From NCBI GenBank assembly GCA_963710125.1, contig CAVPZH010000016.1, positions 72,915 through 136,914 of the forward strand: 64,000 bases of DNA, written 5' to 3'. How positions within the stretch are numbered: the stretch's first letter is position 1; every line of letters begins with the position of its first letter. A program made the translations under genes and the position numbers. This document shows, piece by piece, positions 1 to 64,000 of this stretch. The stretch comes from an uncultured Actinomycetes bacterium. GTDB lineage: Bacteria; Actinomycetota; Thermoleophilia; Gaiellales; Gaiellaceae. Under the pieces are notes generated by a model. It was not told the origin of the DNA. It was given only the letters and a program-made list of their open reading frames with translations, and searched no databases.

Positions 1-872
1 GGCTTCATCGTGATCGGCGCGGGCGTGCAGGCCGAGTGCTACAGCACCCCGTCGTACGCGATGGTCAACTCCGGCCCGCGCTACTCGAACGTCGGTGCGG
101 CGCAGGCTCTGATCAAGGCCGGCGCGAAGAAGCTCGCGATCGCGTCACCGGACACCATCTCCGCGTACGCGGACGGCGGCCCGGCGCTCGTCGCGAAGAA
201 GGCGGGCATTCCCGTCAAGATCTACCCGACGCACCTGCCGGTCACCGACGCGACGTCGCAGCTCATCCAGATGTACCAGTTCGTCGGGGACGGAGGGCGC
301 GATCCTGCTCGACTTCACGCCCGACACCGCGCCTGCGTTCATGAAGGCGGCCCAGCAGCAAGGGATCGTCGACAAGGTGCTGTGGGGCTCGTCGACCCCG
401 ATCGCGAACACGTTGATGTCGAGCCAGTTCTCCCCGGCGTTCGACGGGCGCCTGTGGATCGACAACGAGTTCTCGAACGTCGACCCGAAGGTCGGACCCG
501 ACTCGGCGCTGATGTTCTCGATCCTCAAGAAGTACTCGCCGAAGATCGCCCCGCAGGCGTTCGCGCAGATGGGCTTCCTCGCCGGGAAGTTCGCGACGAA
601 CGCGCTGCTGAGCATCAAGGGCCCCGATCACCGCGAAGACGTACAACGCCGCGGTGCGGAAGCTCAAGAACCAGAAGTCGGACATGCTGTGCAAGCCGTT
701 CTACGTCGGCGCGCTGCCGTTCCACATCCCGAACAACACGAACATCATCGTCGACTACAAGAACGGCAACGTCGTCGTGAAGAAGGGCTGCACGGCCTTC
801 CAGGCGGTGGACAAGGCCATCGCGCAGACGCGTGCGTTCGAGAAGAAGTTCAAGCTGAACACCGGCAAGTAG
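1..872 (+). pseudogene. Branched-chain amino-acid ABC transporter substrate-binding protein (LivJ/LivK-like). The 5' end lies outside the window, and the reading frame is broken by two +1 shifts.
   Basis: Three ORF pieces in frames 1, 2 and 3 read as one continuous periplasmic binding protein (..KKLAIASPDTISAYADGG.. then AILLDFTPDTAPAFMKAAQQQGIVDKVLWGSS.. then ITAKTYNAAVRKLKNQKSDMLCKPFYVG..). The shifts sit at a GGG run (295-297) and a CCCC run (622-625). The gene is followed by livHMGF-type genes. Confidence 0.7.
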
Positions 873-922
873 CCAGAGGCAACGAAATCGAGCGATGACG
901 ATCAGGGTGCCCGGAGGCATCG

Positions 923-1852
923 ATGGCTGACCTGCTCGCGGTGAGCGTGTTCGGCGTCGACTGGCAGTTCCTCAAGCCCTTCATCGTGATCGGCCTGGCG
1001 TTCGGGGGCGTGTACGCGCTCTCGGGCGTCGGGCTGGTCGTGCTGTACCGGGCAACCGGAGTGCTGAACCTCGCGTTCGGCGCCATCGGAGCCGCGGGCG
1101 CCCTGATCGCCTACTACCTGATCAACCACACGAGCTGCCCCCAGTGGCTCGCGTTCACGGTCTGCGTCCTGTTCGGGGGCGTCCTGAACCTCGCCTACGG
1201 GGTGATCTTCGGCCCCGCCTTCGCACGGCGCGACCCGCTCGTGAAGATGATGGGCACGCTCGCCCTGGCGCTGATCCTGCTGGGCGTGATGGGCTGGCGG
1301 GCACCGGCCGGTGGCGCCTTCGCCCGCTTCCTCCCCCTGCCCAGCTCCGAGCACCACTACTTCATCGCGGGCACGTCCGTGAACCTCACCCAGATCATCT
1401 CGATCGCCGTCGCGCTCGTGCTCACGGCCGGAGTGACGATCTTCCTGCGCCTCACCCGCCTCGGGACCGCGATGCGGGCGCTCGCGAACGACCGCGAGAT
1501 CAGCGCGACGCTCGGCGTGCCGGTGCGGCGCGTCGAGGCCGTCGCCTGGTTCGGCTCGGGCCTCGCCTGCGGGGCAGCCGGCCTCCTCCTGCCCGACCTG
1601 CTCACGTCGCTCGACTACGCGGCGCTCACGTTCCTCGTCATCGCCTCGCTCGCAGCGGCACTGATCGGCCGCCTGCGCTCGCTGTGGGCGACGTTCTTCG
1701 GCGGTATGGCGGTCGGCCTGGCCCAGGCGGTCCTGACCCCGTACGCGTCCCTCTCGGCCTACCGCCAGGCGGCGCCGTTCGTGCTCGCGATCATCGCGCT
1801 GCTCGTGCTCTCCCGCCATCGCGTCGTCACGATCTCGCGGACCGCGAACTGA
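923..1852 (+). CDS. livH: Branched-chain amino-acid ABC transporter permease (LivH type)
   Basis: 309-aa polytopic membrane protein with an N-terminus typical of the family (FLKPFIVIGLAFGGVYALSGVGLVVLYRATGVLNLAFG). It lies in operon context with LivM/G/F-type genes. Confidence 0.9.
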   Translation: MADLLAVSVFGVDWQFLKPFIVIGLAFGGVYALSGVGLVVLYRATGVLNLAFGAIGAAGALIAYYLINHTSCPQWLAFTVCVLFGGVLNLAYGVIFGPAFARRDPLVKMMGTLALALILLGVMGWRAPAGGAFARFLPLPSSEHHYFIAGTSVNLTQIISIAVALVLTAGVTIFLRLTRLGTAMRALANDREISATLGVPVRRVEAVAWFGSGLACGAAGLLLPDLLTSLDYAALTFLVIASLAAALIGRLRSLWATFFGGMAVGLAQAVLTPYASLSAYRQAAPFVLAIIALLVLSRHRVVTISRTAN

Positions 1853-1856
1853 CGGC

Positions 1857-2945
1857 GTGAGCACGGCTCCCGCAGCGACATCGGACGCCGGCACCCGCGC
1901 CCGCTTCGGCGTGGAGCCGGGCGTGGCGGTCCGCGCCGTGGTGATAGCCGGGCTGCTCCTGTTCGTGCTCATTCCCGTGCCGTCGCTCGTCGGCTCGGAC
2001 TGGCTGACGACGTTCGCGAGCACCTCGATCTACGCGATCGTCGCGCTCGGGTTCGGGATCCTGTACGGGCGAGTCGGGATGATCTCGCTCGGCCAGGTCG
2101 CGCTCCTCTCGGTCGGCGTCTGGATCGGAGCGCGCCTCGCGTACGGCACCGGCATGCCGTACCCGCTCCTCCTCCTCGCCACGGGTGCGCTCACGTGCGT
2201 GATCGGCACGCTCGTGGGGCTGCCGTCACTGCGGCTCTCGGGTCTCTACCTCGCGCTGATCACGCTCATGTTCGCGGGCGCAACCACGATCGTGCTGTCG
2301 GTGACCGACTTTCCGAACGGAGGCGGCGGGTTCAAGGGCAGGTCCGCGACCGGCGCGCTGACGACGGAGACTCCCCCCGTCCGGCGGCCGTCGATCGCCG
2401 AGGGGGACGTCGCGTTCTACCGCTACATCGTCGTCGTCGCCGCGATCATGTTCCTGCTCGCCCTGCTCCACGTCGCGACGAAGCCCGGACGGGCGTGGGC
2501 GTCGATCCGCGAGAGCGAGCCGGCCGCGTTGGCCGCCGGCGTGAACATCACCTTCTACAAGATGTGGGCCTTCGCGCTCGCGTCCTTCATGACCGGGGTC
2601 GCGGGCTGCCTCTTCGCGTCGCAGGTAGGCGTGCCACGTGCGATCACGTTCCGCACGCAGGACTCTCTGACTCTGGCGGCGACCGCGCTCATCGGCGGGA
2701 TCTTCAGCATCTGGGGCGCGATCGTCGCGGCGGTCTTCAACCAGGTGCTCCCGTTCCTCTTCCAGGCGCAGTGGGGGATCAACACGAACTTCCTGCTGAT
2801 CATCTTCGGCGTCGGGCTGCTGCAGGTGCTGCTGACGGCGCCGGGGGGGCTGGCACAGCAGTTCCCACGCGACATGGCGAACCTCGGGAGGCTCGTGTGG
2901 CGCGGCCTCCGGTCGCTTCGTCCGTCCCGGAAGAGCGACCCGTGA
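1857..2945 (+). CDS. livM: Branched-chain amino-acid ABC transporter permease (LivM type)
   Basis: 362-aa membrane protein starting at a GTG 5 nt after the livH stop. It shows LivM-like blocks (GMISLGQVALLSVGVW.., LRLSGLYLALITLMF). Confidence 0.9.
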   Translation: MSTAPAATSDAGTRARFGVEPGVAVRAVVIAGLLLFVLIPVPSLVGSDWLTTFASTSIYAIVALGFGILYGRVGMISLGQVALLSVGVWIGARLAYGTGMPYPLLLLATGALTCVIGTLVGLPSLRLSGLYLALITLMFAGATTIVLSVTDFPNGGGGFKGRSATGALTTETPPVRRPSIAEGDVAFYRYIVVVAAIMFLLALLHVATKPGRAWASIRESEPAALAAGVNITFYKMWAFALASFMTGVAGCLFASQVGVPRAITFRTQDSLTLAATALIGGIFSIWGAIVAAVFNQVLPFLFQAQWGINTNFLLIIFGVGLLQVLLTAPGGLAQQFPRDMANLGRLVWRGLRSLRPSRKSDP

Positions 2946-3655
2946 TCGACGTCTCCGGCCTCACGGTCCGCTTCTCGGGCATCACCCCGATCGACGACGT
3001 CAGCCTCGTGTTCCCCGTCGGCACGTGCGGCCTGATCGGGCCGAACGGCGCCGGCAAGACGACGTTCTTCAACGTGCTCAGCGGGTTCGTCAAGCCCGCC
3101 GCGGGCACGATCTCGGCCTTCGGCGAGGACCTGCTGAAGATGGCGGACTTCCGGCGGGCGCGCTGGGGCCTGCGCCGCACGTTCCAAACGGAGATGGCGA
3201 TCGAGCAGCTCTCGGTGTACGACAACGTCGCGATGATCCACGAGCACTCCGGCGCGAAGCGCTCCACGCGTCGTGCCGACGTGCACGCGGCGCTCGAGTT
3301 CGTCGGGCTGACGATGCCCCCGAAGACGAAGGTCGGGACGCTGAACGCACGCGAACGGCGACTCGTCGAGGTCGCGCGCGCGGTCGTCGGGCGGCCCAGG
3401 CTCGTGCTGCTCGACGAGCCCGCCGCCGGGCTGCCCGACGAGGAGACGGACCACCTCTCGCAGGTGATCCGCAAGATTCCCGACGCCTTCGGCGCGCTCA
3501 CGATCCTCGTCGACCACGACATGAGCCTCGTCTCGAGCTGTTGCTCGACCACCGCGGTGCTCGACTTCGGCAAGCTGATCGCGCTCGGCCCGACCGCCGA
3601 GGTGCTTCGCGACGAGCAGGTGCTCAGGGCGTACCTCGGCACCGAGGAGGTCTAG
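2942..3655 (+). CDS. livG: ABC transporter ATP-binding protein (LivG type)
   Basis: The GTG at 2942 overlaps the livM stop (GTGA). It has a Walker A motif (GPNGAGKTT) and a Walker B motif (LVLLDEPAAGL). Confidence 0.9.
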   Translation: MIDVSGLTVRFSGITPIDDVSLVFPVGTCGLIGPNGAGKTTFFNVLSGFVKPAAGTISAFGEDLLKMADFRRARWGLRRTFQTEMAIEQLSVYDNVAMIHEHSGAKRSTRRADVHAALEFVGLTMPPKTKVGTLNARERRLVEVARAVVGRPRLVLLDEPAAGLPDEETDHLSQVIRKIPDAFGALTILVDHDMSLVSSCCSTTAVLDFGKLIALGPTAEVLRDEQVLRAYLGTEEV

Positions 3656-4440
3656 TGAGCGCCACGCCCGAACCCGCCCCCCGTGCGAGCGAGGCACCGG
3701 CGCTGCAGCTCGAGGGGCTCTGCGTCTCGCGCGGCCGGCCGGTCGTGCAGGACGTCTCGCTCGACATCCCGGCCCATGCGATCACCGCGCTGCTCGGCCC
3801 GAACGGCGCGGGCAAGTCGTCGCTCGTGCTCGCGGTCGGCGGCGTCCTCCGCCCCACCGCCGGCCGTGTCCTGGTCGGCGACGTCGACCTCGCGCGCCGG
3901 CGGCCGGAGGCGATCCGGAAGGCCGGCGTCGCGATCGTGCCGGAGGGCCGGCGCCTGCTCGGCGAGCTCACGGTCGAGGACAACCTCCGCGTCGCGACGT
4001 ACGCGCTCGGGCGCGCGCAGGCCCGTGACGGGCTCGACTACGCGCTCGAGCTGTTCCCGGCGCTCGAGCGGCGCTGGAAGGCGTCCGCGCGCGCGCTCTC
4101 GGGCGGGGAGCAGCAGATGGTCGTCCTCGCGCAGGCGCTCGTCTCCCAACCGCGCTTCATCCTCGTCGACGAGCTCTCCCTCGGGCTCGCGCCCCTCATC
4201 GTGAAGCGACTGATTCCCACGCTCGAGGCCGTCGCCGCCACCGGCGTCGGGATCCTCCTGATCGAGCAGTTCGCGAACGTCGCGCTCGCCGTCGCGGAGA
4301 CCGCCTACGTGCTCGAGGGCGGGCGGATCCGCGACCACGGCACCGCGCAGGAGCTGCGCGACCAGCCGGAGCGGCTCCACTCGGCGTACCTGCTCCGCGA
4401 GCACGAGCCGACGACCATCCGGCCGGCGGAGCCGGAGTGA
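3655..4440 (+). CDS. livF: ABC transporter ATP-binding protein (LivF type)
   Basis: The GTG at 3655 overlaps the livG TAG. It has Walker A (GPNGAGKSS), the ABC signature (LSGGEQQ) and Walker B (FILVDELSLGL). Confidence 0.9.
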   Translation: MSATPEPAPRASEAPALQLEGLCVSRGRPVVQDVSLDIPAHAITALLGPNGAGKSSLVLAVGGVLRPTAGRVLVGDVDLARRRPEAIRKAGVAIVPEGRRLLGELTVEDNLRVATYALGRAQARDGLDYALELFPALERRWKASARALSGGEQQMVVLAQALVSQPRFILVDELSLGLAPLIVKRLIPTLEAVAATGVGILLIEQFANVALAVAETAYVLEGGRIRDHGTAQELRDQPERLHSAYLLREHEPTTIRPAEPE

Positions 4441-4559
4441 CCCTGGCCGCCCTCGTGACCCACGAGTTCCCGCTGGAGCGCGCTCCGGATGCGATCGCGT
4501 ACGCGATCGAGCATCCTGCCGAGGTGATGAAGGCAGTGATCCGACTGGAGGCGCCGTGA
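4437..4559 (+). pseudogene. C-terminal remnant (about 40 codons) of a medium-chain zinc-type alcohol/threonine dehydrogenase
   Basis: The reading VTLAALVTHEFPLERAPDAIAYAIEHPAEVMKAVIRLEAP* resembles only the extreme C-terminus of MDR dehydrogenases. No gene body lies upstream, because its 5' end runs into livF. Its stop overlaps the next gene start (GTGA at 4556-4559). Confidence 0.45.
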
Positions 4560-4936
4560 CCACCCTCCGCACGCTCGACCCCGAGCGGGCCGAGGCCGTC
4601 GAGGCCCTCTGCGAGCTGATCGTGCCCGGGTCGAGCGGCGTCGGCCCGGTCGTGTACGTCGACGCTCTCCTGAGCGGGATGCCCGCACCGGTCCGCGACG
4701 GAGCGCTCGCGGCGATCGACGCGCTCGCGCCCGCGGCGCGCCGCGGTGTCGACGCGCTCGCCGAGCAGGAGCGGACGCCGGAGTTCGCGTTCGTCCGCGC
4801 GCTCGCGATCGAGGCGTACTACAGCGACTTCGTCGCGCCCGGCAGGGACGCGCCGGGCGCGTGGTCGGAGATCGACTTCAACTCGCCCCTCGCGCTGCGC
4901 CTGCGCAAGGACTGGTCGTACCTGGGGATCGCGTGA
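4556..4936 (+). CDS. Gluconate 2-dehydrogenase subunit-3-like small subunit of a GMC oxidoreductase
   Basis: 126 aa ending ..AIEAYYSDFVAPGRDAPGAWSEIDF.., which is typical of this small-subunit family. Its stop overlaps the GTG of the following GMC gene. Confidence 0.8.
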   Translation: MTTLRTLDPERAEAVEALCELIVPGSSGVGPVVYVDALLSGMPAPVRDGALAAIDALAPAARRGVDALAEQERTPEFAFVRALAIEAYYSDFVAPGRDAPGAWSEIDFNSPLALRLRKDWSYLGIA

Positions 4937-6399
4937 GGAGCGAGTTCGACGTCGTCGTGGTCGGCTCCGGCGCGGGCGGCGGGGTGGTCGCCTCGGAGCT
5001 CGCGCAGCGCGGCCGGGACGTGCTCCTCCTCGAGGCCGGCCCCCACCTGACCGCCGCCGATTTCGTGCGCTGGGAGGCGAAGGCGACACACGACTTCTGG
5101 TGGCCGCTGCGGCTCGCGCCCCTGGCGGGCGGCGAGGCGCTGGCGTTCCTCGGCGGCCGCTGCGTCGGGGGCACGACCACGATCAACACCAAGGTCGCGC
5201 TGCGCGCCCACGAGCGCGACGTCGCGAAGTGGCACGCCGCGACGGGACTGACGAGCGACGGGACGACGCCGTTCGCCGCCCGCGACCTCGACCCCTACTA
5301 CGACCGCGTCGAGGCAGTGCTCGGCGTGCGCGAGCGCCGCGACTGGCAGAAGAGCGTCCACACGGTCGAGCCGGGGTTCCGGTCGCTCGGCGCCGAGCTC
5401 GAGCCCGTCCGCTCGTACACCGACGCGAACTGCATGAGCTGCGGCTCGTGCCTGCAGGGCTGCTCGACGAACGCCGGCAAGTCGACGATGAACACCTACA
5501 TCCACGACGCGTGCGCCGCCGGGCTGCTCGAGCTCCGCGCGCACGCCACGGTGGAGCGCGTGGTGATCGAGGACGCCGCGGACGGGATGCGGGCCACCGG
5601 GGTCGAGTACGTCGACGGCGACGGCGCACGCGTCGCGGTCGACGCGCGGGTCGTCGTCGTCGCCGGCGGCGCGCTCAACACGCCGCAACTGCTCGTCCGC
5701 TCGGGGCTGGGCGGCTCGGGCCACGCGTCCCCCAGCACGGCGGCGATCGGGCGCCACCTCGGGGTGCACCCCGTCCGCCTCGTCTACGGCCTCTTCGACG
5801 AGCCGCAGGACGCGCACATGGTCTACCCGATCACCGCGCACTGCATGGACCACCAGCACGACGAGGACGGAGGGTTCGTGATCGAGGCCACGACGATCCA
5901 GGATCCGATCGCGTTCGCGACGACGCTCTGCGACGAGCAGGGACCGCTGTGGGGGACTCGGCTCGTCGAGGCGGTGCGGTCGTTCCGCCGCTGGATCGGC
6001 CTGCTCGCGATGGCGAACGACGACAACAATGCCGCGGTCGTCGTCGAGGAAGACGGCGGCGAGCGGTTCGACGTCGAGTTCACCGCGGCCGACCTCGAGC
6101 GGATCGAGAGCGGGCTCCGCTTCAGCCGCGAGGTGCTCGAGGCGGCAGGCGCCACGCAGGTCTACTGGTCGGCGCTCGCGTCGACCCACGTCCAGGGCAC
6201 CTGCCGCATGGGGGACGACCCGGCGCAGTCGGTCGTCGACCGCAACGGCGAGTCCCACGACGTGAAGCGCCTCTTCGTCGGCGACGCGTCGCTCGTGCCG
6301 CGCACGCTTTCGGTCAACCCGTCGTTGACGATCATGGCGCTCGCGACCCGGCTCGCAGAGCACCTCGACGCCGACCCGGCCGGCTACCTGGCGGCGTAG
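4933..6399 (+). CDS. GMC-family FAD-dependent oxidoreductase
   Basis: N-terminal FAD fold FDVVVVGSGAGGGVVASELAQRGRDVLLLEAG and C-terminal GMC blocks (..HVQGTCRMGDDP.., ..LFVGDASLVP..). The GTG at 4933 overlaps the upstream stop. Confidence 0.9.
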   Translation: MRSEFDVVVVGSGAGGGVVASELAQRGRDVLLLEAGPHLTAADFVRWEAKATHDFWWPLRLAPLAGGEALAFLGGRCVGGTTTINTKVALRAHERDVAKWHAATGLTSDGTTPFAARDLDPYYDRVEAVLGVRERRDWQKSVHTVEPGFRSLGAELEPVRSYTDANCMSCGSCLQGCSTNAGKSTMNTYIHDACAAGLLELRAHATVERVVIEDAADGMRATGVEYVDGDGARVAVDARVVVVAGGALNTPQLLVRSGLGGSGHASPSTAAIGRHLGVHPVRLVYGLFDEPQDAHMVYPITAHCMDHQHDEDGGFVIEATTIQDPIAFATTLCDEQGPLWGTRLVEAVRSFRRWIGLLAMANDDNNAAVVVEEDGGERFDVEFTAADLERIESGLRFSREVLEAAGATQVYWSALASTHVQGTCRMGDDPAQSVVDRNGESHDVKRLFVGDASLVPRTLSVNPSLTIMALATRLAEHLDADPAGYLAA

Positions 6400-6414
6400 G
6401 CGGCGCGGGCGGAC

Positions 6415-7245
6415 ATGATGGACGCCGGCAGCGTCTACCAGCGCCTCTTCGACGTCCGCGACGCCCGCATCGTCGTCACCGGGGCCGCCAGCGGCCTCGG
6501 GTTCGCGATGGCCGAGGTGCTCGCCGAGTGCGGCGCGCGCGTGACGCTCGCCGACGTCGACGTCGCGCGGCTCGAGTCGTCGACCGCGTCGCTCGCCGAG
6601 CGGGGGCTGGACGCGCGCTCGGTCGTCGTCGACGTGTCGGACGAGGCGAGCGTGGAGGCGCTCGTCGAGGACGTCGTCGCGACCGAGGGACGCCTCGACG
6701 TCGTGTTCGCCAACGCCGGGATCGCCTCCCGGCCGGGGTTCGGCGTCGAGGGCGGGCAGCGGCTCGACACGGTCGAGCGCTCCGACTGGGACCGGGTGCT
6801 GGGCGTGAACCTGAACGGCGTCCTCTTCACGCTCAAGCACGCCGCCGCCGCGATGCGACGTCAGGGGTCGGGCCGGATCGTCGTGACGTCCTCCAACGCC
6901 GGCCTGCGCCCGGAGCCGGAGGTCTGCTACGGGTACGTCGCCAGCAAGGCCGCGATCCTCAACGTCGTCCGCATGGCGGCGCTCGAGCTCGCGCCGCACG
7001 GCGTGCTCGTCAACGCGATCTGCCCGGGCCCGTTCAAGGGGACGAGGATCGGAGGCGGCGTGACGGAGGATCCGACGCCGGAGCTGGAGCACATGTGGGC
7101 GAGGACGGTTCCGCTCGGGCGCATGGCGGAGCCCGACGAGCTCAAGGGGCTCGTCCTGTTGCTCGCGTCGCCCGCCTCGAGCTTCATGACCGGGGCCGCG
7201 TACCTGGTCGACGGAGGCACGCTCGTGCTCGCCGGCAGTACGTGA
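6415..7245 (+). CDS. SDR-family short-chain dehydrogenase/reductase
   Basis: TGAASGLG cofactor motif, NAG motif, and YVASKAA catalytic Tyr/Lys block. Confidence 0.9.
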   Translation: MMDAGSVYQRLFDVRDARIVVTGAASGLGFAMAEVLAECGARVTLADVDVARLESSTASLAERGLDARSVVVDVSDEASVEALVEDVVATEGRLDVVFANAGIASRPGFGVEGGQRLDTVERSDWDRVLGVNLNGVLFTLKHAAAAMRRQGSGRIVVTSSNAGLRPEPEVCYGYVASKAAILNVVRMAALELAPHGVLVNAICPGPFKGTRIGGGVTEDPTPELEHMWARTVPLGRMAEPDELKGLVLLLASPASSFMTGAAYLVDGGTLVLAGST

Positions 7246-7333
7246 ACGGGCTTCCGGAGACGCCCCGCCGGCGCACGAAACTCGTTCGCGGACGGACAAG
7301 ATCGCGGTCGGGGGAGGCAGTAGGATCGCGGCG

Positions 7334-9325
7334 ATGCGCTCCCTGACGGACGGCACGCTCGCCCGGGGGGACGTCCTGTGGTCGCCGCCCGCGGACGCGC
7401 GGGAGCGGACCGAGCTCGGCCGCTACCTCGCGTGGCTCGACTCGGAGCGGAGCCTCGCGTTCCCCGACTACGGCGAGCTCTGGCGCTGGTCGGTCACCGA
7501 TCTCGAGGGCTTCTGGGCGTCGATCTGGGACTACTTCGAGATCCGCGCCCACGCGCCCTACGAGCGCGTGCTCGGCTCGCGCGAGATGCCGGGGGCGGAG
7601 TGGTTCCCGGGCGCCCTCCTCAACTACGCGGAGCACATGCTCGGGCGCGAGGGGGACGCCGACGCGGTCGCGGTCGTCGCGGTCTCCCAGACGCGCGAGC
7701 CGTTCGACCTGACGTTCGGCGAGCTCCGCGAGCAGGTGGCGCGGGCGCGGGCCGGGTTGCAGCGACTCGGCGTCGGCCCCGGCGACCGTGTGGTCGCGTA
7801 CCTCCCGAACGTCCCCGAGACCCTGGTGGCGTTCCTCGCGACCGCGAGCCTCGGGGCGATCTGGGCGACGTGCCCGCCCGAGTTCGGCGTCCGCAGCGTC
7901 CTGCACCGGCTCGGCCAGCTCCGGCCGAAGGTCCTGCTCGCGGTGGCCGGGTACCGCTACGGCGACAAGCACGTCGACCGCCGCGAGCAGGTCGCCGAGG
8001 TGCGCGCGGGCCTGCCGAGCCTCGAGGCGGTCGTGCACGTGCCGTACGCGAACGGTGCCGACGACGTGCTGCCGCACACCGTCCCGTGGGAGGAGCTGAC
8101 GCGCGAGCCGGGCGAGCTCGCCTTCGCGTCGCTCCCGTTCGCGCACCCCCTCTGCGTGCTGTTCTCCTCCGGCACGACGGGACTGCCGAAGGCGATCGTG
8201 CACTGCCACGGCGGGATCCTCCTCGAGCACCTGAAGAACCACGCGTTCAGCTGGGACCTGCGCCCCGGCGACCGGCTCCAGTGGTTCACGACGACGGCTT
8301 GGATGATGTGGAACGCGCTCGTCTCGACGCTCCTGCTGCGCGCGTCGATCGTGATGATCGACGGCAACCCCGCCTACCCCGACCTCGCCTTCCAGTGGGA
8401 GCTCGCCGAGCGGACGAGGCCGACGTTCTTCGGCCTCAGCCCGGCGTTCACGATGGCGTGCCGCAAGGCGGACGTCGAGCCGGGCCGGCGCTTCGACCTC
8501 ACGTCGATCCGCATGGTCTGCGAGGCCGGCTCGCCGCTCCCGCTCGAGGCGTACGAGTGGCTGTACCGCCAGCTCGGCCCGGACGTCTACCTGAACGTCG
8601 GCAGCGGCGGCACCGACGTCTGCACCGGGCTTGTCCAGGGGTATCCGCTCCTGCCCGTCTACGCGGGCGAGATGTCCGCGCCGTGCCTCGGCGTCGACGC
8701 GGCGGCGTACGGCCCGGATGGGTCGCCGGTCGTCGGGGAGCTCGGCGAGCTCGTCATCCGCCAGCCGATGCCGTCGATGCCGGTCGCGTTCTGGGACGAC
8801 CCCGACGGCACGCGCTACCGCGAGGCGTACTTCGAGCACTTCCCGGGGGTCTGGCGGTTCGGCGACTGGATCCTGTTCACGGAGCGCGGCAGCTCCGTCA
8901 TCACGGGCCGGTCCGACGCGACGCTGAACCGCGGCGGCGTCCGGCTCGGCACGAGCGAGATCGACTCGGTCGTCGAGGAGCTCGACGACGTGCTCGACAG
9001 CCTCGTCGTACACCTCGAGGAGCAGGACGAGCTCCTCCTGTTCGTCGTGCTCCGCCCCGGGCTCGAGCTCGATGCCGATCTGGAGGGCGCGATCAAGGAG
9101 GCGCTGCGCACATCGCTCTCGCCCCGCCATGCACCTGACGCGATCGTGGCCGTGCCCGCGATCCCGCGCACGCTCACGGGGAAGAAGCTGGAGGTTCCCG
9201 TGAAGCGGATCCTGACCGGCGCGGCGGTGTCGGACGTCGCCGCGAGCGACGCGCTCGTCGACCCCTCGGCGATCGAGCCGTTCGCCGAGTACGCTCGCAC
9301 CAGGGCCGCCACGGCGCGGGCGTGA
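7334..9325 (+). CDS. Acetoacetate-CoA ligase (acetoacetyl-CoA synthetase type)
   Basis: 663 aa with the family-typical N-terminus (..LWSPP..ELGRYLAWL....F.DYGELWRWSV.DLEGFW.SIWDYF..) and the AMP-binding motif SSGTTGLPKAIVH. Confidence 0.9.
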   Translation: MRSLTDGTLARGDVLWSPPADARERTELGRYLAWLDSERSLAFPDYGELWRWSVTDLEGFWASIWDYFEIRAHAPYERVLGSREMPGAEWFPGALLNYAEHMLGREGDADAVAVVAVSQTREPFDLTFGELREQVARARAGLQRLGVGPGDRVVAYLPNVPETLVAFLATASLGAIWATCPPEFGVRSVLHRLGQLRPKVLLAVAGYRYGDKHVDRREQVAEVRAGLPSLEAVVHVPYANGADDVLPHTVPWEELTREPGELAFASLPFAHPLCVLFSSGTTGLPKAIVHCHGGILLEHLKNHAFSWDLRPGDRLQWFTTTAWMMWNALVSTLLLRASIVMIDGNPAYPDLAFQWELAERTRPTFFGLSPAFTMACRKADVEPGRRFDLTSIRMVCEAGSPLPLEAYEWLYRQLGPDVYLNVGSGGTDVCTGLVQGYPLLPVYAGEMSAPCLGVDAAAYGPDGSPVVGELGELVIRQPMPSMPVAFWDDPDGTRYREAYFEHFPGVWRFGDWILFTERGSSVITGRSDATLNRGGVRLGTSEIDSVVEELDDVLDSLVVHLEEQDELLLFVVLRPGLELDADLEGAIKEALRTSLSPRHAPDAIVAVPAIPRTLTGKKLEVPVKRILTGAAVSDVAASDALVDPSAIEPFAEYARTRAATARA

Positions 9326-9738
9326 TGGCGCTCCGCCGGCTCGACCACGTCCTCGTGCTGACCGACGACCTCGACGCCACACGCGCGCTCTACTGCGACG
9401 TCCTCGGGCTCGAGGTCGGCGAGCGGCCGCCGCTCCCGTTCCCCGGCCACTGGCTGTACCTCGACGGGACCCCTTGCCTCCACGTCGCCGAGCGGGCCGC
9501 GTACGAGGCGCACGCGGCGACGCTCGGCCTGGCGGTCGGCGCTGCTCCCGTCGACCACGTCGCGTTCGCCGCGGAGGACGACGACGGGAGCCTCGCGCGG
9601 CGCCTCGCGGGCGCCGGCGTCCGGGTCACGGAGAACGTCCCGGGCCCCGGCCTGCGCCAGCTGTTCGTCGAGGACCCGAACGGGGTCCGCGTCGAGCTCA
9701 GCGTCGCCGGCGGCGGTCTGGCGGGAGTTGGAGGGTGA
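9322..9738 (+). CDS. VOC (glyoxalase/bleomycin-resistance/dioxygenase) family protein
   Basis: 138 aa with the block LDHVLVLTDDLDATRALYCDVLGLEVG. The start overlaps the upstream stop (alternative ATG at 9325). Confidence 0.8.
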   Translation: MMALRRLDHVLVLTDDLDATRALYCDVLGLEVGERPPLPFPGHWLYLDGTPCLHVAERAAYEAHAATLGLAVGAAPVDHVAFAAEDDDGSLARRLAGAGVRVTENVPGPGLRQLFVEDPNGVRVELSVAGGGLAGVGG

Positions 9739-9814
9739 CGTTAGGTTTGCCGGAGATTCGCGAACGGGAGACGTGCGGCGGCCCGTGCCGCTGCCGAGAT
9801 CGAGAGGAGGCGCG

Positions 9815-10843
9815 GTGCCCGAGAACGGCCTCGACCAGGAGCGCCTGACCTGGATGCTGACCCAGATGACGCGGATCCGCGAGTTCGAGGAGCGGGTCAA
9901 GCGGACCTTCGAGGAGCACCCGGGGGTGATCCGCGGCCACACGCACCTCGCCGACGGCGCCGAGGCGTCGATCGTCGGCTCGATCGCCACGCTGCGGCCG
10001 GACGACCTGCTGCTGACGACGTACCGCTGCCACGGCTACCCGCTCGCCCTCGGCACCGACGCGAAGGCGATGATGGCCGAGATCTACGGCCGCGAGACGG
10101 GGCTCTGCGGGGGCTACGGCGGCTCGATGCACCTGACCGACGTCGGCCGCGGGTTCCTCGGCACATCGGGGATCGTGGGGCAGGGCATCCCGCACGCGGC
10201 GGGCGCCGCCTGGGCGGCGCAGATCCGCGGTCAGGGGCAGGTCGTGCTCTCGTTCTTCGGCGACGGCGCCTCGAAGCAGGGTGCGTTCCACGAGACCATG
10301 AACATCGCCTCGCTGTGGAAGCTGCCCGTCGTGTTCGTGATGGAGAACAACAACTACAACGTCTACACGCGGGTCGAGCAGGAGGACGCGAACGCCGCCG
10401 CGGGCGAGCCGCTCGCGGTCAAGGCGAGGGCGTACAGCATGCCGGGCATCACCGTGGACGGCGGTGACCCCGTCGAGGTGTACGAGCACGTGTCGGCCGC
10501 GGTCGCGCGCGCGCGCTCGGGCGAGGGGCCGACGCTCGTCGAGTCGCGCGTCTACCGCCTGAGCGCGCACGGGAACATCATCGCGCCGCCCGGCGTGCCG
10601 CTCCACTTCCCGGAGCACGAGGCGATCACGGTCTTCGGCAACGCCGAGGAGTACGAGGCGGCGAAGCGGGGCGACCCGGTGCCGCGCTTCCGGGCCCGCC
10701 TCGTGACCGACGGCACGCTGTCCACGGAGGAGGCCGACGCGATCGCCGAGGCCGCACGCACGGAGATGGACGAGGCGGTCGCGTTCGGGCTCTCCAGCCC
10801 GTTTCCGGCCCCCGAGAAGGCCATCGACCACGTCTACGCCTAG
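9815..10843 (+). CDS. Thiamine-diphosphate-dependent dehydrogenase E1 component, alpha subunit (acetoin/pyruvate/2-oxoacid type)
   Basis: TPP motif GDGASKQG...VVFVMENNNYN. The GTG at 9815 is preceded by GAGGAGG. The longer ORF start at 9728 looks like upstream read-through. Confidence 0.85.
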   Translation: MPENGLDQERLTWMLTQMTRIREFEERVKRTFEEHPGVIRGHTHLADGAEASIVGSIATLRPDDLLLTTYRCHGYPLALGTDAKAMMAEIYGRETGLCGGYGGSMHLTDVGRGFLGTSGIVGQGIPHAAGAAWAAQIRGQGQVVLSFFGDGASKQGAFHETMNIASLWKLPVVFVMENNNYNVYTRVEQEDANAAAGEPLAVKARAYSMPGITVDGGDPVEVYEHVSAAVARARSGEGPTLVESRVYRLSAHGNIIAPPGVPLHFPEHEAITVFGNAEEYEAAKRGDPVPRFRARLVTDGTLSTEEADAIAEAARTEMDEAVAFGLSSPFPAPEKAIDHVYA

Positions 10844-10857
10844 GAGAGAAGGATCCG

Positions 10858-11838
10858 ATGCCACGCGAGCTTCCGTACATCGCCGCCATCGGCGAGGCGG
10901 TCCACCAGGAGATGGAGCGCGACCCCACCGTCCTCTACTTCGGGCAGAACCTCGCGACGAGCGACGAGGACCCGTTCCTGCAGGCCTTCGGCGCGGACCG
11001 TGTCCGCGTCACGCCCATCTCCGAGACCGCCGAGATCGGGATGGCGGTGGGCGCCGCCTTCGCCGGCTACCGGCCGGTCGTGCAGCTGTACATGGCCGAG
11101 TTCATGCTCGTGGCGATGGACCAGGTCGTGAACGAGGCGCCCCGTTTCCACTACATGACGGCGGGCCAGGTGACGGTGCCGATCGTGCTCCAGGCGGGCT
11201 ACGGCTTCACCGCCGGCTGGGCCGGGCAGCACACCGGCTCGATCTACGGGATGTTCATGGGCGTGCCGGGGCTGAAGGTCGCGGTGCCGGCCACGCCCGC
11301 GGAGGCCAAGGGCCTGATGACCGCGTCGATCCGCGACGACAACCCCGTCGTCTTCTTCCACCACTACCTGCTGACGCTCGAGCACGGCGACGTGCCGGAG
11401 GGCGAGCACGTCGTGCCGCTCGGCGAGGCCGCGGTCGTCCGTGAGGGCGGCGACGTCACGATCGTCGCGATCGGATGGCTCGTCGGCAAGGCGCTCGCGG
11501 CGGCCGAGCAGCTTGCGGCCGAGGGGATCGCGGCGGAGGTGATCGACCCGCGCACGCTCGCGCCGCTCGACACCCGGACGATCCTCGAGTCGGTCGCGAA
11601 GACCGGGAAGCTCGTCGTCGTCGACCAGTCGACGCGGCACGGGTCGGCCGCCGCGGTGATCGCCGCCGAGGCCGCGTCCGAGGGGTTCTCGGCGCTGAAG
11701 GCCCCGATCGGGCTCGTCACCGCGCTCGATGCGACGATTCCCTACAGCCAGCCGATGGAGGAGTACCTCCTGCCGGACGAGGCGAAGATCGTCGCCGCGG
11801 TACAGCAGGCCGTCGGCTCGGCGCCGGTCGCGGCCTGA
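10858..11838 (+). CDS. E1 component beta subunit (transketolase-like pyrimidine-binding and C-terminal domains)
   Basis: 326 aa with typical blocks (..RVTPISETAEIGMAVGAAFAGYRPVV.., ..DPRTLAPLD..). It starts 15 nt after the alpha subunit gene. Confidence 0.9.
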   Translation: MPRELPYIAAIGEAVHQEMERDPTVLYFGQNLATSDEDPFLQAFGADRVRVTPISETAEIGMAVGAAFAGYRPVVQLYMAEFMLVAMDQVVNEAPRFHYMTAGQVTVPIVLQAGYGFTAGWAGQHTGSIYGMFMGVPGLKVAVPATPAEAKGLMTASIRDDNPVVFFHHYLLTLEHGDVPEGEHVVPLGEAAVVREGGDVTIVAIGWLVGKALAAAEQLAAEGIAAEVIDPRTLAPLDTRTILESVAKTGKLVVVDQSTRHGSAAAVIAAEAASEGFSALKAPIGLVTALDATIPYSQPMEEYLLPDEAKIVAAVQQAVGSAPVAA

Positions 11839-11860
11839 TGCAGACGATAGGCTCGCGCGC

Positions 11861-14130
11861 ATGAGCATCCTCGGCAACCGCGTGCTCCGGGTGGAGGATC
11901 CCCGTTTCCTCAGGGGCGAGGGCCGTTACCTCGAGAACATGCCGCTCGAGGGCGCGCTCGCCGTCACGTTCGTCCGCTCGCCGTTCGCGCACGCACGGAT
12001 CGCGGGTCTCGACGCGTCGGCCGCGGAGGCGCTCCCGGACGTCCGGGTCTTCACCGGCGCGGACGTGGACGCGCCGCCGTTCGGCCCGCCGCCGTACTGG
12101 AACATCAACCCGGGCATGGCGCGGCCGCTCGTGGCGGGCGACGTCGTCCGCTTCGCGGGCGAGATCGTCGCGGTCGTCGTCAGCGACGACCGAACGTCCG
12201 GCGCCGACGCGGCCGAGCTCGTGCTGGTCGACTACGACCCGCTGCCCGTCGTGCTCTCGGCGGAGGAGTCGCTGGCGGGCGATGCGCTGCTCTTCCCCGA
12301 GGTCGGGACGAACGTCGCGAACTTCCCCGAGCCGGACCTGGAGGAGCTCGACGAGAGCCTCTTCGAGGGCTGTGAGGTGGTCGTCTCGGACACGTTCTGG
12401 AGCCAGCGGATGTCCGCCGCTCCCATGGAGCCGCGCTCGGCGGCCGCCCAGGTGGACGACGACGGCCGGTTGACGTATTGGAGCACGACACAGATTCCTC
12501 ACACCGACAGGATGATCCTCGCCGGCATGCTCGGGCTCGACCCGGGCCACGTACGCGTCGTGAGCCAGGACGTCGGGGGCGCCTTCGGTGCGAAGACGCT
12601 GGAGCCCGAAGGCGTGCTCGTCGCGTGGCTCGCTCGGCGACTCGGACGGCCGGTGCGGTGGACCGAGACGCGGACCGAGAGCATGCTGGGGCTCCTCCAC
12701 GGACGGGCGCAGCGCCTCGAGGTGACGCTCGGAGGGACGCGCGACGGGAAGCTGCTCGCCTACCGCCTCCAGGTGCTTGCCGACGCCGGCGCCTACCCGA
12801 TTCTCGGGGCATACCTCCCGAACCTCACCGCGCTGATGGCGAGCGAGGTGTACGCGATTCCGAAGGTCGAGGTCAAGACGGTGTCGGTCGCGACGAACGC
12901 GACGCCGACGACCTCCATTCGCGGCGCCGGACGCCCGGAGGCCGCGCAGGCGATGGAGCGGGCGGTCGACCTCTTTGCCGCCGAGGCGGGCATCGACCCG
13001 GCGGAGCTCCGGCGGCAGAACTTCGTCGCGAGGGACGCGTTCCCGTACACGACCCCGACCGGCGCGACGTACGACTCGGGCGACTACGAGGGCGCGCTCG
13101 ACCTGGCGCTCCGCTCGGCCGGGTACGACGAGCTGCGCGAGGAGCAGCGGCGCCGTCGCGCGGAGGGAGGGCCGATCGAGCTGGGGATCGGGCTGGCTGC
13201 CTACGCGGAGATCACGAACGGGATCGGCGAGACGGAGTTCGGCGAGGTCGAGATCACCGCCGACGGCGGCGCGATCCTCCGCACGGGCTCGTTCTCCCAC
13301 GGCCAGGGGCACGAGACGACGTTCGCGATGATCGTCGCGGAGCGGCTGGGAATCCCGGTCGAACGCGTGACCGTGATCAAGGGCGACACGGCCCAGGTGC
13401 CGCAGGGGGCCGGGACGTTCGGATCCAAGTCCACGCAGATCGGGGGAGTGGCCGGGCGCCTTGCCGCGGACGCGGTCGTCGAGCGGGCGAAGGGACTCGT
13501 CGCCGACTATCTCGAGGCGAGCACGGCCGACGTGGTGCTCGACCTCGGCAGAGGCACCTTCCACGTCGCCGGCACCCCTGAGCCGTCACTCGCCTGGGGC
13601 GACCTCGCCTCGCGTGCCGCAGCGGACGGAAGGCTTTCCGAGCTCACGGTCTCGCACGAGTTCCGGGGGCTGCCCACCTTCCCCTTCGGCGTCCACGTCG
13701 CGGTCGTCGAGGTCGACACGGAGACCGGCAAGGTCGAGCTCAGGCGCCACGTCGCGGTCGACGATGCCGGCACGCTGATCAACCCGGTCGTCGCCGACGG
13801 CCAGGTGCACGGCGGCATCGCGTTCGGCGTCGGCCAGGCGCTGTACGAGGAGGTCGTCTACGGCGAGGACGGCTATCCGCTGACAGACACGTTCGTCGGC
13901 TACGCGTTCCCGTCGGCCGCCGAGCTGCCCTCCTTCGAGCGCGTCGAGATGGTGACGCCGACGCCCCTGAACGTGCTCGGCGTGAAGGGGATCGGCGAGT
14001 CGGGCACGGTCGGCGCGACGCCGGCGGTGCACAACGCGGTCATCGACGCGCTCCTGCCGCACGGCGTCCGTCACGTCGACCTGCCCTGCAACGGCGAGAA
14101 CGTCTGGAAGGCGCTCGAGGAGGCGAGGGC

Positions 14131-14134
<4 letters not shown>
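11861..14134 (+). CDS. Xanthine-dehydrogenase-family molybdopterin-binding large subunit (CoxL-like)
   Basis: N-terminus [27 protein letters not shown].. and an active-site-loop region ..[11 protein letters not shown].. Length is about 757 aa. The stop overlaps the next gene (ATGA). Confidence 0.9.
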
Positions 14135-14591
<457 letters not shown>

Positions 14592-14595
<4 letters not shown>

Positions 14596-15398
14596 TCCCC
14601 GCCGGGTTCGAGTACGCGCGAGCGAGCTCGGTCGAGCACGCGATCGAGCTGCTCGGCGACGAGGATGCGAAGCTCCTCGCCGGCGGCCACTCCCTGATCC
14701 CCATGCTGCGCCTGCGGTTCGCACGGCCCTCGCTCCTCGTCGACATCGGGCGGCTCGCCGACCTCCGCTACGTCCGCGAGGACGGCGACCGGATCGCGAT
14801 CGGCGCGCTCACGCGGCACGCCGACCTTGCGCGCGACCCCGTGCTGAAGGAGCGGTGCCCACTCGTCGCGCAGGTCGCCGAGGGCATCGGCGACCCCCAG
14901 GTCCGCCATCGCGGCACGATCGGCGGCTCCGTCGCCCACGCCGACCCGGCGTCCGACATGGCGACGCTCATGGTCACGCTCGGCGCGGAGCTCGTCGCAC
15001 GCGGGCCGGACGGCGAGCGCACGATCGCGGCGGACGGCTTCTTCCACGGGCCGTTCGCGTCCGCGCTCGCACCGCGCGAGGTGCTCACCGAGCTCCGCGT
15101 GCCGACCGTCGCGGACGGCGTGTACCTCAAGCACGTGCGGCGGGCCCAGGACTGGGCGCTCGTCGGGGTCGCGGTCGCGCGCGTCGACGGCGCCACGCGC
15201 GTCGGGCTGACCAGCATGGGCGCGACACCCCTTCGCGCGTCGGGGGTCGAGGACGCGCTGGCGGGAGGCGCGTCGCCGGCGGAGGCGGCGTCCCGCGCCG
15301 GCGAGGGAACAGAGCCGCCGAGCGACGTGCAGGGCAGCGCCGCCTACCGCACGCATCTCGCCGAGGTGCTCGTGCGCCGGGCGCTCGAGCGGCTCTGA
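14592..15398 (+). CDS. FAD-binding medium subunit of the Mo-hydroxylase (CoxM-like)
   Basis: The GTG at 14592 overlaps the upstream stop. It has the block [25 protein letters not shown]. Confidence 0.9.
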
Positions 15399-15411
15399 GC
15401 CGCCGCCGGCC

Positions 15412-16212
15412 GTGACGGCCCGGGGGCAGAGCTCGACGACCGTGGGCCCGACGTTCGCGGTGCTCGGTCTGGGCGAGGCGGGAGGCCGACTCGCCGCCGA
15501 CCTCTCGGCCGCGGGCGCACGCGTCCGGGGCTACGACCCGGACGACGCGCGTGGCGAGGGCATCGCGGACCGGGCCCCCGATCCCGTCTCGGCGGTGGCG
15601 GAGCGCGACGTCGTGCTCAGCCTCACGGCGGCTGCGGTCGCGCTCGAGGCAGCCCGCTCCGCGCTGCCCGGCCTCCGGCCCGGCGCGATCTACGCAGACC
15701 TCAACACCGGTACACCGGAGTTGAAGCGGCTGCTCGCCGAGGCCGTCGCGACGGCCGGAGGAAGGTTCGTCGACGTCGCGCTGCTGGGGCCGGTGCCCGC
15801 ACGAGGCCTGCGCACCCCCGCGCTGGCGGCAGGCCCCGCCGCGCGGGACTTCGCGGACACGCTGGGCCGACTCGGGATGCCCGTCGAGGTGGTCTCCGAG
15901 CACCCGGGCGACGCCGCTGCGCTGAAGCTGCTTCGCTCCGTCTTCATGAAGGGCCTCGCCGCGGCGGCGATCGAGAGCCTGGACGCGGCCGAGGCGGCCG
16001 GGCACCGGGCGTGGCTCGAGGGCGAGATCGCGGAGGTGATCGGTCGTCCGCTCCTCGAGCGGCTCCTCACCGGCAGCCGGACGCACGCGGCCCGCCGGGC
16101 GGACGAGATGGACGCCGCCCGCGAGCTGCTGCTCGGCCTGGGGGTGGAGCCGCGCATCGCCTCGGCGAGCGCGGCGCTGCTCGCCGAGCTGGCAGGGCGC
16201 GCCTCCCGATAG
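15412..16212 (+). CDS. NAD(P)-binding oxidoreductase, 6-phosphogluconate-dehydrogenase-like N-terminal domain
   Basis: Rossmann start FAVLGLGEAGGRLAADL and good GC3 codon usage. The specific function is not recognisable. Confidence 0.7.
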   Translation: MTARGQSSTTVGPTFAVLGLGEAGGRLAADLSAAGARVRGYDPDDARGEGIADRAPDPVSAVAERDVVLSLTAAAVALEAARSALPGLRPGAIYADLNTGTPELKRLLAEAVATAGGRFVDVALLGPVPARGLRTPALAAGPAARDFADTLGRLGMPVEVVSEHPGDAAALKLLRSVFMKGLAAAAIESLDAAEAAGHRAWLEGEIAEVIGRPLLERLLTGSRTHAARRADEMDAARELLLGLGVEPRIASASAALLAELAGRASR

Positions 16213-16265
16213 TGGTCGCTCGCTGTCAAGCGGGGCCCGCGAAGCCGAGCGATAGTGTCGCCGAG

Positions 16266-17228
16266 ATGACCGAGATCCTGCACGACGTCGCCCGGATCGC
16301 CCATGCCGAGCTCCTGACCCCGACGCCGGAGGAGAGCCTCCGCTTCTTCGTCGACGTGCTCGGCATGGAGGAGGAGTCACGCGACGGGGCATCCGTCTAC
16401 CTGCGCGGCTGGGGCGACTACCTGCGCTACAGCCTGAAGCTCACCGAGGCGCCGCAGCCCGGGCTCGGCCACCTCGCGCTCCGTGCGTGGAGCCCGGAGG
16501 CGCTCGACCGCCGGGTCGCGGCGATCGAGGCAACCGGCCTGGGTCGGGGCTGGGTGGAGGGGGACGTCGGCCACGGGCCCGCGTACCGCTTCACCGATCC
16601 CGACGGCCATCTCTTCGAGCTCTTCTACGAGGCCGAGCGGTACGTCCCGCCCGAGCATCTGCGTCCCTCGTGGAGGAACCAGCCCCAGCGCTACGTCGGG
16701 CGCGGGGCCGGCGTGAAGCGGCTCGACCACGTCAACGTCCTCGCCGCGGACGTGCGCGCGAACCGCACGTTCGCCCAGGACGTCCTCGGCTACCGGCTCT
16801 ACGAGCGGATCGAGCTCGACGACGGCACCGAGACGGGCGCCTGGCTGAGCCTCTCGATCGCCGCGCACGAGCTGATCTACGTGGAGGACGCGTACGGCGC
16901 CTCGGGCAGGCTGCACCACCTCGCGTTCTGGGTCGACACGCGCGAGGAGTGCCTGCGCGCGGCCGACCTGTTCGTCGACAACGACGTCTACATCGAAGCC
17001 GCCCCCTCGAAGCACGCCGTCGCCGCCGGATTCTTCCTCTACGCCTACGAGCCGGGCGGGAACCGGATCGAGGTCACGACCGGCGGCTACTTCGTCTACG
17101 ACCCGGACTTCGAGCCGACCGTGTGGACGGCGGCCGAGCGCGCGCGGGGGCAGTTCTGGGGCGTGCACACGATCGAGAGCTTCCACACGTACGGCACCCC
17201 TCCGGTCGAGCCACCGGCGTCACGATGA
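16266..17228 (+). CDS. Two-domain extradiol ring-cleavage dioxygenase (catechol 2,3-dioxygenase type, VOC superfamily)
   Basis: 320 aa with blocks HAELLTPTPEESLRFFVDVLGM, LGHLALR, RLDHVNVLA, GRLHHLAFWVD and YAYEPGGNRIE. Confidence 0.9.
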   Translation: MTEILHDVARIAHAELLTPTPEESLRFFVDVLGMEEESRDGASVYLRGWGDYLRYSLKLTEAPQPGLGHLALRAWSPEALDRRVAAIEATGLGRGWVEGDVGHGPAYRFTDPDGHLFELFYEAERYVPPEHLRPSWRNQPQRYVGRGAGVKRLDHVNVLAADVRANRTFAQDVLGYRLYERIELDDGTETGAWLSLSIAAHELIYVEDAYGASGRLHHLAFWVDTREECLRAADLFVDNDVYIEAAPSKHAVAAGFFLYAYEPGGNRIEVTTGGYFVYDPDFEPTVWTAAERARGQFWGVHTIESFHTYGTPPVEPPASR

Positions 17229-18817
17229 GCGCGATCGTCCCCCTCCGCGAACTGCTCGCCCAGCCGGAGCGATTCGTGGTCGCCGCCGAGATCGTCACCA
17301 GCCGCGGACTGATCTCGGCCGACGGGGGCGCGCGGGTGCTCGAGCTCTCGCGCGCGCTCGCCGCCGATCCACGGGTCGACGTGCTCTCGATCACCGACAA
17401 CCCGGGCGGCCACGCGATGCTGGCACCCGACGCGCTCGGGACGGACATGATCTCGCGCGGCCAGGAGGTGATCATCCACCTCGCGTGCAAGGACTGGAAC
17501 CGGAACGCACTCGAGAGCCGCGGCTGGCAACTCGCCTCGCAGGGATTCCACAACGTGCTCGCGCTCTCCGGCGACTACCCGGTCGCCGGGCACCGCGGGC
17601 TCGCCGCGCCGGTGTTCGACATCGACTCGGTCGGCCTCCTCAACCTCCTCTCCGAGATGAACGCCGGGCTGCGCGACGAGCGGCGGCCTGAGACGAGGCT
17701 CGAGCAGACGGACTTCCTCCTCGGGTGCGTGGTCACGAACCACAAGCGCCACGAGCGGGAGGTGATGCCCCAGTACTTCAAGCTCCGGCGGAAGGCGCAG
17801 GCCGGGGCACGCTTCGTCGTCAACCAGATCGGCTGGGACGTGCGCAAGGACGACGAGCTGCTCCGCTGGATCCGCCGCGACGGCCTGCCGCTCACGGCGA
17901 TCGCGAACGTGTACCTCCTCTCCCCCCCGGCCGCCCGGGCGTTTCGCAGCGGCAAGATCCCGGGCGTGGTCGTCAGCGACCCGCTGCTCGAGCTCGCGGA
18001 GCGGCACGGCGCCAGCCCGGACAAGGGCCGGGCGTTCTTCGTCGAGCTGGCCGCGAAGCACATCGCGATCGTGCGCGGGCTCGGCTACCACGGCGTCTAC
18101 CTCGGGGGGCACATGCCGGCAGAGACGTTCGGCGAGATCCTCGACCTCGCGGCGACCTTCGCGGACGACTGGCGCGCGCTCGTGCGCGAGATCCGGTACC
18201 CGCTGCCCGGCGAGTTCTACCTCTTCGAGGAGGAGCCGGACAGCGGCCTCTCGTCCGAGCGCGTGAACGCCGCCTACCTCCAGTCGAAGCGCCGACGGCG
18301 CACCGACCTGCGGGTGCCGCTCTCGTACCGCTTCAGCCGGCGCGTGCACGAGAAGGTCTTCGCGAGCGACGCACCGCTGCGCCCGGCCGCCCGGAGCGTC
18401 TACCGGGGGCTCGACTCGGCCCCCCGCCCCGTGCGCCGAGCGGCGCACGCGCTCGAGCAGGCGGCCAAGGTGCCGCTCTTCTCGTGCCGGGACTGCGGCG
18501 ACTGCTCGCTTGCGGAGATCGCGTACGTGTGCCCGGAGTCCCAGTGCGCGAAGAACCAGCGCAACGGCCCCTGCGGCGGCACGCGGGACGGGCTCTGCGA
18601 GGTCTACGACACGGAGTGCATCTGGTCGCAGGCGTACGAGCGGCTCAAGGCATACGGCGAGGAGGAGGAGATGCTGGACGGTCCGGTCGTGGTCAAGGAC
18701 AACGCGCTCGCGGGGACGAGCGCCTGGGCGAACACCTTCCTCGGCCGTGACCACCAGGCCCGAGCGCCGAAGGAGGAGCAGGAGCAGCGAGCCGGCCGGG
18801 AGCGGCCGCTGGAATAA
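17225..18817 (+). CDS. Methylenetetrahydrofolate-reductase-like protein fused to a Cys-rich MTHFR C-terminal (MetV-like) module
   Basis: The ATG overlaps the dioxygenase stop (ATGA). The N-terminal half is MTHFR-like (..DVLSITDNPGG.., ..LACKDWNRNALES.., ..NVLALSGDYP..). The C-terminal part carries CRDCGDCSLAEIAYVCPESQCAKNQRNGPCGG. Confidence 0.85.
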   Translation: MSAIVPLRELLAQPERFVVAAEIVTSRGLISADGGARVLELSRALAADPRVDVLSITDNPGGHAMLAPDALGTDMISRGQEVIIHLACKDWNRNALESRGWQLASQGFHNVLALSGDYPVAGHRGLAAPVFDIDSVGLLNLLSEMNAGLRDERRPETRLEQTDFLLGCVVTNHKRHEREVMPQYFKLRRKAQAGARFVVNQIGWDVRKDDELLRWIRRDGLPLTAIANVYLLSPPAARAFRSGKIPGVVVSDPLLELAERHGASPDKGRAFFVELAAKHIAIVRGLGYHGVYLGGHMPAETFGEILDLAATFADDWRALVREIRYPLPGEFYLFEEEPDSGLSSERVNAAYLQSKRRRRTDLRVPLSYRFSRRVHEKVFASDAPLRPAARSVYRGLDSAPRPVRRAAHALEQAAKVPLFSCRDCGDCSLAEIAYVCPESQCAKNQRNGPCGGTRDGLCEVYDTECIWSQAYERLKAYGEEEEMLDGPVVVKDNALAGTSAWANTFLGRDHQARAPKEEQEQRAGRERPLE

Positions 18818-18906
18818 CATCGTCGGAGGCGCCACGCGGGCACGGACGGACGAGGCCGCGGAGTGCCGACCACGCGACTGGTCATTTCACGAGGAGGTAC
18901 GAGGAC

Positions 18907-20301
18907 GTGAGCTACGCAAGCTTGGAGGAGAAGCTGCAGGCGGTCGGCAGCGCCGTCGAGATGGCACGCAACTCGCAGATCGGCCCGTACGTCTACCCGG
19001 CGGTGCCGAGCGAGTTCTCGAACTGGCGGGACGAGCAGGTCGCCTGGCGCGAGACCGCGGCGTTGTTCGACCAGTCGCACCACATGACCGACCTGTACGT
19101 CGAGGGCCCGGACGTCATCCGGCTGCTCTCCGACCTCGGGGTGAACACCTTCGCGAACTTCGCCGTCGACAAGGCCAAGCAGTTCGTCGCCTGCAACCAC
19201 GACGGGTACGTGATCGGGGACGGGATCCTCTTCTTCCTCTCCGAGAACCGGGTCAGCCTCGTCGGGCGCCCGTCCGCGCACAACTGGGTCCAGTACCACG
19301 CCGAGACGGGCGACTACGACGTGACCGTCGAGCGGGACGAGCGCACCGCCGCGAACCCCACCGGGCGGCGCAAGATCTACCGCTTCCAGGTCCAGGGGCC
19401 GACCGCCATGGACGTCCTCGAGCAGGCGACCGGCGGGACGCTGCCCGAGATCAAGTTCTTCAACATGGGCGAGATCACGATCGCGGGACACGCCGTCCGC
19501 GCGCTGCACCACGGCATGTCCGGGGTTCCGGGGCTCGAGCTCTTCGGGCCGTGGGAGGAGCGGGAAGACGTCCGTGCCGCGATCGTGGACGCAGGCAAGG
19601 ACCACGGCCTCCGCCAGGTCGGCTCCCGCGTGTACGCGACCAACACGCTCGAGTCGGGCTGGATCCCCTGCCCGCTGCCGGCCGTCTTCACGGGCGACGA
19701 GCTGCGTGCCTACAGGGAGTGGCTGCCCGGAGACGGCTACGAGGCGACGGGCTCGCTGGGCGGGAGCTTCTACACGGACGACATCGCGGACTACTACCTG
19801 ACCCCGCACGAGGCCGGCTACGGCCCCTTCGTGAAGTTCGACCACGACTTCGTCGGTCGCGACGCGCTCGAGCAGATGGGTGACGAGCCGTCACGGCGCA
19901 AGGTCACGCTCGCCTGGAACGGCGAGGACGTCGCCCACGCGATGCAGACGCTCTTCGAGCGGGGCGACCCCGTGAAGTACATCGACCTCCCGCTGTCGAA
20001 CTACTCGACGTGGCCGAACGACCGGGTGACGAAGGACGGTGAGCTGGTGGGCGTGTCGACGTTCTCCGGGTACAGCTACAACGAGCGCTCGATGCTCTCC
20101 CTCGCTGTCGTCGACGCGAACGTCGCGGTGGGCACAGAAGTGACGCTCGTGTGGGGCGAGGAGAACGGCGGCTCCTCCAAGCCGGTGGTCGAGCGCCATC
20201 GGCAGGCCGAGATCCGCGCGATCGTCAGCCCGTGCCCGTACTCCGAGGTGGCGCGCACGTCGTATGCCGAGGGGTGGCGGACGAAGGCCGGGGTCGCCTA
20301 G
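18907..20301 (+). CDS. GcvT-fold, tetrahydrofolate-dependent aryl O-demethylase (LigM/DesA-like)
   Basis: 464 aa. Blocks recalled for vanillate/3-O-methylgallate O-demethylases run along the whole length (NSQIGPYVYP, FSNWRDEQVAWRE, LFDQSHHMTDLYV, KFFNMGEITIAG, ESGWIPCPLPAVFTGDELRAYREWLP, GYGPFVKFDHDFVGRDALE, KVTLAWNGEDV, LVWGEENGG). Confidence 0.8.
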   Translation: MSYASLEEKLQAVGSAVEMARNSQIGPYVYPAVPSEFSNWRDEQVAWRETAALFDQSHHMTDLYVEGPDVIRLLSDLGVNTFANFAVDKAKQFVACNHDGYVIGDGILFFLSENRVSLVGRPSAHNWVQYHAETGDYDVTVERDERTAANPTGRRKIYRFQVQGPTAMDVLEQATGGTLPEIKFFNMGEITIAGHAVRALHHGMSGVPGLELFGPWEEREDVRAAIVDAGKDHGLRQVGSRVYATNTLESGWIPCPLPAVFTGDELRAYREWLPGDGYEATGSLGGSFYTDDIADYYLTPHEAGYGPFVKFDHDFVGRDALEQMGDEPSRRKVTLAWNGEDVAHAMQTLFERGDPVKYIDLPLSNYSTWPNDRVTKDGELVGVSTFSGYSYNERSMLSLAVVDANVAVGTEVTLVWGEENGGSSKPVVERHRQAEIRAIVSPCPYSEVARTSYAEGWRTKAGVA

Positions 20302-20319
20302 GACGCGCGCGGACGCACG

Positions 20320-21063
20320 TCACACCAACTCCGCCGCGCTCTCCGCCAGCTCGGAGAGCGCGGCGGCCAGCTCGGCGGGCGCGGACAGATACGGCGCGTG
20401 GCCGGCATCGAGCTCGACGACCCGCGAGCACTGATGCTCCCGGATCATGCGGCGCTGGAGGGCCGGCGGGAGCGACCGGTCGCCCGTCGTGACCACGTAG
20501 GAGCGAGGGATCGTGGCAAGCACCGCCTCGTCCACGTCCACCGGCGTCGCGAACGGGGCCACCGGCTGGGCGCGACGCCGTGAGAGAGCAAACGCGGTGT
20601 CTTCGGGCGTGCATCGGTCGAGGACGGCGGCGGTCGCGGCCTCGTCCGACATCGTCGCGACCGGCGGGTCGCCCGCGACGACGATGTTCGCCTGGATCTG
20701 GTCGTCCCGCCCCTCGGGGAGGCGCGTGAGGTCGAGGAGGCTCTGGCCGTTCGCGGGCATGAACGCGCAGACGAAGATCAGGGACGCGACCCGCTCCGGG
20801 GCGTTCGAGGCGGCCTGCGTGATCACGACGCCGCCCATGCTCACACCGACGAGGACGGCCGGCTCCGGTCGACGCTCCAGCGCCTCGACGACCCGCGCGA
20901 CACACCGTTCGAGCGTGACCTCGGCAACCGGGGATCGGTCCTCGCCCCCGCCCGGCAGGTCGAGCGTCTCGACGGTGTGGCCTGCCGCCTCGAGCGGCCC
21001 GATCAGTCGCTCCCAGCACCAGGAGCCTCCGAAGGCGCCGTGGACGAGCACGAAGCGCGCCAT
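20320..21063 (-). CDS. Alpha/beta-hydrolase (esterase/methylesterase-like)
   Basis: MARFVLVHGAFGGSWCWERL N-terminus and nucleophile elbow GVSMGG. 247 aa. Confidence 0.85.
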   Translation of the reverse strand: MARFVLVHGAFGGSWCWERLIGPLEAAGHTVETLDLPGGGEDRSPVAEVTLERCVARVVEALERRPEPAVLVGVSMGGVVITQAASNAPERVASLIFVCAFMPANGQSLLDLTRLPEGRDDQIQANIVVAGDPPVATMSDEAATAAVLDRCTPEDTAFALSRRRAQPVAPFATPVDVDEAVLATIPRSYVVTTGDRSLPPALQRRMIREHQCSRVVELDAGHAPYLSAPAELAAALSELAESAAELV

Positions 21064-22001
21064 CAGCCGGGCTGCCCCGTGACGAGCACCAGCTTTCCCT
21101 GCGTGCGGCCGGTCTCCCCCACCTCGTGCGCCTCTCCAGCCCGTTCGAGCGGGAAGGCGCGCTGGACGTGCGGCCGCAGCTGCCCGCGTGCGACGAGCGC
21201 GGCCAGCTCCTCCAGCCCGCAGCGGTCGGGCTCGACCAGGATGCCCGTGACCCGCACGCGGTCGCCCGCGAGGTCCCGCAGCCGCGCGACCGAAGCGCCG
21301 GACAGCGTGACGAGCGTGCCGCCGTCGCGGAGGGACGGCAGCGCAGCGACCCCGGCCTCCCCGCCGACCGCGTCCAGCACGACGTCGACGTCCCGGAGCG
21401 CCTCCGAGACGTCCTCGCGCGTGTAGTCCAGCGCCTCGTCCGCGCCGAGGTCGCGCAGGAACGCATGCTTCTCCGCGCGCGCCGTCCCGATCACGTACGC
21501 ACCCCGCGCCTTTCCGATCTGCACCGCGAGGTGCCCGACGCCGCCCGCGGCGGCGAGCACAAGCACACGGTGGCCGGGCTGCACGTCGCAGGTCTCGACG
21601 AGCGCCTGCCAGGCGGTCAGCCCGGCGAGCGGCAGGGCCGCCGCCTCCACGTCGCCGAGCTCGTCCGGAGTCCGTGCGAGCTGGCGCGACGGCGAGGTCA
21701 CGTACTCCGCATACGCCGCTGCCTCACGCGGGAAGCGCGGCATGCCGAACACGCGGTCGCCCGGCGCGAACCGCGTCACGCCGCCGCCGACCCGCTCGAC
21801 CACGCCCGCGACGTCCCAGCCGACCGTGAACGGGGGCTCCCCGAGGAACCCGCCCCTGGCCCGTGTCTTCCAGTCGACCGGGTTGACGCCCGCCGCCGTC
21901 ACGCGCACGAGCACCTCGGTGGGGCCGGGCTCGGGGATCGGCGCGTCGACGAGCTCGAGCACCTGCGGCCCGCCGAGTGCCCGCTGCCGGACGGCGCGCA
22001 T
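21063..22001 (-). CDS. NADPH:quinone-reductase-like zinc-type (MDR) oxidoreductase
   Basis: MRAVRQRALGGPQVLELVDAPIPEPGPTEVLVRVTAAGVNPVDW and AAAGGVGHLAVQ. The stop overlaps the hydrolase start. The start is chosen at the MRAV methionine rather than the longer ORF start. Confidence 0.85.
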   Translation of the reverse strand: MRAVRQRALGGPQVLELVDAPIPEPGPTEVLVRVTAAGVNPVDWKTRARGGFLGEPPFTVGWDVAGVVERVGGGVTRFAPGDRVFGMPRFPREAAAYAEYVTSPSRQLARTPDELGDVEAAALPLAGLTAWQALVETCDVQPGHRVLVLAAAGGVGHLAVQIGKARGAYVIGTARAEKHAFLRDLGADEALDYTREDVSEALRDVDVVLDAVGGEAGVAALPSLRDGGTLVTLSGASVARLRDLAGDRVRVTGILVEPDRCGLEELAALVARGQLRPHVQRAFPLERAGEAHEVGETGRTQGKLVLVTGQPG

Positions 22002-22108
22002 CGTCGTCTCCCGAGGCCCGGCCCCGGAGTCGCCCGCCGAGGGTGTCATCTGCCGTGTCCCACCGAACGACGATGTTGTATACACGGATGATCCCGACGA
22101 GGAGGACC

Positions 22109-23938
22109 ATGGCCGCTCCCAGCCAGACGAGCTCCGCGTTCCCGAGCCCGTACGAGGTCGAGACCCCTCCCGGCTGCGAGGGGTGGCAGGAGATGTACCC
22201 GTACCACACGCTGTTCCACGAGGCGCGGCGCGAGGCCGACGAGAACCGGTTCTGGTTCTGGAACTCGATGCACTTCCCGGTGCCGATGCCCGCCTTCGAC
22301 GTCCACTGCGCCGACAGCCCGTACCAGGCGATCGGCGTCTGGCAGAACCGGGTGTTCGCGGTGCCCCCCGCGATGGGGATCGACTACCGGATCCTGAACG
22401 GCTACGTCTACATCTCCGGCAACCCGGTCACCGACCCGGAGAAGATCGCGGAGCGAGCCGAGTACTTCCAACGGCGCGCCGGGTACTACTACGAGCACTG
22501 GGACGAGCTCTACGCCAGGTTCAAGGAGAAGATGCAGGCGCTGATCGCGGAGATCACGGAGCTCCCCGTTCCCGACCTCCCGGAGTACGAGCCCGACGAG
22601 GTGGCGTTCGAGGACGACCGGAACACCGCCGTGTACGGGGTCCTCGACGCCTACCAGCGGACGCTGCGCTGCGCCGACCTCATGTGGCAGCACCACTTCG
22701 AGTTCCTCCTGCTCGGCTACGGCGCCTACATGACGTTCTCCGAGTTCTGCAAGAGCCAGCTGCCCGACATCCCCGACCAGCACGTCGCGCAGATGATCGC
22801 GGGGATCGACGTGCTGCTCTTCAAACCGAGCGCGGAGCTGCGCAAGCTGGCGAAGCTCGCGATCGACATGGGCGTCGACGGCGCGTTCGTCGAAGGTCGC
22901 TCGCCCGCCGAGATCGACGCGGAGCTCTCCCGGAGCGAGGCCGGGCAGCACTGGCTCGAGGAGCTCGAGCAGGTGAAGGACCCCTGGTTCAACATGGCCA
23001 CCGGAGACGGGCTCTACCACTTCTACCGGAGCTGGTACGACGACCCCAGCATCGCGTACGCCTCTCTCGTCGGGCACGTGCGTGCGCTGCACGACGGCGA
23101 AGAGGTCGAGCGCCCGCTCGACGAGATCGCACGCGAGCGGGACCGCCTGGCTGAGGAGTACGGCAAGCTGATCGACGAGGGAGCGCGGGGGACGTTCGAC
23201 GAGCTGCTCGCCCTTTCGCGGACGGTGTTCCCCTACGTCGAGGAGCACAAGTTCTTCTGCGACTACTGGTTCCTCACCCGCTGGTTCAACAAGCTGCGCG
23301 AGTTCGGGGCCTTGCTCGCCGAGCACGGCTTCCTCGAGGACGGGGAGGACATCTTCCAGCTGGCCCGCCACGAGGTCGCGCAGGCGCTCGACGAGCTCGT
23401 CCTGACGTGGGCCACGGGCGGCATGCCGCTCGGCCCTGCACACTGGCCACCGATCGTCGCGCGGCGCAAGGAGCTGCTCGAACGGCTGGGCGAATGGACG
23501 CCGCCCCCGGCCGTCGGGGCGACGCCCGAGGCGATCACCGACCCCGCCGTGATCATGCTGTGGGGCGTGACGACGCAGCGCGTCCAGGACTGGGCGAGCG
23601 CCGAGCACGGTGGCGGACGGCTCACGGGAGCGGCCGCGTCCCCCGGCGTCGTCGAGGGTGTCGCCCGCGTCGTGATCGACGTCGAGGAGATCGCGCGCGT
23701 CCGCGACGGCGACATCCTCGTCTGCCCGATCACCTCACCGGCGTGGGCGCCGATCTTCTCGAACGTCAGGGCGGTGGTCACCGACATCGGAGGCGTCATG
23801 TCGCATGCGGCGATCGTCTGCCGCGAGTACGGGCTGCCTGCCGTCGTGGGCACGGGGCGCGCGACGGCGGAGATCGCAACGGGGCAGATGATCCGCGTCG
23901 ACGGCTCGAACGGCGTCGTCACCATCCTCGACTCCTAG
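22109..23938 (+). CDS. PEP-utilising-enzyme mobile-domain protein, phenylphosphate-synthase alpha (PpsA)-like
   Basis: The ATG at 22109 is preceded by GAGGAGG. The N-terminal region of about 450 aa (FPSPYEVETPPGCEGWQEMYPYH.., FWFWNSMHFPVPMPAFD) is followed by a swivel phosphohistidine domain (..GAAASPGVVEGVARV.., TDIGGVMSHAAIVCREYGLPAVVG). No PEP/pyruvate TIM-barrel domain follows. Confidence 0.85.
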   Translation: MAAPSQTSSAFPSPYEVETPPGCEGWQEMYPYHTLFHEARREADENRFWFWNSMHFPVPMPAFDVHCADSPYQAIGVWQNRVFAVPPAMGIDYRILNGYVYISGNPVTDPEKIAERAEYFQRRAGYYYEHWDELYARFKEKMQALIAEITELPVPDLPEYEPDEVAFEDDRNTAVYGVLDAYQRTLRCADLMWQHHFEFLLLGYGAYMTFSEFCKSQLPDIPDQHVAQMIAGIDVLLFKPSAELRKLAKLAIDMGVDGAFVEGRSPAEIDAELSRSEAGQHWLEELEQVKDPWFNMATGDGLYHFYRSWYDDPSIAYASLVGHVRALHDGEEVERPLDEIARERDRLAEEYGKLIDEGARGTFDELLALSRTVFPYVEEHKFFCDYWFLTRWFNKLREFGALLAEHGFLEDGEDIFQLARHEVAQALDELVLTWATGGMPLGPAHWPPIVARRKELLERLGEWTPPPAVGATPEAITDPAVIMLWGVTTQRVQDWASAEHGGGRLTGAAASPGVVEGVARVVIDVEEIARVRDGDILVCPITSPAWAPIFSNVRAVVTDIGGVMSHAAIVCREYGLPAVVGTGRATAEIATGQMIRVDGSNGVVTILDS

Positions 23939-23942
23939 AGCA

Positions 23943-25016
23943 GTGTCGGGAGCCCATACCCGGCCGCTCGATGAGCTGCGACGCCCGGACGCGGCGGCGT
24001 TCGGCGGCAAGAGCGCGAACCTCGGAGAGCTCCTCTCGCTCGGCCTCCACGTCCCGACGGGGTTCGCCGTCGCCGCGAGCGCCTTCCGGACGTTCGTCGA
24101 GGGCGCCGGGCTCGACGGGACGATCGCCGCCGCGATGGCACGTGCCGCGAGCGGCGACGTGGACGACGGCGCCGCGGCGTCGAAGGCGATCGGCGAGGCG
24201 ATGCGCTTCGCCCCGTTGCCCGACGACGTCCGGGACGAGCTCGCCGCCCGGCACGACGAGCTCGTCCGGGCCCACGGTGGCGAGCCGCCGCCCGTCGCCG
24301 TCCGGTCGAGCGCGATCGGAGAGGACGGCGAGGAGTCGACGTTCGCCGGTCAGCAGGAGAGCTTCCTCTGGCTGCGCGGGCTCGAGCAGGTCTGCGACGC
24401 GGTGCGAGACTGCTGGGCGAGCCTCTACACCCCGCGCGCGATCGGCTACCGGGCGGCACGCGGTGCGGGCGGCGAGGAGCCGGCGATGGGCGTCACGGTG
24501 CAGGAGATGGTCGACGCGGAGGTCTCGGGCGTGCTGTTCACCTGCAATCCGGTCAGCGGCGACCCGAGCATGGTCGCGATCGACGCGAGCTGGGGGCTCG
24601 GGACTGCGGTCGTCGGCGGCGAGCTCACGCCGGACGCGTACCTCGTCAGCAAGGTCACCGGCGAGGTGGCGCGCCGGACGGTGCACACGAAGCACGTCGA
24701 GTACGTGCCGGCTCCCTCGGGTCGCGGGACGATCCGCAGAGCGGTGCCGGAGGGCCGGCGCGACGAGCCCTGCCTCGACGAGGACGCCCTCGCGGCGCTG
24801 GTGCGCGTCGCGCGCCGCATCGAGGACCACTTCGGCTCGCCCCAGGACGTCGAATGGGCGCTCGCCCGCGAGCGGGCGGCGCCCGACGTGGTGCACGTGC
24901 TCCAGGCGCGGCCCGTGACGACGCTTCCGGAGCGGAAGCCCGCCCTGTCCGGGTCTGCGCTGTCGCTCGTCCTGAGCACCTTCGGCGCCCCGCCCGGGAC
25001 GAGCGATCGCGCCTGA
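23943..25016 (+). CDS. PEP/pyruvate-binding (PPDK_N, ATP-grasp) domain protein, phenylphosphate-synthase beta (PpsB)-like
   Basis: 357 aa with FGGKSANLGELLSLGLHVPTGFAV, VAVRSSAIGEDGEESTFAGQQESFL and a C-terminal ..PQDVEWA.. block. It starts 5 nt after the upstream stop. Confidence 0.85.
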   Translation: MSGAHTRPLDELRRPDAAAFGGKSANLGELLSLGLHVPTGFAVAASAFRTFVEGAGLDGTIAAAMARAASGDVDDGAAASKAIGEAMRFAPLPDDVRDELAARHDELVRAHGGEPPPVAVRSSAIGEDGEESTFAGQQESFLWLRGLEQVCDAVRDCWASLYTPRAIGYRAARGAGGEEPAMGVTVQEMVDAEVSGVLFTCNPVSGDPSMVAIDASWGLGTAVVGGELTPDAYLVSKVTGEVARRTVHTKHVEYVPAPSGRGTIRRAVPEGRRDEPCLDEDALAALVRVARRIEDHFGSPQDVEWALARERAAPDVVHVLQARPVTTLPERKPALSGSALSLVLSTFGAPPGTSDRA

Positions 25017-25023
25017 GGAACCG

Positions 25024-25470
25024 ATGCCGCTGAGCGACGACGACGTCCGCGAGATCCTTCGTCTGATCGACGAGTCCGACGTCGAGGAGCTCCGGGTGGA
25101 GACCGACGGGCTGTCGCTCTACGTCCGGCGGAGCGGCGAGCAGCAGGAGGCCGGCCCGGCGGAGACGGCCCCTCGCGCGGACGCCACCTCGGGGAGCGCG
25201 GCGGCCGCAGCCCGGCCGACCGACGGGCTCCACGAGATCACTGCGCCGATGCTCGGCACCTTCTTCCGGGCCCCGGCACCCGGGGCGACGCCGTTCGTGG
25301 AGGTCGGCGCGCGTGTCGCCGAGGACACGGTCGTGTGCCTGATCGAGGTCATGAAGATGATGAACGCGGTCTCAGCCGGAGTCGTCGGGACGGTGGTCGA
25401 GGTGTGCGCGGTGAACGCCGAGCTCGTCGACCCCGGGGAGCCTCTCTTCCGTGTACGGCCGGAGCCGTGA
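25024..25470 (+). CDS. Biotin carboxyl carrier protein (AccB-type BCCP)
   Basis: 148 aa with an AccB-like N-terminus (DDVREILRLIDESDVEELRVE), an Ala/Pro-rich linker and the biotinyl-lysine motif CLIEVMKMMN. Confidence 0.9.
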   Translation: MPLSDDDVREILRLIDESDVEELRVETDGLSLYVRRSGEQQEAGPAETAPRADATSGSAAAAARPTDGLHEITAPMLGTFFRAPAPGATPFVEVGARVAEDTVVCLIEVMKMMNAVSAGVVGTVVEVCAVNAELVDPGEPLFRVRPEP

Positions 25471-26951
25471 CCGGCCTCGTCGAGATCGTCGACACGACGA
25501 CGCGCGACGGAAACCAGAGCCTCTGGAGCGCGACGGGTCTCACGACGTCCGACATCGTCGCGATCGCGCCGACGCTCGACCGCGTGGGCTTCGCCGCGGT
25601 GGACTTCACCTCGAGCACCCACATGGCGGTCGCGGTCCGCTTCCACCGCGAGGATCCCTGGGAGCGCCTCCGGCTCGTTCGCGCGGCCATGCCGGAGACG
25701 CCGCTCAGCTTCATCACGACGGGCATGCGCTTCATCACCTGGGTCCCGGCGGACGAGGACGTGATCCGGCTCGCGTTCCGGTGCGTGGCGCGCAACGGGA
25801 TCCGCCGCTTCCAGGTCGCCGAGCCCTCCAACGACCCGGCGCGCCTGCGCCGCATCGCCGCGCTGGCGCACAGCGAGGGGGTCGAGCAGGTCGTGATCGC
25901 CCTGACGTACTCGGTGAGCGAGGTGCACACGCACGCGTACTACGCGGAGCGGGCGGCGGCACTCGCCGACTGCGACGACATGGACGGCCTCTACCTCAAG
26001 GATCCCGGCGGCCTGTTGACGCCGGATGCCGTGCGCGAGCTCGCGCCCCACTTCGTGCGGGCGGCGGGCGACCGGCCCGTCGAGCTCCACAGCCACTGCA
26101 CGATCGGGCTGGCCCCCTTCGTGTACGTCGAGGGAGTGCGCGCCGGGTTCGACACCCTCCACACCGCCGTCGCCCCTCTCGCCCGGGGCACCTCGAACCC
26201 CGCCGCCGAGACGACGATCCGCGACCTCGAGGCAGAGGGCTTCTCCCACCGGCTCGACCTCGACGCGCTCGCCGCGACCTCCTCGTACTTCGAGGTGCTC
26301 GCGCAGGAGAAAGGGCTCCCGACCGGCAGCCCGCAGGAGTTCGACGCGACCTACTACCACCACCAGCTCGCGGGGGGCATGGTCTCGACCACGCGCCGAA
26401 TGCTGGAGGAGCTGCGGCGGCCCGAGCTCTTCGACGCCGCGCTCGAGGAGGTCGGCCGGGTCCGCGCCGAGATGGGCTACCCGATCATCGTCACCCCGGT
26501 CTCGCAGCAGGTCGCCACACAGGCGGTCCGCAACGTGATCGACGCCGAGCGCTGGTCGAACGTCTCCGACGAGACGATCCGCTATTTCCTGGGGCACTAC
26601 GGCGAGCCCGCGGCGCCCGTCTCCCCGGACGTCGCCGACCGGGTCCTCTCCCGCGCACGCACCCGTGAGCTGCGCGACCTCGAGCCGCTGCACCTCGAAG
26701 GCGCGCGGGCGCGCTTCGGCGGCGGGATCTCCGACGAGGAGCTCCTCCTGCGCCTGACGATGCCCGAGGAACAGGTCGACGCGATGCTCGCCTCGCCCCG
26801 CGCGGACGGGCGCGCCGCCGCACCGTCCCGGGCAGACCGGGAGCCGCACCCGGTGGTGACCCTGCTGCGCGAGGTCGAGAGCCGCCGGTCGGTGTCGCAC
26901 CTCCGCGTCCAGAAGGGCGACGAGCTCGTGGAGTGGCGCCGTGCGCCTTGA
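25467..26951 (+). CDS. Pyruvate-carboxylase-subunit-B/oxaloacetate-decarboxylase-alpha-type carboxyltransferase (5S-like), without its own biotin domain
   Basis: The GTG overlaps the BCCP stop (GTGA). It has the HMGL-like motif VDTTTRDGNQS, then ..LHSHCTIGLA.. and a PYC_OADA-like C-terminal region. Confidence 0.9.
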   Translation: MTGLVEIVDTTTRDGNQSLWSATGLTTSDIVAIAPTLDRVGFAAVDFTSSTHMAVAVRFHREDPWERLRLVRAAMPETPLSFITTGMRFITWVPADEDVIRLAFRCVARNGIRRFQVAEPSNDPARLRRIAALAHSEGVEQVVIALTYSVSEVHTHAYYAERAAALADCDDMDGLYLKDPGGLLTPDAVRELAPHFVRAAGDRPVELHSHCTIGLAPFVYVEGVRAGFDTLHTAVAPLARGTSNPAAETTIRDLEAEGFSHRLDLDALAATSSYFEVLAQEKGLPTGSPQEFDATYYHHQLAGGMVSTTRRMLEELRRPELFDAALEEVGRVRAEMGYPIIVTPVSQQVATQAVRNVIDAERWSNVSDETIRYFLGHYGEPAAPVSPDVADRVLSRARTRELRDLEPLHLEGARARFGGGISDEELLLRLTMPEEQVDAMLASPRADGRAAAPSRADREPHPVVTLLREVESRRSVSHLRVQKGDELVEWRRAP

Positions 26952-27741
26952 CGACATCCGTGCCGTCGTGCTCGACGTCGACGGGACGCTCGTCCACCGC
27001 TCCGGCGACGAGGTGCACGTGCAGCCCGGCGCCCTGGAGCTCCTGACGGCGATCCGCGGCTCGGGCCGACGACTTGCCCTCTTCACCAACGGCAGCCACA
27101 TCCCGCCGGCCGGGTTCGCCGCGGGGCTGCGCGCCGCGGGACTGAGCGTGGCGGACGAGGAGCTCCTGACGCCTCTCGTCAGCGTCCAGAGCCACCTCCG
27201 CCGGCGACGCCTCGGCGCTGTCATGCTCTTCGGCACGCGGGCGGCGCGGGAGTACCTCGCAGCGGCCGGCGTCTCGGTGGTGGACGACCCGTCCCGGGCC
27301 GAGGCCGTGTTCGTCGCGCACGCAGACGCCGTCGACTTCCCCTCGCTCGAGACGGCGGCGCGCGTGATCCTGGACGGCGCGCCGCTCCTGACCGGTAGCT
27401 ACGCGCCCGCGTACGCGGGCGCAGACGGCCCAATCCTCAGCCGCGGAGCAATGCTGACCGCCGCGCTGGCCAAGGCGACGGGGGCGCGCCCCGTCGTCGT
27501 CGGCAAGCCCTCGCGCGCCGCGCTCCACGCGATCCACGACCGGCTCGGCATTCCGTCGAGCGAGCTCCTGGTGGTCGGGGACGACCTCGACATGGACGTC
27601 GCGCTCGGCAGGCTCGGCGGCTCGCGCGCGGTGCTGGTTCGCAGCGGGATCAGCGGCGGCGTGGAGCTCGACGGGTTGGCGCCGAGGCGCCGCCCCGATG
27701 CGGTCGTGGAGAGCGTGGCCGAGCTGCTCGACTGGCTCTGA
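26941..27741 (+). CDS. HAD-superfamily (IIA-like) hydrolase/phosphatase
   Basis: DVDGTLV nucleophile motif, ..FTNGS.. and VGDDLDMDV motif. It overlaps the carboxyltransferase 3' end by 11 nt. Confidence 0.8.
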   Translation: MRLDDIRAVVLDVDGTLVHRSGDEVHVQPGALELLTAIRGSGRRLALFTNGSHIPPAGFAAGLRAAGLSVADEELLTPLVSVQSHLRRRRLGAVMLFGTRAAREYLAAAGVSVVDDPSRAEAVFVAHADAVDFPSLETAARVILDGAPLLTGSYAPAYAGADGPILSRGAMLTAALAKATGARPVVVGKPSRAALHAIHDRLGIPSSELLVVGDDLDMDVALGRLGGSRAVLVRSGISGGVELDGLAPRRRPDAVVESVAELLDWL

Positions 27742-27878
27742 CGCGTTCCGGCCCGCTCGTGCGCCCTCCGGCGCTGTCCGAACAGGGTGTAAGGGAACCG
27801 TGAGCAGGGGGCTATCCGAGCTGGCGACAGGGTACGCACCGTGGGTCGTATCCGAAGTTGACAAGAGGGGAGTGACCC

Positions 27879-28712
27879 ATGAAACGGAATCTCCGCAGGC
27901 TCGTACCGCTCGCGTTCCTCGTCGTAGCCGCCGGCCTCGTCGGTGCGGTGCTGGGTGGGACAGGGACCGGTTCCGCCGCGACCGCCGCAAAGCCGACGAA
28001 CCAGACGCCGCCCACCATCTCGGGCAAACCCGAGGTCGGGGAGAAGCTGACCGCGAAGGAAGGCCAGTGGACCGGTAACCCGACCGACTACGACTACGCG
28101 TGGCGTCGCTGCGACGCCGACGGCGGGAGCTGCTCGCTGATCAGCGGAGCGAACGAGAAGACGTACACGCTCAAGGCGGTCGACAAGGGGAACACGATCC
28201 GCGTCCGCGTGACCGCGCAGAACGCGGACGGCCGCACCACCGTCACGACGGTGCCGACGGCCGTGATCCGGGAGGCACCGACGCCTCCGCCGCCTCCGCC
28301 GCCCGCCACCGGCTGCGATCGCCAGGGCTCGGGCCCCGTCGCGGTCGCCGAGGTCGATCAGCCCAACCGCCTGTCGATCGACCGCCAGTCGATCGCGCCG
28401 CCGGTCGTCGGCGGCTCGACCAACGAGGTCGTCGTGCGGTTCCACGTCTCGGCGTGCGGCGGCAAGCCCGTCCAGGGCGCGCTGGTGTACGTCACCGCCG
28501 TGCCGTACAACCAGTTCTCCGTGCCGAACGAGACGCCGACGGGCGCCGACGGATGGGCGGAGCTCCGGATGGGTCGCCTGCGCGGCTATCCGGCCACGAG
28601 CCGCCAGCAGCTGCTCGTGATGTTCGTCCGCGCGCGCGGGCCGGGCACCAACGTGCTCGGTGGAATCTCCACGCGCCGGCTCGTGTCGTTCCCGGTCAAC
28701 CTGGGCCGGTAG
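27879..28712 (+). CDS. Secreted protein with an Ig-like repeat (GxWTGxPTxYxYxWxRC type), a poly-Pro linker and an uncharacterised C-terminal domain
   Basis: Signal peptide MKRNLRRLVPLAFLVVAAGLVGAVLG, an RBS-like GAGGGGAG upstream, and the block EGQWTGNPTDYDYAWRRCDADGGSC. Confidence 0.8.
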   Translation: MKRNLRRLVPLAFLVVAAGLVGAVLGGTGTGSAATAAKPTNQTPPTISGKPEVGEKLTAKEGQWTGNPTDYDYAWRRCDADGGSCSLISGANEKTYTLKAVDKGNTIRVRVTAQNADGRTTVTTVPTAVIREAPTPPPPPPPATGCDRQGSGPVAVAEVDQPNRLSIDRQSIAPPVVGGSTNEVVVRFHVSACGGKPVQGALVYVTAVPYNQFSVPNETPTGADGWAELRMGRLRGYPATSRQQLLVMFVRARGPGTNVLGGISTRRLVSFPVNLGR

Positions 28713-28723
28713 CGGAACAGCTC

Positions 28724-28756
28724 GAGGGGGCGGCGAACGGGGATCGCCGCCCCCTC
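28724..28756 (+). terminator. GC-rich hairpin downstream of the secreted-protein gene
   Basis: Perfect 12-bp stem GAGGGGGCGGCG / CGCCGCCCCCTC with a 9-nt loop, starting 12 nt after the stop. There is no clear U-tract. Confidence 0.4.
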
Positions 28757-28809
28757 GGGGTCGACTCGCTCGACCGGCTCGGGGGCGAACCCAGTAGCGT
28801 TCGCCCCCG

Positions 28810-29961
28810 ATGGCCGCTCGGGACGACCTTGCCGGGAAGACGCTTCGCGCGGGCGTCGTCGGCACGGGATTCATCGGCGTCGTCCACGTCGACGCGCTGC
28901 GTCAGATCGGCGTCGAGGTGGTAGGCGTGGTCGGATCGACGCCGGAGCGGGCGGCGGCGAAGGGGATCGCGCCCGCGTACGAGAGCTACGAGGCGCTGCT
29001 CGCCGACGACCGGGTCGACGTCGTCCATCTGACGACGCCGAACGACCTCCACTACCCGCAGGCGAAGCAGGCGCTCGCGGCCGGAAAGCACGTCGTCTGC
29101 GAGAAGCCCCTGGCGATGACGTCGGCCGAGTCGGCAGAGCTCCTGGAGCTCGCCGAGCGGTCCGGGCTCGTCCACTGCACGAACTTCAACATCCGGTTCT
29201 ATCCGCTCGTCCAGGAGGCCCGCGCGCGTGTCCGGGCGGGCGACCTCGGCGCCGTCTGGAACGTCCACGGCACGTACCTGCAGGACTGGCTGGCGACGCC
29301 CGAGGACTGGAACTGGCGGCTCGAGCCCACCAGGGGAGGAGAGCTCCGCGCGGTCGGTGACATCGGCTCGCACTGGATGGACCTCGCACAGTTCGTCACG
29401 GGCCGCCGGATCGCCGAGCTCCTGGCGGATCTCGCGACGGCCATCCCCGTCCGGCGACGTCCGGTGGGCGAGGTCGAGACCTTCGCCGACGCCGCCGACG
29501 TGGAGCGCGTCGACGCGCCGATGGCGACCGAGGATCTCGCGCACATCCTCGTGCGCTTCGAGGACGGAGCCCGGGGCTCGTGCGTCCTCTCCCAGGTGAG
29601 CTTCGGTCGCAAGAACGCACTGAGGCTCGAGGTGGACGGCTCGCTCGGCGCCCTCGCCTGGGACGGCGAGCGACACGAGGAGCTCTGGCTCGGGCATCGG
29701 GACCGCGGCAACGAGCTGCTCCTGCGGAACGCCCCGCTGATGCGGCCGGAGGCCGCGCACCGCACGCGGCTGCCCGTCGGCCATGCGGAGGGCTTCGTCG
29801 ACACCTTCCGCGAGCTCTACCGCGCCGTCTACGCGGACGTCGCCCGCGGCGGCCCGTCCGAGGAGCCGGACTACCCGACCTTCCTCGACGGGCACGTGCA
29901 GAACCTCCTCTGCGACGCCGTCGCGCGGTCCCACCGCGACAGGGCGTGGGTACAGCCCTGA
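28810..29961 (+). CDS. Gfo/Idh/MocA-family NAD(P)-dependent oxidoreductase
   Basis: LRAGVVGTGFIGVVHVDAL Rossmann start and the EKPLA motif (VVCEKPLAMT). Confidence 0.9.
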   Translation: MAARDDLAGKTLRAGVVGTGFIGVVHVDALRQIGVEVVGVVGSTPERAAAKGIAPAYESYEALLADDRVDVVHLTTPNDLHYPQAKQALAAGKHVVCEKPLAMTSAESAELLELAERSGLVHCTNFNIRFYPLVQEARARVRAGDLGAVWNVHGTYLQDWLATPEDWNWRLEPTRGGELRAVGDIGSHWMDLAQFVTGRRIAELLADLATAIPVRRRPVGEVETFADAADVERVDAPMATEDLAHILVRFEDGARGSCVLSQVSFGRKNALRLEVDGSLGALAWDGERHEELWLGHRDRGNELLLRNAPLMRPEAAHRTRLPVGHAEGFVDTFRELYRAVYADVARGGPSEEPDYPTFLDGHVQNLLCDAVARSHRDRAWVQP

Positions 29962-30031
29962 GGCACGAGGCGGGTTGCGACGTCCGGCGGCCGGGTAGGA
30001 CGCCACTCACCACACGAGCAAGGAGGTCCCC

Positions 30032-30232
30032 ATGAGCGTCGCCAAGGTGATCGAGATCACCGCCTCGTCCCCGAGGAGCTTCGCGGAGGCGGCGCGTGCC
30101 GGCGTCGCGAAGGCGTCGGAGAGCGTGCACGGCATCAAGGGCGCCTGGGTCTCGGAGCAGTACGTGGTCGTGGAGGGGAACGCGATCACGGAGTTCCGTG
30201 TGACGATGCGGATCAGCTTCGTGCTCGACTGA
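30032..30232 (+). CDS. Dodecin-family flavin-binding protein
   Basis: 66 aa, MSVAKVIEITASSPRSFAEAARAGVAKASESVHGIKGAWVSEQYVVVEGNAITEFRVTMRISFVLD, which matches the size and pattern of dodecins. Confidence 0.8.
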   Translation: MSVAKVIEITASSPRSFAEAARAGVAKASESVHGIKGAWVSEQYVVVEGNAITEFRVTMRISFVLD

Positions 30233-30240
30233 TCCGAGCC

Positions 30241-30290
30241 GAGGCAGACCTCGGGCCCGTGCTACGAGGCAGACCTCCGGCCCGTGCTAC
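30241..30290. repeat. Tandem 25-bp direct repeat (2 copies, 1 mismatch) in the 67-bp spacer upstream of the PAS histidine-kinase gene
   Basis: GAGGCAGACCTCGGGCCCGTGCTAC (30241-30265) and GAGGCAGACCTCCGGCCCGTGCTAC (30266-30290). Confidence 0.85.
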
Positions 30291-30299
30291 AAGGGGTGC

Positions 30300-31712
30300 G
30301 TGACGACGCAGCCCGCCGACCGGGGCCTGGATCGCTCGGCCACGAACGAGTCGACCGCACGCGCCCTGGTGGCCGCGATCCCGGACCCGATCTTCCGCAT
30401 CGGGATCGACGGCCGCTATCGCGGGTTCAAGGTCGACTCCGAGCTCGACCTGCTGACCGCGCCCGACGAGGTCATCGGCCGCACCGTCCACGAGCGCCTG
30501 CCCGCGCACATCGCCGACGACGTGCTCGCCGCCGGACGCCGCGCAGTCGAGGAGGGGGTGGTCGAGCTCTTCGAGTACTCGCTCGAGATCCGCGGCGAGC
30601 TGCGCGACTACGAGTGCCGGGTCGTCGCGTGCGGGCCCGACGAGTTCGTCGTGATCGTCCGCGACTTCACGGAGCGGACGCGCCAGGCCCGCGAGCTCGA
30701 GCGCGAGCGCGACTTCAGCTACGCGGTCGTGCGCTCGACTCCGAGCTTCCTGTCGCTCGTCGACGAGGAGGGAACGATCCTGGGCGTGAACCGCGCGCTC
30801 GAGCGGGCGGCCGGCCTCCCGGAGGAGGCGTGGCTCGGCCTGCCCTTCTGGCAGCTGTTTCTCGCGCCGGAGGACGCGCCACGGGCGCAGGAGGACTTCG
30901 ACCGGCTGCGCAGCGGAGAGCCGCGCGGCGTCGTCGAGTACGAGCACGTGTCCGTCGACGGAGAGCGACTCGTCGTGGACTGGACGGCCACCGAGGTGCC
31001 CGGCGAGGCGGGCGAGGCGAGGTACCTGCTCTGCGGGCTCGACCAGACGGCGCGCAAGCACGTGGAGGACGAGATCCGCCGGTCGCGGGCACGGATCGTG
31101 TCGGCGAGCGACGCGGAGCGGAAGCGGCTGGAGCGGAACCTCCACGACGGGGCGCAGCAGCATCTGGTGAGCGTGTCGCACGCCGTGCACCTCGGCGTCC
31201 GCTTCATGCGCACCGATCCGGAGCAGGCGGAGGAGCACCTCGAGCGGGCCCTCCTCGAGCTGAACGCCGCGCACGAGGAGCTGCGCGAGCTGGCGCGCGG
31301 CCTGCACCCGCAGATCCTCACGGTGCGGGGGCTGGCGGCTGCGGTGCGTGCGCTGGCCGGCAGGGCGCCGATCCCGGTGACGGTCGTCACGACGGACGAC
31401 GCCCAGCGGTGGCCCTCCGCGATCGAGAGCGCCGCGTACTACGTGGTGGCGGAGGCGCTCACGAACGTGACGAAGTACTCGGGCGCCACCGCGGCCACCA
31501 TCCGGGTGCTGCACCGTGACGACCTGCTCTCGGTCGAGGTCGCGGACGACGGCCTGGGCGGCGCTCGCGCGAGCGAGGGCTCGGGTCTCGGCGGGTTGAA
31601 GGACCGGGTCGAGGCGCTCGACGGCGTCTTCCTCGTCGAGAGCGCGCCGGGTGCGGGAACCCGGGTGCGCGCGGATCTGCCGCTCGTCCGGCCGGGAGCC
31701 GGTCCCGCTTGA
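30300..31712 (+). CDS. PAS-domain sensor histidine kinase (HisKA_3/NarL-partner type), with no adjacent response regulator
   Basis: Two PAS-like segments, the H-box LERNLHDGAQQHLVS and the HATPase blocks (YYVVAEALTNVTKYS, GSGLGGLKDRVEALDG). Confidence 0.85.
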   Translation: MTTQPADRGLDRSATNESTARALVAAIPDPIFRIGIDGRYRGFKVDSELDLLTAPDEVIGRTVHERLPAHIADDVLAAGRRAVEEGVVELFEYSLEIRGELRDYECRVVACGPDEFVVIVRDFTERTRQARELERERDFSYAVVRSTPSFLSLVDEEGTILGVNRALERAAGLPEEAWLGLPFWQLFLAPEDAPRAQEDFDRLRSGEPRGVVEYEHVSVDGERLVVDWTATEVPGEAGEARYLLCGLDQTARKHVEDEIRRSRARIVSASDAERKRLERNLHDGAQQHLVSVSHAVHLGVRFMRTDPEQAEEHLERALLELNAAHEELRELARGLHPQILTVRGLAAAVRALAGRAPIPVTVVTTDDAQRWPSAIESAAYYVVAEALTNVTKYSGATAATIRVLHRDDLLSVEVADDGLGGARASEGSGLGGLKDRVEALDGVFLVESAPGAGTRVRADLPLVRPGAGPA

Positions 31713-31746
31713 CAGCCGCCCGGACTCCGTGATTGGATTGCCGCGT

Positions 31747-31788
31747 CGAACCCCGTAGCTCTTCGGAGTCGCGGGGTTCGGCATTTTC
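31747..31788 (+). terminator. Rho-independent terminator after the PAS kinase gene
   Basis: Perfect 9-bp stem CGAACCCCG / CGGGGTTCG (31747-31755 and 31772-31780), with an inner CTC-TTCG-GAG mini-stem, followed by GCATTTTCG. Confidence 0.6.
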
Positions 31789-31821
31789 GTGGTCCCGGAG
31801 GGCCGCGGCTAGCCTTCGTCG

Positions 31822-32832
31822 ATGCGCCACTTCAGGCGGCTCACGGCGTCGTGGCCGGCGCGCATCGGTGTCGCGCTGCTCCTCGCAGTGGCGATCGCGG
31901 CGACCGCGAGGCTCCTGGTCGAGCGCGGCACGGAGACCGCCCCGCCGCCGCCGACGGAGACCTCGCCGCCTCCCACGAGCCCTCCCCCTCCTCCGACCAC
32001 GACGGCTCCCCCTCCTCCGACCACGACGGCTCCCTCTCCGCCGACTGAGCCGACCCCACCGCCGCCCGCGGCCGTGCCGTTCTCCTGGAGCTCGGCCGGC
32101 GCTTTCGTCTGGCACGAGACCGACCTGGAGCCGACGCTGCTGGGTCGCGTGCTGCGCGAGGCCGGCTTCGGGTGGGTCGCCGTGAGGCTCCATGACGGCC
32201 TCGACGAGGACCCCGTCGAGGCCGACTGGGTGTACCGCTTCCGGCTCGCGAGTGGGCTCCCCGTCGGCGGCTGGGGTGTCCTCCGCACGGATCCCGAGGG
32301 TGAGGCCGCGCTCGCCAGCTCGCTCGTCGAGCGCTACGGCCTCGACTTCTACATCGCGAACCCCGAGGTCGAGTACGAGTTCAGCGGCGCCGACGGTCCG
32401 AGCGCGGAGCGGAGCGGCCGGTCGGCACGCTTCGTCCAGGCGTTCCGCACGCTGCGGCCGGCGCCGTTCCCGGCAGGGCTCTCCTCGTACTGCCGGCCCG
32501 ACCGCCACGACATCGACTGGGCGGCCTGGCGGCAGGCGGGCTTCGCATTTCTCCCCGAGGCGTACGTGAACGACATCGGCGCCGACGGCGCACCGGCATC
32601 GTGCGTCGAAGGCGCGCGCGGCGTCTTTCCTCGTGCGGAGATCCATCCCACGATCGGCATGCACGTGGGTCGTCGAGGCTCGCTCGACGTCGGCACCTAC
32701 GTCGAGTTGCTCGCCCAGGCCGGGACGCTCGGCTTCTCGGTGTACCTCGCGGAGACGCGTATGACGGACGCAGACTGGCAGGCCCTCGGGGCCGCGATCG
32801 CCGCGCGGGGGATCGCAGCCCCGATCGGATGA
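31822..32832 (+). CDS. Membrane-anchored protein with a Pro/Thr-rich linker and an uncharacterised extracytoplasmic domain
   Basis: N-terminal TM segment (WPARIGVALLLAVAIAATARLLV), then PPPPTETSPPPTSPPPPPTTTAPPPPTTTAP.., then a 240-aa globular part with good codon usage. I do not recognise a family with confidence. Confidence 0.7.
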   Translation: MRHFRRLTASWPARIGVALLLAVAIAATARLLVERGTETAPPPPTETSPPPTSPPPPPTTTAPPPPTTTAPSPPTEPTPPPPAAVPFSWSSAGAFVWHETDLEPTLLGRVLREAGFGWVAVRLHDGLDEDPVEADWVYRFRLASGLPVGGWGVLRTDPEGEAALASSLVERYGLDFYIANPEVEYEFSGADGPSAERSGRSARFVQAFRTLRPAPFPAGLSSYCRPDRHDIDWAAWRQAGFAFLPEAYVNDIGADGAPASCVEGARGVFPRAEIHPTIGMHVGRRGSLDVGTYVELLAQAGTLGFSVYLAETRMTDADWQALGAAIAARGIAAPIG

Positions 32833-33006
32833 CCCTTTCGAGCGGTCGAGAGGCAGTCAGAACCAGGACCTGAGCCGGATACATCCCTCGAACGTGCGGT
32901 TCGAGCCCCCCTTGCGGGGGATGAGCCGTGCGGGGAGCGCTGCCTATGGTGTGCGTCAACCGGCACTGCCGGCCAGGCGGCAACACAGGGGAGGGAGTGC
33001 GGGGCC

Positions 33007-34631
33007 ATGGATTCGCGGCGTGATGATCGCCGGACGTCGACTCGACGCCGCATGCGGGAGCTCGCGGCGATCGGAGCCGCGCTCCTCGTCGTGCCGCTCG
33101 CCGCGCTCGCCGGACTGAAGATCCCGATCGACGCAGGCGCCCTGGCACCGGTCTTCACCCTTCCGCACAGCGCCCTCGGCCATGTGCGCTCCGCGGCGTC
33201 CGGAATCGTGCAGCTCGCCCGTCCCGGCGAAGCCCCCGGCCCGGACGACCCACTCGCAGCCGCGCATGGCGGGCGAGGGCTGCGCACCGCGCCCATGCGG
33301 CCCCCCGAACGGGAGGCGGGCTGGACCGCGTTCGTGGCGGCGCCCCCCGCCCCCGCGGGGCCGGCGCAGGCACGCGAGGCCCCGCACGGCGATGCTCCAG
33401 ACCATCACTCGGGCTCGTCCGGCTTCCCGGGTGAGCCGCTGCGTCCGCCCGCCAGGTACCGGGACGACTACCCGGCCCCGGCCGCCCCGAACGCGGGTGG
33501 CCGTCCGGCTGCTGCGCCGACCGCGCCGGTCGCGGGCACGGGCGGCCCGACGCCCGACCGCACCCCGCGGGCGAAGGGCAGCGCTCCCGCCGACACCGGC
33601 GTACCGGTCGGCCCCGTCGACGACGTCATCCCTCCGCCGCCCCCTACCGGCGACGCGCACGGCTCGCTCCCGTCCCCGCCGGCCGGAACCGCGGACGACG
33701 GACACGTCGCCGGGTCACAGGGGACGGACGAGGGCCACCCGGTCGAGGGCGGTGGAGACTCCGGCCAGGGCTCGCAGACGCCGGGTCCTGCCGGGCCAGC
33801 CGACGGGGGTGAGGCCGGTGCCGGTCAGGAGCTCGACGCGCCGCCCGACCCGGACGCGACCGACGGCGACGGCCAGCCCGCCGACGAGGTCGGCGACCAG
33901 GATCAGGGCGGCGAGCCCGAGGCCGGACACGAGCCCGGCGAGGGCGGCGACCACGGGAACGGGAACGGGAACGGGAACGGGAACGGGAACGGGAACGGGA
34001 ACGGCGAACGGGAACGGGCAACGGCCACGGCGAAGGTGGAGACGGCCACGGCCGGGGTGGCGGCGGCGAGCACGGCGGAGACCACGGTCACGGCGACAGC
34101 CACGGGCACGAGCACGGTCAGGGTCACGGAGCCGACGGGAACGACCACGGCACGAGCGGCGGCGATGACGGCGACGGCCACGATGCGGGACCGGCGCATG
34201 ACGGCGACGCGCAGGGAGCGGACGGCGACGGCGACGGTGCCGACGGTGAGGAAGCTGCCGGGCACGGCCGGGGCAACGGAAATGGCGACGGGAACGGCAA
34301 CAGCCAGGGCGACGAGCACAGCAAGGGTCAGGGCAACGGCAACGGCCAGGGCGACGAGCAGGGCAACAGCCATGACCAAGGCAACGGCAACAGCCAGGGG
34401 AACGGGAAGGGCCAGGGCGACGAGCACGGCAACGGTCAGGGCAATGGGAACGGCAACGACCAGCGCGACGAGCAGGGCGACAGCCATGACCAAGGCGACG
34501 GCAACAGCCAGGGCAACGGCAACGGCCGGGCGACGGGCGAGGACGCGGTGCTCGCGGGGCCGCTCGTGCTCATGGCGCTCGTCGGATGCGGTGGTCGCCG
34601 TCGTCTCGTCACCGGACGGAAGGCGTCGTGA
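33007..34631 (+). CDS. Low-complexity His/Asn/Gly/Asp-rich envelope protein with N- and C-terminal hydrophobic anchors. As sequenced it needs a net frame change at 34006-34019.
   Basis: Frame 1 from the ATG at 33007 gives a TM/signal segment (LAAIGAALLVVPLAALAGL), a P/A/G-rich then acidic region, and ..GDHGNGNGNGNG. After extra bases g34006 and c34019 the same theme continues in frame 3 with preferred GC3 codons (NGHGEGGDGHG..HGHGDSHGHEHGQGHG..GNGNSQGDEH..). That frame has no start codon for about 200 codons. It ends AVLAGPLVLMALVGCGGRRRLVTGRKAS* with a TGA at 34629-34631 overlapping the next gene's GTG. Confidence 0.55.
33955..34002 (+). repeat. Perfect hexanucleotide microsatellite (GGGAAC)x8, encoding (Gly-Asn)8
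   Basis: Eight uninterrupted GGGAAC units were counted directly. They are followed by degenerate units containing the two frame-breaking extra bases. Confidence 0.95.
34290..34530 (+). repeat. Imperfect 42-60-nt coding repeats (GNGNSQGDEH / GNGNGQGDEQGNSHDQ units)
   Basis: Recurrent GGCAACGGCAACAGCCAGGGCGACGAGCA-type units read in frame 3. The antisense strand gives an artefactual hydrophobic ORF (33903..34493). Confidence 0.8.
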
Positions 34632-36628
34632 TCTTCGGCCGGCGCGACAGGACGCCCTCGAGGCCCTCCCCCCGGCTCGTCCTGCGCTTCACCCTCTTCA
34701 CCGGAGCCGCGCTCGCGATCGCGAGCGCCGTGATCTTCGTGATGGTGCGCAGCTTCGTGACGGCGCAGGCGCAGGATGCCGTGGAGCAGAACACGCGGTT
34801 CGTGGCCCAGGCGGTCCTCGCCCGTCGACTGACGCCCGCCGACTTCACGGGGCCCATCTCCCCGAGACGACGTGCGGCGCTCGAGCGCCTGTTCCGACAG
34901 CAGGTGATGATCGAGGACATCGAGTCTGCGGCGCTCTATCGCGCCGACGGCCTGCGGACGTTCGGGACGACGAAGCGCGGGGTCGGAGGCGAGCTCGGCC
35001 CCCTCGACCGTGGAGCGGTGCGTTCGACGCTCGGCGGGCAACGCATTCGCACCGCCGTGGTGAAGGAGCGCGCGTCCGGCGGCGCCTCGCGAACCGTCAT
35101 GCAGCAGCTCGTGCCGATCTGGTTCGGCGACCGCGCGGCAGGCGTCCTGGTGACCGAGCGGGACTACGCTCCGATCGCGCGGTCGGTGAGAGCGACCTTC
35201 GTCCCCATCGCGCTCGTGCTCGAGGGGCTCCTGCTCGCGCTGTTCATCTCGCTCTTCCCGGTGCTCCGGCGCGCGACGCGCCAGATCGACTCGCACATGG
35301 AGGAGATCGAGCACCAGGCGCTGCACGACAGTCTGACCGGCCTCCCGAACCGGGTGCTGTTCCAGGACCGGATCGAGGTCGCGCTCGCGAACGCGCGCCG
35401 CAACGGAGGAAAGGCGGCGGTCCTGATCCTGGACCTCGACGGCTTCAAGGAGATCAACGACGCGCTGGGCCACGCCAGTGGCGACGAGCTCCTCCGAGAG
35501 CTCGCCGTTCGACTCCGGGGCACGCTCAGAGACACCGACACCGTCGCTCGCCTCGGCGGAGACGAGTTCGGCATCGTGATGCCCGCCGACGGCGAGGACG
35601 ACGTGCGCGAGACCGCCCTGCGCGTCCACGACGCCGTCGAGGAGCCCTTCGAGATCGGTGGGGTCGCGCTCGCGGTGAAGACGTCCGTCGGCGGCGTCCT
35701 CTTCCCCGACGACGCGACGGACTCGGACACCCTCGTGCGCTTCGCGGACGTCGCGATGTACGCCGCCAAGCGCAACCGGAGCCGTATCGAGCTCTACACC
35801 CCGGCGGCTGACGTCTCGAGCCGCGAGTCGCTGACGCTCGGCAGCGAGCTGAGGCGCGCGCTCGACGAGGGCGACATCGTGGCCCACTACCAGCCCAAGG
35901 TCGACGTCGCGACCGGCCGCGTCGTCGGCGCCGAGGCACTCGTCCGCTGGGACCATCCCGAGCGCGGCCTCGTGCTTCCCGCGCAGTTCCTTCCGCTGGT
36001 CGAGAAGGCCGGTCTGACCGGGTCGCTCACGACGCTCGTGCTCCGCGAGGCGACCGCGGAGGCGGCGGAGTGGGCGCGCCAGGGTCTCCACCTGGGCATC
36101 GCGGTCAACGTCGACGTCCACGCCCTGCTCGATCGGTCGTTCCCGGGGCGTGTGGAGCAGATCCTCGACGAGATGGGGCTTCCAGCCGAGCTGCTCACGA
36201 TCGAGCTCACCGAGACGTCGCTGATGGCCGACCCGGTTCGTGCGGGAGCCGTCGCCCGGGAGCTCTCCGCGATCGGGGTGCGGCTGGCGATCGACGACTT
36301 CGGCACCGGCTACTCGTCGCTCGGGCACCTGACGGCGCTCCCGCTCGCCGAGCTCAAGATCGACCGGTCGTTCGTGGGCCGGATGGCGGAGAGCCCCACC
36401 GACATGGCGATCGTGCGCACGATTCTCGACCTCGGCACCAATCTCCAGCTGTCCGTCGTCGCCGAGGGAATCGAGTCGCGCGGCACGAGGGCGATCCTCG
36501 AGCAGCTCGGGTGCGGGCTCGCGCAGGGCTACGAGTTCGGGCGGCCGATGCCGGCCGCGGCGCTGACCGCCTCTCTGGTGGCGTCCCGGCAGAAGAGCAC
36601 GGCCACCGTGCTGCGCCTCACCGCCTAG
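34628..36628 (+). CDS. Membrane-bound sensor with GGDEF (diguanylate cyclase) and EAL (phosphodiesterase) domains
   Basis: The GTG at 34628 overlaps the frame-3 stop (GTGA). It has two TM segments flanking a domain of about 170 aa. The motifs are LGGDEFGIVM, GAEALVRW, the DDFGTGYSSL block and QGYEFGRP. Confidence 0.85.
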   Translation: MIFGRRDRTPSRPSPRLVLRFTLFTGAALAIASAVIFVMVRSFVTAQAQDAVEQNTRFVAQAVLARRLTPADFTGPISPRRRAALERLFRQQVMIEDIESAALYRADGLRTFGTTKRGVGGELGPLDRGAVRSTLGGQRIRTAVVKERASGGASRTVMQQLVPIWFGDRAAGVLVTERDYAPIARSVRATFVPIALVLEGLLLALFISLFPVLRRATRQIDSHMEEIEHQALHDSLTGLPNRVLFQDRIEVALANARRNGGKAAVLILDLDGFKEINDALGHASGDELLRELAVRLRGTLRDTDTVARLGGDEFGIVMPADGEDDVRETALRVHDAVEEPFEIGGVALAVKTSVGGVLFPDDATDSDTLVRFADVAMYAAKRNRSRIELYTPAADVSSRESLTLGSELRRALDEGDIVAHYQPKVDVATGRVVGAEALVRWDHPERGLVLPAQFLPLVEKAGLTGSLTTLVLREATAEAAEWARQGLHLGIAVNVDVHALLDRSFPGRVEQILDEMGLPAELLTIELTETSLMADPVRAGAVARELSAIGVRLAIDDFGTGYSSLGHLTALPLAELKIDRSFVGRMAESPTDMAIVRTILDLGTNLQLSVVAEGIESRGTRAILEQLGCGLAQGYEFGRPMPAAALTASLVASRQKSTATVLRLTA

Positions 36629-38231
36629 CGGTTTCGTAGTCGAGCCGGGAGTCCTCGAGGTCGAGGTCGCGCTCGACCCGACGCATCACCTCGTCGCTGA
36701 TCTCCCCGGTGTTGCGCATCTCGACCACCGCATGACGCTCGGCCTCGAGCAGCTCGCGGCGGAGCTTCTGGTACTTCATCGACTGCTTTTCGATCCTTCC
36801 GTCTCCGTCCGGGTCCATGCGGTCGGTGAACCGGTCGATCCGGAACCGGTACAGCCCGCGCAGCCGCTCCGCCGTGTCGTCGCGCACCCACGCCTCGTCG
36901 ACGAGCTCGTCGAGACGCGCGAGTGCGGCCTCCGCCGCGCGGACCCGCGCCAGCGCCTCCTCGGCATCGGCGCCGCCGTCGTCGGCTTCCAGCCGCAGCG
37001 CCCTGATCACGAGGGGGAGCGAGAGACCCTGCACGACGAGGGTCGCGAGCACCACGGTGAAGGCGAGGAAGACGATCAGGTCCCGGTCGGGGAACGGCAG
37101 GCCGGCATCCGTGCGCAGGGGGATGAGCAGCGCGGCCGCGATCGTCACGGCCCCGCGCATCCCGTTCCACGCGATGAACGCCGGGTAGCGCCACGGGGGC
37201 ATGGGGTCGCGCTCGCGCACCCTCCGGATCAGCCACCGTGGCAGGTACGCGACCGCGAAGACGCCGATCACACGGAGGACGACGACCGCGAGCACGGTCG
37301 CGACCGCATAGCCGAGGAGCGACCAGGCACCAAGCCCGGAGAGCGCGTCGAGGATGGGACGCAGCTGGAGCCCCACGAGCCCGAACAGCAGCACGTTGAG
37401 CAGGAACGTGAGGATCTCCCAGAACGCCCGTCCCTGCAGTCGAGTCTGCACGGTCGTGAGCTCGGGGGTGTACCAGCCCATGTAGACGCCGGCCGCCACG
37501 ACGGCGAGCACCCCCGAGACGTCCAGCGCCGAGGCGGGGAGGAAGGCGAAGTAGCCCGTGAGGAACGCGATCGTGACCTCGAGCGGCGGGTTGTCGAGCG
37601 CACGCCGCACGCGGCGAACGACGTACCCGACGGCCAGCCCGACCGCGATCCCCCCGACGATCGTGATCACGAGGTCCGCTCCAGCCGACCACGCGGAGAA
37701 CGACCCGGCAACCGCGGCGAGAAGCGCAGTCCGCAGCAGGACGAGCGCGGTCCCGTCGTTCAGGAGGCTCTCGCCCTCGACGATGTCGATCAGCCGCCGA
37801 GGCACGCCGAAACGCCGCCCGATCGCGGTCGCCGCGATGGGGTCGGTCGGCGAGACGACGGCGCCGAGCACGAACGCCTCCGCCCAGCCGAGGCCGGCGG
37901 CGGCGTGCACGACGACTGCGACGCCTGCGGTCGTCGCGGCCACCAGGCCGACCGCGAGCAGCGAGATCGGTCGGAGGTTCTGCCGCAGCTCCCGTAGGCC
38001 GGTGAAGTAGGCGGACACGTAGAGGAGGGGCGGGAGCACGCCGACGAGCACGAGCTGCGGCGGCATCGTCACGGTCGGGACGCCCGGCGCGAATCCGAGC
38101 AGCAGGCCTCCCAGCACGAGGAGGATCGGGTACGGGATGCGGAGCGGGCCGGCAAGGATCAGGAGCGCCGCCGCCGACGCCAGCAGCGCGAGGAGCTGAA
38201 GCTCCTGCCGAGCCCCGAACTCGAGGATCAT
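36618..38231 (-). CDS. Na+/H+ antiporter (CPA1 family) with a C-terminal cytoplasmic tail
   Basis: 537 aa, of which about 400 aa are polytopic, followed by a charged tail. It is convergent with the GGDEF-EAL gene and overlaps it by 11 nt. Confidence 0.9.
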   Translation of the reverse strand: MILEFGARQELQLLALLASAAALLILAGPLRIPYPILLVLGGLLLGFAPGVPTVTMPPQLVLVGVLPPLLYVSAYFTGLRELRQNLRPISLLAVGLVAATTAGVAVVVHAAAGLGWAEAFVLGAVVSPTDPIAATAIGRRFGVPRRLIDIVEGESLLNDGTALVLLRTALLAAVAGSFSAWSAGADLVITIVGGIAVGLAVGYVVRRVRRALDNPPLEVTIAFLTGYFAFLPASALDVSGVLAVVAAGVYMGWYTPELTTVQTRLQGRAFWEILTFLLNVLLFGLVGLQLRPILDALSGLGAWSLLGYAVATVLAVVVLRVIGVFAVAYLPRWLIRRVRERDPMPPWRYPAFIAWNGMRGAVTIAAALLIPLRTDAGLPFPDRDLIVFLAFTVVLATLVVQGLSLPLVIRALRLEADDGGADAEEALARVRAAEAALARLDELVDEAWVRDDTAERLRGLYRFRIDRFTDRMDPDGDGRIEKQSMKYQKLRRELLEAERHAVVEMRNTGEISDEVMRRVERDLDLEDSRLDYETARR

Positions 38232-38261
38232 CGCGACACCGTATGCGTTCCGGTTCGACGC

Positions 38262-38798
38262 TCAGTGGGTCGTCACGAGCAGCTTCAGACCGATCAGGAC
38301 GACGCCGAGCGCGACGTTCGCGCCGACGATCGCCATCGTGCCGAGCCAGCCCAGCCGCTCGACCCGCGCGAAGACGATTCCCTGTACCGCGAGCACGACC
38401 AGCCCGACCGCCACCGCGACCCACACCGCGCTCTGCGTGGAGAGCACCCCGACCGCCCCGAGCAGGAGCGCCGCGACCGGCGGCACCGCCGCCTCCAACA
38501 GCGAAGCCTCCCGGCGGGCGATCCGACCGAGGGTCGCGAGCGAGAGATGACGGTCGTGCGAGACCGCGTACGCGACCGAGTGCGAGTACACGTGCGCGAC
38601 CCAGAAGACGACCGACGTGACCGCCGCCAGCACCGCGATCTTGCCGGCCTCGTGCGGGTAGGCCCTCGCCCCCGCCACGACGACCGCCAGCACGACGATC
38701 GTCCCGTAGATGAAGCCGCCGAGCCGCTCGCCCATCGTCGCGCGGCCGAGACGGACGATCCCCGAGGGTTGCGTCTCACCGGCCACCGCCCGCATCAT
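38262..38798 (-). CDS. Integral membrane protein of unknown function
   Basis: Hydrophobic core GGFIYGTIVVLAVVVAG..VLAAVTSVVFWVAHVYSH..VWVAVAVGLVVLAVQGIVF.. The start is uncertain (Met at 38798 or 38735), and the longer ORF start looks like read-through. Confidence 0.6.
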   Translation of the reverse strand: MMRAVAGETQPSGIVRLGRATMGERLGGFIYGTIVVLAVVVAGARAYPHEAGKIAVLAAVTSVVFWVAHVYSHSVAYAVSHDRHLSLATLGRIARREASLLEAAVPPVAALLLGAVGVLSTQSAVWVAVAVGLVVLAVQGIVFARVERLGWLGTMAIVGANVALGVVLIGLKLLVTTH

Positions 38799-38874
38799 CC
38801 CATCGCTCCCGGCCGGCGGATTCCCTCCCGAAGGTGCGCCTCGCGTCGTGCTGCGCGGGTACGTTTTGACGCCG

Positions 38875-40698
38875 ATGCCCGAACCGAGCCCGTCCCGGCC
38901 AGCGGCTCGGGACTCGAACGATGCGGTCGAGACGGCCGCGCCGCCGTCCGGCCGGTCCGGCGTCGGCGTCCTCGTGCTCACCGCGCCCGTCGCCGAAGGG
39001 CATCTCGCGGCCGCACGCGCCCTGTCCGAGGGGATCGCGGGCACGAGCGAGGGCGTCGTGGTCGTGCGGGACGCGCTCGACGCGCTCCCCCGACCCGTGC
39101 GCTGGCTGCTGGCCGACGCCTACAGATGGCAGCTGGGGGCAGCTCCATGGTTGTTCGACTGGCTGTTCGCCGGCCTGCGTCGCAGTCGCGTGCTCCGCTC
39201 GCTCGCGCGGACGGCTCTGTCGGTCGCCGGCTCGCGCGCGCTGCTCCGGCTCGTCCGGCGACACCGCCCGGACGTGGTCGTCTCCACCTGGCCCCCGGCC
39301 TCGCTCATCCTCGGCTGTCTCAGGTTGCGCGGCAAGGTGCGCGTGCCCGTCTGCGCCGCGATCACGGACTTCGCGGGTCTGGAGCTGTGGGCGGATCGCG
39401 GCGTCGACCTCCACCTCGTGATGCACGAGAGCCTCGTGCCGAAGGTCGAGCGCGTTGCAGGCCCGGGCAGCGCGAGGCTCGTCGAGCCACTCGTCTCGCC
39501 GCAGTTCCTCGTCCCACGGTCGTCCGTGGAGGCGCGGCGGGCGCTTGGCCTGCCCACGGACGCACGGGTCGTCGTCGTCTCCGGGGGCGGCTGGGCGGTC
39601 GGAGACCTCGAGGGCGCGGTTGCGACGGCGCTCGAGATCGAGGATGCCGTCGTGGTCTGCCTCGCCGGTCGCGGGGCCGCCGCCCGCGTGCGGCTGACGG
39701 GCGCGTTCGCCGGCGAGCCACGGGTGACCGTGCTCGGGTTCACCGACCAGATGAGTGACCTGCTCGCCGCCGCCGACGTGCTCGTGCACTCCACCGGTGG
39801 GGTGACGTGCCTCGAGGCGCTCGTCCGCGGCTGCCCGATCGTCGCCTATGGCTCGCCACCCGGACACACGCGCCTGCTGGCGGAGGAGATGGAGGCACTG
39901 GGACTCGTCGCCTACGCACGCTCGTCCGCAGAGCTCCGGGCGGCGCTGGCCGCCGCAGACGCGCGACCCGCCGACTTCCAGTCGGGCGGCGGCGACCTTG
40001 CGAGCGCCGTCCTCGCGGCCGTGCCCCGCGTCGTGGTTCGGCTCCGCGCGCGACTCGCGAGAACCACCGCCACCGCGTGTGCGTTGGCGACCGCACTCTT
40101 CGTGCTCCTGGCGAGCGACGCGACGTATCCCGTGGTGTCAGAGGCGCTCGCGTTCCACGAAAGCAGCTCGATCTCCTCGAACGTGGGGTCCGTGGCGCTC
40201 GTCGTCCGCGGCCAGCGACGGGACCTGCTGGCGCTCGCGCCGCTCGCCCGCCGCGCGCATCTGCGGGCGTCGGTCGTCGTCAGCGGAAGTCTCAGCGCTC
40301 AGGACGTCGCCGTCCTCCGCGCCGCCGGCCTCGACCCGATCCCGGAGCTTCGTGCGCGAGGAATCCTCTCCTGGTTCGAGACGTCGAGGCAGCTCGAGGA
40401 GCAGCGCGCCCGCTACTCCCTTCCGGAGTCGTTCTACTACCTCGCCCCTCACGAGGGGTTCACCTTCGGCGGCTACCTCGTCGCTCGCCACGTCGGGGGC
40501 CGGCCGATCCAGATCGGCCACACCATTCCGCTCGACGGAGGCCCGCCCGGCTCGGTGCATGCCGGCGAGGTCGTGGCCGCGACCCTCGAGCCGGGTGTCC
40601 GTGACGCCCCGCGGCTGGTCGAGGCGGTCACCCGACTCGAGCGCGCGGGTCTCGGGGTCTCCTCAGTTCGGGCGCTGACCTCCCGAACGGCCCCTTGA
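38875..40698 (+). CDS. GT28/MGDG-synthase-like glycosyltransferase fused, via a TM helix, to a C-terminal domain of about 200 aa of unknown function
   Basis: The N-terminal part has VGVLVLTAPVAEGHLAAARAL, ..VVVSTWP.., ..VVVSGGGWAVGDL.. and ..LVHSTGGVTCLEAL.. A TM helix (TATACALATALFVLLA) follows, then a globular tail. Confidence 0.75.
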   Translation: MPEPSPSRPAARDSNDAVETAAPPSGRSGVGVLVLTAPVAEGHLAAARALSEGIAGTSEGVVVVRDALDALPRPVRWLLADAYRWQLGAAPWLFDWLFAGLRRSRVLRSLARTALSVAGSRALLRLVRRHRPDVVVSTWPPASLILGCLRLRGKVRVPVCAAITDFAGLELWADRGVDLHLVMHESLVPKVERVAGPGSARLVEPLVSPQFLVPRSSVEARRALGLPTDARVVVVSGGGWAVGDLEGAVATALEIEDAVVVCLAGRGAAARVRLTGAFAGEPRVTVLGFTDQMSDLLAAADVLVHSTGGVTCLEALVRGCPIVAYGSPPGHTRLLAEEMEALGLVAYARSSAELRAALAAADARPADFQSGGGDLASAVLAAVPRVVVRLRARLARTTATACALATALFVLLASDATYPVVSEALAFHESSSISSNVGSVALVVRGQRRDLLALAPLARRAHLRASVVVSGSLSAQDVAVLRAAGLDPIPELRARGILSWFETSRQLEEQRARYSLPESFYYLAPHEGFTFGGYLVARHVGGRPIQIGHTIPLDGGPPGSVHAGEVVAATLEPGVRDAPRLVEAVTRLERAGLGVSSVRALTSRTAP

Positions 40699-41411
40699 TC
40701 GCGACCAGATCGGTCTCGGTTGCCGCCTGCGGCCTCGTCGCGGTCCAGTGGGCCCCGGCCGGCGCGGCCCACTCACCGCACCTCGCTCGGGCCCTCGGGA
40801 TCGCGACGCGACTTGCCGGCGATCCAGGCGTGCTGCTCACGTTCGACGACGGCCCCCATCTGCTCGGCACCCCCGCAGCTCTCTCTGCGCTCGAGCGTCT
40901 GGAGGCACGCGCGGTCTTCTTCGTCAGCGGCGACCAGGCCGTGCTGCGTCCCGAGATCGTCAGGGAGACAGCGGCCGCAGGTCACGAGGTCGCGCTGCAC
41001 GGATACCGGCACGAGACGCGCCGCCAGCTGAGTCGCAGGGTGCTCTGGGACGACACGCGCAGAGCGATGGACGCGGTCTGTGCGGCCTCGGGGACGGTTC
41101 CCCGCCTCTACCGACCTCCACACGGTGTGTTCACGCTCACGGGGCTGAGGCTCGTCCGCAGCCTCGGCCTCACGCCGTTGCTCTGGTCGAGGTGGGGACG
41201 CGACTGGGAACGGCGGGCGACGTCGTCGAGCATCGCGCGCCGCGCCGCCGCCGGGATCCGTGCCGGTGACGTCGTGCTTCTGCACGACGCGGACCACCAC
41301 GGCGCGCGGGGCAGCTGGCGGAGGACCGTCGCGGCGCTCCCGGAGATCCGCGACCGCGTCGAGGCGGCGGGCCTCCGCTGGGCTCGAGTACCGCCAACGT
41401 CCGGGGCGTAG
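40695..41411 (+). CDS. Polysaccharide deacetylase (NodB homology domain)
   Basis: LLTFDDGPH motif 1, HGYRHE motif 2 and LYRPPHG motif 3. The TTG start overlaps the upstream stop, and there is an N-terminal hydrophobic segment. Confidence 0.85.
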   Translation: MIATRSVSVAACGLVAVQWAPAGAAHSPHLARALGIATRLAGDPGVLLTFDDGPHLLGTPAALSALERLEARAVFFVSGDQAVLRPEIVRETAAAGHEVALHGYRHETRRQLSRRVLWDDTRRAMDAVCAASGTVPRLYRPPHGVFTLTGLRLVRSLGLTPLLWSRWGRDWERRATSSSIARRAAAGIRAGDVVLLHDADHHGARGSWRRTVAALPEIRDRVEAAGLRWARVPPTSGA

Positions 41412-41447
41412 CCTCGTCAGGCTTCCGGCGGCATCCGGCAGCGCCGG

Positions 41448-41894
41448 CTACGAACGACGGGGTGCGGGCTCGACGAGGAGGACGAGACCCTCGCGTCCGA
41501 TGACGACGACGGGCTCTCCCCGGCCCGCTCCGTCCGCGCACCGGGCCTGCCAGATCTCACCGCCCAGGCGCACCTGGCCGTCCGGACGACAGTCGGAGAT
41601 CGCCGCACCCGTCCGGCCGATCAGCGTCTCGGCGCCCGCGGTCGCGTGACGGTGCCGGACCGTCCTGTTCCAGAACAGGACCTCTCCGAGGAAGACCGCG
41701 AGGCAGGCGGCGAACGCCACGGTGTTCCACGGCGAGGGCAGCAGGAGGACGAGCACGATCCCGACCAGGAGAAACACCGCCCGAAGCGTACTGCGGGCCG
41801 CGACGCCCGACCATGAGGGGGCGTGGCCCGTACGACGTGGCTGGGCCGGGTTCCCACGGGGCACCCGGCGAAGTGCGGACGGGCGACCTCGCAA
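41448..41894 (-). CDS. NfeD-family membrane protein (C-terminal OB-fold domain)
   Basis: TM segments FLLVGIVLVLLLPSPWNTVAFAACLAVFLGEVLFW, then ..LIGRTGAAISDCRPDGQVRLGGEIWQARC..GEPVVVIGREGLVLLVEP. The true start is probably internal to the ORF. Confidence 0.6.
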   Translation of the reverse strand: MRGRPSALRRVPRGNPAQPRRTGHAPSWSGVAARSTLRAVFLLVGIVLVLLLPSPWNTVAFAACLAVFLGEVLFWNRTVRHRHATAGAETLIGRTGAAISDCRPDGQVRLGGEIWQARCADGAGRGEPVVVIGREGLVLLVEPAPRRS

Positions 41895-41915
41895 GCCTGG
41901 CCGCGCGCGGCTCGG

Positions 41916-42200
41916 TCAGCGCTTGGCGCGGCCCGAGTGGTTCGGCTTGTGGCGCACCGCACGCGAGCCACGCGTCGGGTCGCGGACGCAGGCGCTCGAT
42001 CCCGACCTGAGGACGACGACCTCGCACGACCGTTCCGTGCGGTGCTGATTGTCGAAGGCCGGCAGCGCGACGAACCAGACGGCCGCGACTGCGAGCCCCA
42101 GGACGAGGATCAGCAGCGGCAGCACCGGGCTGGGCGCGCGGGAATGCTCGTTCGCAACCGCAACGCCGGCTCCGCCGTACGCAGGTCTGGCCGCAGACAC
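41916..42200 (-). CDS. Small single-pass membrane protein, hypothetical
   Basis: 94 aa with good GC3 codon usage and one TM segment (VLPLLILVLGLAVAAVWFVALPAF). Confidence 0.4.
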   Translation of the reverse strand: MSAARPAYGGAGVAVANEHSRAPSPVLPLLILVLGLAVAAVWFVALPAFDNQHRTERSCEVVVLRSGSSACVRDPTRGSRAVRHKPNHSGRAKR

Positions 42201-42353
42201 GTTTCCTGTGTCGGCAGGAAACAGGCCCGCCTGATGCCTCGTTCGGGGGGCGTGGCCGCGGGCCGGCTTGGACGACCGCGTCCTACTGGCAACGCGATCG
42301 CACGCGGCGGAAGACCGCGGCGCTCTGCGAACCGGCCCCTGCGCCGACGAGCG

Positions 42354-42602
42354 CTACGACCCTGTGCGATCGCGACGTCGCGTGCGGCGGCTGTGCAACG
42401 CCGCCCCGACCGCGACCACCAGCACCATCCACACGACCGCCCACACTGGGCCTCCGAAGGCGAGCGCGACGACCGCTCCCGATCCGCCGACCACCCCGAC
42501 GGTGCTGTACGCACCGGTGCGCGGGTCGCTGCGGTTGACGCGGGTGAGCCTGGCATCCCGCGGTCGGGAGCCGGACGGTCTCGGAGGCTCAAACCCCGGC
42601 AT
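42354..42602 (-). CDS. Small membrane protein, hypothetical
   Basis: 82 aa from the ATG at 42602. It has Gly-rich TM segments (VGVVGGSGAVVALAFGGPVWAVVWMVLVVAVGAAL) and a basic tail, with typical codon usage. Confidence 0.3.
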   Translation of the reverse strand: MPGFEPPRPSGSRPRDARLTRVNRSDPRTGAYSTVGVVGGSGAVVALAFGGPVWAVVWMVLVVAVGAALHSRRTRRRDRTGS

Positions 42603-42812
42603 CGCCTGGAGACCATCCGAGGAGAAACATCGCCTCGCGAAGTGTATCTCCAGGCCAGGTTGGGAAGCCTCCCGCCAGAAGCTCGCCGGGTACGCGCTGG
42701 GGGCGGGCCCGAGTCGGACAGCGACCTCGGCCGGACCCTGGCGGCCGGACTCGGGCGCCGCGCTCACCCCGAGGCTCCACCTGTCGGATGGTCGCGTGGT
42801 TAGCCTTGAGCC

Positions 42813-43220
42813 ATGTGGAGGTCCCTGGCAACCTTGCTCGCCGTGGTCGTGCTCGCAGGCTGCGGCGGCTCTCCCGACGACCACCGGGCCGAGAAGACGT
42901 TGACCGTTCCCGCCTACGGCCCCTATCCGGCGATGACCGTTCCCGTCGCTCCCGGAACGTCGGCGTTGTGCCGGGCGAAGGCGGATGCGTTCAGCCGGGC
43001 GGCGGCGGGGTTCCTCCTCCCCTTCCCGTCGGACGCCGACAACTACCGGGTGCTCGCGCGTGTCCAGTTCACGGCGTTCAGGGCCCACCTGTGCGACGTC
43101 GCCGTTCTCCGCGAGGCGCTCTCGCGCCGCCTGACCGCGAAACAACTGCGAGACGTCCTCGCGTTCTTCGGCTTCATGGGCGAGATCGGCCGAGACCTGG
43201 CGAAAGCCCCGCAGCACTGA
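42813..43220 (+). CDS. Lipoprotein of unknown function
   Basis: Signal peptide with lipobox MWRSLATLLAVVVLAGC. 135 aa. Confidence 0.75.
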   Translation: MWRSLATLLAVVVLAGCGGSPDDHRAEKTLTVPAYGPYPAMTVPVAPGTSALCRAKADAFSRAAAGFLLPFPSDADNYRVLARVQFTAFRAHLCDVAVLREALSRRLTAKQLRDVLAFFGFMGEIGRDLAKAPQH

Positions 43221-43334
43221 GCGCCTCCACCGGCGGGAAGACCATCGTCATCGGAACGATCCCCGCGTCACGCGAGCGGTCGGGTGGCCCGATCGTCGGG
43301 CATGGCGATCGGGCTCGCTTTAGACTCGCCCGCA

Positions 43335-43653
43335 GCGGTGGACTTCGACACGATGACCGAGCGCGCGCTCGCGACGCGCGACCGATACGAGGCACACGAG
43401 GTGAAGCTGTACCGGTCGACCGTGGTCGCTCGAGGACTTGACGCTCGGGCTGGTGGGCGATGTGGGCGACCTCGCCAAACTGATCCAGGCCCATGAGGGC
43501 GTGCGGCAGATCGACGGAGCCAGGGCGGCGCTGGAGCACGAACTCGCGGATGTTCTCTGGTCGGTGATCGTCATCGCAAACCGCTGCAACGTCGACCTCG
43601 GCGCGGCGTTCGCGAGCATGATGGACGAGCTCGAGCGGGCCCTCGCATCCTGA
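43335..43653 (+). pseudogene. MazG-like nucleotide pyrophosphohydrolase, interrupted by a +1 frameshift near 43413
   Basis: The frame-0 piece MTERALATRDRYEAHEVKLY joins the frame-1 piece (GRPWS)LEDLTLGLVGDVGDLAKLIQAHEG...HELADVLWSVIVIANRCNVDL if one C of TACCGG (43412-43413) is removed. Confidence 0.6.
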
Positions 43654-43745
43654 ACCGTCCCTCCGGCTTGCAGCATCCGCATGCGAGGAGACGTTGGAGC
43701 CGCAGCTGAGCGGCGGGAGCGGCAGGCGTCGCCCGTCTGCAGTTC

Positions 43746-44654
43746 TCAGGCGGTTCGGCCGGGGTCGGTCGGCTCACCGGGCCGGCTGCTCTCCTCGAGC
43801 ACGAGGTCGTTCTCGACCGAGCACCATGATCCACTGACACCCGCGGGCCGCTCGGGGTCGTCGTCGGAGCGGCGGACGAAGTCGCGGAGCAGCGACGGCT
43901 TCACCGCGAAGACGGCGTCCGAGTCGAGGTACTCGCTCTCGGCGTCGAAGATGTGCGTGGCAACGGTGCGGTATCCCGGTGCGCGGACGATCATGTGGAT
44001 GTGGGCCGGGCGCCAAGGATGGCGTCCGGTCGCGGCGAGCATGCGTCCGACCGGGCCGTCGTCGGGGATCGTGTACGGCACCGGACGAACTGCCAGAAAC
44101 GCGTAGCTCCCGTCGTCGCGTGTACGGAAGCGACCCCGCAGATGGTGCTCGGGGGCGTCCGGGTTCTGGACCGCGTACAGGCGGTCGTCGCCGTTCTGCC
44201 AGACGTCGAGCTCGGCGCCTGCGATCGGCCTTCCGCTCACGTCGCGGACGTATCCGTGCACCCACGCGGGCTCGCCCGCCGGTTCCTCGGCGATGGAGGC
44301 CCCCACCTCGCGCACGTCCGCCCCCGGGACGTAGAAGGGCCCGAGCACCGTCGACTCGGTCGCCCCCTGGGAGCCCGTGTTCTCCAGTGCATCGACCAGC
44401 ATCGACAACCCGAGAGCGTCGGACCAGAGAATGAACTCCTGCCGCCGGTCGTCCGTGATGTGGCCCGTCTCGGTGAGAGTTCGGATCCCCGCCTCCCATT
44501 CGTCCTGCGTCAGCTCGACCTCCGTTGCGAACGCGTGCAGGTGCGACGCGAGGCTTTGCATGACGCGCCGCAGCCTCTCGCTCTCGCAACGATCGAAGCT
44601 GGCGACCGCCGCGCGACTGATGTCCGTCGGCGTCGTCGAACCTGCTGTACCCAT
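43746..44654 (-). CDS. Intradiol ring-cleavage dioxygenase (hydroxyquinol/catechol 1,2-dioxygenase type)
   Basis: Blocks TESTVLGPFYVPG, VHGYVRDVSGRPIAGAELDVWQ, YAFLAVRPVPYTIP and RPAHIHMIV. The start is at MGTAGS (44654). Confidence 0.9.
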   Translation of the reverse strand: MGTAGSTTPTDISRAAVASFDRCESERLRRVMQSLASHLHAFATEVELTQDEWEAGIRTLTETGHITDDRRQEFILWSDALGLSMLVDALENTGSQGATESTVLGPFYVPGADVREVGASIAEEPAGEPAWVHGYVRDVSGRPIAGAELDVWQNGDDRLYAVQNPDAPEHHLRGRFRTRDDGSYAFLAVRPVPYTIPDDGPVGRMLAATGRHPWRPAHIHMIVRAPGYRTVATHIFDAESEYLDSDAVFAVKPSLLRDFVRRSDDDPERPAGVSGSWCSVENDLVLEESSRPGEPTDPGRTA

Positions 44655-44875
44655 TGCGGCTCCTCCCGTGTGTGCCGTGAGCCGAAGATCCGCAGCTCTG
44701 GCCGACCACCTGCACGCGGCGGGCCGGTGGGGTTCGCTGCGGATCTCGAGCAAGGCCAGCATGACACCGGCTTCGCCCTGCGCACCGGCTCCCTCCGACG
44801 TCGGCGCTCACCGAACACGTGGTCTGCCCACAGGCAATTTGTAACGAACGCAACAAAACTGTACCGTCGGCGGAG

Positions 44876-45223
44876 GTGCGTTGGCTCGCGTTCCTCGCCG
44901 TCGTTGCAGCAGCCTTCGGGAGCCAGGTCTCCTCGGCGGCCCCGGGCACGGTCCCCGGACAACTCGTGGGAACCTGGACGAACGCGGGCTACGTCCTGAC
45001 GGTCAAGGCGAACGGCAAGGCCGTCTTCAAGCTGGGGCCGGAGGTGATCCCCGAGACCGTCGCCGGAACACCGACTCGCGTGTCGTTCGGCGCCGCAGGC
45101 GTCTGCTTGAGGAAGGGCTCCTACTCGTGGAAGCGCACGGGTCGGTCGCTCACGCTGCGGCCGGCGGGCGAGCCGTGCAGCGTCCGCCGTTCGTTCCTCA
45201 CCGTTGCCTGGACCCGGAGGTAG
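44876..45223 (+). CDS. Small secreted protein, hypothetical
   Basis: Signal-like VRWLAFLAVVAAAFGSQVSSAAPG. The start is uncertain, because the part of the ORF upstream of 44876 has AT-rich third positions. Confidence 0.5.
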   Translation: MRWLAFLAVVAAAFGSQVSSAAPGTVPGQLVGTWTNAGYVLTVKANGKAVFKLGPEVIPETVAGTPTRVSFGAAGVCLRKGSYSWKRTGRSLTLRPAGEPCSVRRSFLTVAWTRR

Positions 45224-45293
45224 CGGAGGACGCCGGGGTTCAGCGCGGGGGTCGCTTCCGAGTCGAAGAGGAACGCGAACGTAAGGAGGAACG

Positions 45294-46646
45294 ATGGCTC
45301 AGTCGACGCCCTGGGCGATCCTGCTGACGAAGTGGAAGGGCAACAACGCGGAGCCGAAGCCGCGCCAGTTCTTCGACGACCTCTTCACGACCGCGGGGAC
45401 AGGCTCGTTCAACATGACGGACTACTTCGACACGATGTCCCACGGGTCGATCGACCTGTCGGGCAGCAAGGTCTTCGGTTGGTTCACGCTCGACCAGGAC
45501 CAGACCGCGTACGTCGGGAACACGGCGCCGGGGCCGGGCCAGCTCGGCCGGAACGAGCTCCTCGACGCGGCGAAGGCGAAGGCGCAGGCCGGCGGGGTCG
45601 ACCTCTCGAAGTTCTATGGAGTCGTCGTCTGCATGAACACGCTCACGGATCTGTGCGGGTGGCAGGGCGGCCGTGCGGCGCTGTGCGACCCGGGCTCGTT
45701 CGAGCCGACCGTGCTCGGCCAGGAGATGGGCCACGGCTACGGGCTCATGCACAGCCGGGTCGACGGCTCTACCGCCGACTACCAGGACCCGTGGGACACG
45801 ATGAGCACCTGGGACAGCTGCTACTACGCGGGCGACCCGAAGTACGGGTTGATCGGGCCGGGGCTGAACGCGGCGAACATGCGCAGCATGGGCTGGCTGG
45901 ACGAGAACCGCGTCTGGAAGTCCTCCAGCCAGGCGTTCAGCCAGCAGATCGAGCTCAGGCCGCTGCACGCGCGCGGACTTCCCGGGAACCTCGCCGCCGA
46001 GGTGCCGGGGACATTCGGCGGCTTTCTGCTCGAGTTCAGAGTCGCCGAGGACTGGGACGTCGCGATCCCGCGTGCCGCCGTCTTCGTCCACCGGCTCGAT
46101 AACGGCACCTCGTACCGGATGCTCGGCTCGGGCGCGCGGAGCGACCTCGTGCTCGGGGACGACTTCACGGCGGGCGTCGACCTCCCGTGGTCGTCCTACA
46201 CGACGGTCCACGTCGACGAGATCAACGTGCGTCAGCATTACGCCAAGGTGACCGTCGGCTACCGGCCGCGTGCACGAATCCGCATCCCGGATCTCGTCGG
46301 CGAGATCTTCGGCGGAGTGGCTGTCGACGGCGGGGGCATCATCTGGATCGGCGGCAAGCCGCACCCGGTCGATCCGTGGGGGCCGCTCAAGGAGGTCGTC
46401 AAGCAGGTCGTCGCGCACGAGGCCGCCGCGGAGATCGCCGACCCGGCCGTCCGCATCGCGGCCAGGAAGAGCGCGCTCGCGCGAATCGTCGAGGCAAGCA
46501 CCGCCGCTCTCGGCGAGCTCGAGGCCCTCGAGACGCCGCCGGCGCGGACTCGGAAGGCGACGGTGATGCGCGGACGCGCGAGGAAGGCACCTGCCAAGGG
46601 TGCGGCGCGGGCGACCAGAAGCCGGAGGAGGCCGGCGTCGGGCTAG
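45294..46646 (+). CDS. Cytoplasmic metzincin/M6-like metallopeptidase homologue with an atypical QEMGHGYGLMH motif and a basic C-terminal tail
   Basis: A strong RBS (AAGGAGGA) precedes the ATG, and there is no signal peptide. The motif at 45720-45752 fits HExxHxxGxxH except that the first His is Gln. The C-terminus is RKATVMRGRARKAPAKGAARATRSRRRPASG. Confidence 0.75.
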   Translation: MAQSTPWAILLTKWKGNNAEPKPRQFFDDLFTTAGTGSFNMTDYFDTMSHGSIDLSGSKVFGWFTLDQDQTAYVGNTAPGPGQLGRNELLDAAKAKAQAGGVDLSKFYGVVVCMNTLTDLCGWQGGRAALCDPGSFEPTVLGQEMGHGYGLMHSRVDGSTADYQDPWDTMSTWDSCYYAGDPKYGLIGPGLNAANMRSMGWLDENRVWKSSSQAFSQQIELRPLHARGLPGNLAAEVPGTFGGFLLEFRVAEDWDVAIPRAAVFVHRLDNGTSYRMLGSGARSDLVLGDDFTAGVDLPWSSYTTVHVDEINVRQHYAKVTVGYRPRARIRIPDLVGEIFGGVAVDGGGIIWIGGKPHPVDPWGPLKEVVKQVVAHEAAAEIADPAVRIAARKSALARIVEASTAALGELEALETPPARTRKATVMRGRARKAPAKGAARATRSRRRPASG

Positions 46647-47084
46647 AAGAGCTCGCTTTGTCGGCAGGCGGCGTGGAGCGACCACGTCGAGAGGCTCTCG
46701 CTGATCTCGCCGAACCGCGATAACGACGAGCTGCCACCTTGCAGGCGGCGCTCTCGTTGGTGACGCTGCGCTTGATGGCGCGGATCACATGGTTGATGCC
46801 GATGTTCGTGATCGCCCTCGGCTTCGCAGTGCATCCGCCGGCCCTGGCAAGCCCGGCGGTTGATAGAGGCGGCACTGCGGACACGCCGACCAGCTTGATC
46901 CCCGTGTCGCTGACGGCGGTGCGTGAAGCTCCGTCGAGGACGTTCGAGCGCGCGCTGAGAGCGAACGTGCTTGCGTTCGACAACCCCAGGGCAGTCCTCC
47001 GGAATCGGTGAAGGCGCTGGATCCACGCCCACCGGCCGGATCACAATCGGTTGAGACGTGGGCATCGCGGAAGATTCACAGGCG

Positions 47085-47288
47085 ATGACCCCGCGAGGCC
47101 CGCGCTGGCTGCTGTGGACACTCGTCCCGTGCGCCGTCGTGGTTATCGGAATCGCTGTCTACGAATACAACAAGCCGCACAGGCCAGACGATCCTGTTCT
47201 CAGAGCCATCCTGGCGGAGCGCCTTGCTTCGATTTCACCGCTGGGAGGTCGGCTCGTGTTCGCTTCTCAGAACGAGACAAGCTCTTAG
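47085..47288 (+). CDS. Small membrane protein, hypothetical (possibly the 5' part of a frameshifted longer gene)
   Basis: TM segment WLLWTLVPCAVVVIGIAVY. Locally lower GC. A plausible continuation (..ERDKLLEITPEGGLRFNMSADEPDEPEP..) lies in another frame. Confidence 0.3.
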   Translation: MTPRGPRWLLWTLVPCAVVVIGIAVYEYNKPHRPDDPVLRAILAERLASISPLGGRLVFASQNETSS

Positions 47289-47553
47289 AGATCACGCCCG
47301 AAGGTGGCTTGCGGTTCAACATGTCGGCCGACGAACCCGACGAACCCGAACCCACGGGGTTCGCAGTTCCGAGCCACGTTCAAGTGAAGGAAGACCAGCG
47401 CGGCGCGGGCCGCGCGGGGCCACCGTGCCGGGTGGCGCCCCGCGCCAGCCGCCCCCGCGCCGAGCCTCCCACCACTCGAGCACCGCAACGCACACTCGCC
47501 CACGTGGGTGGATCGCGCCCAGCGGATTGCGCGTTGTTGGTACGAATCCCCGC

Positions 47554-48112
47554 GTGACCGACAATGCGCCAGAGCAGCTCGCCGCCCACCTCGATGCGGC
47601 CGGAGTCTTGGGCGGTTCGTCCGATGCCGAGCGCGAGCGACTCCGTAGCAACGTCGCGGCGGGCGCATCACCGTTTGTCGGAGTTGAGCGGTCCGGTGGC
47701 GCGCCGACGGGGAAGACTTGGCCGAGGGTGAAGTCGAGTCCCTCTTGGATTCGATGGCTCCTGCTCTTGCTGAGAGAGGAGTCAATCTCGCCGTCGAGAC
47801 GATCGAAGGGCCATGGGACGAGGTAAGCGCGAGCTACAAGATCCGGATCAACGGCATCGAGGTCGACCTATATCGATTCGATCCGGATGAGCCCAACGTT
47901 CCGCTCGCCGATGATCCCTGGATCGATGCACGCTCAAGCCCCTGGCAGTCGCTAATTCCCTCCTGATGGAGGCTGGCGCTCGCGACAGGGTGGCCGTCAT
48001 TTCAGCTGGGGGGAACGACGGCACGGCGTTCCTGCTCCCGGTTGAAGCTCTTGCCGTTCAGGTGGAATCGCCGGCACTTGAGCCGGAGGAGCGTCCGGCA
48101 GTTCCCGAGTAA
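47554..48112 (+). pseudogene. Unknown-function gene split over three frames (two apparent 1-nt deletions)
   Basis: The pieces are VTDNAPEQLAAHLDAAGVLGGSSDAERERLRSNVAAG.. (frame 1), ..DGEDLAEGEVESLLDSMAPALAERGVNLAVETIEGPWDEVSASYKIRINGIEVDLYRFDPDEPNVPLADDPWI.. (frame 0) and ..CTLKPLAVANSLLMEAGARDRVAVISAGGNDGTAFLLPVEAL..* (frame 2). They read on smoothly across the junctions near 47690 and 47920. Confidence 0.35.
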
Positions 48113-48161
48113 GACAGCGCGCTCAGGCGTCATCGCGCAACGTGGCCCAGTCGAAACGGGG

Positions 48162-48575
48162 CTACTTGGCGATCTCCCATATGTGCCCGCCGGGATCGCG
48201 GAAGCTCGCAGTACGGATGCCCCACGGCCGGTCGATCGGCCCGTTGAGGATCTCGACGCCGCGGCCCCTCAGGTTCTCGCAGATTGCGTCGACATCATCC
48301 ACTCCGAGCGTGAACTGGAACCGAACACCCGAGTCCCGCGCGGCGACGTTCGCCGGCGCGACTAGCGCTGGCGCCTCAGGCGCCGCCAGCAGATTCACGA
48401 GCGTCTCGCCGAACTTGAAGACGGCAGAATGCTCGTCCTCGAAATAGACGGGGAGTCCGAAGATCTCCTCGTAGAAGCGCTTCGCCGCCGCCAGATCCTC
48501 TTGAAACAGTGTGATCGCGGCGATTGCTCCTGGCCACGTTGTCTTCTCGCTCCCAATCGATTCGGTCATCTGCAC
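48162..48575 (-). CDS. VOC-family (glyoxalase-like) protein
   Basis: 137 aa with ..AKRFYEEIFGLPVYFEDEHSAVFKFG.. and ..IRTASFRDPGGHIWEIAK. Confidence 0.85.
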   Translation of the reverse strand: MQMTESIGSEKTTWPGAIAAITLFQEDLAAAKRFYEEIFGLPVYFEDEHSAVFKFGETLVNLLAAPEAPALVAPANVAARDSGVRFQFTLGVDDVDAICENLRGRGVEILNGPIDRPWGIRTASFRDPGGHIWEIAK

Positions 48576-48802
48576 GCTCCTGTCATCACTCAGTTCGGAC
48601 GCAGAGGCGCGCGAGCCGCCTCCTCACCGAACAGACTCGGTTTGGCTGTCGGACTCATCGGCGGCCGCCTTCGAGCCGTACCCGCCGCCGCCGTCGATCA
48701 GGCGTCATTGCGGAACACTCGCGCAGGCGAGGCCTCCGAGCGGGAGGGTAGGTGGCAAGATCTCCTGAGGAACGATGTCCAACTGGGCGGCAGGGGAGCG
48801 GT

Positions 48803-49537
48803 GTGCTAGCGGTACGCCTGCACGATGACGGCTTGAAGGTTGAGGAGATCGCGACGCCGTCGCCGGATCCGGGCGAGGTGCTGGTGCGCGTGCGTGCGGC
48901 AGCGATTACACGTAACGAGTTGGAGTGGCCGGTCGATCGACTGCCGGCGATTCCGTCTTACGAGCTTTCGGGCGTTGTCGTCGGCAGCGGTGACGAGGTA
49001 TATGGGCTCACGCCTTTCGATCGCGACGGCGTGGCTGCCGAGTACGCCGTCGTCCCCGCCCATGTGCTTGCACCGAAGCCCGTGCGGCTGAGCCACGTCG
49101 AGGCGGCAGCTCTGCCGATGGGCGGGCTGACCGCCTGGCAAGCACTGTTTGTGCACGGGCGCCTCGCGCGAGGCGAACGGGTCCTGGTCACGGGCGCCTC
49201 GGGCGGGGTTGGGCACATCGCTGTCCAGCTTGCGCGACACGCCGGCGCAGCGGTCGTGGAGAGCGGTCCGGTCGATCTGGTCTTCGACACTCGTGGCGGC
49301 GAGGTCCCCGCTGGCGAGCGCGTCGTCACGATCGCAGAGGAGATGCCGGGCGCGATCTATTTCATCGTCGAACCCGACCACGAGCAACTGCTGGAGTTGA
49401 GAACGCTCGTGGACGCAGGCGAGCTTCGCGCAGAGGTCGACTCGGCTTTTCCGCTCACGGAGGCCCGGGCGGCGTTCGAGCGAGTCGCGGGCCGCGGGAA
49501 GCGTGGCAAGGTCGTGCTCGAGGTTGGCACTGACTAG
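48803..49537 (+). CDS. MDR-type quinone-oxidoreductase-like protein, atypically short (244 aa)
   Basis: PGEVLVRVRAAAITRNE, VTGASGGVGHIAVQLA and C-terminal ..AFERVAGRGKRGKVVLEV. It is about 60 aa shorter in the Rossmann part than the paralogue at 21063..22001. Confidence 0.65.
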   Translation: MLAVRLHDDGLKVEEIATPSPDPGEVLVRVRAAAITRNELEWPVDRLPAIPSYELSGVVVGSGDEVYGLTPFDRDGVAAEYAVVPAHVLAPKPVRLSHVEAAALPMGGLTAWQALFVHGRLARGERVLVTGASGGVGHIAVQLARHAGAAVVESGPVDLVFDTRGGEVPAGERVVTIAEEMPGAIYFIVEPDHEQLLELRTLVDAGELRAEVDSAFPLTEARAAFERVAGRGKRGKVVLEVGTD

Positions 49538-49674
49538 TCGGCGGGTGCGGCCGTGACCTCTGCCGTGGATGCATCGAACTCCGAGCGTCCACCGTGATGC
49601 CGCAAGGGGCGCAGGTCCATCTATCGAACGCCCACGGACCACTGCCTGCACCATGAACAAGAAGAAGCGAGACG

Positions 49675-51090
49675 AGTTCGGGGATCATGAGGTTGTCCCA
49701 TTGCTCGTAGAACTTGACGGCGGTCCCTCCGGCCTCGTCCGTTCCGCTGGGGAGCGGGCGAGGCGATCCGTCGAAGCTTGAAGGAGGAGCCGCCATGAAG
49801 AAGACAGCCGTAGACGTCGCGCAGGCCGAGCTGATAGAGGAGGCGCTGCCGGCTCACGTGCAGGAGGCGCTCGGGGAGCTTGCCGTCGCTGCGAGGGAGG
49901 GGTTGCTGGCCTTGTCGGTCGGCGTCGGACTCGGTGTCCTCGCCGAACTGATGGAAGAAGAAGTCGTCGACGTGGTTGGTGCGAAGGGTAAGCACGATCT
50001 GGATCGGACCGCCGTCCGCCACGGCCGCGAGGCGGGCGAAGTGACGCTCGGCGGTCGCCGCGTTGGGGTCGAGCGCCCGCGAGTCCGGTCGGCCGACGGG
50101 AAGAGCGAGGTGCCACTTACGACCTACCGGCACTTCAGTGACCGTGATCCGCTGACACGGGGTGGTGTTGGAGCGGATGCTTGCCGGCGTCTCGACTCGC
50201 CGCTACCGACGCACGCAGGAGCCGATCGGCGAGCAGGTCGAGCAGCGGGCTCGCTCGACATCGAAGTCATCCATCTCACGCGCGTTCGTTGAGCGCACCG
50301 GCAAGGCGCTCGACGAGCTGATGGCGCGCCGCCTCAACGACGTTCGCCTGGCGGTGCTGATGCTGGACGGAATTGAGCTCAAAGGGCGCACGAACATCGT
50401 CGCGCTCGGGATCACGACAGAAGGAGTGAAGGTCCCGCTCGGGCTGTGGGAGGGCTCGACCGAGAACGCGACCGTGGCGACCGCGCTCCTGTCGGATCTC
50501 GTCGAACGCGGCCTCGATCCCGCGCAGGGGATGTTGTTCGTGATCGACGGCTCAAAAGCACTACGCAAGGCGATCCGGACGGTGTTCGGTGAGGGGGTGC
50601 CGGTTCAGCGCTGCGTCTGCCACAAGGAGCGGAATGTGCTCGAGCATCTGCCCGAGCGCGACCGAGCCGCGATCAAACACCGGTTGCGCCAAGCCTGGGC
50701 GCTTGAAGATCACGGCCAGGCGCTTGACCGGCTGAAGGCCCTCGACGCCGAGCTTGAGCGGAGCCACCCCGGCGCCGCGGCCTCGCTGCGGGAGGGGATC
50801 ACCGAGACGCTGACGCTCACCCGCCTCGGCATCACCGGCTCGTTGAAGCGGACGCTCGCCTCGACCAACCCGTGCGAGTCGATGATCGAGTGCGTTCGCC
50901 GCACCAGCCGCAACGTCAAGCGCTGGCGGTCAGGCGAGATGGCGCTGCGTTGGACGGCCGCCGGGATGCTCGAAGCCGAACGCCAATTCCGCCGGATCAT
51001 CGGCTACCGCGACCTCGCCAGCCTCGCCGTCGTGATAGAGCGTGACCTCGCTCGCACGACCGTCCCGTCCCGGACCGAGGAGGCCGGCGC
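49675..51090 (+). mobile_element. IS256-family element: left inverted repeat plus transposase gene, lacking its own right end
   Basis: The left end (about 49675-49735) is an inverted match to 54340-54390 (GATCATGAGGTTGTCCCATTGCTCGTAGAACTTGACGGCGGTCCC versus the reverse complement GATCCCGAGGATGTCCCGTTCGTCGTGGAACTTCGTGACGCCGGTCCC). Transposase homology stops at about 51090. Confidence 0.75.
49795..51090 (+). pseudogene. IS256-family (Mutator-like) transposase, frameshifted in a GGGG run at 50159-50162 and 3'-truncated
   Basis: The N-terminal piece MKKTAVDVAQAELIEEALPAHVQEALGELA...TTYRHFSDRDPLTR continues in the next frame as VVLERMLAGVSTRRYRR...MLDGIELKGR..CVCHKERNVLEHLP..STNPCESMIE..RWTAAGMLEAERQFRRIIGYRDL. 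The listed ORF end at 51160 is read-through into non-IS DNA. Confidence 0.8.
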
Positions 51091-51223
51091 GGCGCAGAGG
51101 CGGGCACCGGCGGCTCCTTTCGCTCCGGCAAACGCAGGCGGGGGTGATCGAGGCGGGTGAGCAACGCTTCGCCGAGGCGCGGCCGCGCTTGTCGTGGTTT
51201 GCGATGCGATCTAGCCTCGTACC

Positions 51224-54205
51224 GTGCCGGTTTGCCCGAGCTGTGGCCACGACAATCGCGAGGGCGCGAAGTTCTGCGAGGAGTGTGGCTTCTCGTTCAG
51301 CGCTGCGCCCGCGCGGACGACGGAGCAGCGAAGGACGGTCACCGTCCTTTTCTGCGACGTGACCGGGTCGACCGCCCTCGGTGAGACGCTCGACCCCGAA
51401 CGGCTGCGGGCGCTGCTTGCCCGCTACTTCGAGCGGATGAAGGCGATCGTCGAGTCGCACGGCGGCACGGTGGAGAAGTTCATCGGCGACGCTGTGATGG
51501 CGGTGTTCGGCATCCCCGCGGCGCACGAGGACGACGCCCTGCGCGCGGTCCGTGCGGCAGTCGAGATGCGTGACACGCTCCCCGAGGTCGGCCTCCAGGG
51601 GCGCATCGGCGTGACGACGGGCGAGGTCGTGACGGGAACCGAGGAACGGCTGGCGACGGGCGACGCGGTCAACGTTGCCGCCCGCCTGGAGCAAGCGGCA
51701 CGACCGGGCGAGGTGTTGCTCGGTGAGCCGACCGTCCAGCTCGTGCGCGGAGCGGTCGAGCTGAGCGCAGGCGAACCCTTGGAGCTGAAAGGCAAGGCCG
51801 AGCCCGTCTCCGTCTACCGCCTGTTCGCAGTGCGCGACGCACCCGAGCGACTTCACGACATGCCCTTCGTCGGTCGGGAACGGGAGCTCACCCTCCTGCG
51901 CGCCGCGTGGGAACGCGCTCGGACCGGGCAGCGCTGCGAGCTCGTGACCGTGGTCGGCGAAGCCGGCGTCGGCAAGTCGCGCCTCGTCGCCGAGGCGCTT
52001 GCCTCCCTCGACGCGACCATCGCGCGTGGCCGCTGCCTTCCGTACGGCGAGGGAATCACGTACTGGCCGGTCGTGGAGGTGCTCAAGCAGCTCGACGTGA
52101 CGCCGCCCGACGAAACCGCGGCACTCGCGATCCGCGCTCTGCTCGGGGAGGCGGAGGCCATGTCGTCACCCGAAGAGATCGCGTGGGCGTTCCGCAAGAC
52201 GCTCGAGCACGCTGGGGAGGACCGTCCGCTGATCGTCGTGTTCGACGACATCCAGTGGGGCGAGGAGACGTTCCGCGACCTGATCGAGCATGTGGCGCTG
52301 CTCTCGACTGGCGTCTCGCTCCTCCTGCTCTGCATGGCTCGGCCGGAGCTCGTGGAGCGCCGCCCGACCTGGCCCGTCACGGTGCTTCTCGAGCCACTTC
52401 GCGACGAGGCGTTGGCCGAGCTGATTCCGAAGCGGATCGCAGGCGACCTGCGCGCACGAATCGCCCGGGCAGCCGGCGGCAACCCGCTTTTCGTGAGCGA
52501 GATGCTCGCGATCGCGGGCGATGGCAACGGTGCAGTCGCCGTCCCGCCGACGCTGCAAGCACTCCTCGCCGCACGCCTCGACCAGCTCCAGCCCCCCGAG
52601 CGAGGCGTACTCGAGCACGCATCGGTCGAAGGCGAGATCTTCCATCGTGGCGCCGTGCAGGCCCTCGGGCTTGACGACGCCCAGGTGACGCCGCACCTCG
52701 CCGCGCTCGTCCGCAAGGGCTTGATCCAGCCCGACCGCGCTCAGCTCGCGGGCGAGGACGGCTTCCGGTTCCGCCACCTGCTCATCCGCGACGCCGCGTA
52801 CGACGCCCTCCCCAAGACTGCTCGCGCCGCCCTTCACCAGCAGCTTGCCGGCTGGCTCGAGAAGCACGCGCGCGATCTCGTCGAGCTCGACGAGATCGTC
52901 GGCCATCACCTCGAGCAGGCCCTGCGGTACCGCACGGACGTCGGACTGCCCGAGGACGGCGCGCTCGCAGCCGCGGCGTGCATGCGGCTCAAGAGTGCCG
53001 GCCAGCGCGCGGCTCGTCGCTCGGACTACGAAGCTGCCGCCCGGCTCTTCGAGCGAGCGGCTGCGCTCCTGCCGCCGTCCGAGGTCGACATCGCCCTGGA
53101 GAGCGACCTCACGCAGGTTCTGTCCTGGACCGGCCGCCGCGAGGACGCGGTTCGCCGCGCAGATGTCGTCGCCGAGCGCTTCACGGCGACGGGCAACCGG
53201 GTCGGCGAGCTCACTGCAACGATCCGGGCGGCTGCCGTCCGTCTCGACCTCGAGCCCGAGGCGGAAATTGAGCGGCTGGACGGACTCCTTGCGGAAGCGC
53301 TGCCCGAGCTCGAGGCGGCGGGCGACGAGCTATCGCTGTACGTCGCCTACGGGGCGCTCGGAGATGTAGCGGACGCGCGCGGGCGTGTCGACGGCGCGCT
53401 GGAGGCGTACGAGCGCGCGTACGACCATGCTCGCCGCGCAGGGTACGAGCCGTTCTGGATGCTGGGATTAATCGCGTGGGCTCGCTGCTTCGGCACCACC
53501 CCGGTCTTGGATCTCCTCGCTTGGCTCGACGAGAACGAGGCTCGCGCGGGGCCGGACCAGTTTTTCCGGGCGTACCGGGCCTGGTCGCTCGCCAAGCTGG
53601 GCCGGTTCGACGACGCGCGTGGGATCCTCGTCGTCGCACGTACGCACCAGGCGGACCGCGGTGGGGGGCTCCTGCTGGCGAACCTGATCGCCTTCGAGTC
53701 CGCCTCCGTGGAGCTCCTCGCCGGGGACCCCGACGCTGCCGTCGCATTCGGCATGGAGGGCTGCCGGCTCCATGAAGAGCTCGGCGAGCACGACTTTCTC
53801 GCGGCCTCGAGCGGAGTTCTGGCGCAGGCGCTCTACGCGCTCGACCGCCTGAACGAGGCGGAGGTGTGGGCCGCGCGTTCGGCCGAGCTCGCTCGGGGCA
53901 ATTATTCAGCGGTTACCGATTGGCGCTCGGTGCGCGCCAAGCTACTCGCCCGCCGCGGAGACCACTCTGAGGCACGTCTGCTGGCAGCGGAAGCAGTCAG
54001 GATCGCCGACGACACAGACGTGCTCGACCGGCAGGGAGACACCTATGCCGACCTCGCCGAGGTGCTCGTGCTCGCCGGGAGGGGCGACGAAGCGGTCACG
54101 GCGCTCGAGCAGGCGATCGAGCGCTACGAGCGCAAGGGCAACATCGTGTCGACGCAGCGAGCGCAGTCCCGACTCGCCGAGCTTCAGGATGCAGCGCCGC
54201 GATGA
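51224..54205 (+). CDS. Zinc-ribbon / class III adenylate-guanylate cyclase / AAA+ (STAND-type) ATPase / TPR-like repeat protein
   Basis: 993 aa with CPSCGHDNREGAKFCEECG, cyclase blocks VLFCDVTGSTAL..KFIGDAVMAVFG..VNVAARLE, the P-loop GEAGVGKSRL and a long helical-repeat C-terminus. No HTH output domain was recognised. Confidence 0.9.
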   Translation: MPVCPSCGHDNREGAKFCEECGFSFSAAPARTTEQRRTVTVLFCDVTGSTALGETLDPERLRALLARYFERMKAIVESHGGTVEKFIGDAVMAVFGIPAAHEDDALRAVRAAVEMRDTLPEVGLQGRIGVTTGEVVTGTEERLATGDAVNVAARLEQAARPGEVLLGEPTVQLVRGAVELSAGEPLELKGKAEPVSVYRLFAVRDAPERLHDMPFVGRERELTLLRAAWERARTGQRCELVTVVGEAGVGKSRLVAEALASLDATIARGRCLPYGEGITYWPVVEVLKQLDVTPPDETAALAIRALLGEAEAMSSPEEIAWAFRKTLEHAGEDRPLIVVFDDIQWGEETFRDLIEHVALLSTGVSLLLLCMARPELVERRPTWPVTVLLEPLRDEALAELIPKRIAGDLRARIARAAGGNPLFVSEMLAIAGDGNGAVAVPPTLQALLAARLDQLQPPERGVLEHASVEGEIFHRGAVQALGLDDAQVTPHLAALVRKGLIQPDRAQLAGEDGFRFRHLLIRDAAYDALPKTARAALHQQLAGWLEKHARDLVELDEIVGHHLEQALRYRTDVGLPEDGALAAAACMRLKSAGQRAARRSDYEAAARLFERAAALLPPSEVDIALESDLTQVLSWTGRREDAVRRADVVAERFTATGNRVGELTATIRAAAVRLDLEPEAEIERLDGLLAEALPELEAAGDELSLYVAYGALGDVADARGRVDGALEAYERAYDHARRAGYEPFWMLGLIAWARCFGTTPVLDLLAWLDENEARAGPDQFFRAYRAWSLAKLGRFDDARGILVVARTHQADRGGGLLLANLIAFESASVELLAGDPDAAVAFGMEGCRLHEELGEHDFLAASSGVLAQALYALDRLNEAEVWAARSAELARGNYSAVTDWRSVRAKLLARRGDHSEARLLAAEAVRIADDTDVLDRQGDTYADLAEVLVLAGRGDEAVTALEQAIERYERKGNIVSTQRAQSRLAELQDAAPR

Positions 54206-54217
54206 GCCTTCAGTCGT

Positions 54218-54390
54218 ACCAGTGCGCTGTCGTAAAGCTCGCCGTCGTGTAGAGGGCGAGCTCGCTCGCACGACCGTCCCATCCCCGACCGAGGAGGCCG
54301 CTATCCTTGTCACCCGCCTGACCTTCACACCGGGACCGGCGTCACGAAGTTCCACGACGAACGGGACATCCTCGGGATCATTCCTGAACT
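54218..54390 (+). mobile_element. IS256-family right-end fragment (last about 25 transposase codons plus right inverted repeat)
   Basis: 54238-54300 repeats 51023-51090 at roughly 88% identity (..CTCGCCGTCGTG.TAGAG..CTCGCTCGCACGACCGTCCC.TCCC..ACCGAGGAGGCCG). The fragment then continues into the sequence that is inverted-repeat to the left end. Confidence 0.7.
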
Positions 54391-54411
54391 GTGAGTGTGG
54401 TGGGCGGTGCC

Positions 54412-54894
54412 TTACCTAATGAGACGAATGACGAGCGATGAGTTGTTGGAGTTCTCAGTGCCGAGCTTCGTAATCGTGACTTCGCCGCCGGCGTTGCTGT
54501 ACTCACCTGTTCCGCCGAGCACGATGATCGTCTCGACGTGTGCGGTGAAGTTGAAATAGCCTGCGCCCTGAATTAGCCCGCCGGGCAGCGACATCGTCCC
54601 TGTGAAGAAGGCGGTCGTGGGCGAGGTGATCGTTGCGATGCCGTGGGTTGTTCCGATGCGCTTGCCGCGCTTTGTGCCGTGCCACTGGTAGAGGCCGTCG
54701 GTGAAGATGTATTGGTCGCCGAGTGTTGGCCCGCCGCCGCCGCTCCGGTCAACGTCGATCAAGCTGCCTCCCTGCTGCACGCTCAGGAGCGAGATGACCC
54801 TCTTTTGATCCCCTGCCGCGCCGGGCGAAACGCCGAACACCAGTCCCGCAGCTGTGACGGTCGCTGCAGCAAGCACGCAGATTCTGAGCATCAT
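54412..54894 (-). CDS. Secreted beta-rich protein (dirigent/allene-oxide-cyclase-like size and pattern), hypothetical
   Basis: Signal peptide MMLRICVLAAATVTAAGLVFG, then ..GDQYIFTDGLYQWHG.. and ..VLGGTGEYSNAGGEVTI.. Lower local GC. Confidence 0.7.
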   Translation of the reverse strand: MMLRICVLAAATVTAAGLVFGVSPGAAGDQKRVISLLSVQQGGSLIDVDRSGGGGPTLGDQYIFTDGLYQWHGTKRGKRIGTTHGIATITSPTTAFFTGTMSLPGGLIQGAGYFNFTAHVETIIVLGGTGEYSNAGGEVTITKLGTENSNNSSLVIRLIR

Positions 54895-54936
54895 CGTTTT
54901 CCTTGTCCGAGGATTCTCTGGGTCGGGAGCGTCATC

Positions 54937-55209
54937 TCAGCTGAGCGCTGCGACGACCAAGAAGGCAGCGGTCCAGAGGACGGGAATCGCCCCGAGGATG
55001 ACCGCGATGGTGGCCTCGCGTCCCCCGCCTTTGTGTCGCGCGGCGATCCCGAGGACGATTGCGACGAGCCCGACGAGCGGTCCGAGCGCCCAGAAGATCC
55101 CACCGAGCGTGAAGCCGCCGCCGATGTACAGCAAGAGTGACGCCATCCCGAGCACCAGTGCGATGCGTTCGTGTCCACTGTCCGCTCGTGTGACTGTCAG
55201 GTCGCTCAT
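54937..55209 (-). CDS. Small two-TM membrane protein (DUF4190-like pattern)
   Basis: The ATG at 55209 is preceded by GAAGGAG. TM segments are IALVLGMASLLLYIGGGFTLGGIFWALGPLVGLVAIVLGIAA and AVILGAIPVLWTAAFLVVAAL. Confidence 0.65.
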   Translation of the reverse strand: MSDLTVTRADSGHERIALVLGMASLLLYIGGGFTLGGIFWALGPLVGLVAIVLGIAARHKGGGREATIAVILGAIPVLWTAAFLVVAALS

Positions 55210-55401
55210 GTCCGCTCCTTCTGTGTCTGTCGGCGTCAAGGCGCCGGTCGACCACGACGGTATGAGCGCAGTGCGTCCCACTGCCAGGGGGCTCTGTCCC
55301 GACTGTGTCCCGGCACGCGTCACGAATCGCGTCCCGTCCCTGTCGGGCGGGCATGTTGGCGTCTACGCTCGCAGGATGAGACAAGCGGCGACGCCGAGGT
55401 A

Positions 55402-57450
55402 ATGGAGGCCGTGGCGACGACGCTCGTTGTCCCGGGCGCCCATCAGGGGCGTCGGGTGAAGGTGGGCTGGGCCGTTTTCGCTCTCACGTGCAGTGTCCTG
55501 GTCGTCGCGCTCGCGCTCGACATGGCCGCCGGGACGTACAAGACGCTTCCTTACCTGGGAATCAACGTCGTTCTCGCGGTGATCGGGGTTGTGTTGACGA
55601 CTCGAAGGCCTGAGCATCGGATCTCCTGGGTTCTGGCGATCATGGCGCTCTGGGGAACGGTCGGTGGCCTCTGCTACGCGTATGCAGTGGAGGCGCTCGT
55701 CGCCCACCCAGGTCAGCTCCCGGGTGGGCTCGTAGCCGCTTGGCTCGACAACTGGTGGTGGCTGCCGGGCCTGGCTCTGCCCCTCAGCGTGTTGCTCGTG
55801 TGGATGCCGGACGGCCACCTCGCATCCAGGCGGTGGTGGCCGATCCCCGCCGCCGTCGGTGTCGGGACGGTGCTTGGGTCGATGGCTGTCTCCACTTCTC
55901 CGACGTTCGACCTCGGCACTGCGACGCCGATCGAGAACCCGCTCGCGCGCGCCGGCGGCAGCATGATCGGCATCGTCGGCATCGTCGGCGTCGTCATCGT
56001 GATCGCCGGCTTGGTCGCCTCACTCGCGGCGTTCATCGTCCGGTACCGCCGCTCTGAAGGTGACGAGCGACAGCAGTTGCGCTGGGTCGGAGTGTCGCTC
56101 GGCCTCGCCGTGCCGCTGGCCATCACCGGCGCGCTGTTGTGGGGTGTTATTCCGGGCGCCGCGCTACTGACTGGGCTGGCCTTTCTCCTCCCGCCGGCGG
56201 GAATCGCTGTCGCGGTCCTCAAATACCGGCTCTACGAGATCGACCTCGTCATCAACCGTGCCCTCGTCTATGGCGTGATGACGATCGTCGTCCTAGCCAG
56301 CTATGTCGCCGTCGTCGGACTGATCGGCGCGACACTCTCATCCCGCGGCGACCTTTTCCTCTCGCTCATCGTGACCGGTGTCGTAGCCGTCTGCTTCCAG
56401 CCCGTGCGCGAACGCGTGCAGCGGTTCGTCAACCGGCTGATGTACGGCGACCGCGACGACCCCTACACCGCGATCGCAACGCTCGGCCGAACGCTCGCGG
56501 CATCGCTACAGCTCGACACCGTGCTCCCAACCATCGTCGAGACGATCGGCCAAACGCTCGCGCTCCAGTACGCCGGAGTCGCACTCGCCGACGACGCCTC
56601 ACGGGAAGCCGCGATCGTCGCCGAATACGGCATATCGAGCGGCGACTTCCTGACCTTCCCGCTTGTTCACCAGGGAACCGCGCTCGGCGAGCTCCGGCTC
56701 GCAGCACGCCCGGACGAGCGCCTACGGGAGCGCGACCACCACCTGATCGCCGACCTCGCACCCCAGGTCGCCGCCGCCGTCCACGCAGTCGGTCTCTCCC
56801 AAGAACTGCAACTGGCGCGACAGCGCATCGTCCAGCTCCGCGAAGAGGAACGCCGACGCATCCGCCGCGACCTGCACGACGGCCTCGGACCCGCACTGGC
56901 CGGGCTCACCTTCACACTCGAGGCCGTCCGTAACCTCACCGGCTCAGATCTCCAGCGCGCCGACCAACTTCTCGTCTCAGCCACCGAGCAGGTACAGACG
57001 ATGATCGGAGACGTCCGCCAACTCATCTACGGCCTTCGTCCACCAGCGCTCGACCAACTAGGGCTCGGAGCCTCACTCCACGGTCTCGCAACCCAGGAGT
57101 CCTCGCCCGAAACCTCCGTCACGATCGACGCTCCGAACTCGATGCCCCCGCTCCCCGCCGCAGTCGAGGTCGCCGCCTACTGGATCGCCCAAGAGGCACT
57201 GACGAACGTCAAACGGCACGCACACGCCCAAACCTGCAGCATTCGCGTCGCCGTCGAACCGACCGCGCTGAGACTCGAGATCTCCGACAACGGAGCAGGC
57301 CTCTCGATTGGGTCGACCGGTATCGGACTCCACACGATGAAGGAACGTGCGGCAGAGGTCGGCGGCACCTGCGAGATCGGCGACAGAACCGGCGGCGGGA
57401 CGCTCGTCATCGCATCCCTCCCACGCCTACCCACAGCTGCTCCCGCCTGA
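55402..57450 (+). CDS. Multi-TM sensor histidine kinase with GAF-like domain (HisKA_3 type)
   Basis: A polytopic N-terminal half, the H-box IRRDLHDGLGPALAGL and the HATPase blocks (YWIAQEALTNVKRHA, GIGLHTMKERAAEVGG). The stop overlaps the regulator's ATG. Confidence 0.85.
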   Translation: MEAVATTLVVPGAHQGRRVKVGWAVFALTCSVLVVALALDMAAGTYKTLPYLGINVVLAVIGVVLTTRRPEHRISWVLAIMALWGTVGGLCYAYAVEALVAHPGQLPGGLVAAWLDNWWWLPGLALPLSVLLVWMPDGHLASRRWWPIPAAVGVGTVLGSMAVSTSPTFDLGTATPIENPLARAGGSMIGIVGIVGVVIVIAGLVASLAAFIVRYRRSEGDERQQLRWVGVSLGLAVPLAITGALLWGVIPGAALLTGLAFLLPPAGIAVAVLKYRLYEIDLVINRALVYGVMTIVVLASYVAVVGLIGATLSSRGDLFLSLIVTGVVAVCFQPVRERVQRFVNRLMYGDRDDPYTAIATLGRTLAASLQLDTVLPTIVETIGQTLALQYAGVALADDASREAAIVAEYGISSGDFLTFPLVHQGTALGELRLAARPDERLRERDHHLIADLAPQVAAAVHAVGLSQELQLARQRIVQLREEERRRIRRDLHDGLGPALAGLTFTLEAVRNLTGSDLQRADQLLVSATEQVQTMIGDVRQLIYGLRPPALDQLGLGASLHGLATQESSPETSVTIDAPNSMPPLPAAVEVAAYWIAQEALTNVKRHAHAQTCSIRVAVEPTALRLEISDNGAGLSIGSTGIGLHTMKERAAEVGGTCEIGDRTGGGTLVIASLPRLPTAAPA

Positions 57451-58118
57451 TGAACGCCCCGATCCGAATCCTCATCGCCGACGACCATCCACTCTTCCGA
57501 TCGGGCCTCCGCGCTCTACTCGATTCGGTCGCCGACACCGAAGTCGTTGGAGAGGCTGCAACAGGCGAGGAGGCCGTCGAGATAGCACTGGCACTCACTC
57601 CGGACGTCGTCGTGATGGACATCAACATGCCCGGCCTCAACGGCATCGACGCCACCCGCGACATCCTCGACGAATCGGAAGACATCAATATCCTCGTGAT
57701 GACGATGCACGACGATGACGACGCTGTCTTCGCCGCCATCCGAGCCGGCGCACGCGGCTACCAGCTAAAAGGAGCCGCACAAAACGAAACGCTCCGCGCG
57801 ATCCGCTCTGTCGCCAATGGCGAAGCCATCTTCGGCCCAGGGATCGCCGACCGGCTCCAGCACTTCCTCGCCGCGCCACCCGCCAGAAACCCCAACCTCG
57901 CGTTCCCGCAACTCACCGATCGGGAACTCCAGATCCTCCAACTCCTCGCACAGCACAAGACCAACGCGGCGATAGCCGCCGAACTCTTCCTGAGCCAAAA
58001 AACCGTCCGCAACTACGTCTCAGCCATCTTCGCCAAACTCCAGGTCGCCGACCGCGCAGAGGCCGGACTCCTCGCTCGCACAGCAGGCCTCGGCGATCCA
58101 GGACCCGTGGGTCGCTAG
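57450..58118 (+). CDS. NarL/LuxR-family response regulator
   Basis: Receiver ILIADDHPLFRSGLRALL..VVVMDINMPG.. and HTH LTDRELQILQLLAQHKTNAAIAAELFLSQKTVRNYVSAIFAKLQV. Confidence 0.9.
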   Translation: MNAPIRILIADDHPLFRSGLRALLDSVADTEVVGEAATGEEAVEIALALTPDVVVMDINMPGLNGIDATRDILDESEDINILVMTMHDDDDAVFAAIRAGARGYQLKGAAQNETLRAIRSVANGEAIFGPGIADRLQHFLAAPPARNPNLAFPQLTDRELQILQLLAQHKTNAAIAAELFLSQKTVRNYVSAIFAKLQVADRAEAGLLARTAGLGDPGPVGR

Positions 58119-58405
58119 GTCGACCGAGCCGACGCACAGATCCGGCGTTCGTGTTCTGTTACTGGCACGGTTTGTACCCCTGTTCCCCGCTTCTCCGACC
58201 ACTTCGGTTCGCATTGCGGAGGGTCGGCCCACCTCTTGCCATCAGGAACACGCTCGCCCGCGCGAGGCACCGACCCGACTCGAGGGTACCCACCTCACCA
58301 GAGATCCGCGGAGCGAGGCGGCTTTTTGCATGGGCCGGTGTTTGCGAATGTCCCGAGCTTCCGCTTACTGCGGCGGAAGCACGTGGAGTCCGCCGCTCTG
58401 CGCGG

Positions 58406-59044
58406 CTAGCGAAGAGCCTGCTCGAACCGCGGGTCGTCGCGTACGGCAGCGAAATCGTCGTCCCTGCGTGCCTGCTCGCGGAAGGATGGGTGCAGCTCCA
58501 CTGACCGCCGGAGGTGGGCGAACGTTTCGTCGCCGGAATCGCCCGCGAGCGTGGCGAAGCACGCGTAGTTGTAATTGAGGCCGGGGTGGTCCGGCATGTG
58601 CTCGAGGCCACCGCGAACCGCTTCGACTGCGTCCGTATAGCGCTGCTCACCGTAGGCGGCCATCGAGTCTCGATGGAACGGCCACGCGTCACCCCAGTCG
58701 AGCGCCTGGTACGCCTCGCCGGGGGTGGCGCCGAGAGCGAGGACAGTTCCGTCGCCCGTCGCCTTCCGCTGCGACCCGGGCCGGACGAAGACGAATGTTC
58801 CTGCGGGCGCGTCGACCGTCTCGCCGTCGATCTCGAAGGTCGCGTTCCCGTCGAGCACGATGTACAGCTCTTCCTGACCCGAGCCCGACTCGTCATGCTT
58901 GCTGATGAGTGTCCCGCCCTCGCCAGGCGTGTAGGCGTTGATTCCGAATGCGCGGATCCCGAAGTGCTCACGTACGGGGATGTCTCTGTCGCGCCGCTCG
59001 ATGTCGTCGAGGCGCGCCACCTGCCAATTCGAATTGTCGTCCAT
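58406..59044 (-). CDS. Cupin-domain protein with a helical (TPR-like) C-terminal extension
   Basis: GINAYTPGEGGTLISKHDESGSGQEELYIVLDGNATFEIDGETVDAPAGTFVFV. The start is chosen at MDDNSNW. Confidence 0.7.
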   Translation of the reverse strand: MDDNSNWQVARLDDIERRDRDIPVREHFGIRAFGINAYTPGEGGTLISKHDESGSGQEELYIVLDGNATFEIDGETVDAPAGTFVFVRPGSQRKATGDGTVLALGATPGEAYQALDWGDAWPFHRDSMAAYGEQRYTDAVEAVRGGLEHMPDHPGLNYNYACFATLAGDSGDETFAHLRRSVELHPSFREQARRDDDFAAVRDDPRFEQALR

Positions 59045-59307
59045 CCAGCCTCCCCTCAAGCGCGGGTCCCTGGGAACGGCCGATCCTACTCGCCGTCGGG
59101 TGACTCCCTGACGAGTGACCCGCTCGAGCTTCCCGTGCGCTGCGCACGCAAGCCACATCCGCGGCCGTCCGCGGCCTTCCTTGGGGCGAGAGAGCTACCG
59201 ACCGGCCCCGAGACTTTGGGAGAGGCTCGCGATTTGGCACGGATTGGGCACGCTCCGTGACCGATTTGTAGCCTGTCGTCCACACCAATGTCGAGGAGGC
59301 CACGGGC

Positions 59308-59745
59308 ATGGGCACGCCGAGTGAGCAAGACCAGGTGATAACGGCGTTTCTCCGACAGGCGGACGAGCCAGAGGGCGTGAGCACACTCGAAGGTCAGCGG
59401 TACTGGGAACTCGCCGGAAACGAGCTCGGACGGATTATTTCGAGCCTGGGCGGCACCCCGTTGACCGCAACAGCCGCCGGTGAGCCTGCGTTGCTTTGCC
59501 TTGGTGAACACGGTGCCGCGATTGTCACCATCCGTGGCAACAGCTTCGTTGTGCACCGCGTCCGACGCGGAGCCGGCCCTATCAGCATCCGTGAAAGCGG
59601 CCCCATGCTGGCGGAGTTCAGCGAACGTGACTGCAACATCGAGATCGACGTGCCGGGGCTCCCCGGGCCGATCGTTGTCAGCGGACTCTCGCAAGCCGAC
59701 CTTCAGGGACGCCGCGACGCGATCTTTTCGGCGTTAGCGGACTGA
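59308..59745 (+). CDS. Hypothetical protein
   Basis: 145 aa, with GAGGAGG upstream of the ATG and a balanced composition. No family was recognised. Confidence 0.5.
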   Translation: MGTPSEQDQVITAFLRQADEPEGVSTLEGQRYWELAGNELGRIISSLGGTPLTATAAGEPALLCLGEHGAAIVTIRGNSFVVHRVRRGAGPISIRESGPMLAEFSERDCNIEIDVPGLPGPIVVSGLSQADLQGRRDAIFSALAD

Positions 59746-60015
59746 ACGCGGATTGAGAGCGTCTTAGCGACACCTTCGCCTCTCCTTCGCGAGCAGCGCC
59801 CCAGCGGATCGGTGCCAGGACTGGCCCGCAATTCCCGCCCCGACGCAAGGAACGCCGCGCATCCCGCTGCCAGTCGCCGCCGCGCGCTGACGGCGCGATG
59901 TGCGGCCCCGGTGCCGGCCCGCCGTTCTCAGGCCCTCCTGGGCCATCCTCGCACGCCTAGGAGCACCTCGCTGAGAGACGCCGCGAAGCACCTGGAGGCT
60001 CCGGCGCTCTCCGGT

Positions 60016-60327
60016 CTACCCGCGGGAAATCAGGTTGTGCAGCTCGTAGGAGGCGTCGCGATCGGGGGGCATGTTGCTGCCGGCTCCCAGCTTCGCCTCC
60101 AGCGCGGGCTGTAGCCGCTCGCGCCGGAACCTTTCCGAGTCCTCGTGGGTCTCCCACACCTCCAGCACCCGGAAGACACCGCCCTCCTCATCCCATCCCG
60201 CCGTGTGGACGATCATTCCGTCTGGAGGGTTCGTATCCAAGCTGAGATGCTCGCTGACGGCGTCGTAGTTCGTGGTCGACCGGTCATCACCAGCGATCTT
60301 GAACTCCTGAAGAACCACGAAGGGCAT
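60016..60327 (-). CDS. Small dimeric alpha/beta-barrel (ABM-like) protein, hypothetical
   Basis: 103 aa with ..MIVHTAGWDEEGGVFRVLEVWETHEDSERFRRERLQPAL.. The pattern is typical of this fold. Confidence 0.55.
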   Translation of the reverse strand: MPFVVLQEFKIAGDDRSTTNYDAVSEHLSLDTNPPDGMIVHTAGWDEEGGVFRVLEVWETHEDSERFRRERLQPALEAKLGAGSNMPPDRDASYELHNLISRG

Positions 60328-60481
60328 ACGGCTCCTCCTCGATCGGGAACCGCAAGCCTACGCCCGCGCCGAGCTCCCTCGCCCCGCGATCGACATCCCC
60401 CGGGCTATCGGAGTCCCTGCCCAAGCCGCCCGCCGTGCTCGGCGAGGAGGACGCCGCCGAGCGACCTGGCCTGGCTAGTCG

Positions 60482-60727
60482 TCAGATCGACTCTCGGAGT
60501 GCGTTTGCCGCGGCTTGCAGACGTTCACTGACGTCGGCTAGCTCTCGTGCCGCGATGTCCATGCGTTCTTGCTGCGCGTCCGAGCGTTCGTGTTGGCGGT
60601 CAGCGCGTCTCTGTTCGCTCTCGGCGCGTTCGTTGCTCTCGCTGAGCCGTTCCTCCATCGTGGCGACGATGCGAGTGAGTTCAGCCACCTGCGCAGCGAT
60701 GCTGGCGATGTCCGCTTCGGAGGTCAC
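60482..60727 (-). CDS. Small coiled-coil protein, hypothetical
   Basis: (V)TSEADIASIAAQVAELTRIVATMEERLSESNERAESEQRRADRQHERSDAQQERMDIAARELADVSERLQAAANALRESI. The start is uncertain. Confidence 0.3.
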   Translation of the reverse strand: MTSEADIASIAAQVAELTRIVATMEERLSESNERAESEQRRADRQHERSDAQQERMDIAARELADVSERLQAAANALRESI

Positions 60728-61545
60728 GCCTGCCGGAGTGTACGCCGAGAACCATGCGTGAGCACTCGGCGGGTCGAAGCGGACGCGCCCGAGTCTGTGG
60801 CGGGCAACGCCGCGCTTTCCGTTTCGCCTCCCGCTGTCAGAAGTCGGCAACCGGAAGGCCAAATGGCGGCACCGAGAGGGGGATCGGGCTACGACAACCA
60901 GGGTCAGGGGTGCCATGGACTTCCGCGCCCTCGCCGCCAAATACATTTGCGCGCGCAAATGGCTGACCGGCATTGCCACGGGCTTGGAGTCGCACGTGAC
61001 CCCGTCCCTCGGATCTAAGCCAGGCAAGGGCGGAGCAAGACACCGCGTAGCTCCGCGCCCATCGGCCTGGATACGCACCACGCCGTCGCAACCCACCGTT
61101 CGACGATGGCCTACCGAGCGGGTGGGGGGCCCCGCTCGGCGGCCCCCAGTGTGGTCGGGCGCTGCCGCACTGGGTAACGGCGCTCACCTACCACTCGGGA
61201 CCCTACTCCCGTCGTCCAGCCCCTCTCTTGCGGAGCACCACAAATGGCTGCGCCGTTTCACCCAATTTGCACGATTACCGATGTGGCCGCCAAGCGTTTG
61301 GGGGATGGACCTCGCTTGGCGGCCGTTCTGACTGCCTCGACGTGCCGAACGGGCTAACGCGCCAGGCATGAAGAGCCTGGAACCCGCAGACCGAGGACCC
61401 AAGGAGAAGGAAACGTCGCTGGCAGCACGTCCCGCGATACCCCAGCTCGAACGCCACCTGCGCAGCACTGACTCAGGCGACAAGCCCGACGAGGTCGGCA
61501 ACCTCGCGGCGGTGAGCAGCCGCTCCGTCATGCGATGATCCGTTT

Positions 61546-61806
61546 GTGCGGAGATTTGTGTACAAGATCGAGCCCGCCTCGCTGATCCCCGGCGATGCGG
61601 AGTACATCTTCGAGTCGGAAGAAGAGCTCAAGGCCGGGGACATCGTCGAGCGCGTAGGTCGTCGTCTGTTCATCGAACGAGTCGAAGACGACGACCCCGG
61701 TTGGGAGACGGAGACCGAGACCAGCGCAATCAGCAGAACGCTTCACTGCTACCTCGAGGTCGACCCTGACGCGTGGCCGGGGGAGGAAGACTGGGCGGGA
61801 GCCTAG
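61546..61806 (+). CDS. Acidic small protein, hypothetical
   Basis: 86 aa with a GTG start. It is preceded by a 56-codon ORF (61368..61538). No family was recognised. Confidence 0.4.
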   Translation: MRRFVYKIEPASLIPGDAEYIFESEEELKAGDIVERVGRRLFIERVEDDDPGWETETETSAISRTLHCYLEVDPDAWPGEEDWAGA

Positions 61807-61939
61807 ATTCTAGGTCCGAGGCCCCAGCTTCGCGACCACGGTTTTTCTCGCGACGTCTAGGCCGTGGGGCGACTGAGCTTGCTTGCCTGGACTCGAAACG
61901 TGGGCAACGAAAACCTGCCGTTTCCAGCGGGTTTCTCGA

Positions 61940-61981
61940 AGCGGATGAAGGGACTCGAACCCTCGACCTTCTGCATGGCAA
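61940..61981 (-). other. 3' half of a tRNA-Gly(GCC)-like gene (anticodon loop to discriminator), with no 5' half
   Basis: The minus strand reads TTGCCAT GCAGA AGGTC GAGGG TTCGAGT CCCTT CATCCGC T. These correspond to the anticodon loop with GCC, the 3' anticodon stem, the variable loop, the T-arm with the TTCGAGT loop, the 3' acceptor strand and U73. The upstream bases cannot pair as an anticodon stem, D-arm or acceptor. Confidence 0.6.
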
Positions 61982-62123
61982 AGACGCGCAACCGGAGAGC
62001 AGCAGCAGTCAGGAGGCGTCAACCCGCATTCCTGCGTGACATCGAGGGTCGCCCTTATGCCCTTCGACGCCGCGAACGGACACGGAAACCTGCCTAGGAA
62101 CCTGCCTATTCCAACGGTGGCGT

Positions 62124-62150
62124 GAGGGCCGGAGCCGCAGGCCGGCCCTC
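62124..62150. terminator. Perfect 9-bp-stem hairpin downstream of the minus-strand membrane-protein gene
   Basis: GAGGGCCGG-AGCCGCAGG-CCGGCCCTC. There is no U-tract, so its function as a terminator is uncertain. Confidence 0.3.
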
Positions 62151-62216
62151 AGGCAACTGTCCGCCTCCTCGGACCGGTACCCGAGCTCGCTTGTCCGTGG
62201 CGACGCTGCGCGCCGG

Positions 62217-62813
62217 TCAGCGGGCTTCCGGAGCTGGCTCGTCGAGCCGCAAGAACGTTCGGCGCGCGTGCCAGATGCCCCATGCGACCAGCGCGGCCAG
62301 CAGGGGTGTGCCGGTCACAATCGAGACGACCACGAAGCCGCCGACCCCGGAGTCGAGCAGCGCCCACAACCGGAGCCCGGCGCGGGCGAGACAAACGAGA
62401 CCCCAAACGAACGACTGCATGCCGAACTCCTGTCGGTACGGCTCGCCGGCTCGGAACCAGGGCGGAAACGGGTACCAAACGCCGGCGAACACGCCGATGA
62501 GCGGCCGACCGATCGCGATCGAGACGAAGAAGGCGAGGCCCAAGAGCGTGCTCAGGACGACCGGCTGCGCGAGGTACACGGTTGCGCTGTGCGAGGCCAG
62601 CCCGACCAGGGCCTGGATCACGACGAACGCCGCCCCCACGGCGATCAGCGTCAGGTCGTGGCCGCGCCACAGCACCCACGCGGCCAGCGCGAGGTACACA
62701 ACGGTCGAGGCAGCAATGGCCGGTGCGAGCCCCCACACCTTCCACACGGCGTAGAAGACGAGGACCGGCGCGACGGCCTCGCTGGCGAACTGCGGCAGTC
62801 CGCGTTGGAGCAT
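62217..62813 (-). CDS. Polytopic membrane protein of unknown function, co-transcribed with PadR
   Basis: MLQRGLPQFASEAVAPVLVFYAVWKVWGLAPAIAAS.. About 6 TM segments. It starts 30 nt after the padR stop. Confidence 0.75.
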   Translation of the reverse strand: MLQRGLPQFASEAVAPVLVFYAVWKVWGLAPAIAASTVVYLALAAWVLWRGHDLTLIAVGAAFVVIQALVGLASHSATVYLAQPVVLSTLLGLAFFVSIAIGRPLIGVFAGVWYPFPPWFRAGEPYRQEFGMQSFVWGLVCLARAGLRLWALLDSGVGGFVVVSIVTGTPLLAALVAWGIWHARRTFLRLDEPAPEAR

Positions 62814-62842
62814 CGACCGCCACGTCGGCTCGGGCAGATCCT

Positions 62843-63367
62843 CTAGGCGGCCCGGCGCAAGCGACGTTCCTGTGCGTCGCACCACGCGACTCCCCATTCG
62901 CAGTAGTCCAGGCCCCAGCGATAGACGAGGTCGACGAACGTCGGATCGGGCCCGGTTCCGTCGTCGAGCGAGCGCAGGTACTCGAGCATGCCGCGGTAGC
63001 CCTCGCGCCGTGCGGCCAGCAGCCCGAGCGCGTGCTCCGAGGGGAGCATGTCGGCGAAGAACAGGCGCAGCAGCGACTCGTCGCGGAGCTCGATGTGCGT
63101 CTCGCGACCGTCGAGCCACCCGCGCAGCTCGCGCTGCCCTTCGGCCGTGATCGTGTAGACGCGCCTCGAGCGCGCGCCCCGCGAGCCGTCGGCCCCCTCG
63201 ATCCAGCCGGCCGCCTCCAGCCGCCTCAGCTCGGGGTAGATCTGGCCGTAGCTCGCCGCCCAGAAGTGTCGGATCGTCCGGTCAACGGCCTGCTTGATCT
63301 CGTAGCCGCTTCTTGGGCGTTCCGCGAGTAGTCCGAGAACCGCCCAGGTGACCGCCGTCGGCTCCAT
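62843..63367 (-). CDS. PadR-family transcriptional regulator
   Basis: Winged-helix block LGLLAERPRSGYEIKQAVDRTIRHFWAASYGQIYPELRRLEAAGWI...VYTITAEGQRELRGWL. Confidence 0.9.
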   Translation of the reverse strand: MEPTAVTWAVLGLLAERPRSGYEIKQAVDRTIRHFWAASYGQIYPELRRLEAAGWIEGADGSRGARSRRVYTITAEGQRELRGWLDGRETHIELRDESLLRLFFADMLPSEHALGLLAARREGYRGMLEYLRSLDDGTGPDPTFVDLVYRWGLDYCEWGVAWCDAQERRLRRAA

Positions 63368-63631
63368 CTATCTGTACGATATATCTCTGCGCTATATCCG
63401 TCAAGGGGCAACCAAATCCTTGGGCGGTGGTGTACTGCGAGGAATGCGGCTGCCGTTCCGGCGAGCCCGTCGAATCGATTGGGCGCCACCATGCCGGGTT
63501 GGGGAACCCCGACGGCCCGCGCAGGTGATCTCGACCGCTAAGCGCCAAGTCGGCCGACCATCGTAGGAACGATGAGCATCCCCGAACTCCGCTGCTCCGC
63601 AGAGGGGCGGTTGCTCCTCGGGGGCGCGAAC

Positions 63632-64000
63632 TGTCAAGGGGCACCGAAAAGTGCACCGGTTTCGGGCACCGAAAAGTGCACCATCCGCCGCGTCCGAGGA
63701 TGATCGCGCCGCTCAGGCGGAGTCGCGGAGCGACGGAGCCTGAGCGGCGGGCACGACCTCGACGCCCCGTTCGCGCAGGCGGTAGCTCTTGCCCTTGAGC
63801 GCGATCATCGTCGCGTGGTGGACGAGCCGGTCGATGAGCGCGGCGGCGACCATGGCGTCGCCGAGGATTTCGCCCCACTGCTCAAAGCCGCGGTTGGAGG
63901 TGACGATGATCGAGCCGCGCTCGTAGCGGCGGGAGACGAGCGCGAAGAGCAGGTTGGCGGCAGATCGTTCGAGCGGCAGGTAGCCGACCTCGTCGACGAC
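63632..64000 (-). mobile_element. IS21-family element, terminal part (extends beyond the window)
   Basis: The terminus starts at TGTCAAGGGGCACC (63632) and is followed by two identical 18-bp repeats GGCACCGAAAAGTGCACC (63640-63657 and 63665-63682), as expected for multi-repeat IS21 ends. The istB gene lies immediately inside. Confidence 0.7.
63713..64000 (-). CDS. istB: IstB-like IS21 helper ATPase, C-terminal 95 codons (5' part outside the window)
   Basis: The minus strand reads VVDEVGYLPLERSAANLLFALVSRRYERGSIIVTSNRGFEQWGEILGDAMVAAALIDRLVHHATMIALKGKSYRLRE..*. It is absent from the ORF track because no start codon lies in the window. Confidence 0.85.
   Translation of the reverse strand, partial: VVDEVGYLPLERSAANLLFALVSRRYERGSIIVTSNRGFEQWGEILGDAMVAAALIDRLVHHATMIALKGKSYRLRERGVEVVPAAQAPSLRDSA

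Follow-up and report, generated by a model that had tools for sequence, protein, structure and literature searches.

The open-reading-frame track of the window, by which we mean the whole 64,000-nucleotide stretch of DNA analysed here, contains a frame-1 open reading frame (ORF) of 934 amino acids at 33007..35811 on the + strand (as are all features below, unless stated otherwise). This raises the question of whether the locus encodes that long product or a shorter envelope protein whose second part lies in another frame, and, in the latter case, how the frame came to be broken. The ORF is present as the sequence-only reading had described it: its translation gives a plausible protein through (GN)8 and thereafter ERERATATAKVETATAG..., turning TATATAR-like and overlapping the downstream GGDEF-EAL gene out of frame for ~1.18 kb. 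Equally visible is the frame 3 of that description, open without an early start, continuing the Gly-Asn theme and ending in a hydrophobic helix, an RRR tail and a GTGA overlap with the next gene. This frame is open from 33813 to 34628 with no stop in 272 codons, and its earliest start codon is a GTG at 34548, 27 codons before the stop. Removing bases 34006 and 34019 in silico results in a single ORF of 540 amino acids.

Frame-specific codon statistics gave a divided answer. GC content by codon position switches phase at ~34000, with a frame-3 GC3 of 0.78-0.90 and GC2 of 0.43-0.58, favouring frame 3 from there on; codon log-likelihood was equivocal over 34020-34200, with frame 1 (+10 to +14) not rejected, frame 3 at -1 to +7 and a minus-strand frame also positive, and it prefers frame 3 only beyond ~34260. 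Given the ambiguous codon score and the frequency of long open frames at 70.6 % GC, the frame could not be decided by composition alone; orthology decides it. The positive frame-1 and minus-strand scores, together with the frequency of spurious long ORFs at this GC content, would suit an explanation in which frame 3 is non-coding and owes its openness to high GC and codon-like repeats, the true product being the 934-aa ORF or an antisense ORF at 33903-34493. We regard this as extremely improbable. No orthologue contains anything like frame 1 past 34020, and further on that frame also runs out of phase into the well-supported GGDEF-EAL gene; the antisense ORF mirrors the GGC AAC periodicity and lacks independent support; and frame 3 ends as all intact orthologues do, in a C-terminal helix, a basic tail and a stop/start overlap.

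These orthologues (L001, L003, L005, L008 and L012/P0008) are Gaiella-type loci, each with one uninterrupted ORF of 449-498 aa, and they have the N-terminal 70 residues and an AVLAxPLL...RRxR end in common. The N-terminal ~70 residues are conserved across 9 loci, with 32 invariant columns, and the family consensus of the juxtamembrane segment reads GLKLPLDAxGVLAPIFDLPRxAFGHVRSA; at another locus, L004, just a 47-aa remnant of the gene is kept. In this comparison of related genomes, the frame-3 C-terminus is conserved at all five uninterrupted loci, and the locus is, as judged from sequence, a single gene with conserved ends and intact orthologues. The earlier proposal of one anchored envelope protein of ~540 aa, its C-terminal 204 codons lying in frame 3, is borne out by orthologues that end alike at both termini.

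The gene at 33007-34631 consists of two written parts. A Shine-Dalgarno-like GGAGGGAG (32990..32997, read from the sequence) precedes the ATG at 33007 by 9 nt. The frame-1 part, 333 codons at 33007..34005 supported by translation and N-terminal conservation, comprises in order an Arg-rich cytoplasmic N-terminus, a membrane helix, a juxtamembrane motif, an acidic, Pro/Ala/Gly/Asp-rich disordered region and the GN repeat. Its predicted transmembrane helix, LAAIGAALLVVPLAALAGL (33061..33117), follows RRTSTRRRMRE; 19-residue Kyte-Doolittle windows exceed 1.6 at residues 16-26, and AlphaFold2 (AF2) places a helix at residues 2-34. The adjoining segment KIPIDAGALAPVFTLPHSALGHVRSAASGIVQL (33118..33216) is conserved in two family alignments. 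The frame-3 part, 203 codons plus TGA at 34020..34631, is supported by translation, by C-terminal alignment with the intact orthologues and by GC3 phase. It starts with a His/Gly/Asp-rich stretch, whose His-rich segment HGEGGDGHGRGGGGEHGGDHGHGDSHGHEHGQGHG (34026..34130, from translation) is strain-specific and shows no family-wide conservation, and continues with degenerate tandem repeats of GNGNSQGDEH(G/S)-type units (34272..34535; periods 18, 66 and 114 nt), for which TRF reports period 114, 2.4 copies and a score of 362. It closes with a C-terminal hydrophobic helix, AVLAGPLVLMALVGCGG (34545..34595), which aligns with the orthologues' AVLASPLLLLALAGC and which AF2 models as a helix at residues 517-525, and with a basic cytoplasmic tail, RRRLVTGRKAS (34596..34631 including the TGA at 34629-34631), whose stop shares bases with the GTG start of the following gene (GTGA, 34628-34631). 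Such a gene would give a ~540-aa protein with a membrane anchor at either end, each formed by a hydrophobic helix next to an Arg-rich cytoplasmic segment. The extracytoplasmic loop of ~450 aa that joins the two helices is predicted to be intrinsically disordered; it is strongly acidic and has a high content of Gly, Asn, Gln and Pro, with His added in the window's strain.

The frame switch was expected just past a perfect hexanucleotide repeat, through two extra bases 13 nt apart, and could be located there. The repeat, (GGGAAC)8 at 33955..34002, encodes (GN)8 and was recovered both by repeat finding and by direct reading; downstream of it the sequence runs GGC-g-AAC GGG AAC GGG-c-AAC GGC. The first extra base, at 34006 (GGC-g-AAC, equivalently C 34005 inside GG-c-G), takes frame 1 into frame 2. 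It is followed by four codons, AAC GGG AAC GGG (NGNG, 34007..34018), that translate in phase only in frame 2, and the second extra base, at 34019 (GGG-c-AAC), takes frame 2 into frame 3. Both bases fall at the third position of a Gly GGG/GGC codon. The frame-corrected junction peptide is GNGNGNGHGEGG, as against ERERATATAK in frame 1.

Close relatives from metagenomes pass through this region in one frame. In Illumina data, an X1/X2 contig continues window 33920-33974 as A CAG GGC GAC GAG CAC GGC AAC GGC CAG GG, in frame-1 phase, and a second X1 contig leads from GAC GAG CAC GGC AAC GGC CAG GGC AAC into window 34017-34323, in frame-3 phase; combined, the two read ..GNGNG-QGDEHGNGQGN-GNGHGEGG.. 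in a single frame. Contigs from X7 and X9 that match 33982-34031 have an identical GGC/GGG pattern and exactly two 1-base gaps, at both extra bases, and their flanks, NGNANGQGQG and NAGLVLPLAL, share one frame. Among the Logan contigs of 16 runs, none spanning 34003-34022 carried the extra bases. The search for sequencing runs turned up none with the window's own reads; the best contained 0.33-0.48 of the sampled words and represented 95-99 % relatives, and none was labelled Nanopore. Four proteins of the window, looked up by exact sequence, had no match on record. Only 4 loci came back when metagenomes were scanned with the family alignment, and 3 of these were cut off within the repeats.

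The relatives bridging the break carry a different repeat structure there and so are not the same allele. Repeat structure varies among strains, co-occurring strains included, and the loop diverges by ~6 % as compared with ~1.5 % in the flanks. One contig joint (33972->34410), which could be read as a deletion that 'skips 437', was rejected as such, since 31 nt of the relative's differing repeat unit had aligned to a similar downstream unit; frame 1 stays in phase with frame 3 under either placement. In the undisputed frame-1 part, the gene differs from its relatives by 23 non-synonymous and 7 synonymous changes, a count that is uninformative here, as the loop evolves with hardly any constraint.

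A second gene in the window is broken in a similar way. The gene at 1-872, for a Peripla_BP_6 binding protein, likewise needs frames 1, 2 and 3, and in four Illumina runs the matching contigs (~98 % identical) are all one base shorter at 294/298 and again at 623/627. Once corrected, the protein matches Peripla_BP_6 continuously over both sites (7e-11). As 14 of its 17 substitutions are synonymous (the other 3 are conservative), this gene is under selection and no decayed pseudogene. All but one of the five single-base insertions observed lie in or right after a G run (GGCG, GGGC, GGGGC, GGGCG). Over the ~60 kb compared with Illumina relatives, only the binding-protein gene has single-base indels inside coding sequence away from gene ends, the remainder lying at gene ends or in non-coding DNA. 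The GATC beside both binding-protein insertions was considered as a methylation-linked error cue and dropped, GATC occurring every 121 nt in the window. By a simple count, the 2 + 2 split of four frameshifts over two genes has a probability of ~0.001 for independent random errors; as artefacts, the four would require locally correlated errors, while a pseudogene would gain its second hit neutrally. The window is otherwise clean, and this placement of its indels is what real evolution would be expected to produce.

Whether a copy of the target gene is intact or broken is associated with assembly technology, as judged by contig names alone (k141_ or JGI names counting as short-read-style). Short-read-style contigs hold four complete copies, all intact (L001, L003, L008, L012), while three of the four copies on long-read-style contigs are frameshifted (L002, L010, L011), at differing, non-homologous positions: L002 breaks at CAG GGG-c-AAC, L010 needs ~8 frame hops and has a broken histidine kinase too, and in L011 the GGDEF-EAL gene is also broken. 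The MFD MAGs are Nanopore-only, with Flye assembly and one Medaka round (PMC12313526). The indel errors of long-read-only assemblies of this type (Nanopore, Flye + Medaka) resemble what we see in the window, namely single-base insertions in or after G runs and consecutive frames without a start, in a gene that is also split in the three long-read-style copies and intact in the short-read ones, with a second window gene likewise affected. They differ in that the window has just 4 such changes in 64 kb, clustered 2 + 2 and all insertions. Nanopore homopolymer errors are more often deletions.

Together, the intact orthologues, the in-phase relatives, the X7/X9 gaps, the second broken gene, the technology association, the G-run context and the lack of decay in frame 3 suggest that the frame break is probably a consensus error of the assembly in a hypervariable repeat. 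We infer that the extra bases 34006 and 34019 would be consensus errors within a G-rich, strain-variable hexamer repeat. Of the three causes that the sequence-only reading had set side by side, mis-assembly fits best, pseudogenisation is possible and frame-switching is not supported.

Pseudogenisation would mean that the extra bases are real mutations and that the gene is inactivated in this strain, as a recent pseudogene or null allele, with an aberrant or truncated frame-1 product running into GGDEF-EAL and the coupling lost. We consider this less likely, if far from negligible. Relative to the Illumina relatives, indels concentrate in non-coding DNA, which implies a low apparent assembly error rate; a spread of errors regardless of coding status, as expected of an artefact, was not observed over ~60 kb, and this keeps the explanation alive. 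Paired frameshifts in two genes would also be expected if each second hit were neutral, and the locus is labile, given the L004 remnant, the strain-variable repeats and the divergence of the loop. On the other hand, two independent +1 insertions 13 nt apart, at Gly third positions, are improbable in nature, and the homologous X7/X9 contig keeps the 12 nt between the two sites, which argues against a single block insertion. The 204 downstream codons show no other decay and the coupling site is kept; an analogous insertion pair sits in the binding-protein gene, with its mostly synonymous substitutions; and frameshifts track long-read-style assemblies, some of which have broken essential-looking neighbours.

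The break adjoins a perfect repeat and the open frame 3 bears the conserved C-terminus, as would be the case if ribosomes changed frame at the GN repeat or immediately past it, by two +1 shifts or a single -1 shift, and so produced the full-length protein from the unaltered sequence. The +1 shift of prfB, the -1 shift of dnaX and the IS3-family transposases likewise spread a protein over two frames, with a downstream frame that has no start codon. Programmed recoding is nevertheless highly unlikely here: no X XXY YYZ heptamer occurs in any phase within 33800-34030, no stimulator was seen, and the shift sites (codons GGC, GAA, CGG) have no prfB-type stop codon. Two separate +1 shifts 13 nt apart would be required. 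Nor is the shift conserved, as the five orthologues and the close relatives use one frame and the L002, L010 and L011 breaks lie at non-homologous positions.

For annotation, the 934-aa ORF is wrong; the locus is better entered as a single membrane protein of ~540 aa, flagged for a probable sequence error, or else, for the time being, as a frameshifted gene. In terms of method, low-complexity, strain-variable G-rich repeats appear to be spots where metagenome assemblies break genes, and a second broken gene in the window, combined with short-read relatives, can reveal errors without the original reads.

The family to which this protein belongs is tiny, unannotated and restricted to Gaiellales. 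Relatives were found only through the juxtamembrane segment, as 10 representative proteins among 1.84 billion; a set of 5.8 billion proteins gave 6 hits only, and those with a name are called 'hypothetical protein'. Neither the merged protein nor the L005 orthologue matches a Pfam or NCBIfam family at E <= 1, and an Rfam search within the window found nothing. Acidity, richness in Gly, Asn, Gln and Pro, and disorder are the conserved properties of the family. AF2, run on the single sequence, models the terminal helices only, at a mean pLDDT of 41, a low confidence that is consistent with disorder and no proof of it. With a hydrophobic helix and then an Arg-rich tail at its very end, this secreted low-complexity protein has the last two elements of the LPXTG/sortase, PEP-CTERM/exosortase, GlyGly-CTERM/rhombosortase and PGF-CTERM/archaeosortase signals. 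It differs from proteins with such signals in having no LPXTG/LAXTG or other recognisable motif before the helix and no processing enzyme identified near its gene, and four C-terminal tails gave no match to the NCBIfam sorting-signal models even at E <= 10.

The sequence-only reading had also pictured the protein as a metal-binding 'sponge'. As a conserved family role this is not supported by the alignments: His makes up 5.2 % of the window copy vs 2.1-2.8 % of the five orthologues, and D<->H swaps occur among relatives at positions of the His segment, so that His-richness appears specific to the window's strain. Helicobacter Hpn is an example of a histidine-rich metal-binding protein. Mycobacterial PacL1 is described as a Zn-binding chaperone-like protein with a metal-binding motif that zinc resistance requires together with the P-ATPase CtpC (bioRxiv 10.1101/2021.10.01.462712). 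The window protein is like these binders in being low-complexity, His/Asp/Glu-rich, membrane-anchored and encoded beside a candidate membrane partner in an actinobacterial lineage; it differs in showing no sequence similarity, in being His-rich in one strain only, and in having a c-di-GMP enzyme as partner, not a transporter, and any metal binding is putative.

That partner gene (34628..36628, start GTG 34628) encodes 666 aa with GGDEF (1.7e-44) and EAL (6.6e-67) Pfam matches, both motifs intact, and a ~150-aa extracytoplasmic segment set between two predicted membrane helices. Its orthologues are 74-80 % identical and always lie directly downstream. The suggestion that the two genes form a translationally coupled pair held up well, the stop/start overlap being found in 6/6 loci examined, as GTGA, ATGA or TGATG in the intact orthologues; the envelope gene would thus be translated together with the GGDEF-EAL gene that begins on its stop codon. 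Our search for literature on Gaiella and c-di-GMP, or on His-rich disordered cyclase partners, found nothing specific. YfiB and YfiR are accessory envelope partners of the cyclase YfiN, and the present pair is similar in that a small envelope protein shares an operon with a GGDEF-type enzyme that sits in the membrane and has an extracytoplasmic segment; in the present case, tight coupling is also conserved. It is dissimilar in lacking homology and in that the window partner is a disordered, doubly anchored loop, not a folded domain; the interaction is putative.

As a tentative guess, the protein may act as an accessory partner of the GGDEF-EAL enzyme: its polyanionic loop would bind cations or the cell envelope and tune the enzyme's extracytoplasmic sensor part. 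More speculatively still, and whatever the cause of the frame break, it could stand for an undescribed class of c-di-GMP-enzyme partner, namely a disordered, polyanionic extracytoplasmic loop that is anchored as a hairpin and translated together with a GGDEF-EAL sensor in the membrane. Its repeats would vary fast between strains (copy number, D<->H swaps, His-rich inserts), tuning surface properties or the sensing of cations or metals. If the extra bases were real, the repeat would additionally be a strain-level on/off site for the gene pair. A small unannotated Gaiellales family always coupled to one c-di-GMP enzyme offers a modest lead for signalling in uncultured soil actinobacteria. A Shine-Dalgarno-like GGAAGG for the GGDEF-EAL gene lies at 34618..34623, within the end of the frame-3 coding part, and GGAGAG occupies the equivalent place in L002, L003, L005 and L008.

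The target gene at window positions 33007–34631 (+) starts with an ATG in frame 1 at 33007, with GGAGGGAG just upstream, and its translation opens with MDSRRDDRRTSTRRRMRE, followed by a hydrophobic helix, LAAIGAALLVVPLAALAGL. Frame 1 then continues through a long Pro/Ala/Gly/Asp-rich stretch into (GN)8, whose coding sequence is a perfect (GGGAAC)8 repeat at 33955–34002 that was identified by repeat search and direct reading. After the repeat, the sequence reads GGC-g-AAC GGG AAC GGG-c-AAC GGC CAC, the extra bases being 34006 and 34019, and the four codons between them encode NGNG in frame 2 alone. From 34020, frame 3 reads NGHGEGGDGHG..., then GNGNSQGDEH-type repeats, and closes with AVLAGPLVLMALVGCGG-RRRLVTGRKAS and a TGA (34629–34631) overlapping the GTG (34628) of the c-di-GMP enzyme gene, GGDEF-EAL (+). 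Past the break, frame 1 is TATATA-type sequence up to 35811, out of frame over GGDEF-EAL.

Our re-reading of the frames, repeat, C-terminal helix with RRR tail and TGA/GTG overlap showed that the sequence-only reading had described this locus accurately, including the absence of a start in frame 3 until near its stop: frame 3, open from 33813, offers no start codon until 27 codons before the stop. Removing bases 34006 and 34019 in silico gives a single 540-aa ORF. The codon-usage check suggested with that reading succeeded in part, as GC content by codon position switches phase at ~34000, as frame 3 would predict, but a codon-likelihood score does not tell frames 1 and 3 apart before ~34260, so that, in DNA of 70.6% GC, composition by itself does not settle the frame.

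A search with the GGDEF-EAL protein turned up five syntenic loci from Gaiella-type MAGs (74–80% identical). The gene 5′ of GGDEF-EAL is one uninterrupted ORF in three loci from related genomes (L001, L003 and L005), as well as on a JGI contig (L008) and an ENA contig (L012; predicted protein P0008, 449 aa). Alignments show that the intact orthologues share an Arg-rich start, a helix and the juxtamembrane motif GLKLPLDAxGVLAPIFDLPRxAFGHVRSA, followed by a long middle region, acidic and of low complexity, with GN/GQ repeats, and by a common C-terminal end, AVLAxPLLLLALAGCxRRxRLxRxRRAA. These orthologues thus carry both conserved ends in one ORF, rather than an early stop, and the hidden frame 3 is real coding sequence for the same protein as frame 1, as had been proposed. 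Proposed translational coupling to GGDEF-EAL also holds, since the target-gene stop overlaps or touches the GGDEF-EAL start in all six loci examined (GTGA, ATGA or TGATG), with a Shine–Dalgarno-like GGAGAG or GGAAGG just 5′ of that start. Gene order is conserved: PAS histidine kinase, 336-aa membrane protein, target gene, GGDEF-EAL and, on the opposite strand, a Na+/H+ exchanger. The 336-aa neighbour (31822–32832, +) is membrane-anchored, has a Pro/Thr-rich linker and belongs to no Pfam family; in relatives, this linker carries a 24-nt in-frame deletion (at 32012). In L004 (Gaiella MAG SMAG_U3776, 5852–5995), the target gene is a 47-aa ORF in which the Arg-rich start leads straight into the C-terminal helix and tail; the loop is missing entirely, through either deletion or collapse in assembly.

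Run searches turned up no reads of the window itself, but closer relatives (95–99%) were available from Illumina wetland and soil metagenomes, as Logan contigs only. In runs X1 and X2, an 86-nt contig spans 33920–33974 and continues A CAG GGC GAC GAG CAC GGC AAC GGC CAG GG in frame-1 phase, while a 322-nt contig of X1 opens GAC GAG CAC GGC AAC GGC CAG GGC AAC and runs into 34017–34323 in frame-3 phase, implying that this strain reads ...GNGNG-QGDEHGNGQGN-GNGHGEGG... in one frame. Contigs of runs X7 and X9 matching 33982–34031 show the same GGC/GGG pattern with exactly two gaps of 1 base, one at each extra base, and their flanks share one frame (NGNANGQGQG before, NAGLVLPLAL after). None of the runs examined, in contigs inspected across the break, contained the junction with the extra bases; because the repeat region varies between strains, these contigs do not represent the window's own allele.

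Of the three explanations offered earlier for the break, mis-assembly fares best on this indirect evidence: we consider it probably a consensus artefact. Judging assembly technology by contig names, complete copies of the target gene are intact in four of four cases on contigs with k141_ names or from JGI, and the gene is broken in three of four 'contig_N'-style long-read assemblies. L002 has a CAG GGG-c-AAC frameshift and is among the MFD MAGs, which are Nanopore-only Flye assemblies with one round of Medaka polishing (PMC12313526). The target gene of L010 (ENA ERZ25039549 contig_89569; 96.4% identical to the window) has ~8 frame hops and its histidine kinase is broken too; in L011 (ENA ERZ25039545 contig_56416), target gene, GGDEF-EAL and 336-aa gene are all broken. 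Both are long contigs of the same lineage, rich in frameshifts, and predicted proteins in public sets, such as P0007 and P0011, are frame-shifted chimeras. Of the five single-base insertions seen, four lie within or immediately behind a G run, and all three in the target-gene family occupy the third position of a Gly codon where GGG/GGC varies among strains, as expected if heterogeneous reads were merged into one consensus.

When the entire window was scanned frame by frame, unexplained frame switches appeared in just one other gene; the remaining flagged points are ordinary gene ends or starts. This periplasmic binding-protein gene (Peripla_BP_6; 1–872, +), cut at the window start, runs through frames 1, 2 and 3 in turn owing to one extra base near 298 and another near 627. 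At precisely these two switch points (294/298 and 623/627), the ~98%-identical contigs from four Illumina runs are each one base short, and the protein, once corrected, matches Peripla_BP_6 without interruption through both sites. With each segment read in its own frame, 14 of 17 substitutions against relatives are synonymous and three conservative, unlike a gene dead long enough to gather two frameshifts.

Recent inactivation of the target gene by a strain-specific null mutation is the main alternative but appears less likely, as signs of decay are absent from frame 3, the coupling site is preserved and the breaks track long-read-style assemblies. In its favour, the other single-base indels against Illumina relatives (~60 kb) are all confined to gene ends and non-coding DNA, like true divergence, implying that the window assembly is generally accurate. 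Moreover, four frameshifts distributed two and two over two genes would hardly arise from independent random errors, leaving two possibilities: errors correlated over short distances, plausible where strains vary in sequence, or true mutations. Programmed frameshifting yielding full-length protein from the sequence as written is very unlikely: it needs two separate +1 shifts, neither a slippery heptamer nor a stimulatory codon is present, and no orthologue conserves the shift.

At each end of the protein, a hydrophobic helix is bordered by Arg-rich segments, which, by the positive-inside rule, mark the cytoplasmic side; both termini would thus be cytoplasmic, with the ~450-aa middle looped outside the membrane. 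Across the family, this loop, computed without the conserved membrane-proximal segments, contains 19–27% Gly, 15–19% Asp+Glu, 10–14% Pro and 3–6% hydrophobic residues, and the net charge of the full-length proteins ranges from −31 to −55. Single-sequence AF2 predicts only the terminal helices (pLDDT <50 elsewhere), consistent with an intrinsically disordered loop. No Pfam or NCBIfam model matches the protein, nor do sorting-signal models match the C-terminal tails. The family is tiny, with 10 representatives among 1.84 billion proteins and six matches in a 5.8-billion set, where the sole named ones are hypothetical proteins, one from Gaiella sp.

The loop-coding region (33400–34630) is hypervariable, diverging by ~6% from close relatives versus ~1.5% in flanking genes (~4× faster), through mostly non-synonymous changes, including G↔C changes that swap Asp and His, and through in-frame repeat gains and losses, including 12-nt indels. 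Histidine makes up 5.2% of the window copy versus 2.1–2.8% in orthologues, Asp and His are exchanged at single positions among relatives, and a Cys...Cys + HNPNHHGG segment of most orthologues is absent from the window copy. His-richness is thus confined to the window strain, and the suggested 'metal sponge' is not supported as a conserved role; metal binding by this variant is possible. Tentatively, the polyanionic loop would bind cations or the envelope and, produced in a constant ratio to the GGDEF-EAL enzyme, would modulate that enzyme's ~150-aa extracytoplasmic segment. The finding chiefly corrects the annotation and also gives a minor lead to an undescribed partner for a Gaiellales c-di-GMP enzyme.

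Elsewhere in the window, the X1/X2 relatives lack a 4.7-kb segment (49681–54373; contig joint 49680→54374) that contains a truncated Mutator-family transposase (50156–51157) and a 996-aa adenylate/guanylate cyclase-AAA-TPR protein (51215–54202) and is probably a strain-specific insertion; 46972–47745 and 59294–60016 are also window-specific. The region ~58000–62200 looks like non-coding or decayed DNA, having lower GC (64–67%), no clear coding periodicity and many 1–2-base indels against relatives, with 12 gaps in 60017–61969. At 7243–7300, relatives have an additional C after 7248, exactly at a gene junction where the window offers the downstream frame no start codon at ≤90 nt from the upstream stop; an indel may therefore affect the start of this gene. 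GATC occurs 528 times in the whole window (1 per 121 nt), ~3× the ~170 expected from base composition.
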